Shown here: positions 1 through 44,044 of the stretch, in pieces
Numbering within the stretch: position 1 is the first letter of the stretch
Layout: each line of letters begins with the position of its first letter
Origin: Myxococcota bacterium
Lineage (GTDB): Bacteria > Myxococcota_C > UBA6777
Assembly (NCBI GenBank): GCA_023150835.1
Contig: JAKLKB010000067.1
Coordinates: 1 to 44,044, forward strand
Direction: 5' to 3'
Length of the DNA: 44,044 nucleotides
Program-made: the position numbers and the translations under genes
The notes under the pieces: generated by a model
Told to the model about the DNA's origin: nothing
The model's database searches: none
The model's input: the letters and a program-made list of their open reading frames with translations, nothing else

Positions 1-234
1 GACGCCCTATTATTGGGCAGCCACAGCGGGCTGCCCCTACGTTCGATATCCGAGTGGTGCGTACACAAAAGAGAACACGTAGACGCCCGATTATTGGGCA
101 GCCACAGCGGGCTGCCCCTACGTTCGATATCCGAGTGGTGCGTACACAAAAGAGAACACGTAGACGCCCGATTATTGGGCAGCCACAGGGGGCTGCCCCT
201 ACGTTTTACGATCACGCGCCCTGCGGATCTCGTA
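1..234. repeat. MITE-A copy (truncated by window edge) with an internal 81-bp tandem amplification; each unit carries a GTAG-type REP hairpin
   Basis: Unit GACGCCCGATTATTGGGCAGCCACAGCGGGCTGCCCCTAC... starts at 1, 82 and 163. The element ends in CGGATCTCGTA (224-234), the MITE-A terminus seen elsewhere in the window. Confidence 0.85.
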
Positions 235-393
235 TCACGCTCTGCTTCGCCACGTTGCCTACGAGGCTACGCACCGCGAATCTTTTTTCGCACCCCCGCG
301 ATCGCTTCGTATCCGTTCTTTTGGCCTTCATAGAGGCCAGAGCGAACCCTTGCGTTGAGGCGTCCTATCGCTTCGTATTTGTTTTCTTGGCCT

Positions 394-1779
394 TTAAGCC
401 GCTGTCCCCACCCACGCCTCGATATCTTCGACCTGTTTCGGGATCACAGGCCCCAAGACCTTGGAACCTTGGGCCGTCACCCACACATCGTCCTCGATAC
501 GGATCCCTCCAAACGCCAGCCAAGCCTCCAACCGGTCGTACGCAATAAAGTCTGCGTGACGCCCCTCTGCCTTCCATTGCCCGATCAATGCAGGGATAAA
601 ATAGATCCCGGGTTCCACCGTCACCACATAACCCTCCTCCAAGGTTCTCGCAAAACGCAGGAAATTCCGCCCAAATTGCGCACTACGAAGCCCTTCGCCA
701 CCGTATCCCACCTGATCGCCCAGATCTTCCATATCGTGAACATCCAAACCCAAAGCATGCCCCAAGCCATGCGGAAAAAACAACGCATGCGCTCCGATCG
801 CCACAGCCTCTTTCACGTCCCCTTTCATCAAGCCCACCCCCACAAGACCCGAAGCCACCGCCTCGCAAGCGATATCATGCACTTCGCTGTAAGCGATCCC
901 GGGACGAATCGCCGCGATCGCCGCAGATTGCGCCTGCAAAACCACCTCGTAGATATCCCGCTGCATCGGGGTAAATCGACCATTGATCGGCATCGTCCGC
1001 GTGATGTCCGAGGCATACAAGGATGGGGCCTCGAAACCCATATCCATCAACAACAAACGGCCATCCCGCAAGACCTCGCTGTCACCATGCGCATGCAAGA
1101 TCTCACCATGCGATGTAATAATCGGTGGATAGGCAACATCCACCCCTTCTTCATAAGCACGTCGCATCACTCGCCCGATCAACGAAGCCGTCGTTACCCC
1201 CGGTCGCAAGGCGCGCATCACTTCCTCGTACCCTGCGGCAGTCATCGCCAACGCCCGCTCGATCTCAGCCACTTCTTGCGCTGATTTCACCAGCCGCTGC
1301 GAAACGATCTCTTCACTCAAAATCTTCGAAGCCCCCGCCATCACCGCTTCTGTCGTACACCCAAACCAACGCGCCATCCGCATCCCAAGATCCGCCTGAT
1401 AAGGCCGTGTGTGCAACCATCCACCCGACGCATCGCGAATCCACTTCTCCAAATCCTCGATCGGATGGGCCTCTTCGACCTCTGCCCGCTGTCCCCATAC
1501 TTCTAGTGCATCCAACGGCCCTTCCCATACCACATCCTCTAACGTCGGTTGCGGGCCGAACAACAACGACCGTCCATCCGCTTCCAGCACTCCGACAAAG
1601 CCGGGATGATAGATCCCAAAGTAATACGCGACGTGTGAGTTCTGCCGAAAAGGCCGATACACATTGGCCCCGTAGTTGCGAGGTTGCAGCACATGACCCG
1701 CAAACAACACCCGCCCCGCCTCACCGCGTTCCCGCAATCTTCGATGTAGTTGCTCCCGTCGCTCCGCATAGATCCCCAT
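394..1779 (-). CDS. pepP: Xaa-Pro aminopeptidase (aminopeptidase P, M24B)
   Basis: Motifs FRQNSH, LLLMDMG..YASDITRT, HGLGHALGLDVHD, TVEPGIYF, GGIRIEDD. ATG at 1779 follows AGGAGG; the ORF track extends to 1839. Confidence 0.93.
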   Translation of the reverse strand: MGIYAERREQLHRRLRERGEAGRVLFAGHVLQPRNYGANVYRPFRQNSHVAYYFGIYHPGFVGVLEADGRSLLFGPQPTLEDVVWEGPLDALEVWGQRAEVEEAHPIEDLEKWIRDASGGWLHTRPYQADLGMRMARWFGCTTEAVMAGASKILSEEIVSQRLVKSAQEVAEIERALAMTAAGYEEVMRALRPGVTTASLIGRVMRRAYEEGVDVAYPPIITSHGEILHAHGDSEVLRDGRLLLMDMGFEAPSLYASDITRTMPINGRFTPMQRDIYEVVLQAQSAAIAAIRPGIAYSEVHDIACEAVASGLVGVGLMKGDVKEAVAIGAHALFFPHGLGHALGLDVHDMEDLGDQVGYGGEGLRSAQFGRNFLRFARTLEEGYVVTVEPGIYFIPALIGQWKAEGRHADFIAYDRLEAWLAFGGIRIEDDVWVTAQGSKVLGPVIPKQVEDIEAWVGTAA

Positions 1780-2070
1780 CCGATCCTCCTTTGATACAAC
1801 CAGCCCTTGACAGCAGACCGCACATCCAACACGCTCCACAAGCTTATTGCTTGATCTGCCGCGTTTTTCTGTGCCTGTGCCACGTCACGACAAACACGCA
1901 CGTTATCGTGCTTTCTCGCAACGCCACACAACACGCGATCTGCTTTTCCAAAAAGCTGACCGCGCCCAACATCCCATGCTCTCGGTCCACAAACTACATG
2001 GCCTCCCATACCAAAGCAAGCCACCACGAGGCTTTCCTCTCCGCCACCAAGGCCCATCAAAGGAGTTCGT

Positions 2071-2562
2071 ATGTCCACCTCCCCGATCTCTCCCCTCCGC
2101 AGCGTGATCCAACGGCCCGATCAACCGCGCCCTCGCAACGTCAAAAAAGTCCCCTACGTCGAACTTTACAGCGGTCGCCTCCAAGGCGTCGTCTCCAGCG
2201 GTTCTGATATCGAACGCGTCTACGTCTCCTTTGTCGAGGCCAACACAGGTAATTTTTATTGCAGCACCAACAACAACCGCCCTTGTAGCGGCCTGAATCA
2301 CTGGGGGCCTTGCAAACACATCGAAGAGATGGCCGAACAAGCCATCGTTCAATATGGCGGCCTCGAAGTCGCCCGTTATCTGGGCGCAAAGCTCGACTCG
2401 GAACATCCCAATTGGTGGGAGATACGCAGCGTCTTGCCCGGATCGCAAACAAGAACTCCTGCCGCCGAAGTCTTCAGCCGCTTTCTCAGCTATCTCCGCT
2501 TCCTTGAACTCCCACGCCATGATGGACCCGCCCCCGAGATGACTTGGTTCACTTCACGCTGA
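2071..2562 (+). CDS. Small SWIM-like zinc-finger protein (YehQ-like context)
   Basis: Motif CSTNNNRPC-x8-CKH preceded by GVVSSGSD..RVYV. AAGGAG RBS. First gene of the vWA/MoxR operon. Confidence 0.75.
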   Translation: MSTSPISPLRSVIQRPDQPRPRNVKKVPYVELYSGRLQGVVSSGSDIERVYVSFVEANTGNFYCSTNNNRPCSGLNHWGPCKHIEEMAEQAIVQYGGLEVARYLGAKLDSEHPNWWEIRSVLPGSQTRTPAAEVFSRFLSYLRFLELPRHDGPAPEMTWFTSR

Positions 2563-2585
2563 GCGACGAACTCAAAGGAAAAAAG

Positions 2586-3959
2586 ATGACAACCACATGG
2601 AAAGATATCTTGGAAATCCCTCCCGCCGTCCAACACAGCCAAGCGCTGCTCGATGGCTTTGATCGCTGTTTTCTTGTTGGCTTTGGCCGCCTCGGTGAAG
2701 AACACCTCGACACCCTTCATTCTCTCAGCCGTGTCTTTGGGCCGACCCCACTCGGAGAGGCTTTTGCGCACAGCCTCGAAGCCATCGAGCGTTCCGAGTT
2801 CAGCGAAACGCATTTTCAACGCCTCGCCGCTGCACGCGCTGCACTCCAAGGCGCACAACACGACGCCCTCCTCGCACAACTCAGCCAAGATCTCGGTCGC
2901 CCTCTTCATCCCTCTTCGCTCCCCCAAGCCGAAGCCCCCCAAGCCCCGACGGGACTCACCGAAGGCACCCGACAATGGCTGACAGAGCTCGCCCTCGCAG
3001 GTTTCCCCCAACTTACACGCCAAAGCCTTGATCCCTACCTCAACACGCTTGAACAGCTTCAACAAGATCCGTCCTCCGCACGCCTCGCCCTCCTGTTGAC
3101 GGGCTTTCTCGAAGAGATCTCCGCCGCCCTTCCGATCGCTTCGCCCCAGATGGTCCCGTTGCGCCGTTGGGTGGACCTCTGGACCCGCGCCATGCTGCTC
3201 GCCATCCGTACACCTTCCACACAAACCGCAACTCCCGTACAAGGCTCCTTTTTCCCGATGGGCGTCGATATCCACCATCATCCCTTTGCCGTCAGCTACA
3301 CCGTCCACGGCTTGCTCCAAGAAAAAGACGCCTCCCCGCGTTGGATCAAAACCACCCACACCTCCTACAAAGTCGACTTGCTTCAAGATGCCGAAACATG
3401 GCAGCTTTTTGAAACAGACCCTTTTCTTGAGGCGCTCAACGCCGGAAAGTCCGCCGAGATCAAACAAGGCCAGATCCTCGACAGCGGAGAGCTCCTTCCT
3501 CACCCCGACGTGCAACTTGGCAAGCCTTATGATGCCCTTGCTCTCGCCAAAACCCACCTCGCCCTAGAGGCCGAAAAGCCTGTCGCCTCGCTTTCTCCCT
3601 CGCCCATCGATCGCCATCCCGTGCAACTGGCTTTCCCCGTGTGGCTTGAAGGAGTGACTCGAAAAGAGGACGATGCTTCCTCCCTCCAACTGGACGGAAC
3701 CCCCTTGCGCCTCGCCGAAGAACGCATCTCTCTGCTGAGCGGGCTTGAGCAAACCGACCTTCAAAAAGTCCCCAGCATGATCGGACTCTTGCGCTATGAC
3801 CAAGATGGCTATGCCTTCCAACCGCTCGCCCTCATCAAAGACGCCAAAAAAGGCAAGCTGATCTTCGCAGGACAAGAAGCCTCCAAACAAGCCGCCGCCA
3901 AAAAAAGCAAAGTCCTTGAGATCCTCAAAGAGCGCTCCACTCGGTTGCTGCGCAAATAA
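2586..3959 (+). CDS. Hypothetical protein of the MoxR/vWA operon
   Basis: 457-aa ORF with AAAGGAA RBS, tightly spaced between the Zn-finger and vWA genes. No motif recognised. Confidence 0.8.
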   Translation: MTTTWKDILEIPPAVQHSQALLDGFDRCFLVGFGRLGEEHLDTLHSLSRVFGPTPLGEAFAHSLEAIERSEFSETHFQRLAAARAALQGAQHDALLAQLSQDLGRPLHPSSLPQAEAPQAPTGLTEGTRQWLTELALAGFPQLTRQSLDPYLNTLEQLQQDPSSARLALLLTGFLEEISAALPIASPQMVPLRRWVDLWTRAMLLAIRTPSTQTATPVQGSFFPMGVDIHHHPFAVSYTVHGLLQEKDASPRWIKTTHTSYKVDLLQDAETWQLFETDPFLEALNAGKSAEIKQGQILDSGELLPHPDVQLGKPYDALALAKTHLALEAEKPVASLSPSPIDRHPVQLAFPVWLEGVTRKEDDASSLQLDGTPLRLAEERISLLSGLEQTDLQKVPSMIGLLRYDQDGYAFQPLALIKDAKKGKLIFAGQEASKQAAAKKSKVLEILKERSTRLLRK

Positions 3960-3982
3960 CCCAACGACCCGACGAGGCGAGC

Positions 3983-5599
3983 ATGTCTACAGAACAATTC
4001 CCAAAGCTGACCCGCCCACAAAAACAGCGGCAGCTTGTCTTTTGGCGGCTCCTCACCGCTGCCTTTGGACACTCCGAAAAAGGCCCCAACATCGAGCAGA
4101 TCACCCTCGACATCGCCGAGCAAGTCAAACTCCCCGCCGACATCCTTGATCCCGCCATCGGTATCGAACAGCTATTGCGCCGTCATCCCCAACTCAAGCC
4201 CGACTTTGACGCCATCGTCCCGCCCGATGCAGACGAGGACGAAAACGCCGAAGACACCGAAACAACAGCCAAGGCCCACCACTCATCGCCTCCCCCCTCC
4301 GCCTCCACCGCTTCGACGGTCCATGACAGCGCAAACTTCCATCCTACCGCTCACACCGAAACTCCCGAGCCCCATGCGCCGCCCACCATCCCTGCCGTCC
4401 AAGACGCCGATCTGCGCCGCAGTTTGGTCTTTTCCAAGCTGATCCTCAACGTCCTCGGCCCAAACACCCAAAGCCCCGTGATCTCGGCCCAACAATACAC
4501 CCAATGGCTTCAAGACCTCCAACACTTCGAGCAAGCCTTTGGCTACGCCCCCGGCCACCTGCTTACTCCGCAAGGCAGCGGACGTGGCGCAGGAAACGCG
4601 ATGTCGAGAGGAGGCCCCGGGCAAGGCAAAGCCGCCCAAGGACAACAGATCGTCGGAGGACAAAAGGGCAGTTTGAACTCGGGACATCCGGGCTTTTCGA
4701 TCAGCGAAGATCAACTGCGCGAAGGACTCTCCATGCTCGAAAGCGGCATGGTTCAACGTATGGAACTGCGCGAAGTCCTCAAAGATCCCCAACTTGCCGC
4801 CAAACTCACCCCTTCGATGGCCCTGACAGAACAACTCTTGCGCGACAAATCCAATCTCTCTGGTGTCGCACTCGCAACAGCCAAATCCTTGATCCAGCGC
4901 TTTGTTGATCAACTGGCCGAAGTCCTCAAAAAACAAGTCCAACAAACCGTCCGCTCCAAGATCGATCGTTCCGTCCCCCCCAAGCGCATCTTTCGCAACC
5001 TCGACCTCAAGCGCACCTTGTGGAAAAACCTCACCAACTGGAACGACAAAGAAAAACGCCTGTATGTCGATCGCCTTTATTACCATCATGCGGCCAAAAA
5101 GAAACTCCCCACGCGCATCATCGTTGTAGTCGATCAATCGGGCTCGATGGTCGAGTCGATGGTTCAATGTACCATCCTCGCCTCGATCTTTGCCGGACTA
5201 CCACGTGTTGAAGTCCACTTGATCGCCTTTGATACCGAAGTGATCGACCTCACCCCTTATGTCCGTGACCCCTTTGAGGTTCTTCTGCGCACCAACCTCG
5301 GCGGCGGAACCTACATCTACAAAGCCCTCGTCGAAGCCGCAAACAAGATCGTCGATCCCGCAAACACCGTCATGGTGCTGATCTCTGACTTCTACGAAGG
5401 CGGTAGCTACGAACTTTTGCTCTCTTATATCAAAAGCCTCAAAGAGTCGGGCGTTCACTTTATCCCCGTGGGAGCCGTGACCAACTCCGGCTACTTTAGC
5501 ATCGATAGCTGGTTTCGCACCAAACTCGGCGAACTCGGGATGCCTATCCTCTCGGGAACCCCCAAAAAACTGATCGAACAACTCAAAAACCTTCTCTAA
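3983..5599 (+). CDS. vWA domain protein (CoxE/YehP-like)
   Basis: MIDAS motif VVVDQSGSM, then GGGTYI and LISDFYEGG. Low-complexity Pro/Ala/acidic insert near the N-terminus. Confidence 0.92.
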   Translation: MSTEQFPKLTRPQKQRQLVFWRLLTAAFGHSEKGPNIEQITLDIAEQVKLPADILDPAIGIEQLLRRHPQLKPDFDAIVPPDADEDENAEDTETTAKAHHSSPPPSASTASTVHDSANFHPTAHTETPEPHAPPTIPAVQDADLRRSLVFSKLILNVLGPNTQSPVISAQQYTQWLQDLQHFEQAFGYAPGHLLTPQGSGRGAGNAMSRGGPGQGKAAQGQQIVGGQKGSLNSGHPGFSISEDQLREGLSMLESGMVQRMELREVLKDPQLAAKLTPSMALTEQLLRDKSNLSGVALATAKSLIQRFVDQLAEVLKKQVQQTVRSKIDRSVPPKRIFRNLDLKRTLWKNLTNWNDKEKRLYVDRLYYHHAAKKKLPTRIIVVVDQSGSMVESMVQCTILASIFAGLPRVEVHLIAFDTEVIDLTPYVRDPFEVLLRTNLGGGTYIYKALVEAANKIVDPANTVMVLISDFYEGGSYELLLSYIKSLKESGVHFIPVGAVTNSGYFSIDSWFRTKLGELGMPILSGTPKKLIEQLKNLL

Positions 5600-5609
5600 A
5601 GAGGGCTTA

Positions 5610-5730
5610 GACAAGATCAGCCCACCGCGTGATCGCAAAATGGTGGGGCAGCCCCCTGCGGCTGCCCAACCACAGGGCGTTTACAACGGATCACATCGAC
5701 CCTTCGTGTACACTTCTCACGGATATCGTG
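5610..5730. mobile_element. MITE-A copy (121 bp) with REP hairpin, TTA on both sides
   Basis: TTA-GACAAGATCAG...GGGGCAGCCCCCTGCGGCTGCCC...CGGATATCGTG-TTA. Confidence 0.8.
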
Positions 5731-5756
5731 TTATCAGATCGAAAGGATACCTGTTC

Positions 5757-7028
5757 ATGGCCAAGAAAAAAGCCCTCGTTCAAGAAGCCACCGAAGCCCA
5801 AGCTGTCACCGAAACCCAAGCCGAGATCGCCGCCACCTCCACCGAAGCAGCCTCCTCGCCTTCCGTTGCCACCGAAGCAGCCCCCAAACCTTCCAATCCC
5901 CCCAAGGCAGAAGAAAATCTGCGCGAACCTGCCGAAGTCAAATATGCCGAAGAACTCGCTTGGTTGGAGTCGGTCGATACAGGCAACAAGCCCTTTTCAT
6001 GGCGTCTCTCTCCTCGAATGATCCGCACTTTTATTCTTGGAACACAGCCGGGTGAAAAACTCGCTCGTAAGATCGATCAAAAGTTCTTTGGTGATGCGAC
6101 GCTTGTCGAACGCGCCATCGTCACGCTCGCTTCGGATCGCGGCTTGTTGCTGATCGGCGATCCCGGGACAGGAAAAAGCTGGCTCGCCGAACTGTTGGCC
6201 GCTGCGATCTGTGGCAACTCCACCCATGTCGTCCAAGGCACCGCAGGAACCACCGAAGATCAGATCAAATACTCATGGAACGTCGCACTCGTCATCTCCC
6301 AAGGCCAATCCCGCGACTCGATGATCGCCTCTCCCATGATGAAGGCCATGCAACTCGGTCAGATGGGCCGTTTTGAAGAACTCACACGCTGCACTTCCGA
6401 TGTCCAAGACGCCCTGATCTCCATCCTCAGCGAAAAATACATCGCCATCCCCGAACTCAGCACAAACAACGTCGTCTTCGCCCGCCCCGGCTTCAACATC
6501 ATCGCCACCGCAAATAGCCGCGACCGTGGCGTCAATGACCTCTCTAGCGCACTCAAACGCCGCTTCAATTTTATCCACATCCCGATCGTCACAAACAAAA
6601 AATCCGAGCGTGAGATCGTCATGTTCCGCACCCGCGACCTGCTGCGCCGAAACAACTTTGATATCGACGTTCCCGCCGTCTTGATGGATGTCCTCTTGCA
6701 AACCTTCGCCGATATGCGCGAATCCGCCGCTGCTGCCGCTTCGGACGATCAACGCCTCGAATCCTCTCTCTCTACCGCCGAACAGATCGGCGTTCTCGAA
6801 GATGCCATCCTTTACGGCAACTTCTTCGGTGAAAAGCTGCTTACCGCAAACGCCCTTGCCCGCTCGGTGATCGGCGGTCTCGTTCGCCGTGTCCCCGAAG
6901 ATCTCTCTGTGATGAACAAGTTTTGGCACGCTGTCGTGGAAAAACACGCCAAAGAAAACAAAAAAGACAACACTTGGAAGGAGTTTTCCGAAGGCGGAAA
7001 ATCCATCATGAGCGATATGTCGAAATAA
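5757..7028 (+). CDS. MoxR-family AAA+ ATPase (YehL-like)
   Basis: Walker A GDPGTGKS, Walker B RFEELTR, sensor ATAN..DRGVNDLSSALKRRF, N-terminal REPAEVKYAEEL. AAAGGA RBS before ATG 5757. Confidence 0.93.
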   Translation: MAKKKALVQEATEAQAVTETQAEIAATSTEAASSPSVATEAAPKPSNPPKAEENLREPAEVKYAEELAWLESVDTGNKPFSWRLSPRMIRTFILGTQPGEKLARKIDQKFFGDATLVERAIVTLASDRGLLLIGDPGTGKSWLAELLAAAICGNSTHVVQGTAGTTEDQIKYSWNVALVISQGQSRDSMIASPMMKAMQLGQMGRFEELTRCTSDVQDALISILSEKYIAIPELSTNNVVFARPGFNIIATANSRDRGVNDLSSALKRRFNFIHIPIVTNKKSEREIVMFRTRDLLRRNNFDIDVPAVLMDVLLQTFADMRESAAAAASDDQRLESSLSTAEQIGVLEDAILYGNFFGEKLLTANALARSVIGGLVRRVPEDLSVMNKFWHAVVEKHAKENKKDNTWKEFSEGGKSIMSDMSK

Positions 7029-7076
7029 CGAACACGACGCCCTTCACCTGCCCGAACGATCGACAAGGACGAGACG

Positions 7077-10000
7077 ATGCCGCAACCACAAAAAAGCCGC
7101 ACCATCGCACAAGATCGCTTTGCTCCCTTACGCGGCCAGCTCCTCGCCGCAGTACAAGCCTTTTCCCAAGGCACCCACGCCATCGACAAGATGCTCGCCG
7201 CCATCGTGGACGATATGGAGCGCGCAACCAACGAACCCGTCGAGATCTTCCCTGTGGCCCACCACTCTCCCGCAGCCGCCATCCAGATCTTGCGCCGCCT
7301 CCAAGACGGCCCTACCCCCAAGGTCATCTTTGTGGAGTTGTGCGAAGATCTCCAACCCGTCCTACCCGGCCTCGCGGATTGTCAACTGCCGATCGCTCTC
7401 CAATCCTTTGCCACCGAAACAGCGGGCTTTCCGCCTGATTGGTCTCCGTTGACCGTTGTGGCCCCACTGACCGAGTTTTCCGCCGAATTTCAGGCCATCG
7501 CTTATGCGCTCAGCCACCCCGAACAGACCCAACTCGTCTTTGTCGATCGCTCGGTCGATCACATCTTTCAATGGCTCCCTCAACAAGAAGGCGCACTTGC
7601 CGAAGCCCTCGGCCACTCAGAAGATGAAGAAAGCATCTCCGAAGAAGCCGATGAAAACCTTCATGGAACCGCCTACGGCGTACAGATGGGACGAATGGAG
7701 CCGACATTCGAAGGCTTCCAAGAAGTCCTGCTCTCAAACGCCCGTGTACGCCACTTCTCCGAATGGTGGGACCAATACGTCGAGTCCTCGATCGTCGGCG
7801 CGGATTATCAAACTTACCGCGAAGTCATGTGTCTCGTGGGAAGCCTGATCCGCCGCCTCGGTCAATCCAAAGAACGGCTCGAAAATGACCGAAAACGCGA
7901 GCGTTATATGTGGACGCGGATCAAAGAACACCTCGCACAACACAAACTCCAGCCCGAAGAAACGCTGTTTATCTGCGGAGCCGCACACACCGCCTCAGAC
8001 GTCGACTCTTTTGGAACCCAAACTCCCCACCGCGATCCGATCCCGCCCCGCACCCAAACCAAATGGCTATACGGGATCATCCCTTCGAGCTTTCGCTCCA
8101 TCGAACAACAATTCGGTATGCCCGACGGGGCGATCTCGATCGCCGAAAGTGCGTGGAAACGAAGCCAAGAAGCCCTTGGACTGCGCTCTCTCGCGATCAA
8201 AGATATCAAAGACACCTCCCAAGCCAAACCAGCCCCCAAGAAAACCCCCAAAAAAACCACCCACCCGATCGATCCAACCAACGATGACGACGCCTCTTCC
8301 TCACCCATCGCGTCCATTTCAAGCGTTCCCGATGTCTTGGGCTTTTTGCAACGTCCGCCTCAGCTACTCGAACAAGACGAAGAACAACTCTTACGTTGGT
8401 GCGTTGAGATCGTCTCGATGGCCCGAGAAAACGGATACCTCGCTTCCACAGCCGATGCGATCGCCATCTACCAAACGGCGATCTTGCTTGGACGGATGCG
8501 AAACCGCCATCATCCCTCGCCTTACGACTTTCAAGACGCGGCGATCACCTGCCTCGAAAAAGATCGCACGCCCAAAAAGCGCAACGTCCAACGCTTATGC
8601 GAGATCTTGCTTGGCGGCGATCGCAGCGGTCATGTCGGTTATTCTTCTCTGCCTCCCCTCGCACAAGACGTCTACGACCGACTCTCCGCCTTGCCCGTCA
8701 CCCTCAAAGGAAAAACCATCCAGCGCGCTTTGATGGACTTTCGCCAAAATCCCGAATACTCCGCCTGTTCCGATCTGCTGTGGCGGCTTCATTACCTGCT
8801 CGGAAAAAACAATTCCCTTGTTCGCCCGATCATGGGTGAGCGCAACCTCGGGCAACGCGCTCTCCAAGAGTCATGGGATATCTCCATCGGAAAATACCAA
8901 GCCCCTCTGATCCAACTCGCTTACGAAGGCGTCTCCATCGAACAAGTCCTCGAACGTCGTTTGTTGCAGTATGCCTTTTCCTCCAAAGCCCGCACCGTCC
9001 AAGCCCTCGAAGCCACCGAGGACAGTCTGCTTTATCTGGAGGCTCGCCGACTCACCCAACGCCTCGGCGAACACGCCAACGATCTGCTCGTCCAAGAACT
9101 CGCAGCCGACGCCGCCCAAGATATCTTCGAGCGCGTCCGTCGCCTTGTGCATTACTACCGATCTACCCCAGAAGGTCTCCCGCCTTGGCTCCAACACTTC
9201 GTTGCAACGGGCTATTCGCACTTTTCCACCATGCTTCCCGAAGCCTTCAGCGATCGTGGCACTTCTCCCCAACAGATCAGCGGTATGTTGGCCTTTATCT
9301 TTACGCTCGAAAGCCTCGCTCTTTCGATGGGTTGCGAACGCAGCCAATTGATGATCGCGATCAAACAATCCGCATCGCTCACCCAAGATCCCGAAAAACT
9401 CGGGATCTTGTGGGCTGCAGAGTGGCTCCTTAGCGTTCGTGATATCGAGGAGATCCGCAGCTTCTTTGATCACCTGCTGGAAAATCCATTGACCCTTGCG
9501 GCTTTTCCCCGCTATCTCGATGGGTTTTTGCTTGCGCTCACCTTTACTCCGCTCGTCAGCCGATTGATCGTCGAACTGCTCTCCAAAGCCTTTGAACGCC
9601 TCCCTGATCAAGTGTTGATGCCGTGGCTACCGTCGCTTTTAATGGGCTTGCGCTCGCACAGCAACACCCTTCTCCCTTCCATCCTCCAAGAAGTCGCTCA
9701 GATCTATCCCAAAACCTCCAAAGAACTCGATGCGTGGATCGCCCCTTGGTATCGAGAACGCCGCAAACGCAAGACCACCATCCCCACCCCCCTCGTCCAA
9801 GAGATCCGCCCTGCTCTTCCCACGCTTTCTAACGAAGAACGCAGCATCTTTCAGATCATGGCCGATCATCCCCAAACCACCGACGCCCTCGCTCACCTGT
9901 TCGGAGTCGCCACAACATGGCGTTCTCCTGAAACAACCGAAACACCCGCCTCATCGACCGCTACTGCGGCTTTCCATGACCAACGCGAAGCCGACATCCA

Positions 10001-10244
10001 CGCAATTTTGCGCCATCATCCCCAAACCACCGACGCCCTCTCTTCATGGCTTGGGCTCTCCGCTTCGTGGCCCACAGAACCCACACATACGCCATCCGCT
10101 CTTGTCAGCGCAAAGCCCCATGCCAACGCCATCACCGAATATCTAGAACCCGAAGCCGCCGCTGCTGCCGCCCTCCTTCACCACCACCCCCAAACCCTCA
10201 CCGCCCTCGTCAAACATCTCATACCCAATCCGCAGAGTGTATGA
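7077..10244 (+). CDS. DUF5682 / YehM-like large protein
   Basis: 1055 aa with AHHSPAAA, IFVELCED, RERYM and LFICGAAH. Directly follows the MoxR ATPase. Confidence 0.85.
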   Translation: MPQPQKSRTIAQDRFAPLRGQLLAAVQAFSQGTHAIDKMLAAIVDDMERATNEPVEIFPVAHHSPAAAIQILRRLQDGPTPKVIFVELCEDLQPVLPGLADCQLPIALQSFATETAGFPPDWSPLTVVAPLTEFSAEFQAIAYALSHPEQTQLVFVDRSVDHIFQWLPQQEGALAEALGHSEDEESISEEADENLHGTAYGVQMGRMEPTFEGFQEVLLSNARVRHFSEWWDQYVESSIVGADYQTYREVMCLVGSLIRRLGQSKERLENDRKRERYMWTRIKEHLAQHKLQPEETLFICGAAHTASDVDSFGTQTPHRDPIPPRTQTKWLYGIIPSSFRSIEQQFGMPDGAISIAESAWKRSQEALGLRSLAIKDIKDTSQAKPAPKKTPKKTTHPIDPTNDDDASSSPIASISSVPDVLGFLQRPPQLLEQDEEQLLRWCVEIVSMARENGYLASTADAIAIYQTAILLGRMRNRHHPSPYDFQDAAITCLEKDRTPKKRNVQRLCEILLGGDRSGHVGYSSLPPLAQDVYDRLSALPVTLKGKTIQRALMDFRQNPEYSACSDLLWRLHYLLGKNNSLVRPIMGERNLGQRALQESWDISIGKYQAPLIQLAYEGVSIEQVLERRLLQYAFSSKARTVQALEATEDSLLYLEARRLTQRLGEHANDLLVQELAADAAQDIFERVRRLVHYYRSTPEGLPPWLQHFVATGYSHFSTMLPEAFSDRGTSPQQISGMLAFIFTLESLALSMGCERSQLMIAIKQSASLTQDPEKLGILWAAEWLLSVRDIEEIRSFFDHLLENPLTLAAFPRYLDGFLLALTFTPLVSRLIVELLSKAFERLPDQVLMPWLPSLLMGLRSHSNTLLPSILQEVAQIYPKTSKELDAWIAPWYRERRKRKTTIPTPLVQEIRPALPTLSNEERSIFQIMADHPQTTDALAHLFGVATTWRSPETTETPASSTATAAFHDQREADIHAILRHHPQTTDALSSWLGLSASWPTEPTHTPSALVSAKPHANAITEYLEPEAAAAAALLHHHPQTLTALVKHLIPNPQSV

Positions 10245-10321
10245 TCGTGAAAGTGTAGGGGCAGCCCCCCGTGGCTGCCCAAAAACAGGACGTCTACAGA
10301 GGATCGCACCTCCCCGTTGAT
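10222..10321. mobile_element. Partial MITE-A with REP hairpin, flanked by a 25-bp direct repeat
   Basis: TACCCAATCCG...GTAGGGGCAGCCCCCCGTGGCTGCCC. CTCACCGCCCTCGTCAAACATCTCA occurs at 10197-10221 and 10322-10346. Confidence 0.75.
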
Positions 10322-10367
10322 CTCACCGCCCTCGTCAAACATCTCACCCGCTAGGCCATGACTCCTA

Positions 10368-11327
10368 CTAGGCCATCACTTTTTTCGCGAACTGTTCGAG
10401 CTTTCGAGCATCCGCATTAAACCGACGGATCCCGTCCGAAAGTTTGTCCACAGCCATCGGATCTTCGTTGTGCATCCAACGGTAGGTCTTTTCGTCGAGG
10501 TGGATCTTTGCGAGGTCTTGTGCCTTGGCGCTTTCGACGCTCAAGCACTGTTCAACAGGTTCTTGGCTGCGTTTGAGTTCTTCGAGCAGATCAGGGCTAA
10601 TCGTCAAGAGATCGCAGCCTGCAAGCCGCACAACTTGTCCTGCTTTGCGAAAGCTTGCGCCCATCACTTGTGTTTTGTAATCGAATTTCTTGTAGTAGTG
10701 ATAGATCCGCGTTACCGAGGCCACCCCGGGATCTTGATCGAGCGGGATATCGGCCCCTTTCGCTTGTTTGTAATAGTCGTAGATCCGCCCCACAAACGGC
10801 GAGATCAGCGTCACCCCTGCCTCAGCGCACGCCACCGCTTGCGCAAAGCTAAACAGCAAGGTCAGGTTGCAGTGGATGCCTTCTTTTTCAAGACGTTCTG
10901 CGGCGCGGATCCCTTCCCATGTGCTTGCGATCTTGATCAAGATGCGTTCACGCGGAACACCCACTTCTTCGTAAAGCTCGATCAGTCGGTGTGCTTTCGC
11001 CACCGTCCCTTCTTGATCAAAACTCAAACTGGCGTCCACTTCCGTGGAAACACGCCCCGGGATAATCTCCAAGATCCGCTTGCCAAAGTTCACAAACAGC
11101 CGATCCATCAACAAATCCGTTTGCTGGCTGGTCTCGGTTGCGTGCTTTTGCGCGTAGCGATGAGCATCTTCAAGCAGATCTTTGTACTCGGGCTGTTGTG
11201 CGGCCTTAAACAACAGCGAAGGATTGGTCGTTGCATCTTGTGGCGTATACTGCGCAATCGCCGCGATATCGCCTGTGTCTGCAACAACGGTGGTCAGCTT
11301 TTTGATCGCATCAAGTTGGTTGCTCAT
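10368..11327 (-). CDS. tal: Transaldolase
   Basis: Motifs [47 protein letters not shown] at 11327 follows AAGGAG. The longer ORF-track extension runs through repeats. Confidence 0.97.
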
Positions 11328-11499
11328 CGGAATCTCCTTGTATCGACGAAGTGAACGGACAGCGCCCCAAAGATACGCAACCCCCCCAAAGATGCAAGAG
11401 GGCCAAAGCCACAACCCAAAAAAACCCATCAAATCCGTCTGTTGTGTACGTAAAAACGTAGGGGCTGCCCTCATCGGCGTTAGGTTAAGCGCTTGTTGG

Positions 11500-11750
11500 C
11501 CCCCCACCCCAAGCCCTCCCCCCTTACAGGGGTACAAAACGCGAAATAGGCAGAGGATGCGCGTTCGATCAACCCCTCCTGCCCCCCTGCCCCCCTCTCT
11601 GGCTCTTTGTTGCCGTTTTGCTCTCTGTCGTCGCAGGGAAGTGGCGGCGACGCGGCGAGGTGAAGTCTGCATCGTCCTAGAGCATCCGCCTTCTTCTCCC
11701 CCTCGCCTCCGCAGCACAGCAGGGAGAGGGGGCTGGGGGGTGAGGGGGAG
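11500..11750. repeat. C-rich/G-rich palindromic intergenic repeats
   Basis: CCCCCACCCCAAGCCCTCCCCCCTTACAGGGG, CCCCTCCTGCCCCCCTGCCCCCCTCTCT and CTCCCCCTCG...GGGAGAGGGGGCTGGGGGGTGAGGGG. A short REP remnant GTAGGGGCTGCCC lies at about 11458. Confidence 0.55.
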
Positions 11751-11831
11751 ACGACACCTGCCCCTGTCAGATACCCCCGCCCTTTGGGCTTTAATCGCCC
11801 CAACGAAAAAACCTCTCGCCACAAAGCAGGC

Positions 11832-12314
11832 TCACCGCACCCCAAAAAAGGCCAAGATCTCCGACGCATCACCACACAGCTTTTCGACAACAAGTTCTGG
11901 TGAGATAATGCCCGTCCTTTCGGCGATATCCAAAACGGCGATCGGTACATTTTTGAACTGGATCCCCGCTCCTCCGCCCCCTTGTTTGAGCGAGGCCCCC
12001 TGTTTGAGATCGAGCGCATAGACTTTGCGTTGTTCGGGGTCAGGATCGGACATATCGACGATCACAAAGTCCCCACAAAAACGCTGTTGGTGTGTACGAA
12101 ACAGCCACAGATTGCTTTTGCGCTCCAACAAGATCCGCGCAAATCGCTTTTCATCGTTGCAAAAATCAAAAAACACCGCATGGCTCAGCACAGCCGTCCG
12201 TGTGCTGTTGCAGCTTTTCGCCAAAAGATACGCGACAGGAGAGGAATACTTCAACCAATGCGGGGGGATACGAAGGATCGAGGGAACGCTTGAAGAGTGG
12301 GATGGGTAAGACAC
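11832..12314 (-). CDS. Hypothetical protein (160 aa), possibly PD-(D/E)xK-like
   Basis: GTG start after GGAGG. Contains CGDFVIVD..VYALDLKQG. Confidence 0.65.
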   Translation of the reverse strand: MSYPSHSSSVPSILRIPPHWLKYSSPVAYLLAKSCNSTRTAVLSHAVFFDFCNDEKRFARILLERKSNLWLFRTHQQRFCGDFVIVDMSDPDPEQRKVYALDLKQGASLKQGGGGAGIQFKNVPIAVLDIAERTGIISPELVVEKLCGDASEILAFFGVR

Positions 12315-12588
12315 AGGACCTCCAAAAAAGTCAAGGCGTGTTCGGGACTCGCTTGCGCGAGTGCGAGACTGCGGAGATGAACTTTTTCAGAGGCGGAACT
12401 GCATCGGCGGGATCGCTCTTTCTGGCACAAAAGGCCATCATTTCGGGGCCATCAAACCCAACGCCACTTCAAAGAAAGCAGCACGAGCCTCCCACAACGA
12501 AAGACAAGGCGAAGGGTTCACAAACGCAAAGAGATCGCTCCAACAATATTTCCCCCCTCCAAAAGCCATCGGAATTTCGCAGCTACCA

Positions 12589-12706
12589 ATAGGACTTACG
12601 CAGTTGGATACGAAAAAGGCCCATGTTCGGGCGCGGGCGGTTCGCGAACCGCCCCTACAATGTGCTGACATCTCAGGGGTTTCCTTTTCAACGGCGTAAC
12701 TCCTAT
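12589..12706. mobile_element. MITE-B family element (118 bp) with 18-bp TIRs, carrying a second GTAG-REP type
   Basis: Ends ATAGGACTTACGCAGTTG and CAACGGCGTAACTCCTAT are 16/18 inverted. Internal perfect palindrome GGGCGGTTCGCGAACCGCCC followed by CTAC (12635-12658). Confidence 0.8.
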
Positions 12707-12861
12707 ACCAAAAGAAGCCGTGTTCGGACTCCACAAGCGACAGAGCCATTGTTTTGGAAAACCTGTGATCTTTTCGCCTGTACAGGGTCAAGGGAGCGTG
12801 GCTCCCTTGCGGGGCGTGGGGTTCCAACCCCAGATAATCAAGTCCAACCGCGTCACTCCAA
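12707..12861 (-). mobile_element. MITE-B family element, long double-hairpin variant, inverted
   Basis: Reverse complement reads TTGGAGTGACGCGGTTGGA...GGGGTTGGAACCCCACGCCCCGCAAGGGAG...CCCTTGACCC...GAACACGGC. Matches copies at ~15006, ~23563 and ~24550. Confidence 0.75.
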
Positions 12862-12995
12862 AAGCCATCCCAACCACCACAAAACAAAGCGATGCCACAC
12901 TTGACTTTTCGGCCTTGAGCGGACTAGGCTGCGCGTTTGCGGTCGTGAAAAGAACGGATCGCCTTTGCGCTTGTTTTGAAAAAGGAAAAATACGC

Positions 12996-14876
12996 ATGTT
13001 TCGATTGCAACGTATGGCATGGTGTGGGTTTTTTGGGCTGTGGATGGGAGCGATGCTGTGGGCTTGTACACAAGACGTTCCCTGCAAAGCGGACTCTGAG
13101 TGCGCACAAAATCAATACTGCGACACCAGCCGCTCGAAATGCCGCCCCAACTGTAGCGCCGATCCCGACTGTCTCGCTGGCGAAACTTGCAACAAAGAGC
13201 GCAAACGCTGCCAAGGCAGCACGACCGAAAACGTCACACCCGACGGCGGAAATCCCGATGGCATCGGCCCTGATGGCGGAAACCCCGATGGCATCGGCCC
13301 TGATAGTGAAACCCCCGAAGGAACCGAAACGACCACCGAAAATAACCCTACCGAAACGCCCAACCCCGAACAAACCACAGGCGATTCTTCGATCCCGGGA
13401 AAATCGCCCAATTGTCCGGTCGAAACACGCGAATGTTATTCAGGCGCAGCAGGAACCCAAGGCAAGGGCGCTTGCAAAGCAGGAAAACAACGCTGCATCG
13501 ACGGAAATTGGGGTCCATGCGTGGGCGAAGTCGTCCCCAAAACCGAACAATGCAACGGGATCGACGACGATTGCGACGGCCAAGTAGACGGAAACTGCAC
13601 GACGTGGGCGACTTCCTTGGGTGGAAAAGGCGGCGATGAAGGCGCAAATATCGCGGTTAGCCCGTCCGGACAACACATCTATGTCACGGGCTCCTTCGCA
13701 GAAAACGCAACCCTCGGAGCCAAAAACCTCGTATCCAAGGGCGATTCGGATGCTTACCTTGCGCGTCTGGATAGCAAAGGCCAAGTGATGTGGGCCACCG
13801 CGTTAGGCGGAAGCGGAGAAGATCGCGGAAAGGCTGTAGCCACCGACGAAACGGGGAATCTCTACGCAACGGGACTTTTTGAAGGAAGCATCAATGTGGG
13901 GGCCGTCACGCTCAATTCCAAGGGCGGCAAAAATATCTACGTCGTAAAAATGGACGACACAGGCCGCGTACTTTGGGCGGCCACCGCAGGCAGCGCGACG
14001 GGTAGCGTCGAACCGCACGCCATCTTTGGCGACAAAGCAGGAAACGTCTACATCGCAGGTTCTTTCGGAGAGACCGCCAGTTTCGGCAGTGTGACGCTCA
14101 CCGCCAAAGGATATCTGGATGTATTTGTCGCAAAGCTCGATCCTTCGGGTCAATTTGTGTGGGCGACTTCTGCGGGTGGAACGGATAGCGAAGAAGCCTT
14201 GGGCGTCGCCGCAGACGAAACGGGCAACGTGTACATCACAGGCTACTTCCAAGGCAACGCATCCTTCGGCTCATCTGCGCTGTCTTCGGTCGGTACAACC
14301 AACGCATTCGTGTCCAAGCTCAACAACGCAGGGCAGTTCCAATGGACCACCACCAGCTCGCAAAGCTGGTACGCTGCAGGTCGCGGCGTCCAACTCGACA
14401 AAAGTGGAAACGTCTACGCTACGGGCTACTTTGAACAACAAGCCGCCTTTGGACTCAACGCCATCCGCTCCGATTATGGAACGGATACCTTCGTCGCCAA
14501 GATCAGCCCCACAGGCACCTTCATGTGGTCCAATTCGACCAGCGGCTACGCAAATAACCCGGGAAAGGGCCTTGGCATCGACAGCACAGGAAACTTGTAT
14601 ATCACGGGTTCTTTCGGCGGGCCGTTGACCTTGGGCAGCACCAAGCTCAATTCCCAAACACAAGATATCTACATCGCCAAGATCGGCACCGATGGAAAGT
14701 TTATCTCCGGCAAAGCCTTGTCTGGACGCGAAGTCAAGTCCAGCGACCACATCGCCACAGACACCAACGGCTCGGTTTACATCATCGGCACCTATCGCGG
14801 CAGCATGAGCGCGAACAGCACCACCCTCACCTCCAAAGGCTACACCGACACCTTCGTCGCAAAGATCACCTTCTAA
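12996..14876 (+). CDS. Lipoprotein with Cys-rich N-terminus, CNGIDDDCDG metal-binding motif and SBBP-type beta-propeller repeats
   Basis: Signal peptide ending LWAC; Cys-rich repeats; PDGGNPDGIG x2 linker; repeated GNxYxTGxF...DxFVAKLD..G...W units. ATG at 12996 follows AAAGGAA. Confidence 0.88.
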   Translation: MFRLQRMAWCGFFGLWMGAMLWACTQDVPCKADSECAQNQYCDTSRSKCRPNCSADPDCLAGETCNKERKRCQGSTTENVTPDGGNPDGIGPDGGNPDGIGPDSETPEGTETTTENNPTETPNPEQTTGDSSIPGKSPNCPVETRECYSGAAGTQGKGACKAGKQRCIDGNWGPCVGEVVPKTEQCNGIDDDCDGQVDGNCTTWATSLGGKGGDEGANIAVSPSGQHIYVTGSFAENATLGAKNLVSKGDSDAYLARLDSKGQVMWATALGGSGEDRGKAVATDETGNLYATGLFEGSINVGAVTLNSKGGKNIYVVKMDDTGRVLWAATAGSATGSVEPHAIFGDKAGNVYIAGSFGETASFGSVTLTAKGYLDVFVAKLDPSGQFVWATSAGGTDSEEALGVAADETGNVYITGYFQGNASFGSSALSSVGTTNAFVSKLNNAGQFQWTTTSSQSWYAAGRGVQLDKSGNVYATGYFEQQAAFGLNAIRSDYGTDTFVAKISPTGTFMWSNSTSGYANNPGKGLGIDSTGNLYITGSFGGPLTLGSTKLNSQTQDIYIAKIGTDGKFISGKALSGREVKSSDHIATDTNGSVYIIGTYRGSMSANSTTLTSKGYTDTFVAKITF

Positions 14877-14891
14877 ATTTCCTAGAACTTA

Positions 14892-15002
14892 TACGAGATC
14901 CGCCCGTTGTGTGATCGTAAAGATGTAGGGGTAGCCCCCCGTGGCTGCCCGATCATAGGGCATCTACATACTCTCGTTTGTGTGCATCACTCGGATATCG
15001 TA
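14892..15002. mobile_element. MITE-A copy (111 bp) inserted in the left TIR of a MITE-B
   Basis: TAGAAC-TTA-[TACGAGATCCG...GTAGGGGTAGCCCCCCGTGGCTGCCC...CGGATATCGTA]-TGA-CGCATTTGGA. Confidence 0.85.
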
Positions 15003-15005
15003 TGA

Positions 15006-15150
15006 CGCATTTGGATGGTTTTTGTGGGGCGCGGCCCCACGCCCCGCAAGGGACGATCGCCCCTTGACCCCGTATCGGCGAAGAGATCGTCGTTTTCCAA
15101 ACAGACGGCTCTCTCGCTTGAATTGCCGCAAACTCGGGGGTTTTTGCCAA
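15006..15150 (+). mobile_element. MITE-B family element, long variant; right end degenerate
   Basis: GTGGGGCGCGGCCCCACGCCCCGCAAGGGACGATCGCCCCTTGACCCCGTAT...TTCCAAAC...CTCTCGCTTGAA, homologous to 23580-23705. Confidence 0.75.
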
Positions 15151-15200
15151 CCATGCAAATTCTCTCTGACCGTACGGGATCCTGCTCTCTCGCATCACTC

Positions 15201-15278
15201 CCACCACCCGCCTGTTTCACGTCGCCCCACCGCCCGCCTGTTTCACATCGCCCCACCACCCGCCTGTTTTACATCGCC
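15201..15278. repeat. 26-bp tandem repeat x3 (intergenic VNTR)
   Basis: CCACC(A/G)CCCGCCTGTTT(C/T)AC(G/A)TCGCC at 15201, 15227 and 15253. Confidence 0.9.
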
Positions 15279-15306
15279 CTTTTGACTTCGAGTGGACGGA
15301 CTTTTC

Positions 15307-16845
15307 TTATTTTTTGTGATATTCGACCGTCAATGTGAACTCGCTCGAATCTACGGCACTTTGAACACCGACAAAGAACGATCCCGGCCCTGCGACGGTG
15401 CAGGCTTCAAAGGAGCCTTCTTCGTAGGGGCTGCAAGCGAAATTGCCTGAGGTGATCTGTTCTTTGGGCTGATCTTTCCAAACATACAAATCAACATCGC
15501 CCGAACCTTCGATCTTGGCTTTCAGGTCCCCGCCAGAGACGGCGTAGGGGCCAAAGATCTTCCATTCGTTTTGGCGCAGCGTACCACGTTGGACATCCGA
15601 AACCATTGCGCCCTTGCCATCGGGGTTTGTGGTGGTTTTGGCGGGGATCTGCATGGTCGTGCAATGCACTGAACCGCCCCAAGGGATGATATCTTGTCCA
15701 CCTGCAACGCCCACGACGTTGTATCCGGGCATTTGATCACGATAGACCTTCAAAGCAGCGTCGTCTGTGGACAAACCATACAGCGGAACTAAAACGGTTT
15801 TGTTGACGATGGTGGAGTTGGTATAAGCGTAGTAAACGCGCCCGTCATCGGAGTCTTTGAAAAACATCGGGATACGCACGACTTTGAAGGGTTTGCCTTC
15901 GGCGTTGGTGTTGCTGGCGTAATACTTCGCGGCATCTTCTAACGAAGCGATCTCTTGGCTCGAAGCGCCCCATCCTGCGTTGGATTGGGCGACGATGATC
16001 ACTTCTTCGTTGAGGATCTTGGAGAACATATCGAGGTGAGTCGTGCCTTCTTGATAGAGCGGCTTGGGCGTGTAGGTCTTTTTGCAACCGAGATAACGCG
16101 CATACAACGTGGACAACTGCTCTGGCGAAAGGTTATTGAAATCAAAGATACCTGTGCTGGTCCAACAGGTGCCTTTTCCATCGCTCATAAAGTTTCCGCC
16201 TTCGGTGTAAAGGTGGGCTTTGTAGACGTCATCGCCCCACAAGGGGCCTAATTTGGCGGAGATAGCATCATCGAAGGTGCGGGTGGGGTAGTACTTGGTG
16301 TCCACGATCGCACGTTTTCCATCGACATAAACATGCCAAGGGCCGTAGTCACGGGACCAAAAGGCGTCGATGCTATTTTGGATCCATCGGACTTGGTTGG
16401 TGGCGATGCCTTTGGGGGTAAGGGTGTACTGGGTGATCTCTTCTTTGTCGGTGTCGTTGGCGTACACCAGATAAGGGATCGCACCTGCTTGGAGGATGCC
16501 TTTGATCATGTTGCCAAAGAATTCGTCCATCGTGTCGTCGTTGGCTGCGCGAACCAAGACGCCTTCCATCGGTTCGAACTCTGCGGGGACACGGACATTT
16601 CCTGTGGGAGCCGACGAATACATCGACAACAACACGGGCTCGCTTTGGATGATCTCTTTGGCTTTGCGGCGTTCCGCAGCGGTCATGGCCTTGGGCAACA
16701 GTCGCTTTCCTCGCAACGAATCTGGCGCAGCTGTGGGCGTTGTGACACGAAGGGTATCCCCTTCTCCAAGAGGCCACGTATCGCTGTCAAGGCGGCAGCC
16801 GACCGCGAACAAAGGCAAGAGGCACAAGAAAAGAATACGCTTCAT
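15307..16845 (-). CDS. Agmatine deiminase / peptidylarginine deiminase family lipoprotein with C-terminal PPC-like domain
   Basis: Motifs RVPAEFEP, WSRDYGP, EGGNFMSDGKG, THLDM, YTNS, GGSVHCTTMQIP. Lipobox FAVGC. C-terminal GSGDVDLYV..ACSPY..EAC. Confidence 0.9.
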   Translation of the reverse strand: MKRILFLCLLPLFAVGCRLDSDTWPLGEGDTLRVTTPTAAPDSLRGKRLLPKAMTAAERRKAKEIIQSEPVLLSMYSSAPTGNVRVPAEFEPMEGVLVRAANDDTMDEFFGNMIKGILQAGAIPYLVYANDTDKEEITQYTLTPKGIATNQVRWIQNSIDAFWSRDYGPWHVYVDGKRAIVDTKYYPTRTFDDAISAKLGPLWGDDVYKAHLYTEGGNFMSDGKGTCWTSTGIFDFNNLSPEQLSTLYARYLGCKKTYTPKPLYQEGTTHLDMFSKILNEEVIIVAQSNAGWGASSQEIASLEDAAKYYASNTNAEGKPFKVVRIPMFFKDSDDGRVYYAYTNSTIVNKTVLVPLYGLSTDDAALKVYRDQMPGYNVVGVAGGQDIIPWGGSVHCTTMQIPAKTTTNPDGKGAMVSDVQRGTLRQNEWKIFGPYAVSGGDLKAKIEGSGDVDLYVWKDQPKEQITSGNFACSPYEEGSFEACTVAGPGSFFVGVQSAVDSSEFTLTVEYHKK

Positions 16846-16962
16846 GAAAAACTCCTTCACCAAGAGAACAAACCCCTTTGGGTACGTTTGGGCATATGCG
16901 TTTTTTTTCCCCACGTCAACGGACTTCTGCTCTAGAGGCGGATAATTGGGAGATATCTTTTT

Positions 16963-19900
16963 TCAAAAGTCATCTTCTGAAGAAAGAGCCGCATGATCTT
17001 GCTCGTATTCACCGATCTGATAGATCAGTTCGCGGTACAGGCGGATATCGATCTGCGTCAAAGATTGGATGGTACGAAGCGCAAGCAACTCTTCACTCCA
17101 GATGCGATGTTCTCGGATCACCCGTTCAAATCGCTTTTGTAAAGAAGCGTGTACATCTCCCGCAACATCGGCTTTTGCAAGCGATATCAACGGTTTTCGC
17201 AAGACGGAGCGCTGCGAAAGATACGCCTCCCACGCACGCTCCACATGCTTTGCGATGTCGCTGTTTTGGATGTGTTTGGCTTGCAAGAAGGCGTCGAAGG
17301 CTTGACGCTCGGCATCTTTTCCGCGTCGAAACAGCACACGAAGCTCGTGCATCCACCGAGACCATCGTGCGCGGATGCGTTGACGCGGCGAGGACTCCTG
17401 CGAAGACACGGCTCGATGCAGATGGCTATACAAGAACCGATACTGCTCGTGTAAGGTGCGCGCTTCGTGATAATCCACCAGATACGCCGACGTGAGCGCA
17501 CGCAAGACCTCTCGTGTACGCCCGCGCAAGGGCGGCGCGATCTGTTCAAGAAAAGCGGCGAGTTCTTCTTCATCCAACCAACCCATCTCTGCGAGCAGAT
17601 CGCGAAAGGCAAACAATCGGCTCTCTTGTGTTTGGCGCATCGTATAAAAAAAGCTGCGTTCCTCTTCAAAGGCCGCAATAAAATCCAGATCCGCCTCCAG
17701 CCCACGCCCTTCTAATCCCGAAGAAGATCGACTGGGTAGAAAAAGCCCGAGATATTCGGCATCCAACATCGAACGCAAGCGCATCGACTCGATGTATAGG
17801 GGCTTTCGCATACGGTTGAGTTTTCTTGCAGCAACATGAAAGCCCGCCCATCCGACGCGATGCTCTGCCTTGACCGTTGGAGGATGAAGGATATCGCGCA
17901 CCAAGCGAAACACACCTCGCGTCCCCCAAAACAGCCCCTTGAGCAACCACCACACCACCGCAAACGGCGACAAAAAGATCCGACCACTCGCGCCATAGCG
18001 TTGATACATTTGATACAAATTGAAGGTCCGCTGTTCTTTGCTCAGGCGATGGAAGGGATAAAAACCGAAGATCTCACGCACAAGGGCTTTTCGCTCGGCT
18101 TTCATCAAACGCATCACCTCTTCGCCAAAGATATCGGCGATGGCGCGGTCTCGATCGGGCTGTACCGAAAGAAAATGCAGCGCCGTAAACTCGTTATGCA
18201 AAAAGGGGCGTTGGCTTTTCTTTTGTTTTTCGCGCTCGGGTTCTTGCTCTGTCTCGAAGATCGTCCCTTCCAAAAGCGCGAAGCGACGGGCCTTCCAAGT
18301 CTCATAATCTTGGCGATGCGCCTCGCTGCACCACGCAAGTTCACGCAGCGGAACACAGCGTTGATTGAAGTCGACGATCAAGCCTGCGATGCGTTGGGCC
18401 ATGCTTTCTGTGATCGCTGCAAACCACAGATACGGACCAAGATACAACAGCCAACGATCCTTCGAAAGATCCAGCCGATCCACACGCAACTGCTCAAACA
18501 ACCCCAATCGCAATCGGTGGCGTCGAAGGTTTTGCATCAACAAGTTTCCAAGAAGCTGGTTGGTGGTCTTGATATCGCTGCGGTGAAGCGGGGTTCCTTC
18601 GAGGTAATCCTCATACAACAACAGCATCTGCTCGCGTTCCATCCATCGGGTGCTTTGGTGCGTCTCGATTGTACCGCTGCCGCTCGCCAACAACGGCGAA
18701 GCCCCACGTTGGGCATACGCCATCTGCTCGATCTCGTCCATCTGCCCCCAAAGCTCCTTGAGTTGGGCAGAAACAGTCGGCATGGCCCGATCCCGCAAGA
18801 CATCTTCGGGGTGCAAAACACGCCGAGAAAGCGTCAACAAGTCCTTGTCACGGCGTTGGCGCTTCATCTGCTTCAAACGACCGATGAATTGGGCTTCATA
18901 TACCTTGGTATGCAGATCCGTCTCACCCCCTGCCAGCATCCGAAACCAATAGCCCATCGCCAACGGGATCAAACTCAACAAGCCCAACACCACGATCGAG
19001 GCCCCCAAAAAGCGACCCAAAAACAATGCCAAGCCATGCAACGCTTGGATCTGAAAGCCTTGGAGCAACAACGACACCAGTAAAAACAGAAAACCAAACA
19101 TCAACAAGCGCGTGGTCGGTCGCATCGTTGCGTTGATCAGCGCCAGCCCTACACGATCGAGGATCTGCGGGCCTGTCACCATCCCAAACCAATCGCCTAT
19201 CCAATGAATCACCCCTTGTATCCGCTCAAGACGGCGACCGATCCGCTGAATCACCCAAGCCACCGCAGCCGCAGGATCCAGATCTTCAATCCCTGTTGCG
19301 ATCTTCCGCAATATCGGCAGATAACGCACCCCGGGCGCGCAAACATACCGAAGAATTCGGTAGGCGTTGCGCACAAACGATGCCCCCAAGTTCTCTTCGA
19401 CCCGCACAGCATCCATACTGGTCATCTCGCGGATCAACCGTTCGAACGTGATCTCTCCGCCGCTGTGTGGAGCGCCATAACGCCTTGCGCGGTTTGTACC
19501 GCCAAAACGCTCGATACACCGACGCGATGACTCAAGCCGCCCACGCAAAAAAGGTAGCCGCTCCCCCACCGCAACTTTCTCTAGCCACATCCGCATGCGT
19601 TTGCGAGCGCGATCACGCAGGATCTGGATATCCTGCCCCACTTCATGCAAAGCCCCTTGCACAGGCTGTTCTTCGTCGCGTGGAAACAACAGGATGTTTC
19701 GATTAAAGATCGGCTCAAACTTCCGAAGTAGCCGATCTATCGCACGCACCAAAAACGTCGCCAAACGAAAGATCCGAACCAACGGGCGCAAAAAACGGAT
19801 GTACCTCGCGATGCGTTGCGCCCGCAACAACCGCGCCGTCCGCATCGCAGAGAGATGAGCCACTTGCGCGTGCGGCTGGATCAACCAAAACGCAAAACCA

Positions 19901-21468
19901 AACGGCAGGGACGGCAAAAAGTCGATCACAAAATGACGACCAAAGTACAAACCTCGCCGCTTTGCAAAAGACAGCTTCGTAAAAAACTCTGTCAGAAACC
20001 ACCCACAGATCGCCGTATCCACCCACATCAGCGCAAGATGCCAACCCGGCGAGAGCTTGATCTGCCACTCCAACACCAACAAAAACAAGACCACAAAGAT
20101 CAACATCAACGTGATATTTTCTGCACGCGCCACAAATGGCCGTCCCAACGTCGTTTCCAAACGAAACTGCACGTGCCGCTCTTGCGCTTCGGCTCGAATC
20201 CTCCGCCACAGCCGCTCTGTTTGTTGCACCATGCGATCATAGCGCGTAGCCGGTCGGAATCGCTTTTCTTGCAAGGGCCGCAAGATCTCTAATAACCACG
20301 TCGCCCGTAGCTCCGAGATCTCCAAAACCTGCGAAGCCTCTGCCAAAGGGATATCATCGACTTCGGCAAGGCGCTCATCAAGGTGATCCAACACCAGTTG
20401 AAGCTGGTCAGGGAACCACACACGAAACACCGCTGTTTCGACCTCTGCGATCAATTGCCGCATCCTCTGGCGCAAACTGCCGATCCGCGCATCCACCGCC
20501 AGCACCCACGCACGAACATTTCCGGTCTCACCTTCTCGGCAGGACTGGCGCACCAAAGACAAACGCAACGACTCGCCTTCGAGCAAAGACCGCCAAACCC
20601 GCGATAGATCGCGCAACAAAGCTGTCCGCAACGCGATCTGCTCCGCATCGGCCTGTTCCGCTTCCAAGCCCAAGACCAACGCAGTTCCCCCGCCCTGTCC
20701 TTCGGCTGCTTGTTCGGACGCTTTTGTGGTGGCCTCTGGGTCGAAAGCTTTGATCTTCCCCGTATAGGCTTGTCTTTGGCGTTGGGCTTGTTCGCTGCTT
20801 TGTAAGTCTTTTTCGGATGCATCCAAAAACGTTTTTAGTTCAAAGGACAATAACTCTCCCCGTGTCAAAGCCGCCTCTTGACGCAAGGGCGCGACTTGTT
20901 GACGCAGACGCTCACGCACTTGGCCGGGGAGTTCTTGAGAGGATTGCCTCAAAGCATCCGACGCTTGAACGCCCGCATCCAAGCGCCCTTCCACCTCTTC
21001 TGTCGAAAGCGCAACCGTCAGCCGCTCGATCTCGTATTCCACCCACGTCAGATCCGCCACCCCTTCGGCCAACCACGCACTCTCCAAACCACCCGCCCCC
21101 TCAAGCCACCACTGCAACGCGCTCAACTCGCTTTGCACTTCGGCCATCTCATGCAACGCATCCACCCGCTCTTTGACGACATCCCCGATCAGCCCGTCAA
21201 AACGCTTCCGCACTTCGTCAAACACCAACGCCGCATAAGCCCGACGATCCTCCCGCCGTTCCGCCATTCCAAACATCGCATATCCGCGCAAGGCTTCTTG
21301 CAGACGACTTTGCAATACGTCCCATTCACCGCCCTCACCTGTCACACGCGGCTGCACCAAAAACAACGCCCGCGACAAACGCCAGTACACCGCAACGTCC
21401 TCGCCTTGATCCACCCCTCCCAAGGCTGCTTCGATCTCTTCTCGCCATGTCTGATCATCCCAAGCCAT
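16963..21468 (-). CDS. Giant (~1500 aa) membrane protein with voltage-sensor (Ion_trans S1-S4) domain
   Basis: S1 ENITLMLIFVVLFLLVLE, S2 VDTAICGWFLTEFFTKL, S3 FVIDFLPSLPF, S4 RTARLLRAQRIARYIRFLRPLVRIFR. Likely start ATG 21468 after AAGGTGG; ORF is open to 21603. Confidence 0.85.
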   Translation of the reverse strand: MAWDDQTWREEIEAALGGVDQGEDVAVYWRLSRALFLVQPRVTGEGGEWDVLQSRLQEALRGYAMFGMAERREDRRAYAALVFDEVRKRFDGLIGDVVKERVDALHEMAEVQSELSALQWWLEGAGGLESAWLAEGVADLTWVEYEIERLTVALSTEEVEGRLDAGVQASDALRQSSQELPGQVRERLRQQVAPLRQEAALTRGELLSFELKTFLDASEKDLQSSEQAQRQRQAYTGKIKAFDPEATTKASEQAAEGQGGGTALVLGLEAEQADAEQIALRTALLRDLSRVWRSLLEGESLRLSLVRQSCREGETGNVRAWVLAVDARIGSLRQRMRQLIAEVETAVFRVWFPDQLQLVLDHLDERLAEVDDIPLAEASQVLEISELRATWLLEILRPLQEKRFRPATRYDRMVQQTERLWRRIRAEAQERHVQFRLETTLGRPFVARAENITLMLIFVVLFLLVLEWQIKLSPGWHLALMWVDTAICGWFLTEFFTKLSFAKRRGLYFGRHFVIDFLPSLPFGFAFWLIQPHAQVAHLSAMRTARLLRAQRIARYIRFLRPLVRIFRLATFLVRAIDRLLRKFEPIFNRNILLFPRDEEQPVQGALHEVGQDIQILRDRARKRMRMWLEKVAVGERLPFLRGRLESSRRCIERFGGTNRARRYGAPHSGGEITFERLIREMTSMDAVRVEENLGASFVRNAYRILRYVCAPGVRYLPILRKIATGIEDLDPAAAVAWVIQRIGRRLERIQGVIHWIGDWFGMVTGPQILDRVGLALINATMRPTTRLLMFGFLFLLVSLLLQGFQIQALHGLALFLGRFLGASIVVLGLLSLIPLAMGYWFRMLAGGETDLHTKVYEAQFIGRLKQMKRQRRDKDLLTLSRRVLHPEDVLRDRAMPTVSAQLKELWGQMDEIEQMAYAQRGASPLLASGSGTIETHQSTRWMEREQMLLLYEDYLEGTPLHRSDIKTTNQLLGNLLMQNLRRHRLRLGLFEQLRVDRLDLSKDRWLLYLGPYLWFAAITESMAQRIAGLIVDFNQRCVPLRELAWCSEAHRQDYETWKARRFALLEGTIFETEQEPEREKQKKSQRPFLHNEFTALHFLSVQPDRDRAIADIFGEEVMRLMKAERKALVREIFGFYPFHRLSKEQRTFNLYQMYQRYGASGRIFLSPFAVVWWLLKGLFWGTRGVFRLVRDILHPPTVKAEHRVGWAGFHVAARKLNRMRKPLYIESMRLRSMLDAEYLGLFLPSRSSSGLEGRGLEADLDFIAAFEEERSFFYTMRQTQESRLFAFRDLLAEMGWLDEEELAAFLEQIAPPLRGRTREVLRALTSAYLVDYHEARTLHEQYRFLYSHLHRAVSSQESSPRQRIRARWSRWMHELRVLFRRGKDAERQAFDAFLQAKHIQNSDIAKHVERAWEAYLSQRSVLRKPLISLAKADVAGDVHASLQKRFERVIREHRIWSEELLALRTIQSLTQIDIRLYRELIYQIGEYEQDHAALSSEDDF

Positions 21469-21608
21469 CCGCACCACCTTTGCAATACAAGCCTTTTTGA
21501 GTACCTTCCCACACGCCACGTCATCCAAAACGACGCAACCACTTTGTTCGCTTCTCTTCTTTTGGGCGTATATTGCGCGCCCTACGCAAGCCAAAAAGGC
21601 CAAACACC

Positions 21609-22898
21609 ATGATCTCGCCGCGCAACTCCACCAACGCTTTGCTCACTTTGATCGCCCTTCTTTTGACTGGTGTGATCCTCAAACTCACCCAAGCTGTCTT
21701 GGTTCCTTTCGTTCTGGCGTGTTTCCTCACCGCAGCCCTTTATCCGCTGATCCGTTGGATGAATCGCTACATCCCTTCTTGGCTTTCACTGCTCTTGTTG
21801 CTCGGTCTCTTCGGCTTTCTGATCCTCTCCGACGCGCTGATCTTCCTCTTCAATCTCGAAGAGATTACCCAAAAAGCGCCCCAATACAACCAACGCATCC
21901 AACAACTCTTTCACGATCTAACAAAGTTCGGCGAACAATACGGCATCCAAGCACCTTGGAAAAAAATTAGCCCCGAACAAGCCGTCCGTTGGCTTCTTTC
22001 GATCCTTGGCGCTTGGATATCTTCGCTTTTTCTGATCCTTGGACAAGCACTCTTGGTTGTGTTCTTTATGATCTTTCTTCTCGTCGAAAGCCAGCAGTTC
22101 GAACGCAAGATCCGCGTCGCCTTCACCACCGATGAAAGCCAAGCCTTGCTCGCTTCGGTCTACTCCATCAACGAAAAGATCCAACGCTACATGGTCACCA
22201 AGACTTTTATCAGCCTTCTGACGGGCTTGATGACCAGTCTCGCAACCTTCCTGCTCGGCGTCGACTTCCCTGTCTTGTGGGGCATTATCGCCTTCTTGCT
22301 CAACTATATCCCCAACATCGGCTCGATCGTCGCGGTGATCCCGCCCGTCTTGATCGCCCTCCTTCAAAAAGAGCAAGGATTCGCCCTCGCTCTCGCGACC
22401 CTCGCGATCCTCACCACGATCCAAATGGTCGTCGGAAATCTTCTCGATCCCCATCTGACAGGCGATTCGCTCGATATCTCACCGCTCATCGTCTTTCTCT
22501 CGCTGGTCTTTTGGGGCTGGTTATGGGGCATCATCGGCATGATCCTCGCCGTCCCCCTCACCGTCGTGATCAAAGTTTTTTGCGAACACACACCCACACT
22601 CCGCCCCTTCGCCATCTTGATCGGTGGAGAACCTCGAACCACACTACCCCCCTCTTCGACACCTTCCGAAAAGCCCTCCTCTTCGACACCTTCCGAAAAG
22701 CCCTCCTCTTCGACACCTTCCGAAAAGCCCTCCTCTTCGACACCTTCCGAAAAGCCCCCCTCTTCGACACCTTCCGAAAATCCGAACGTTCTCCTCCCAA
22801 CAAAAAGCAGCTCTCCCGCCCGCCCCCCCGCACAAGTGACCTCGCAAATCCACCCCTCACAGGCTTCAAAGCTTCCAAAGAAAAAAAAGAAACGCTAA
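21609..22898 (+). CDS. AI-2E family transporter (TqsA/PerM-like) with repetitive C-terminal tail
   Basis: Multiple TM helices; LVPFVLA, FLLNYIPNIGS, LSLVFWGWLWGIIGMILAVPLT. Confidence 0.93.
   Translation: MISPRNSTNALLTLIALLLTGVILKLTQAVLVPFVLACFLTAALYPLIRWMNRYIPSWLSLLLLLGLFGFLILSDALIFLFNLEEITQKAPQYNQRIQQLFHDLTKFGEQYGIQAPWKKISPEQAVRWLLSILGAWISSLFLILGQALLVVFFMIFLLVESQQFERKIRVAFTTDESQALLASVYSINEKIQRYMVTKTFISLLTGLMTSLATFLLGVDFPVLWGIIAFLLNYIPNIGSIVAVIPPVLIALLQKEQGFALALATLAILTTIQMVVGNLLDPHLTGDSLDISPLIVFLSLVFWGWLWGIIGMILAVPLTVVIKVFCEHTPTLRPFAILIGGEPRTTLPPSSTPSEKPSSSTPSEKPSSSTPSEKPSSSTPSEKPPSSTPSENPNVLLPTKSSSPARPPAQVTSQIHPSQASKLPKKKKKR
22647..22781 (+). repeat. In-frame 27-bp tandem repeat x5 (P[S/P]SSTPSEK)
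   Basis: CCC(T/C)CCTCTTCGACACCTTCCGAAAA(G/T), five copies. Confidence 0.95.
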
Positions 22899-22913
22899 CA
22901 CGAATAGGACTTA

Positions 22914-23024
22914 TACGATATCCGGAAGAAGCGTACACAAAGCATCATTCGGATACGCCCGATTATCGGGCAGCCACAGGGGGCTGCCCCTACATTTACG
23001 ATCACACTATGGGCGGATTTCGTA
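22914..23024. mobile_element. MITE-A copy (111 bp)
   Basis: TTA-TACGATATCCG...GGGCAGCCACAGGGGGCTGCCCCTAC...CGGATTTCGTA-TTA. Confidence 0.88.
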
Positions 23025-23027
23025 TTA

Positions 23028-23141
23028 TACGATCTCCGAGTGATGCACACAGCAAAGGAGAATACGTAGACGCCCGATTATTGGGCAGCCCCCTGTGGCT
23101 GCCCCTACATTTTTACGATCACACAACGGGCGGATCTCGTA
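23028..23141. mobile_element. MITE-A copy (114 bp)
   Basis: TTA-TACGATCTCCG...GGGCAGCCCCCTGTGGCTGCCCCTAC...CGGATCTCGTA-TTA. Confidence 0.88.
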
Positions 23142-23144
23142 TTA

Positions 23145-23559
23145 GAGGGTGTTTGCGAAAAAGTGAAAAGTGTTTACATTCCCTTGAGATGAAGCAGAAT
23201 GAGCGAATAAAACGGAGGGAATGATGAGCAAGCAGGAAGCGAAAGAACAAGTGGTGGCGGCTTATGATGGAGGAGAGAGAGATGACGTGCGGCTTGCTAA
23301 CCAATTCGGCGTGTCGGAGAGTTCCGTGCGTCTTTGGTTGCGCTTAGCCCACCGAGGGGTTCGATCGACGGACTCCAATCGAGGTTCTTCGGTGGAGATG
23401 GATCGTCGAGCGTACATTCGCTTGGCTCGGACGTTCGCGCCGGTTGAGCAAGGAATATGAATACCTTGAAAGCTCATCCAAAACTTGGATCTTGCTCGCC
23501 ATGACTCAACTTATGCTAAAGAGATCGTCAACATGATCCACTTTTTCGCAAACACCCTC
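23145..23559 (+). mobile_element. Internally deleted IS5-family (IS1031-like) element, 415 bp
   Basis: Perfect 21-bp TIRs GAGGGTGTTTGCGAAAAAGTG / CACTTTTTCGCAAACACCCTC, with TTA on both flanks. Confidence 0.92.
23221..23536 (+). pseudogene. Transposase remnant: N-terminal HTH joined out of frame to an IS5 C-terminus
   Basis: One frame reads LANQFGVSESSVRLWLR (HTH). A second frame from ~23378 reads [29 protein letters not shown]...[10 protein letters not shown]. Most of the DDE core is missing. Confidence 0.88.
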
Positions 23560-23725
23560 TTACGTAGTTCGAACATTTTTGTGGGGTTGGAACCCCACGC
23601 CCCGCTTCCTTAGCGCGGCTCCCTTGACCCCGTGTTTGGCGAAAAGATCACTGCTTTCCAAACCAACAACACTCTCGCTTGAACGGGTGCGAACACGGTT
23701 TTTTTGGTCAACTGCTTAAGTCCTA

Positions 23726-23923
23726 TACGAAATCCGCCCATCATGTGCGCCCAAATGTAGGGGCAGCCCCCTGTGGCTGCCCAACCACAGGGTGTCTACA
23801 GCGGATCGCACACAACACATCACACGCCCCGACCCTTATGGTTGGGAAGATGGCTGCCCAACCATAAGGGTGTCTACAGCGGATCGCACCTACCCCTCGT
23901 GTACACTTCTTTCGGATATCGTG
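23726..23923. mobile_element. MITE-A copy with internal duplication
   Basis: TACGAAATCCG...GTAGGGGCAGCCCCCTGTGGCTGCCC...CGGATATCGTG. The segment GGCTGCCCAACCA..GGGTGTCTACAGCGGATCGCAC occurs twice. Confidence 0.8.
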
Positions 23924-23975
23924 CGAGGCGTGGGGTGGAACCCCAAAAACTCCCTTGATGACGCAAGTCCCGCCT

Positions 23976-24359
23976 TCAATTCATGGTTGACGGATCGAAC
24001 AGCATAAACTCCCCGATATCGGCATCAAAAGAGCGGCCTTCGTCGTCGATCATCTCATACGTCCCTTGCATCGAGCCTGTGGGGGTGGAGAGAGGGCAAT
24101 AGCTCGTATAGCGGAAGGCCTCACCGGGCAACAATCGCGGTTGTTCGCCGACCACGCCCGGGCCTTTGACTTCTTGGACCTGCCCCCAACCATCTGTGAT
24201 GATCCAGTGGCGGTTGAGCAATTTGGCAGGTTTTTTGCCGACGTTGGAGATCGTGATGGTGTAAGCAAAAAGCCATTGGCTGCGATCTTGTTCGGATTGT
24301 TCGGGCAAAAACTTGACTTCGACTTGAACACGAATGCCTTGGGTTGTTGTATCGGACAT
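23976..24359 (-). CDS. apaG: ApaG protein
   Basis: FAYTITISN, LLNRHWIITD, GPGVVGEQP, CPLSTPTGSMQGTY. Confidence 0.97.
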   Translation of the reverse strand: MSDTTTQGIRVQVEVKFLPEQSEQDRSQWLFAYTITISNVGKKPAKLLNRHWIITDGWGQVQEVKGPGVVGEQPRLLPGEAFRYTSYCPLSTPTGSMQGTYEMIDDEGRSFDADIGEFMLFDPSTMN

Positions 24360-24549
24360 CTCCAGCCTTTCCGTTGGATGAGAAAAAAATCACGGGCAAT
24401 TACGGATCTCCAAGATCCATGCGCGTAAGCGTTTTGTTGCTTCTTTGTGTTCCAACGAAGCTTCGATCAGACATCTTTCGAATATCGTATCAGCCCCTTC
24501 AAAAGGATGCAAAACAACCGAAGATGTCGCGAAAGAAAAAAGGATCGAG

Positions 24550-24695
24550 ATTGCGCGGTGGGATAGGTTTTGTGGGGTGTCACCCCAGACCCCACAGGGG
24601 ACGTTCGCCCCTTGACCCCGTATTGGCGGGACGTTCCAACGTTTTTCAAACCAACGACTGCGCCGCTTGGTAAGTTGAGAACACGGCTTTTTTTA
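24550..24695 (+). mobile_element. Degenerate MITE-B family element, long variant
   Basis: GTGGGGTGTCACCCCAGACCCCACAGGGGACGTTCGCCCCTTGACCCCGTATTGGCG...CAAACCAAC...GAACACGGCTTTTTT. Confidence 0.7.
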
Positions 24696-24781
24696 GAGAA
24701 CGACCTGATTCTGGTAGGGCTTGCGGATTTGCTAATTAGATGGGGCGCGGCCCTTGCTTGTTGAGCGCGGCCCCCGCGCCC

Positions 24782-25681
24782 TCAAAAAGAGGTGTTGGAC
24801 TCGCTTGCAGCGCGGATCTGCAAGGTGGGGGCATACCAAAGGCGGCGCAAAGCCAGCGCCAACATCCCCAGCGAAACGACCATCCACACGCCCGACCACA
24901 ACGCCGCAGGGCCAAACAGCGCATCGGAAACAGCCGAAGCATCGGACTTTGCAGGCAGACCGTTAACGACTTGATGTGTTGAAAACAAAACGCGTAAACT
25001 GGTCAGAGAATTGAGCGCACAAGCCGCCGACAAAAAGCTAAAAAACCAGCGCGTCACGCGCATCGATCCCCGCCACGCCAAAGCCAAACAAGCCGCTGCC
25101 CACCCAAGCAACACCGCGAAAGTAAAGGGATCGCGCCCAAACAGCGCCGAGATCAATAACAATCCCCCAAAAGCCCCCAACCCGACGCGCCCCGTGTCTT
25201 CCTCCGTCGTGCCGAGGCTCATCACCAAAAACACCCCAACCAACGCCACATACAACAACCCCCCCGCCCATCCGCGTACCATCAAAAGACCCACACCACC
25301 GAAAGCAACGGCCACCACCAGCCCCAACAAACGGCTTGCTTTGGTCGGGCGTTGCAAAAACAACATCATCATGCCCAAAAAGGCCGTACCCACATACCCT
25401 GCGCTTGCCACCACCACTCTCGAAAAACGCGAATCCGCGATCGCTGTAAGCGCACGCCCCGAAGTATCCGTAAATATCTCCAACTGATCAAACCGCCCCC
25501 CCACCGCCAACGCAGCAAGACCATGACAAAGCTCGTGAACCCACGTCGAAAACAACTCAAACGGATACAACGCATAACGCACGATCGGCAGGTTGGCAAT
25601 CAGCAACCAGACCACAAGCGCGCCGATCAATGCTCGATTTTCATACAAACCGCTCTTTTTCTCTGTAAGATTCGTCGTCAT
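24782..25681 (-). CDS. M50 family (M50B-like) membrane metallopeptidase
   Basis: TWVHELCHG (HExxH), AGY, late SDA motif, many TM helices. ATG at 25681 follows GGAGG. Confidence 0.88.
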   Translation of the reverse strand: MTTNLTEKKSGLYENRALIGALVVWLLIANLPIVRYALYPFELFSTWVHELCHGLAALAVGGRFDQLEIFTDTSGRALTAIADSRFSRVVVASAGYVGTAFLGMMMLFLQRPTKASRLLGLVVAVAFGGVGLLMVRGWAGGLLYVALVGVFLVMSLGTTEEDTGRVGLGAFGGLLLISALFGRDPFTFAVLLGWAAACLALAWRGSMRVTRWFFSFLSAACALNSLTSLRVLFSTHQVVNGLPAKSDASAVSDALFGPAALWSGVWMVVSLGMLALALRRLWYAPTLQIRAASESNTSF

Positions 25682-25910
25682 CGCGCCTCCTTGGGAATCG
25701 ATCAAGCCCATGTCTGCTCCGCTTTGGAAGCGGCCTCAAAAGCACCGCTTTGCTTTTTTCCTGTGCTCGCCCAAGATGGTACGCTGCGATGAATAGGACA
25801 AGTCCACCCTGCCCCAAACCCCCCCCCTCCTCTTTCGTTGTAGGCAACGATACAAACGACACCGTTCGCAAAAAACCGTAATACCAACCACCGTGCCTGT
25901 TTTATCGGGC

Positions 25911-27119
25911 TTAAAGATCGAGGTTTTCAAACAGACCGGCAGCGCCCATGCCACCGCCGATGCACATGGTGACGATGCCCCAACGCTTTTTGTGATCACG
26001 CAACCAGTAGAGAAGCTGGGTGGTGAGTTTGGAGCCTGTGCATCCGAGTGGATGGCCGAGAGCGATCGCTCCACCGTTGGGATTGATGCGGTCGCGGGTC
26101 AAGCCTTCTTTCTCGAAGCCACGGATGCAATACAGCGATTGCGAAGCAAAGGCTTCGTTGAGTTCCATGCAATCGATATCTGCAAGCGTGATCCCAAGGG
26201 GCTTGCCGAAGCGCTCCATCAGCTTGGGAACGGCCAAGGCAGGGCCGATCCCCATCTCGTCGGGATGCAAGCCAGCGGTCGCAAAGCCGTGCATCTTGGC
26301 GATCGGCTTGAGGCCGAGGGCCTTGGCTTTTTCGGCCTCCATCAACATCACAGCGGCGGCCCCATCGCTCATCTGCGAGGAGTTTCCAGCCGTCACGGTG
26401 CCGTGGTTTTCTTTGCCGCTTTTGGGGTTTGCGAAGGCGGGTTTGAGTTTCGCAAGCGCTTCAAGCGTCGAGGCGCGGGGGCATTCGTCGGTATCAAAAA
26501 CGAATTCGACTTTGTTTCCAGAACCATCGTACTTAAAGGTCCGAAGCGGGGCGATCTGTTCTTTGAAATCGCCGCGCTCAAGGGCCGCCATAGCGCGATT
26601 TTGGGATTCAAAAGCGAATTGGTCTTGTTCTTCACGCGAGATCCCGTAGCGCATGGCGACGTTTTCAGCGGTTTGACCCATGCTCATGTAGGCTTGGGGG
26701 AATTCGTGAGCAAGGCGGATATTGGGGACGATCTTGTTTCCGCCCATCGGGATCATCGACATCGTTTCGGTGCCACCGCCGATTCCAGCGTCGATGCTTC
26801 CTGTCACGATGCTTGTTTGCACTTGCCAGATCGACTGAAGGCCGCTCGCGCAGTAGCGGTTGACAGTCATCGCGGAGATCTCGTTGGGCAGACCGCCGAG
26901 GTGGACACACAGACGAGCGACGTTCATTCCTTGCTCAGCTTCGGGCATCGCGCAGCCCATCACGACATCTTCGATCTCTTTGGGGTCCACACCCACGCGC
27001 TCGACCAAGGCTTTCAAAACAGCACCGCCCATATCATCGGGACGGGTATGGACAAGGGAGCCACGCTGGGCTTTCCCGACAGCGGTTCGACAAGCACCGA
27101 CGATTACGGCTTCTCTCAT
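25911..27119 (-). CDS. fadA: Acetyl-CoA C-acyltransferase (3-ketoacyl-CoA thiolase)
   Basis: TVNRYCASGL, NEAFA, GGAIALGHPLG, TMCIGGGMG. Confidence 0.96.
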   Translation of the reverse strand: MREAVIVGACRTAVGKAQRGSLVHTRPDDMGGAVLKALVERVGVDPKEIEDVVMGCAMPEAEQGMNVARLCVHLGGLPNEISAMTVNRYCASGLQSIWQVQTSIVTGSIDAGIGGGTETMSMIPMGGNKIVPNIRLAHEFPQAYMSMGQTAENVAMRYGISREEQDQFAFESQNRAMAALERGDFKEQIAPLRTFKYDGSGNKVEFVFDTDECPRASTLEALAKLKPAFANPKSGKENHGTVTAGNSSQMSDGAAAVMLMEAEKAKALGLKPIAKMHGFATAGLHPDEMGIGPALAVPKLMERFGKPLGITLADIDCMELNEAFASQSLYCIRGFEKEGLTRDRINPNGGAIALGHPLGCTGSKLTTQLLYWLRDHKKRWGIVTMCIGGGMGAAGLFENLDL

Positions 27120-27291
27120 AACGCACTCCTATCTAGAAAAACCATCCTATCATCTAGGGAAAAATGACGACAAGACGCCTCATTTTTGTTGAGATCTGGT
27201 GTTTGAGCCTCTGCAAAAAAGACCAAGCGCACACAGATATCGGGGAACGTACCGTTTCTTTCGCGGCGCTTGATATCCGATGCAGTGGGCG

Positions 27292-29709
27292 CTAGTTGCG
27301 CAGCGGTTTGTTGTTCATCAACATATACTGGATGCGCTCAAGGGTTTTTGCTTCGCCCAAAAGGCTCATAAAGGCTTCGCGTTCGAGATCGAGAAGCTCT
27401 TGTTCTGTGATGGTTTGGCCTTCTGCGCGCTTGCCACCACCGAGGATGTAGGCCAGTTTGTTTGCGATCTTTTGATCATGCTCAGACGCCCAACCAGCGT
27501 CCTTCATACCATCGACAGCGATCATAAAGGCGGCAGTTCCGCTTTCTCCGATCACAGGGATGTCTTCGCGGGGACGACCGGGATCATAACCGACCGCAGC
27601 AAGACCCAATGCGACTTCTTTGGCGCGAGCGATGCGGTATTCGGCGTTGGGAACCATCACATCTTGGCGACGGAAGAAGCCGTACTCTACGGCCTGTCCG
27701 AAGCTCGAAGCGACTTTGGCGGTGGCGATGCTTTCAAAAGCGTTGCGCAAGAAAGGCAGGAGGGATGGGCGGTTGCTCATATCCACACCTTCGGTAAAAC
27801 GCAAGAGAAACTCTTTTGTCCCACCTGCCGCAGGGATCAGACCCACGCCGACTTCGACAAGACCGCAATAAGTCTCCGCAGCTCCAACCACACGGTGCGA
27901 ATGCAAGCAAAGCTCCAAGCCTCCGCCGAAAGTATAGCCGATCGGGGCGGCCACCACGGGCGCAGGGCTGTATTTCATCCGCATATTGGCGTCTTGGAAG
28001 GCTTTGGCCATCTTCTCGACTTCATCGAGCGAGTTATTTTGGACGGCCATAAACACCAACATCAAGTTGGCCCCGACAGAGAAGTTTTTGGAATTATTGG
28101 CCAGAACAAGCGCCTTGTATTTTCCGGCATCAAGGAGATCCATCGCTTGGTTTTGCATCGCGATCGTCTCGTTGTCGACGGCATTCATCTTGGTGTGCAT
28201 CTCGAAAAGCAAGCAGCCATCGCCGAGATCCCAAAGAGAACCACCGTCATTGCTGCCCACCTTTTGTTGTTTCGGCAGCTTCTTGAGGATGATCACCTTT
28301 TTGTCTTCTTCAATCGGCAGATAGGTGTGGTTCACAAGGTCGTACTGATAACGCACGCCTGCTTCTTCTTTGTAGAAGGACTCGTTGCCTTTTTCGAGCA
28401 TGGTCAAGACGTTGGAAGGGACGGACAGACCGTCTTTTTGCATACGTTCGACGCTGGCACGAACACCGAGCGCATCCCACGAAGCAAACGGGCCGATCTC
28501 GCGGTTAAAGCCCCAACACATCGCTTGATCGACATCATGGACGCGATCCGCGATCTCAGGGATGCGGTTGGCGACGTACACAAGGCTGTTTGAGGTGATC
28601 GCCCATGCGAAGCGGCCCGCCCGATCGTCACTTGCGACCAAGGCTTTAAGACGCTTGCCGGGATCTTTGGTCTCTTCGGCTTTTTCCAGCGATGGAAACG
28701 ACGGTGAGTCCTCGGCTTTGTACTCCATCGTCTTCCAATCCAACACAAAACGCTCTTTGCCTTTTCCGCGCTTGTAAAAGCCGCTGTCTGCTTTGCGACC
28801 GAGCCAGCCTTTTTCGACCATCTTGGCGAGGAATGCGGGGGATTGGAAGGATTCGCGTGATTCGTCCCCAGAGCAGTGATCGTACACGGTTTGGGCGACG
28901 TGTTTGAGCGTGTCAAGGCCGACAAGATCGGCTGTTTTGAAGACAGCGGAGCTTGCGTTGCCGATCGGCTTACCGCAGATCGCGTCGACTTCGGTGATCG
29001 AATAGTCAAGTTCTTGCATCTTTTGGAGAGTCAAGAACATGCTCTGCACGCCGATACGGTTGGCAATAAAGTTGGGGGTATCCTTTGCCATCACCACGCC
29101 TTTTCCGAGGCGTTCGGTACAAAATTGTTCGACAAAGGTCAGCAGTTCGGGCTTGGTTTCGGGATGGGGGATGATCTCAAGGAGTTTCATAAAACGCACA
29201 GGGTTAAAAAAGTGCGTTCCCATAAAGTGGCTGCGCATCTCAGGCGAACAATCTTCGACCATCTTGATCACGCTCAGGCCCGACGTATTGGTCGAGATGA
29301 TGCTATGGGGTGCGCGATATTTGTCCACCTTGGCCAAGACCTGCTTCTTGATATCCATACGCTCGACAACGACTTCGATGATCCAATCGCACGATCCGAT
29401 CTTTTCAAAGTCATCTTCAAAGTTGCCGAGCTTGATCAGTTTCGCATCCACAGGCGTAAAGAACGCAGGCGCGGGTGGAGTGAGTTTGAGAGCTTTGTCG
29501 AGCGCGTCTTGGGCCATCTTGTTGCGGATGGCTTTGTCTCCCTTGTCGCGCTTGGCGCGGTCTTTTTCGGACAGCATATTGTCAAATGGTACGATATCCA
29601 ACACAAGGCACTCGATGCCACACCCCGCGAGGTGACTGGCGATCGCCATCCCCATGACCCCCGAACCCAACACGGCGGCTTTACGAATCGTCTGCTTTGT
29701 TCCGCTCAT
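27292..29709 (-). CDS. fadN: 3-hydroxyacyl-CoA dehydrogenase / enoyl-CoA hydratase (FadN-type domain order)
   Basis: N-terminal GSGVMG Rossmann fold, THFFNPVR, PNFIANRIG. C-terminal crotonase with GGGLE and GLVEVGVG. Ends KPLRN. Confidence 0.93.
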   Translation of the reverse strand: MSGTKQTIRKAAVLGSGVMGMAIASHLAGCGIECLVLDIVPFDNMLSEKDRAKRDKGDKAIRNKMAQDALDKALKLTPPAPAFFTPVDAKLIKLGNFEDDFEKIGSCDWIIEVVVERMDIKKQVLAKVDKYRAPHSIISTNTSGLSVIKMVEDCSPEMRSHFMGTHFFNPVRFMKLLEIIPHPETKPELLTFVEQFCTERLGKGVVMAKDTPNFIANRIGVQSMFLTLQKMQELDYSITEVDAICGKPIGNASSAVFKTADLVGLDTLKHVAQTVYDHCSGDESRESFQSPAFLAKMVEKGWLGRKADSGFYKRGKGKERFVLDWKTMEYKAEDSPSFPSLEKAEETKDPGKRLKALVASDDRAGRFAWAITSNSLVYVANRIPEIADRVHDVDQAMCWGFNREIGPFASWDALGVRASVERMQKDGLSVPSNVLTMLEKGNESFYKEEAGVRYQYDLVNHTYLPIEEDKKVIILKKLPKQQKVGSNDGGSLWDLGDGCLLFEMHTKMNAVDNETIAMQNQAMDLLDAGKYKALVLANNSKNFSVGANLMLVFMAVQNNSLDEVEKMAKAFQDANMRMKYSPAPVVAAPIGYTFGGGLELCLHSHRVVGAAETYCGLVEVGVGLIPAAGGTKEFLLRFTEGVDMSNRPSLLPFLRNAFESIATAKVASSFGQAVEYGFFRRQDVMVPNAEYRIARAKEVALGLAAVGYDPGRPREDIPVIGESGTAAFMIAVDGMKDAGWASEHDQKIANKLAYILGGGKRAEGQTITEQELLDLEREAFMSLLGEAKTLERIQYMLMNNKPLRN

Positions 29710-29916
29710 TGACCCATCTCTCCTTCCAACAAACAACAATGGTTCTCGCGCTTCTGCTTTTTGGGGCGGCTTTCCTGCGCGGCTTGCTCATCAAACACGG
29801 CGACAGCCCGCAAGATCGGCCCATCACAAGCGCTCCCTAACATGATGAACGAGCGCTCAGAATCAAGTGGCGCGCAGTGTACAACGCTTTACAAAAAAAG
29901 CAAAGTGTAAAGTGCG

Positions 29917-31608
29917 CTAGGTGTATTTTTGAAGTTGTTTGCGCATGGTTTTTTCGTCGATCTTTCCGTTGATCTTCATGCGATGGATGGCTTTGCGGGA
30001 GAGAAGGATATCGAATTCGCCAAGAAGAGCGGAGGGCATCTTGCGTTCGGTGGCATCGAGGAATGCGCGGAGCTTGTTTTGGGGTTTGGGGGGATAAACG
30101 GCGAGGAGTTGTTGTTGGACGCGATTGGATCGATAGGCGCTTGGGCCTTCTTGGAAGATATCGCCGAGGGTCTCGCCAAGAATCGCAAAAGATCGCGAAA
30201 AGTCCGATTGTTCGGGAGAGATGGGTTCGAGCAAGGAGATGAGTTGGAGTCCCAGTTTGACGATCAAGCGGGCGGCTGCGGCTTCCATCAAATCATGCGA
30301 TTCTTGGGAGGTTTCGATGATATCTTCCATCTGTTCGTGCATGGCGTACATCGAATAAAGCAGGAGAAACAAGCGAGGGTCGCGCTCAAAGCGCAAAAAA
30401 TCCAGCGGCTTTCGCTGGCGAGCGAGCGGACTACCCGGGCTTGCGGAGAGGGTGTTGGTGACATTTTCGGGGGATATCTGGATGATCGAAGAATAGCGAT
30501 TGAGGCATTCCATCAGCGCAAGAAGTTCTTGTTGAACTTCAAAGAGATCCATCTCCCAATCAAAGGTGATCATATAAAAGACGATGCTCAGGCGGGTCTC
30601 TGCAAAGAAAGAAAGGACGGCCTCAAGGCGCAGTTGTTGGGCGTCGGCTTGTTGGAGGGTGTGGTATTTGTGAAGCCGCAACAGCTTTTTGGGGAGGAAG
30701 CTATCGACGCCGAGTCCGATGCCGTGGCGATTGCTGTAAGCGTAGCGCTGCCAGATCTCGGGGAATCGGGTGATCGCGTTGTAGAGGCTATCGACACGCG
30801 AAGAGAAAAAGATCGGCATGGTGTCAGCAGGGAGTGCATCGATCAAGGCGGATGCGCGGGCGGGATGGGCCGTGAACTGTGGCGAAGCGATATCCAAGCG
30901 TTGGACACCGAGATCACGCAGGTAGTGAACTTCTTGAGCGACCAAAGCGGGATCTTTGTAGACCGATCTTGCGGGGAGATTGGGACAAAAAGAACAAGCC
31001 GCCCAACAACCTGTCGCCCATTTGACGCAGGCTTTGTGCTGAAACACCGAAAAAGCGTAGTCTCGGGTGTGGTCTTGGAGATCAAGAGGCATCGGCGGAA
31101 GTCCCTTGATGCGGGTGACACCGTCTTGATCGAGGATCTGCGCGCCCAAAGAGACGAGTTGTGAACGGACGGCAGGATCGGCAAAAGACAATTCGTGCGG
31201 TGCGATGGTCTCAAACAGCCGTTCTCCCGGGCATTCGACGATCGTACAACAGGCCCACGCAGAAGTCCCGTATTTGTGGGCATAAAAGGTCGGATCGAAT
31301 TCAACGTCAGGCCCGCCCAAAAAGAGGTGGACGCCCCGCCCCTCAAATGGCGCAAGCAAGGCATCGACCAGTTCGATATCGCACTTAAAGGGAGCCAAAA
31401 AAGAAAGTCCCAAAAAGCTCGGAGCATAGGCCAAGATCGCAGCGATAGAGTCTTCGGGGGTGGGGGCACCAAGCTGAAACACGCGGCTTTCGTGTCCCGC
31501 AAGTTTGCAGAGGTTGTGCATCGCCACAAGGTGTACAGGATCAGAGAAAGCCTTGATGCCTCGGCTGCTTGAGTAGCGCCCTGTGTTGACGAATGCGATC
31601 TTGGCCAA
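29917..31608 (-). CDS. Cobalamin-binding radical SAM protein (divergent)
   Basis: CxxxCxxC as GCWAACSFC. N-terminal B12-binding-like region (AGHE...FLGLS...LFLGGP). TTG start after AAGGAG. Confidence 0.8.
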   Translation of the reverse strand: MAKIAFVNTGRYSSSRGIKAFSDPVHLVAMHNLCKLAGHESRVFQLGAPTPEDSIAAILAYAPSFLGLSFLAPFKCDIELVDALLAPFEGRGVHLFLGGPDVEFDPTFYAHKYGTSAWACCTIVECPGERLFETIAPHELSFADPAVRSQLVSLGAQILDQDGVTRIKGLPPMPLDLQDHTRDYAFSVFQHKACVKWATGCWAACSFCPNLPARSVYKDPALVAQEVHYLRDLGVQRLDIASPQFTAHPARASALIDALPADTMPIFFSSRVDSLYNAITRFPEIWQRYAYSNRHGIGLGVDSFLPKKLLRLHKYHTLQQADAQQLRLEAVLSFFAETRLSIVFYMITFDWEMDLFEVQQELLALMECLNRYSSIIQISPENVTNTLSASPGSPLARQRKPLDFLRFERDPRLFLLLYSMYAMHEQMEDIIETSQESHDLMEAAAARLIVKLGLQLISLLEPISPEQSDFSRSFAILGETLGDIFQEGPSAYRSNRVQQQLLAVYPPKPQNKLRAFLDATERKMPSALLGEFDILLSRKAIHRMKINGKIDEKTMRKQLQKYT

Positions 31609-31626
31609 CCGCGTGGCTCCTTGCTT

Positions 31627-33129
31627 TTATTGGGGAGAGAGGCGGACGATCACGCCCGATTGGTAGGGCATGATCGTGTGGTAATTGGGGAAGGATCCGT
31701 AGCAAGTCCAGATGTATCCGTCTTTTGTAAAATCAACGGTGCGAGTGTACGCGCCTTTGCGAGGGAGCCGATACAGCGTGAATTGGTAAGTGGCGGGGTT
31801 GAGGCGGTACAGGCTATCGGAACCTGTGCCTGTGACCCACAGATCGCCCGTGTATCGGTTTCGGCGGATCGCATACGGATAATCGCCCGGGATCGGGAGG
31901 GAGAGTTGCTTGATGATCTTGCGTTGGTGCGTGTCGTACACGGTGATGCCACCCGTCCCAAGATGCGGAATCCACAAGCGATCTTGGGGATCGATGGCGA
32001 GCCGTTTGGGTCCAGACCACGAGACAAAAAGATCCCATTCTTCGGCTTTTCCCGTGGTGGGATCGAGCATCCCCAAGCGGTTTCCGTGTGTTTCGGTGTA
32101 CCACAAACGGCCCTTTGAATCGGCAACAACGGCATACAAGTGAACGCCTTCTTCGGGCAACCGTTGCGTTCGGGGGGTTTGGAAGACACGGATATGTCCG
32201 GTCTTTGGGTCAAGGCGCGAAAGGATCTCTTTGGAGAAGTGGTTGACCCATACGCGACCTTTGGGGTCTTTGTATACATAGCGATCAACGTCGAGGGCGA
32301 AGTATTGGACATTTGCGCCTTTTTGAAAGCCAGAATAGACGCGAAAGGTGTTGGTTTTGGTATCAAAGCGCGCAACTTGCTGGGTTTTGGTAAAGGTGAT
32401 CCAGATCTCTCCGTCGCGGCTGATATCCATCGAATGCGCCCCTGCGGGTTTTCCTTTGGGAGCCGAGATCGGAACGGGGAAAGCCTGTTTTGCGCCTGTT
32501 TTGAGATCGACACCGTACAGGATATTTCCAAAGTAATCGACGATCCAAGCCCGTCCACCGAGGATCGTGACGTCATGGTAAAACCCCTTGTGGACGCCGA
32601 TCGGGTATTCTTTCCATGCGGCTTTGGCTTCGGGCAGTGGGGGTGGTGCGCCCTGCGCAGGGATCTTCACATGTTTGAGCAGCCATGCGGTCAATTCACC
32701 CTTGCGAAAAGGGATCAAACGCAGTTCCAAGTCGTCGTCGATCTCGTGCATCCGTTTGATCACCGTGTCCCAACCGAGCTTATCGTAACGCATCGCAAAC
32801 GGTGGTGCGATCTGGTGGCAAGGCGTACAGCCCACAACAAACTTTCGCTTCATCTCTCCGTCAGGCAGACCTGCGATAATATCCGAAGATCGGATAGGAA
32901 GAACGCTTTGAGAGGTGGATTTGGTTTTGTTTTCGGAAGATGGCGGATGTTGGGGGGGCAAGGGCGATGCAATGCTTTGTGCAAAAAAGAAAAAACAACA
33001 CAAGGCCAAAGGCCCAACCGCCCCAAAGCACAGGCGAAAGCATACGCTGCGAAAACAAAAGCTGCGAGGATATGGAACGTCAGTAGTCAGGGATTCTTGA
33101 TCGACACAAGATAATAGGCAAGCGCCCAA
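31627..33129 (-). CDS. Exported monohaem cytochrome c fused to a Vgb (virginiamycin B lyase)-like beta-propeller; start uncertain
   Basis: CTPCH with downstream W...IKRM. Propeller repeats DGEIWIT, KGRVWV, DSKGRLWYTE, DPQDRLWI. Hydrophobic N-terminal segment. Confidence 0.82.
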   Translation of the reverse strand: MGACLLSCVDQESLTTDVPYPRSFCFRSVCFRLCFGAVGPLALCCFFFFAQSIASPLPPQHPPSSENKTKSTSQSVLPIRSSDIIAGLPDGEMKRKFVVGCTPCHQIAPPFAMRYDKLGWDTVIKRMHEIDDDLELRLIPFRKGELTAWLLKHVKIPAQGAPPPLPEAKAAWKEYPIGVHKGFYHDVTILGGRAWIVDYFGNILYGVDLKTGAKQAFPVPISAPKGKPAGAHSMDISRDGEIWITFTKTQQVARFDTKTNTFRVYSGFQKGANVQYFALDVDRYVYKDPKGRVWVNHFSKEILSRLDPKTGHIRVFQTPRTQRLPEEGVHLYAVVADSKGRLWYTETHGNRLGMLDPTTGKAEEWDLFVSWSGPKRLAIDPQDRLWIPHLGTGGITVYDTHQRKIIKQLSLPIPGDYPYAIRRNRYTGDLWVTGTGSDSLYRLNPATYQFTLYRLPRKGAYTRTVDFTKDGYIWTCYGSFPNYHTIMPYQSGVIVRLSPQ

Positions 33130-33938
33130 CGATCGGCATCGGGGATGTAAGCATAAGAAAGCATCGCAGAGGCGGGATTATGCGAGCCACGCGTGAGGTA
33201 TGCAAAGATATCGAGCGGTCGGTTGCCGCATTTGTATTGGGCAGCGCGTAGATTTGCGGGAGGAATACTCTGATCTTTTGCGGAAGGCCCCTTACCATCG
33301 CCCTTTGTACCATGACAGGACCAACAAGCGTTCGCGAGGTAAAGCTGTTGGCCGCGTTTCTCCAAAACCGAGACAGGAAGAGACGGAGGGATCGCAGGAT
33401 CGGAAGGTGCAGAGTCCGGGACAGCGGGAGGTGCGGAAGGAACAGGCTTGATGGGCTTTTTGACGCCCAACGTGATCAGATAAGCCACCAATGCGCTGAT
33501 ATCGGGTTCTGTGATGCGTCCGCGATAGGTCGGCATGGTCGGCGGATAGTCTTGCACAAGGTATCGACCGGGATCGACGATCGCCGTCCGCAAAACCTCC
33601 TCCGTGACCAGAAGCTTTCGGCCATCTTGCAACGTCAGGGTCGAACCATACAGCCCTTTCATCGTCGGCCCCACCGAACGCTTCCCATCCACTGTGTGAC
33701 ATGCGTTGCACCCCTGTTGAAGAAAAATCTGACGGCCTTTCTCAGGATCGATCATCGCGATCCATCGGCGCTTTTGAAGCCGTGACGAAAACGCGCTTGT
33801 TTTTTTCAGCGAAACTGCGGGCCGATCAGGCCGTGCATACGAGGGCAACAGCAAAAAAAAGCCACCCCACACCGCCAAGCCAAAGCCCACCACCGCGCTC
33901 ACAAAAACCCGATCGGTCAGGGAAAAGAATGTCTGCAT
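33087..33938 (-). CDS. Membrane-anchored/exported dihaem cytochrome c
   Basis: N-terminal hydrophobic helix. CNACH...MP and CWSCH...M domains separated by a Pro-rich linker. Confidence 0.9.
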   Translation of the reverse strand: MQTFFSLTDRVFVSAVVGFGLAVWGGFFLLLPSYARPDRPAVSLKKTSAFSSRLQKRRWIAMIDPEKGRQIFLQQGCNACHTVDGKRSVGPTMKGLYGSTLTLQDGRKLLVTEEVLRTAIVDPGRYLVQDYPPTMPTYRGRITEPDISALVAYLITLGVKKPIKPVPSAPPAVPDSAPSDPAIPPSLPVSVLEKRGQQLYLANACWSCHGTKGDGKGPSAKDQSIPPANLRAAQYKCGNRPLDIFAYLTRGSHNPASAMLSYAYIPDADRWALAYYLVSIKNP

Positions 33939-34176
33939 GATCCAAAAACCTCCGTTAAATGACCCAAACGCCCGTCACTTGGGTCGATTCGATAGATCTC
34001 AAACAAGAAAAACGAAGTTTAATAGGTTCACAGCATGGCACGGAACAAACCGCCAAAGCAAGAGCCACCCCCAAAAAGGTCCATGAAAGATACGGAAGAT
34101 ACGGAAAGAAGGCAGCCCGACGCTTCGGAATGCACGAAAAGAACAGAAAGGGGGGGGAAAGAACGAAAGGAGGTGG

Positions 34177-34289
34177 TACGAGATCCGGCCATCGCGTGAT
34201 CGTAAAGGTGTAGGGGCAGCAAGGCGTGGCTGCCCAACAATCGGGCATTTACGCACTCTCCTACGATCACAGATCTCTCGGATATCGTA
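34177..34289. mobile_element. MITE-A copy (113 bp) abutting the TAA stop of the subunit IV gene
   Basis: TACGAGATCCG...GTAGGGGCAGCAAGGCGTGGCTGCCC...CGGATATCGTA, followed by TTA at 34290-34292. Confidence 0.82.
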
Positions 34290-35270
34290 TTATTTCTTGA
34301 GGGAGAGGAGATACTTGGCGATGGACCAACGATCGTTGTCGGGGATATGGGCGTAAGCCACCATGCCAGAGGCTTTATTGGGAGAGCCGTTGGAGAGGAC
34401 TTTGTAGATATCGCCGAGGCTACCGCCGTATTTGTAATTTCCGAGTGCAAAGTTGGCGGGTTTGACGGGCAAAGCAGCGGCAGCGGCTCCGTCGCCTTTG
34501 CCTTCGTTGCCGTGACAAGTCCAACAAGCATTGGCTTGGTAAAGCTTTTTGCCTGCCGCAAGCGAGGCAGCGTCGAACTGCGCGGCGGGGCGGGCCGCAG
34601 GTGCTGGAGCAGGTGCTGTCGGGCGGGCCGCAGGTGCTGTCGGACGGGCCGCAGGTGCTGGAGCAGGCGTTGTTGGACGGGCCACAGGTGCTGGAGCAGG
34701 CGTTGTTGGACGGGCCACAGGTGCTGGAGTCGCGGGGCGGGCGGCGGGTTGAGCCACTTTCGCGACACCGCGTTTTGCGGGGGTGGGATGCGCGGCAGCT
34801 TTGACGACATTGCCATGCGCGCCGTGTCCGTGTCCGTGATCGCCGCGTTTTTTGGCCTCATCGCAGACCTTTTTTCGGCGGTCGTTGTTTTTGAGGATCT
34901 CGGGATCGCAAAAAGGTTTGCCATCGATCAGGTTGACTTGGGTATGTTCTTCGGGAACCCATGTATCGCGAGCACCAAGATCATACACGGTGAAGGCGAA
35001 GAAGACGCCAAGAAAAACGATGGAGCTTGCAAAGAACAGAGAAAGAAAGCGGTCGTCGTAGCGCAGGTGCATAAAGTACCCCACCACAAAGCCTGCTTTG
35101 ATCAAAGCAACGGTCATCGCGATAGGGATAGCCAAGGCCCCAAGGCCCAGTTGAGAGACTTTGACCGTGATGTAGGTGAGGATCATCAGAGCAAAAAATA
35201 CCCCGAAGTAGATCGACAACGGGAGGACATGAGGCTCGTGAGAGCCATGAGAATCTTTGTGATGAGACAT
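34290..35270 (-). CDS. ctaF: Cytochrome c oxidase (caa3) subunit IV fused to a C-terminal cytochrome c
   Basis: Three TM helices with YFGVFFALMILT and KAGFVVGYFMHLRYD. His-rich then Pro/Ala linker. C-terminal CWTCH domain. Confidence 0.88.
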   Translation of the reverse strand: MSHHKDSHGSHEPHVLPLSIYFGVFFALMILTYITVKVSQLGLGALAIPIAMTVALIKAGFVVGYFMHLRYDDRFLSLFFASSIVFLGVFFAFTVYDLGARDTWVPEEHTQVNLIDGKPFCDPEILKNNDRRKKVCDEAKKRGDHGHGHGAHGNVVKAAAHPTPAKRGVAKVAQPAARPATPAPVARPTTPAPAPVARPTTPAPAPAARPTAPAARPTAPAPAPAARPAAQFDAASLAAGKKLYQANACWTCHGNEGKGDGAAAAALPVKPANFALGNYKYGGSLGDIYKVLSNGSPNKASGMVAYAHIPDNDRWSIAKYLLSLKK

Positions 35271-35291
35271 CGGACACTCCGTAGGTATGCG

Positions 35292-35951
35292 TTACTTTAC
35301 GAGGTAAAGTAGCGGGAAGAGGAAGATCCAGATGAGGTCGACAAGGTGCCAGTACAAGCCGACATTCTCAACGGGGCTATAGTAGGCTGCACTGAAAGCT
35401 CCTGTGCGGGTTTTGAGATAAATCCACAGCAAGAGCCCGATCCCGACGACAACGTGAAGTGCGTGCATTCCTGTCATCACAAAGTACAAGCCAAAAAAGA
35501 CTTCAGGATTTCCGGGGATATGCGTATAAGCGTAGTATTTTCCGGGGAAGATCCCGAGATGGAATTTGTGGGAATACTCGAAATACTTGACGACACAAAA
35601 GGCGAGCGCAAAACCGATGGTCAAGAGCAGATTGATCTCGGCCCATTTTTTGTTGCTGGTTTGGGCAGCGCGGACAGCGAGCGCCATCGTCAAGCTGCTG
35701 GTGATCAGGAACACGGTGTTGAGGGCACCCATGCTGACATCGAGATGTTCGTGGGCAGCAAGAAAGGTTTTGGGGTAGAGATAACGCAAGGCGATGTAGG
35801 CCATAAACAAGCCACTAAAGAAGAGGATTTCTTGCGCGATGAAGACCCACATCCCCAACTTCGCGGAGGCCGCCTGTTGGGCGGAGGAGTGGAAGTGGTG
35901 ATGGAGATGAGGTGGGTGTTCGGTATGTGCGTGATCGGCGACCTGACTCAT
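35292..35951 (-). CDS. ctaE: Cytochrome c oxidase subunit III
   Basis: GMWVFIAQEILFF, TGMHALHV, GLYWHLVDLIW. Confidence 0.96.
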   Translation of the reverse strand: MSQVADHAHTEHPPHLHHHFHSSAQQAASAKLGMWVFIAQEILFFSGLFMAYIALRYLYPKTFLAAHEHLDVSMGALNTVFLITSSLTMALAVRAAQTSNKKWAEINLLLTIGFALAFCVVKYFEYSHKFHLGIFPGKYYAYTHIPGNPEVFFGLYFVMTGMHALHVVVGIGLLLWIYLKTRTGAFSAAYYSPVENVGLYWHLVDLIWIFLFPLLYLVK

Positions 35952-36045
35952 AGCATGTCTCCAAGAAGTTGATGGGTTTTGGGGGCCGCATCAGAGATGC
36001 GGTCATTTCGTGTGATTCTTCGATCAGGCGGATCGAAGAAAAGAA

Positions 36046-37782
36046 TCAGTGGCCGCCGCCCAAGCTGTGATCGATTTCTTTGAAGTCGTAAGGGCCGTTG
36101 TACGCGATGGGTTGTTCGTGGAAGTTATGAGGCGAGGGGGGGGTTGCCGCTTTCCACTCCATGCTTTCTCCTGTCCAACGCAGATCGCTGTCGTTGTGGA
36201 CTTTTTTTCCAAAAAACAGCGAGTGCGTGAGATAGAACAGCGTAAAGGTCAACGCCAAGCCCAAGATCATCGAACCGACCGTCGAGATCTGGTGCATACG
36301 GGTGTAGATAGACAGAAGCTCTGGGGAGACTTGATCGTAGGTAAAGTATCGGCGGGGCATACCTTGGCTTCCCATCACAAACTGCGAAAAGAAGGTCAGG
36401 TTAAAGCCGATGAAGACAAAGATCGCCGAGATCCGACCGCACAATTCGTTGTAATGGCGTCCGAACATCTTGGCCCACCAATGGTGGATCGCGGCAAGAA
36501 AGGCCACAAGCGTCCCGCCGACCATGACGTAGTGGAAGTGTGCCACAACGAAGTAGGTGTCGTGGAGATGGACGTCTGTTGCGAGGGTGGCGAGGAAAAG
36601 GCCGGTCAATCCGCCGATGGTGAACAAAAAGATGAACGAAAGCGCGTTAAGCATCGGTGCATTGAATACAATCGAGCCTTTGTAGAGGGTGGCCACCCAG
36701 CTAAAGACCTTGATGGCGGTAGGAACAGCGACAGCAAAGGTGATCATGGAGAACAGCAGCGAAGCAAGGGGGGATTGGCCGCTGACAAACATGTGGTGGC
36801 CCCAGACAAGGAAGCCGATCAGCGCGATGGAAACGCTGGAAGCAGCGATAAATCCGTATCCAAAGATATGCTTGCGCGAATGGACGGAGATGGTTTCGCT
36901 GATCACACCGAAGGCAGGAAGGATCATGATGTACACAGCGGGGTGCGAGTAAAACCAAAAGAAGTGCTGGTACAACACAGGATCACCACCCATCGCAGGA
37001 TCAAAGATGCCGATGCCAAGGGCTCTTTCAAAGATCAGAAGCAGCAAAGTGATCGCCAAAACAGGTGTGGCGAGGATCTGGATCAAAGAAGTGGAATAGA
37101 GGGCCCACAAGAAGAGTGGGATCCGCGTCCAAGTCATCCGAGGGGCGCGCATCTTGTGAACGGTGACAACAAAGTTCACGCCTGTGAGGATAGAGGAGAA
37201 GCCGAGGATGAAGGCCCCAAAAGTCGAGGCGATCACAGCGGTGTTGGTGGAGGTACTGTAGGGAGTGTAAAAGGTCCACCCTGTATCCAAACCGCCCGAT
37301 GCAAGGGTATAAAGAAAGAACAACGCGCCTAGAACATAGATATAGAAGCTAAAGAGGTTTAGGCGCGGAAAAGCGACATCTTTTGCTCCGAGCATGAGGG
37401 GCAAAAAGAAGTTGCCAAAGGTCGCAGGGATGGACGGGATCAAGAACAAGAAGATCATGATCGCGCCGTGAAGCGTGAACAATTGGTTGTAAAGGTCGGC
37501 TGCAGCGAGTTTAAGTTCGGCTGCATTTTTTCCAGAGACAAAATAGGTCAAAAAGTCGGCACCGGGCGTAAAGAGTTCGGTGCGAATCAACAGCGCCAAG
37601 ACGCCGCCAAAAAAGAAAAAGAACAGGACAGAAGCCAGATACATCAGGCCGATACGTTTGTGATCGAGCGTAAAAAGCCACGACATGATCGAGTTGTCGA
37701 CGTTGAGGTAATCTTTTTCTTCTGCATGACCGGTGGCGGATGGGCCTCCACCCGGACGAATCGCATCTGTTGCAGTCGTCAT
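36046..37782 (-). CDS. ctaD: Cytochrome c oxidase subunit I, type A2
   Basis: [47 protein letters not shown]. Confidence 0.98.
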
Positions 37783-37825
37783 GCTTTCACCTTTCTACAT
37801 GATCAAGCAAAAGTCCGAAAAGGAC

Positions 37826-38893
37826 TTACTTCTTTTGAGCGTTATATTTTCCGTTGACGGATTGGATGTACGCAACAAGAGCGCGCAATTGTTTCGCATC
37901 AAGTTGACCTTTAAAGGTCGGCATCGCCGCAGGAAAACCTTTGGCGATTTTACGGTTGGGATATTCGATCGATTCGATGATATAGTCGTCGTCCATTTGG
38001 CCCGATGTTCCGTCGGCAAATTCGATCTTGGCACCATAGCGACCTTTAAACGACGGCCCCAAAACAGCGGTCCCATCGACGGAGTGACAGGTGTTGCATG
38101 TTTTGCTTGTGTAGAGTTCTTGCCCAAGGACATCCAAGGGCTTGTCGCTGCCGGCATCTTTCTCTTTTTCGGCGACCCATTTTTCGTAATGTGCCTGAGA
38201 GAGAACGTAGACTTTTCGCATCATCATCGAGTGCTGTTGGCCGCAGTACTCGGCGCAAAAGAGATTGTAGGGCTTGGAGAGGCTGACGTCGCCCCATTTT
38301 CCGGTCTTTGGATCTTGTTTTCGTGCGGTTTCTTCGGGCCATGTTCCCGTGGCTTGGCGCGCTTCAAACCAAAGAACCGTCGAGCGTTTGGGGATCACGT
38401 CGCGTTTGATCCGAAACTCGGGCAGGTAGAAACTGTGAAGAACATCGTTCGAGGTCATCACAAGTTTGATCGGTTTTTTCTCGGGGACATAGAGATTGGG
38501 CGAAGTGAAGGTGGTGTTGGGGGTGTTGTAAGTGAACTCCCAGCCCCATTTCCACGCACGCACTTGGATCTCCATCGCGTTGGCGGGGGGGACGTTGAGG
38601 GTGACCCACGCTTTGAATCCCCAAAAGAAGATCACAGCGAGCAAAACAGTCGGGATAGCGGTCCACCAGAGTTCAAGCGTGTTGCTGTGGGCGATAGGGC
38701 TGGTGCGTTGATCTGCGCTTTTTCGGCGATATCTCAGAGAGAAGTACACCATCGCAGCGATGATGCCGACAAAAAAGATCACAGACAGGTAATAGATAAA
38801 ATAGAAGACATTGTCGAGTTCTACTGCAACGTCCGAAGCCTGACGCGGCATCCAAAAGGTTGCAGTTGCGATGAGATGGTTGAGAGCGTTCAC
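37826..38893 (-). CDS. ctaC: Cytochrome c oxidase subunit II with fused cytochrome c (caa3 type)
   Basis: DVLHSF and CuA motif CAEYCGQQHSMM; C-terminal CNTCH. GTG start overlaps the SCO stop (GTGA). Confidence 0.95.
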   Translation of the reverse strand: MNALNHLIATATFWMPRQASDVAVELDNVFYFIYYLSVIFFVGIIAAMVYFSLRYRRKSADQRTSPIAHSNTLELWWTAIPTVLLAVIFFWGFKAWVTLNVPPANAMEIQVRAWKWGWEFTYNTPNTTFTSPNLYVPEKKPIKLVMTSNDVLHSFYLPEFRIKRDVIPKRSTVLWFEARQATGTWPEETARKQDPKTGKWGDVSLSKPYNLFCAEYCGQQHSMMMRKVYVLSQAHYEKWVAEKEKDAGSDKPLDVLGQELYTSKTCNTCHSVDGTAVLGPSFKGRYGAKIEFADGTSGQMDDDYIIESIEYPNRKIAKGFPAAMPTFKGQLDAKQLRALVAYIQSVNGKYNAQKK

Positions 38894-39765
38894 GTCGCAT
38901 TCTCCACTTCTTTGCGTTGACGTTCGCGGATCCACAGGGTGGCCAAAAACAAGGCCAAAGCGAGCAAGGTCAAGATGCCTCCAAGCCGAACCAACCCAAA
39001 AGCAAACGTCGTGTATTTTCCGCTTGAGTCATCGTACATAAAACAGCTCATGATGAGCTGATCGAGGTACGATCCGATTTTGCCTTGTGAGGCTTCGATC
39101 AACGAAAATTTCAGATCGTTTGGTGTGTAGGCGACTTTTTGGCGGTACGTCGAGAGGTTGAGGTATTTCGAGATCTTTCCGTTGGGTGTGAGGACAAAGA
39201 TCACAGCCGGATGTGCGTACTGCTGATTTCGCGGGATGTATTTGTAGCCGAAGCCAAGGCTCTTTGCAAGACTGCGGATATCGGCATCTTTCCCCACCAT
39301 AAAAGTCCATTCGATGTGTTGTGGGGCGAGAGACTTGAGGTAGGCGGCGCGTTTTTTTGCAGCGAGATCAGCTGTTTCTTTGGGGTTGATGCTGATGGTC
39401 ACGATGCGTGTTTTTTGTAGGATCGAAGCCTCGGTGTGTTGGAGTCCATGAACGAGGCCATTGAGTTGCATCGTGCAGAGCATCGGGCAATTGTAGTAGT
39501 TGAGCGTGAGGATGACAGGGCGTCCGTCGCGAAAAAAATCGCGTAGTGGGCGGGACTTGCCTTCGTGATCTTGGAAGATGCGTTCGAGGTTGATCGATTG
39601 CCCGAGCATTTGTCGGACATCGACTCCGCTGAGTTCGGTGGGTTTTTGAGAAGAGACTGCATCTGCGGGTGGCTTTTTATCAGACGAAGAAGCCGACGCA
39701 AGGAAAGGCAGATTTCCCGCGAGCACCAACAATCCGATCCATGCGCCAAAGACAACAATACGCAT
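38890..39765 (-). CDS. SCO/SenC family copper chaperone
   Basis: YYNCPMLC, YAHPA, C-terminal CFMYD plus TM helix. ATG at 39765 follows GGAAGGA. Confidence 0.92.
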   Translation of the reverse strand: MRIVVFGAWIGLLVLAGNLPFLASASSSDKKPPADAVSSQKPTELSGVDVRQMLGQSINLERIFQDHEGKSRPLRDFFRDGRPVILTLNYYNCPMLCTMQLNGLVHGLQHTEASILQKTRIVTISINPKETADLAAKKRAAYLKSLAPQHIEWTFMVGKDADIRSLAKSLGFGYKYIPRNQQYAHPAVIFVLTPNGKISKYLNLSTYRQKVAYTPNDLKFSLIEASQGKIGSYLDQLIMSCFMYDDSSGKYTTFAFGLVRLGGILTLLALALFLATLWIRERQRKEVENAT

Positions 39766-40000
39766 CGTTTCCTTCCACGGTGAAAGCATCCGCAAAACAG
39801 AACGTGCGTGCGGATGCTGTGGTATCCCCCCAAACAACACAAAACAGGCTGGGGTTGCAGTCCGACAGACTACACTGTTTTATGTTTCAAACAAAAGGAG
39901 CCAGCACGGAAGTGATGGAGTATCGAGGCTTGAGAGGCGTATCGCCATCTCAAAGAGCGAGGTGTCCTTGTCGTGCGAGAAAGCGTAGACAAAAACAACG

Positions 40001-41203
40001 CTATTTTTTCAAAGACACCAGAAACTTGGCGATATCCCATCGGGTATTTTCGGGGATATGGGTATAGCCCACCATGCCGGAGGCTTTGTTGGGGGAGCCG
40101 TTGGAGAGGACTTTGTAGATATCACCAAGGCTGTTGCCGTATTTGTAGTTCGCAAGCACAAAGTTGGCGGGTTTGACGGGCAAAGCGGCGGCAGCGGCTC
40201 CGTCGCCTTTGCCTTCATTGCCGTGACAAGTCCAACAAGCATTCGCTTGGTAGGCTTGTTTCCCGCGTGCGATGGCGGCGGTATCTACGGCAGGGGCTTG
40301 GGGGCGAGGGGCAGGGGCTTGAGCGCGAGCAGCGGGCCGAGGCGCGGGGCTTGGCGCTTTTGGTGCAACAGGTGCAGCGGAGGCTTTCAACGAAAAGACG
40401 TACTTGGCAAGCGACCAGCGATCATTTTCGGGGATATGGGTATAAGCCACCATGCCAGAGGCTTTGTTGGGAGAGCCGTTGGAAAGGACTTTGAAGATAT
40501 CGCCTAGGTTGCCGCCGTATTTGTAGTTACCGAGTGCGAAATTCGCGGGTTTGACGGGCAAAGCGGCAGCAGCGGCTCCGTCGCCTTTGCCTTCGTTGCC
40601 ATGACAAGTCCAACAAGCATTCGCTTGGTAAAGTTTTTTGCCCGCAGCGATGGAAGCTGCGTCGATCTGGGGAGCGGGTGGAGGGATATCGCGACGAAGG
40701 GTGGGAGCAGCTTTGGGAGCTTCGCGGCGAGCGGTGGGGGCAGCTTTGGGAGCCTCACGACGAGCGACAGGGGCAGGAGCCTCGCGGCGGGGCGTGGGAG
40801 CGGAAGCCTCTTGCGTGGGAGAGAATGTCTTGAAGTATTGGGGATGTTTGATCAGGTATTGGATCCCCTGTTCGATGGGAGCGACATCATAGGTGACGTT
40901 TTGGGTACGGCCTTGGATCTCGACGCTTGCGGAGACTTGTCCGCCTTTTTGGGCGAGAGCCTGATCTTTTTGGCGGAAGGCAACGGAATCTGCGCGGATG
41001 GATGTCTCTTTTTCAAGGATATCCCTTGTCGTCCAAAAGCCGAGTATTTGTGTCGCAGCGACCATCGCGCCGACGATGGCGACGCTCAGGAACGTTAAAA
41101 AAGCCCCCAAACCAGCCGTATAGGGCTTGTCGTCTTCGAAGCCTTGGAGGTCGGCGGCGTGGGTGGATTCTTGTTTGGATTTGTCTTTCTCGTGGGTACT
41201 CAC
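40001..41203 (-). CDS. Single-TM protein with two tandem cytochrome c domains (in the ActG-like position)
   Basis: One TM helix, then two near-identical ANACWTCH...GM domains with Pro/Ala linkers. Start likely GTG 41203; ORF is open to 41254. Confidence 0.85.
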   Translation of the reverse strand: MSTHEKDKSKQESTHAADLQGFEDDKPYTAGLGAFLTFLSVAIVGAMVAATQILGFWTTRDILEKETSIRADSVAFRQKDQALAQKGGQVSASVEIQGRTQNVTYDVAPIEQGIQYLIKHPQYFKTFSPTQEASAPTPRREAPAPVARREAPKAAPTARREAPKAAPTLRRDIPPPAPQIDAASIAAGKKLYQANACWTCHGNEGKGDGAAAAALPVKPANFALGNYKYGGNLGDIFKVLSNGSPNKASGMVAYTHIPENDRWSLAKYVFSLKASAAPVAPKAPSPAPRPAARAQAPAPRPQAPAVDTAAIARGKQAYQANACWTCHGNEGKGDGAAAAALPVKPANFVLANYKYGNSLGDIYKVLSNGSPNKASGMVGYTHIPENTRWDIAKFLVSLKK

Positions 41204-41379
41204 GGTTTCTGCCTCGATCGCTGATGTAGGGGGTAAAGAGCCTGTACGCAGCACGAGGCGACCGCCGAAACGGTCGCCTCTTAATGTTGCGCATTCCCTT
41301 GATTTTTGGGGGGACGTGGATTGTACAAGCAGTTCAAACCACCGTCACTCTAGGAGATACGATGATTTGAGGACTTTGC

Positions 41380-42663
41380 TTAAACGTTCTCAAAAGCCAA
41401 GGATTCCTTGAGTCGGGGATCTTTGGCAGGGATCAAGTTGTTTTCGCCTGCCCAACGGAGTACGCTGGCGATGAAAAGCCCGCCGATACCGACAAAGTTG
41501 GCGAGAACAGGCAAGAGATGCAGCACGGAGAAATGAAACTCTTTGTGCATCGCGTGGCCGATCTGGTGGTACACAGAAGGCATGATCAACCAGTAGAGAT
41601 CGACGGCGTGGAGAACGAGCATCCAAACACAAGCGAACATCAGGGCTGTGGCATTGCGCTTGATGTGTCTGGACATCAAGAAAAAGAACGGAAGCACAAA
41701 GTGGCCAAACACGAGCAGTCCTGTCAAGCCACCCCAATTTTTGAGACGATCCGCGTACCACGTCGTTTCTTCGGGGATATTTCCATACCACTGAAGGAAG
41801 TATTGGGAAAAGCCGATATAGCTCCAAAAGACCACGAAGCCAAACAACAGCTTGCCGATATCTTGGTAGTGCTCATCTGTGATCAGATCACCGAGAAGCC
41901 CGGTACGACGGAGTCCGTGACCAAACAGCGCAAGCGTCGAGTAGATGGCGATGAGGGCACCCGCAAAGAAGTAAACGCCGAAAATGGTCGAGAACCAGTG
42001 CGGAGCGAGCGACATAATCCAGTCGAAAGAGGCGAAGGTCACGGTCATCGCGAACAGAACGATCCCTACAGGGCTGAGGCCGCGTTGTTGATGCGAAAGA
42101 GCGACGTCGCCTGTGGTGTCTTGAGCGATCGAACGCTTGAGGTAGAACCAGCTCAGCCCGTACCATACGACAAAATAGAAGACCACACGGATCAAGAAGA
42201 AGTTGACATTCAGGTAGGGGGCTTTGGCTTTCAAGAAGACGTCTTTGGGATCGGGATGAACCCACTCATGAAAGAGTGAAGGCAAGCCGATCAGGATCGG
42301 GATAAACAGCAAAGCCATCAACGGCAAGACGATCCCGCCCACACGCAAGTACAGGCCACCCATCACAAACTCTGCAAGGCGGCGAACGACCGTACTCCAT
42401 GCTGCACGCGTGGCGTGGTGAACCAGCACAAAAAACATCCCGCCCAAGATGATGGACAAGAAGAACAAGAAAGCGAACATATACGAGCCATAATAAACAG
42501 CGATGGTTTTTTTGTCGAACATCAGAGCCGACAAAGCACCCACCGCAAGGCCACCAAGCCCCGCAAACAGGGCCAGATCCGCAAACCGACGCCACGGGTG
42601 GTTTGCAGGCAACGTAATCTTTTCAGGAGCAAGGGGGAGTTCAGACGTGTGATGACCGCTCAC
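41380..42663 (-). CDS. actF: Alternative complex III subunit F
   Basis: About 10 TM helices. AAWSTVVRR, KAPYLN, DWIMSLAPHWFSTIFG, FSQYFLQWYGNIPEET, DPRL. GTG overlaps the actE stop. Confidence 0.92.
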   Translation of the reverse strand: MSGHHTSELPLAPEKITLPANHPWRRFADLALFAGLGGLAVGALSALMFDKKTIAVYYGSYMFAFLFFLSIILGGMFFVLVHHATRAAWSTVVRRLAEFVMGGLYLRVGGIVLPLMALLFIPILIGLPSLFHEWVHPDPKDVFLKAKAPYLNVNFFLIRVVFYFVVWYGLSWFYLKRSIAQDTTGDVALSHQQRGLSPVGIVLFAMTVTFASFDWIMSLAPHWFSTIFGVYFFAGALIAIYSTLALFGHGLRRTGLLGDLITDEHYQDIGKLLFGFVVFWSYIGFSQYFLQWYGNIPEETTWYADRLKNWGGLTGLLVFGHFVLPFFFLMSRHIKRNATALMFACVWMLVLHAVDLYWLIMPSVYHQIGHAMHKEFHFSVLHLLPVLANFVGIGGLFIASVLRWAGENNLIPAKDPRLKESLAFENV

Positions 42664-43340
42664 TTGCGCTCTCCTTTCTGTGCAACGCCCGGGAGGCGAG
42701 TCAATTGTAGAGCGCGGACATAGGCCACAATCGCCCAACGATCGAGGGTTTCGACTTGTGAGGCAAACGAGGGCATGGTACGCACGCCTTTTGCCATCGC
42801 TTCGTAGATCTGGCCCGGCGCCATCTTGCGAACGTAATCGGAATGAAGATTCTGAGGAACAAGGCCATTCGAGTACTTCGTCACGATGCCCTTGCCATCG
42901 CCGCTATAGCCATGACAAGGCGTGCAATAGATATTGAACTGCTCTTGGCCACGAGCGAGCAGCGCAGCATCCAACTTGAGCGTATGGCCGGGAGCATAAC
43001 CAAGCCGTTTCATCACGGCGGTCGATTCGGCTTTTTTGTCGATGGTGGGAACGGCATCAACATAGCTGCCGTCGGTTTTTTTTCCGTGGTGCCAAGCGCT
43101 GTCGCCTCGCGTCCAACCACGGGCGACTGTGCCGTCGACCAAGGGGCGCATCCCACGGGCATCTTGGAAAAAGAGATTTTCTTCTTGGGCATCAATGCGC
43201 TTTTGGCTGTCCATATTCCAGTTTGGGTGGATCGGCGGATTCGAGGACATCTGCCCACGACATCCGCTCAACAGCAAGCTGGTACACAGCAGACCGGCGC
43301 AAGAAATAGGCACAAACCAGCGTGAAAACAGGGACATCAT
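42660..43340 (-). CDS. actE: Alternative complex III subunit E (monohaem cytochrome c lipoprotein)
   Basis: Lipobox LLSGC; PPIHPNWNMDSQ, GTVARG, CTPCH, DRWAIVAYVRALQ. Confidence 0.93.
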   Translation of the reverse strand: MMSLFSRWFVPISCAGLLCTSLLLSGCRGQMSSNPPIHPNWNMDSQKRIDAQEENLFFQDARGMRPLVDGTVARGWTRGDSAWHHGKKTDGSYVDAVPTIDKKAESTAVMKRLGYAPGHTLKLDAALLARGQEQFNIYCTPCHGYSGDGKGIVTKYSNGLVPQNLHSDYVRKMAPGQIYEAMAKGVRTMPSFASQVETLDRWAIVAYVRALQLTRLPGVAQKGERK

Positions 43341-43357
43341 TGAACTTCTCCGGTCGC

Positions 43358-43909
43358 TTAAAGCTCGATCATCTCGGTGTGTTTGGCACCGATCTTTTTC
43401 AAGAACGCGGTAGTTTTTTCGGGATCAAACTGCGGATCGACGGCTTCGATCGAGATAAAGAACTTGTCATCGCTTGCTCGCTCAAATCGAGCGGACTTGA
43501 ACAACGGGTGATAGTGCATCGGGAGTTTGTTGAGGGCCAACATCCCGCCGATCGCACCGACCGCACCGAAGAGTACGCCAAGTTCGAAAGTCACAGGCAC
43601 AAAAGCTTGCCAGCTAAAGAGGGGCTTTGCGCTGATCACTAGGGGATAATCGACCACGCTCGTCCACCACTGCATCAACATCCCAAGCGCTGCCCCCGTC
43701 ATACCGCACACCAGAGCGATCCAAGGGACTTTGGAGGCAGGGATGCCCATCGCCTTTTCCAACCCGTGAACGGGGAAAGGAGTGTGCGCGTCCCACTTGC
43801 GAAAGCCCGCATCACGGACTTCTTCGCAAGCGTGATAGAGTTCGGCAGTCGAATCAAATTCGGCCAAGACACCGAACCATTTTTGTTGTTCTTCCTTTTG
43901 CCACTTCAT
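43358..43909 (-). CDS. actD: Alternative complex III subunit D (DUF3341)
   Basis: GVLAEF, WDAHTPFPVHG, AFVPVTFELGVL, HPLF..ERASDDKF. Start ATG 43909 is probable; ORF is open to 44023. Confidence 0.92.
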   Translation of the reverse strand: MKWQKEEQQKWFGVLAEFDSTAELYHACEEVRDAGFRKWDAHTPFPVHGLEKAMGIPASKVPWIALVCGMTGAALGMLMQWWTSVVDYPLVISAKPLFSWQAFVPVTFELGVLFGAVGAIGGMLALNKLPMHYHPLFKSARFERASDDKFFISIEAVDPQFDPEKTTAFLKKIGAKHTEMIEL

Positions 43910-44044
43910 CGTTTTTAAGGCGCGGAGACCCCCTTCTTTAGAGGGGGGAGGAAGCGCCGCCCTTTCTTTGTGTTGTGAGGGTGGTGGTTCGTGCGGCCAG
44001 CCGAGTGGTGGCCTTCTTGACATTGACGGAAGTGGTGAGGGTTT

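Follow-up and report, generated by a model that had tools for sequence, protein, structure and literature searches.

The window, a stretch of 44,044 nucleotides from a Myxococcota bacterium, carries on its minus strand a coding sequence (positions 16963..21468) for a protein of 1,501 amino acids plus stop codon, which was delimited from the list of open reading frames, their translation and the lengths of homologues. From its first TTG, the frame extends over 16963..21603. The start was taken to be the ATG at 21468: from there, the protein has 1,501 residues, the same length as its closest homologues P0002 (95% identity) and P0003 (86%), both aligned over 100% of their length. A divergent gene for an AI-2E transporter begins at 21573, leaving an intergenic region of 104 nt up to the ATG. 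The gene is best read as belonging to a large bacterial family, as yet uncharacterised, whose members share a fixed architecture: a variable N-terminal helical region is followed by a Kv-type voltage-sensor domain (VSD), a linker of ~200 residues, a tight hairpin, and a C-terminal domain of ~640 residues. An earlier note, made from the sequence alone, had put the flanks of the VSD at ~450 residues on the N-terminal and ~900 on the C-terminal side; counting gives 442 residues before S1 and 918 after S4. Hydropathy and the AF2 model indicate six transmembrane helices with both termini inside (N-in and C-in). The main AF2 model covers aa 421-1501, with model residue numbering starting there, and reaches a pLDDT of 88.3 and a pTM of 0.86. 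In this protein, membrane voltage may control something other than a channel.

The N-terminal region (aa 1-421; 20206..21468, minus strand), defined by alignment A1 and by composition, is poorly conserved and varies in both sequence and length in this alignment. Leu, Ala, Glu, and Arg abound in this acidic region (net charge -21 over aa 1-440), which matches no Pfam family. Just ahead of S1 lies a conserved basic amphipathic helix (aa 422-441; 20146..20205, minus strand), which corresponds to residues 2-21 of the AF2 model and contains the conserved residues R422, R423, E430, R436, L437, and E438, followed by the likewise conserved G442.

The VSD itself occupies aa 443-583 (19720..20142, minus strand), practically where the earlier note had seen a complete S1-S4 module (~19720-20125), and is documented by Pfam, AF2, VIA, Foldseek, and conservation. 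Its helices are S1 (aa 443-469), S2 (474-501), S3 (505-530), and S4 (544-583) according to AF2, and hydropathy peaks mark all four. The S2 counter-charges, charge-transfer Phe and S3 Asp described at the outset can be read directly from the sequence: S2 contains D484, F491, E494, and K498, S3 contains D516, and a further outer acid is E467. S4 has an arginine at every third position, seven in total (R543, R546, R549, R552, R555, R558, and R561), after which R565, R568, R575, R579, and R582 follow. In hmmscan, Pfam Ion_trans matches aa 453-567 (E 8.6e-5), and the alignment covers profile positions 8-122 of 241, so that the profile check places it within S1-S4. The score of 22.3 bits sits slightly below the gathering cut-off of 25 bits, which counts against reading the protein as a pore-less voltage sensor; the six-frame genome search gave 25.4 bits, and 16 of 33 homologues score at least 25 bits. 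Altogether, 25 of these 33 homologues match Ion_trans, and all 25 matches stop at or before profile position 129 of 241. Within alignment A1, 19 of the 20 members match Ion_trans, and any other family is limited to a single member. Searched against solved chains, the family profile matches only the VSDs of Kv3.1, Kv4.2, Kv2.1, HCN, Kv1.2, and KvAP, with 7phh (Kv3.1) as the best match (E 1.4e-5). At the level of structure, VIA superposes the AF2 VSD on the KvAP VSD (1ors_C; Z 10.8, rmsd 3.1, 132 of 132 residues aligned) and on Kv3.1 (Z 9.9), and Foldseek finds 2kyh with a probability of 1.00 and a TM of 0.62 on the target. In the model, as had been proposed, the Arg-rich helix comes fourth in a four-helix bundle, and this bundle can be superposed on solved VSDs.

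Conservation was counted in an alignment of 90 homologues. D484 is present in all 90, position 491 is F (62) or L (28), position 494 E (56) or D (34), and position 498 R or K in 88; D516 is D in 76 and E in 13, and E467 is E in 65 and D in 16. Among the S4 arginines, R546 is conserved in 73, R549 in 76, R555 in 81, R558 in 74, and R568 in all 90 sequences. Many S1-S4 folds, e.g., those of TRP and CNG channels, are no voltage sensors, and the module could be a voltage-insensitive, TRP-like structural relic that merely anchors an unrelated cytoplasmic protein in the membrane. The 9 of 90 homologues with at most three basic residues in the S4 register would fit such a relic. However, the family has diverged to about 30% identity and yet keeps its charge-transfer features: all seven S4 positions of the three-residue register are basic in 32 of 90 homologues and at least four in 81, D484 is invariant, position 491 holds an aromatic residue or Leu, and acids are retained at 494, 516, and 467, all of which would be superfluous for an anchor. 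We therefore regard a relic as improbable. From its conservation, the voltage sensor appears to be under selection, and it would be expected to move with voltage.

Hv1 is marked by RxWRxxR as its S4 motif and by an acidic residue midway along S1 that confers selectivity. Both are missing from the VSD described here: the conserved acids of S1 are E450 and E467 only, one at each end, the middle of S1 is wholly hydrophobic, and S4 lacks RxWRxxR. The earlier note had reported this motif as absent, which holds for S4 but not for the entire protein, since one R.WR..R match occurs at aa 419, ahead of S1. These features bear on the idea that, as in Hv1, protons or ions pass through a gating pore of the VSD, with the rest of the protein regulating this conduction. 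VSDs can indeed conduct, as the part of a 2024 review dealing with Hv1 and omega currents states (PMC13095418), and no other pore is apparent. Nevertheless, the lack of a mid-membrane acid and of the S4 motif speaks against conduction by the VSD, as does the unbroken run of S4 arginines, given that gating-pore currents of Nav channels, according to the same part of this review, arise once a smaller residue replaces one S4 Arg (PMC13095418). Of all explanations considered, this one appears the most far-fetched.

S4 is separated from the next membrane helix by a cytoplasmic linker domain (aa 584-765; 19174..19719, minus strand), delimited by homologue lengths and AF2. The domain is predicted, mostly with high confidence, to be helical with one small two-stranded sheet, and its length is 192-209 residues in 90 of 90 homologues. 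In their alignment, D759 never varies, and conservation extends to G762, D771, and R772. The next hydrophobic helices, expected ~200 residues past S4 from the first inspection, begin at about aa 785, i.e., 202 residues past S4. They belong to the TM5-TM6 helical hairpin (aa 766-859; 18892..19173, minus strand; AF2 and hydropathy), which AF2 builds from helices of 40 (aa 766-805) and 52 residues (aa 808-859; model residues 346-385 and 388-439, respectively), with hydropathy peaks of 2.09 and 2.34. The predicted periplasmic turn consists of two residues only (aa 806-807), without a P-loop. Turn residues vary among the 90 homologues; the TM5-TM6 loop has the same length as in the 1,501-residue protein in 60 of them and at most seven residues in 82. 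P784, R787, G792, G822, P824, L828, G829, C832, G839, and W841 are conserved in the hairpin, for which a VIA comparison returned no matches other than generic helical hairpins.

A motif scan of the protein found none of the filter motifs [TS][VIL]G[YFL]G, GYG, or TLESW, which, along with the two-residue turn of the model, agrees with the earlier reading that a TVGYG/TLESW-type filter or pore loop is missing. When aligned by hhalign to the complete six-helix channel encoded in the same genome, only S1-S3 match (probability 89%), and outside S1-S4 no transporter or channel family was matched in Pfam, NCBIfam, or profile and fold searches. The assignment of the downstream helices as S5-P-S6 was considered and rejected, based on two long helices joined by a two-residue turn, a linker of 192-209 residues, and the lack of a filter. 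A conventional pore or known transporter downstream of S4, the outcome that the earlier note had named as speaking against its proposal, thus appeared neither in the model nor in the family searches. As judged from motifs and the predicted structure, the protein has no conventional S5-P-S6 pore, and it probably conducts no ions.

The main rival to a pore-less sensor is a channel without P-loop. Channels with a tight two-helix hairpin and no P-loop exist, e.g., CorA and MCU, and in some channels the pore-lining helices extend into the cytoplasm. The TM5-TM6 hairpins of several subunits could line a central pore that is gated by the VSD, with the large cytoplasmic domains forming a gating or regulatory ring. 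Such a non-canonical voltage-gated channel would be consistent with the 6TM, N-in/C-in topology, which is that of the voltage-gated channel superfamily, with the great length of the hairpin helices reaching into the cytoplasm, and with a conserved small-residue face on TM6 (G822, G829, C832, and G839) and G792 on TM5, a typical surface for tight helix packing; furthermore, one homologue bears the automatically assigned NCBI name "ion transporter". On the other hand, there is neither a pore helix nor a filter, the short turn is not conserved, and within the membrane neither TM5 nor TM6 has a conserved polar or charged residue, R787 and W841 being located at the boundaries. Moreover, an entire domain parts S4 from TM5 instead of the short S4-S5 linker of gated channels, and profile and fold searches align S1-S4 alone to channels. 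On balance, we consider a channel of this kind rather unlikely, albeit the strongest of the competing explanations. The strong conservation of the hairpin, including P824 and W841, also fits the packing of helices within an oligomeric pore and counts in this respect against a pore-less protein.

The hairpin leads into a conserved all-alpha C-terminal domain (aa 860-1501; 16966..18891, minus strand), as characterised by AF2 and by fold and family searches. A separate AF2 model of aa 925-1501 (577 residues) has a pLDDT of 91.5 and a pTM of 0.89. With this model, Foldseek returned nothing at E<=1e-3, and the best VIA match had a Z of 5.2, with Z>=5 in 2 of 48,161 chains; the domain is likewise without a match in Pfam, NCBIfam, or PADLOC. 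Invariant residues are F1094, P1168, R1215, R1219, R1232, D1236, D1260, and R1465. A scan of the domain for the catalytic motifs Walker A, HExxH, CX5R, and GGDEF was negative; no catalytic motif is recognisable, and nothing independent points to an enzymatic output. Hydropathy, conservation, and AF2 also reveal an amphipathic, Trp-rich helix with a basic stripe (aa 1163-1194; 17887..17982, minus strand), which has a family-mean hydropathy peak of 1.57, forms a single AF2 helix (model residues 740-774), and contains conserved residues at R1163, P1168 (90 of 90), R/K1177, R1184, and R1191. This helix is a candidate for lying at the membrane surface, a position that is a guess.

The family comprises 279 clusters at E<=1e-30. 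Of 301 genomes sampled from one phylum, 57 contain a member, as do 5 of 6 from the source genome's own phylum; the gene is usually single-copy. A survey of 22 loci, covering ~8 kb on each side, found no neighbour family common to more than four loci; the family has no conserved partner genes. When the C-terminal domain was sought among proteins of 317-1,010 residues, only four were found, two of them on contigs shorter than 3.5 kb. The domain almost never occurs without the VSD and is a dedicated module. A literature search found nothing on the family.

How does the protein compare to known systems? With the VSDs of Kv, Nav, HCN, and KvAP (the S1-S4 half of PF00520), it shares the four-helix fold, the S4 arginines at every third position, the charge-transfer centre formed by the S2 aromatic residue and acid and the S3 acid, and the outer acids on S1 and S2. 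In contrast to these channels, it lacks the S5-P-S6 half, replaces the short S4-S5 linker by the 192-209-residue domain, and adds an N-terminus of ~440 and a C-terminus of ~640 residues of no known family. VSDs that are coupled to a part other than a pore are very few, namely those of VSP, Hv1, TMEM266, and SLC9C1, and all of them are eukaryotic in the account given in part of the 2024 review, in agreement with the confinement to eukaryotes stated in the earlier note (PMC13095418). Like Ci-VSP, the protein combines a VSD with a subsequent cytoplasmic effector on one polypeptide, and the two VSDs superpose (VIA against 4g7v: Z 9.5, rmsd 4.4, 129 of 136 residues aligned). It differs by two extra membrane helices and a ~900-residue all-alpha effector of no known fold; the phosphatase motif CX5R, whose absence had been claimed, was found nowhere in the protein by a scan for C.{5}R, and neither Pfam nor NCBIfam returned a phosphatase family. 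Hv1 and TMEM266 also consist of an S1-S4 domain without pore domain, but are, as the same review part describes them, small and equipped with a coiled coil at the C-terminus (PMC13095418). A parallel in coupling is offered by SLC9C1, the sperm Na+/H+ exchanger, which in the portion of the source relevant here ties its VSD to a non-pore part without S4-S5 linker, S4 instead running on as a very long and rigid helix (~60 A) that reaches cytoplasmic helical domains, which clamp onto it (PMC10620092). In the protein described here, S4 is a predicted helix of 40 residues. SLC9C1 is eukaryotic with an exchanger as output, whereas the bacterial protein has an output domain of another, unmatched kind: in Pfam searches of 20 members (E<=1) and of the 1,501-residue protein (E<=0.1), neither a Na+/H+ exchanger nor a cyclic-nucleotide-binding domain turned up.

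The resulting proposal, which we favour with some reserve, is that the protein is a pore-less membrane-potential sensor whose long, rigid S4 drives a cytoplasmic module of a new kind. With a change in membrane potential, the Arg-rich S4 would travel through the charge-transfer centre (F491, E494, and D516, with the outer acids E467 and D484). Because S4 is predicted to be a single continuous helix over aa 544-583, extends ~20 residues past the bilayer, and contains the invariant R568 and D578, it might act as a rigid rod and hand its movement straight to a cytoplasmic body, which would consist of the linker domain, those parts of the hairpin helices that extend into the cytoplasm, and the C-terminal domain. 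The high pTM of the model of aa 421-1501, the fixed length of the linker and the continuity of S4 suggest a single compact machine. That S4 drives the cytoplasmic domain is plausible by analogy, the coupling in SLC9C1 serving as a precedent. The output would be the state of the cytoplasmic body, i.e., some enzymatic, binding, or scaffolding activity, and not a conventional-pore current. The idea of a bacterial membrane-potential sensor coupled to an effector or scaffold, put forward in the earlier note, is thereby supported: neither the search for a downstream pore nor the examination of the four-helix VSD refuted it.

Should the protein be a channel instead, it would be voltage-gated with a new pore design without P-loop, which would be comparably interesting. 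The chances are about even that this family from Planctomycetota and Myxococcota-like bacteria, with its Kv-type sensor, rod-like S4, and new-fold cytoplasmic module, represents the first voltage-regulated proteins of prokaryotes that are not channels. If so, coupling of VSDs to something other than a pore would not be a eukaryotic invention, and a widespread bacterial family would possess a full sensor along with a new output domain of ~900 residues. Bacterial electrophysiology would gain a defined protein, and a new sensor-effector pair would become available to structural studies and engineering. In these bacteria, a cytoplasmic activity would then be under the direct control of membrane potential, exerted by a counterpart of VSP and SLC9C1 whose output is of a new kind.

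The window protein is a member of the voltage-sensor superfamily through its S1-S4 helices. It is encoded in a single minus-strand frame (16963..21603) that holds the whole finding, in which the ATG at 21468 gives a protein of 1,501 aa, equal in length to its nearest relatives, the homologous proteins P0002 (95% identity) and P0003 (86%), both at 100% query cover. Kyte-Doolittle peaks delimit S1 (aa 443-466), S2 (aa 478-498), S3 (aa 511-532) and S4 (from about aa 541), and the S1-S4 module located in the earlier note maps to 19720-20142 of the window. As read off the sequence, S2 bears the charge residues D484...F491..E494...K498 and S3 bears D516; the arginines of S4 stand at positions 543, 546, 549, 552, 555, 558 and 561, and then at 565, 568, 575, 579 and 582. 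The sole Pfam family in the protein is Ion_trans, whose profile positions 8-122 of 241 align to aa 453-567 with E 8.6e-5 and 22.3 bits, below the cut-off of 25; in a six-frame search of the genome it scores 25.4 bits at the voltage-sensor domain (VSD). NCBIfam returned no match to the protein. A family profile built from 20 members and compared with all solved chains matched 75 sequences at E<=1, and among the 60 of these listed, 58 are VSD-bearing channels, aligned in S2-S4 or S1-S4 only: Kv3.1 (E 1.4e-5), Kv4.2, Kv2.1, HCN1/3/4, Kv1.2, hERG, KvAP and bacterial Nav. The other two are designed helical proteins, aligned to the N-terminal region. An AF2 model of aa 421-1501, based on a 90-sequence alignment (mean pLDDT 88.3, pTM 0.86), places the arginine-rich helix within the VSD, as had been supposed, since its first 166 residues superpose on solved sensors: on the isolated KvAP sensor with Z 10.8 (rmsd 3.1 Å, 132/132 residues), on Kv3.1 with Z 9.9 and on the Ci-VSP sensor with Z 9.5. 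Foldseek likewise matched the KvAP VSD, with a probability of 1.00.

The charge-transfer residues are retained across 90 diverged sequences with about 30% identity to the window protein. D484, P522, R568 and D578 are found in all 90, and R511 as well as a basic residue (R/K) at position 498 in 88 of them. Other sites vary: position 491 is F in 62 and L in 28 sequences, position 494 E in 56 and D in 34, position 516 D in 76 and E in 13, and position 467 E in 65 and D in 16. In S4, R546 (73/90), R549 (76/90), R555 (81/90) and R558 (74/90) are widely kept, and the three-residue register has at least four basic residues in 81/90 sequences and all seven in 32/90. A relic VSD that has become insensitive to voltage would be hard to reconcile with these conserved charges, and we regard this reading as improbable.

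By every test run, the protein has no conventional pore. The expectation that Ion_trans would cover S1-S4 only was borne out by 25 of 33 homologues, in all of which the match stops at or before profile position 129 of 241; of the others, seven have no match at all, and one has DUF5372 only. A conventional 6TM channel is encoded in the same genome (locus L001, 1285-2886 of G000:C77, a 533-aa ORF), with an Ion_trans match of 59.2 bits that spans profile positions 2-231; this complete 6TM-plus-RCK channel served as the control for hhalign, which aligned the family to it in S1-S3 only (89% probability, 67 columns). In all 90 homologues, S4 is separated from the following membrane helix by a domain of 192-209 aa, in which D759 is invariant. 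Beyond it, the hydropathy profile has two stronger peaks, at aa 785-806 and aa 820-843; a third, at aa 1162-1183, is weaker. The model suggests that the downstream helices do not form S5-P-S6, in line with the earlier note: in the prediction, a turn of two residues connects the long helices TM5 (aa 766-805) and TM6 (aa 808-859). The TM5-TM6 loop has the length of the window protein's in 60/90 sequences, at most 7 residues in 82/90 and at most 12 in 88/90, and its residues are unconserved. In the fold search, the hairpin resembles generic helical hairpins only, and its conserved residues are small or structural (P784, R787, G792, G822, P824, L828, G829, C832, G839, W841). Neither a potassium- nor a sodium-type filter motif is present in the protein sequence, which agrees with the first reading, and the phosphatase motif CX5R is absent as well, as is any Walker A motif.

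A serious alternative, which we nevertheless consider rather unlikely, is a channel without a P-loop that is assembled from several hairpins. The conserved small-residue face of TM6 would be compatible with such a channel, but the hairpin turn is unconserved, the membrane parts are without conserved polar residues, and S4 is followed by an insert of 200 aa. A complex prediction for the hairpin (aa 755-870) as a tetramer had a score of 0.00 and a mark of 0.42 with an uncertain partner fold, and is uninformative on oligomerisation. Conduction through the sensor itself, as in Hv1, is very improbable, given that the protein has neither an acid in mid-S1 nor the S4 motif of Hv1: the absence of RxWRxxR from S4 was confirmed, the sole R.WR..R of the protein lying at aa 419, before S1. 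A pore hidden in the C-terminal domain was likewise considered. Pore domains of CatSper, KirBac3.1, NaK, Kir6.2 and Slo2.2 aligned to aa 1011-1144 or 1011-1220 with Z 4.0-4.7; this candidate was not accepted, because these values are at noise level, the helix at aa 1116-1133 is charged rather than hydrophobic when read from the translation, and hydropathy at aa 1014-1032 reaches only a weak peak (1.21). We favor a pore-less sensor of membrane potential, which presumably does not conduct ions.

At the N terminus, the first ~420 aa differ between homologues in both sequence and length. The C-terminal domain, when folded alone (aa 925-1501), is predicted to be all-alpha with pLDDT 91.5 and pTM 0.89, and its invariant residues include F1094, P1168, R1215, R1219, R1232, D1236, D1260 and R1465. 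Foldseek found nothing for it at E<=1e-3, the best match being a TRPC chain (E 0.046, TM 0.12), and among 48,161 representative chains compared by VIA-align two reached Z>=5 and none Z>=8; the best match (Z 5.2, 64 residues) and the scores in general lie far under the tool's stated norm for helical proteins. The top Foldseek matches of the whole model and of the C-terminal domain, namely TRPC/TRPM channels, terpene synthases, membrane pyrophosphatases and ABC exporters (E 0.04-0.7, TM about 0.1), were set aside as noise from long helices, and these families are absent among the 50 listed VIA matches to the C-terminal domain (down to Z 4.0). The ESM Atlas gave no usable match to the C-terminal domain and, for the homologue P0009, only fragment clusters with Ion_trans (scores 0.79-0.86). 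Besides Ion_trans, no Pfam family recurs in more than one of 20 members, even at E<=1. The helix at aa 1163-1194 has one hydrophobic side with Trp and a conserved basic stripe (1163, 1177, 1184, 1191), and might lie at the membrane surface. A role in defense is unsupported, as PADLOC returned no match to the window protein.

An exhaustive phmmer search with aa 421-1501 against 1.84 billion representative proteins returned 501 proteins at E<=1e-3; 373 of these reach E<=1e-10 and 279 reach E<=1e-30. Among the best 150, most have lengths of 1,200-1,500 aa and align colinearly with the query. Five of the six genomes examined of the window's own GTDB phylum (the window's genome included) carry the gene, as do 57 of the 301 genomes sampled from a second phylum, with one match per genome in most genomes; several carriers in the second phylum are assembled as single contigs of 6.6-9.5 Mb (G162, G205, G014, G181). 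A scan for related loci with a single protein as query returned two loci. A quick maximum-likelihood tree with 36 rows groups the four from the window's own phylum in a single clade (SH-aLRT 100); with midpoint rooting, this clade falls among the other rows. Five rows on long branches are probably wrong ORFs. The C-terminal domain hardly ever occurs apart from the sensor, as a search among proteins of 317-1,010 aa found only four short proteins with this domain, two of them on contigs <3.5 kb. The other two, P0085 (628 aa, contig of 15 kb) and P0194 (395 aa, contig of 33 kb), have the C-terminal domain only and, given the length of their contigs, may be genuine split or truncated versions and not fragments left by the assembly.

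Across 22 loci, inspected for about 8 kb on each side, no neighbor family is common to more than four. In the window, the giant gene is followed downstream, after 48 nt, by a PAD_porph (agmatine-deiminase-like) gene (15307-16914, minus strand), whose start overlaps the stop of the giant gene by 4 nt at the loci L004 and L007. The PAD_porph gene and a divergent AI-2E transporter gene were rejected as partners, being common only to these closest relatives and absent from loci in other genera or in the second phylum. The promoter scan found 0 sigma-70-like sites, and terminator-like sites (8 versus 7.1 for shuffled sequence) are at shuffle level. Two RNA-Seq runs (X17, X18), both of one sample from one study, contain contigs that match parts of the gene exactly; such identity is no proof of transcription, and uncovered parts carry no meaning. 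The stretch was found in sludge, wastewater and aquatic metagenomes from nine studies.

Elsewhere in the window, a REP-like palindromic intergenic element, GGGCAGCC-N7-GCTGCCCCTACATTT, occurs at 22968-22997 (+), 23083-23112 (+) and 23753-23782 (-), with 70 copies in its own genome (38 forward, 32 reverse) and none for a reversed-pattern control; in sludge runs, contigs cover 22952-23235 to a very high depth and show many joints. Rfam has no family match in 14800-24800. Three consecutive genes for VWA_CoxE, AAA_5 (a MoxR-like ATPase) and a 1,055-aa DUF5682 protein (3983-10244, plus strand) possibly constitute a MoxR-VWA chaperone-type module, and a 97-nt ARAGORN call ("tRNA-???", with a two-letter anticodon) within the VWA_CoxE ORF (4148-4244, minus strand) is probably false. 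A respiratory cluster at 33087-44023 (minus strand) comprises ActD (alternative complex III), several cytochromes c, SCO1/SenC, COX2, COX1 and COX3.

How a pore-less sensor could act is suggested by the modeled S4, a single predicted helix of 40 residues (aa 544-583). At 1.5 Å per residue it would be about 60 Å long, so that about half would extend beyond the bilayer; this part contains R565, the invariant R568, R575, the invariant D578 and R579. The pTM of 0.86 over 1,081 residues indicates one compact predicted body rather than beads on a string, and S4 movement is for this reason proposed to be transmitted by a rigid rod: voltage would move S4, the displacement would be passed into the cytoplasmic assembly, and the output would be the state of this assembly. 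For such a coupling the closest precedent is SLC9C1, which, according to the available text of PMC10620092, has no S4-S5 linker and an S4 that runs on for about 60 Å and is clamped by cytoplasmic helices.

The window protein differs from 6TM channels by the lack of their pore, and from VSP, Hv1 and SLC9C1 by the lack of the defining features of each. The available text of two reviews (PMC13661669 and PMC13095418) names no prokaryotic non-channel VSD protein, and a full-text literature search, within the set of journals searched, returned no paper on such a family. The coupling of VSDs to something besides a pore is rated as known, whereas the output domain and the taxonomic realm in which it occurs are rated as new.
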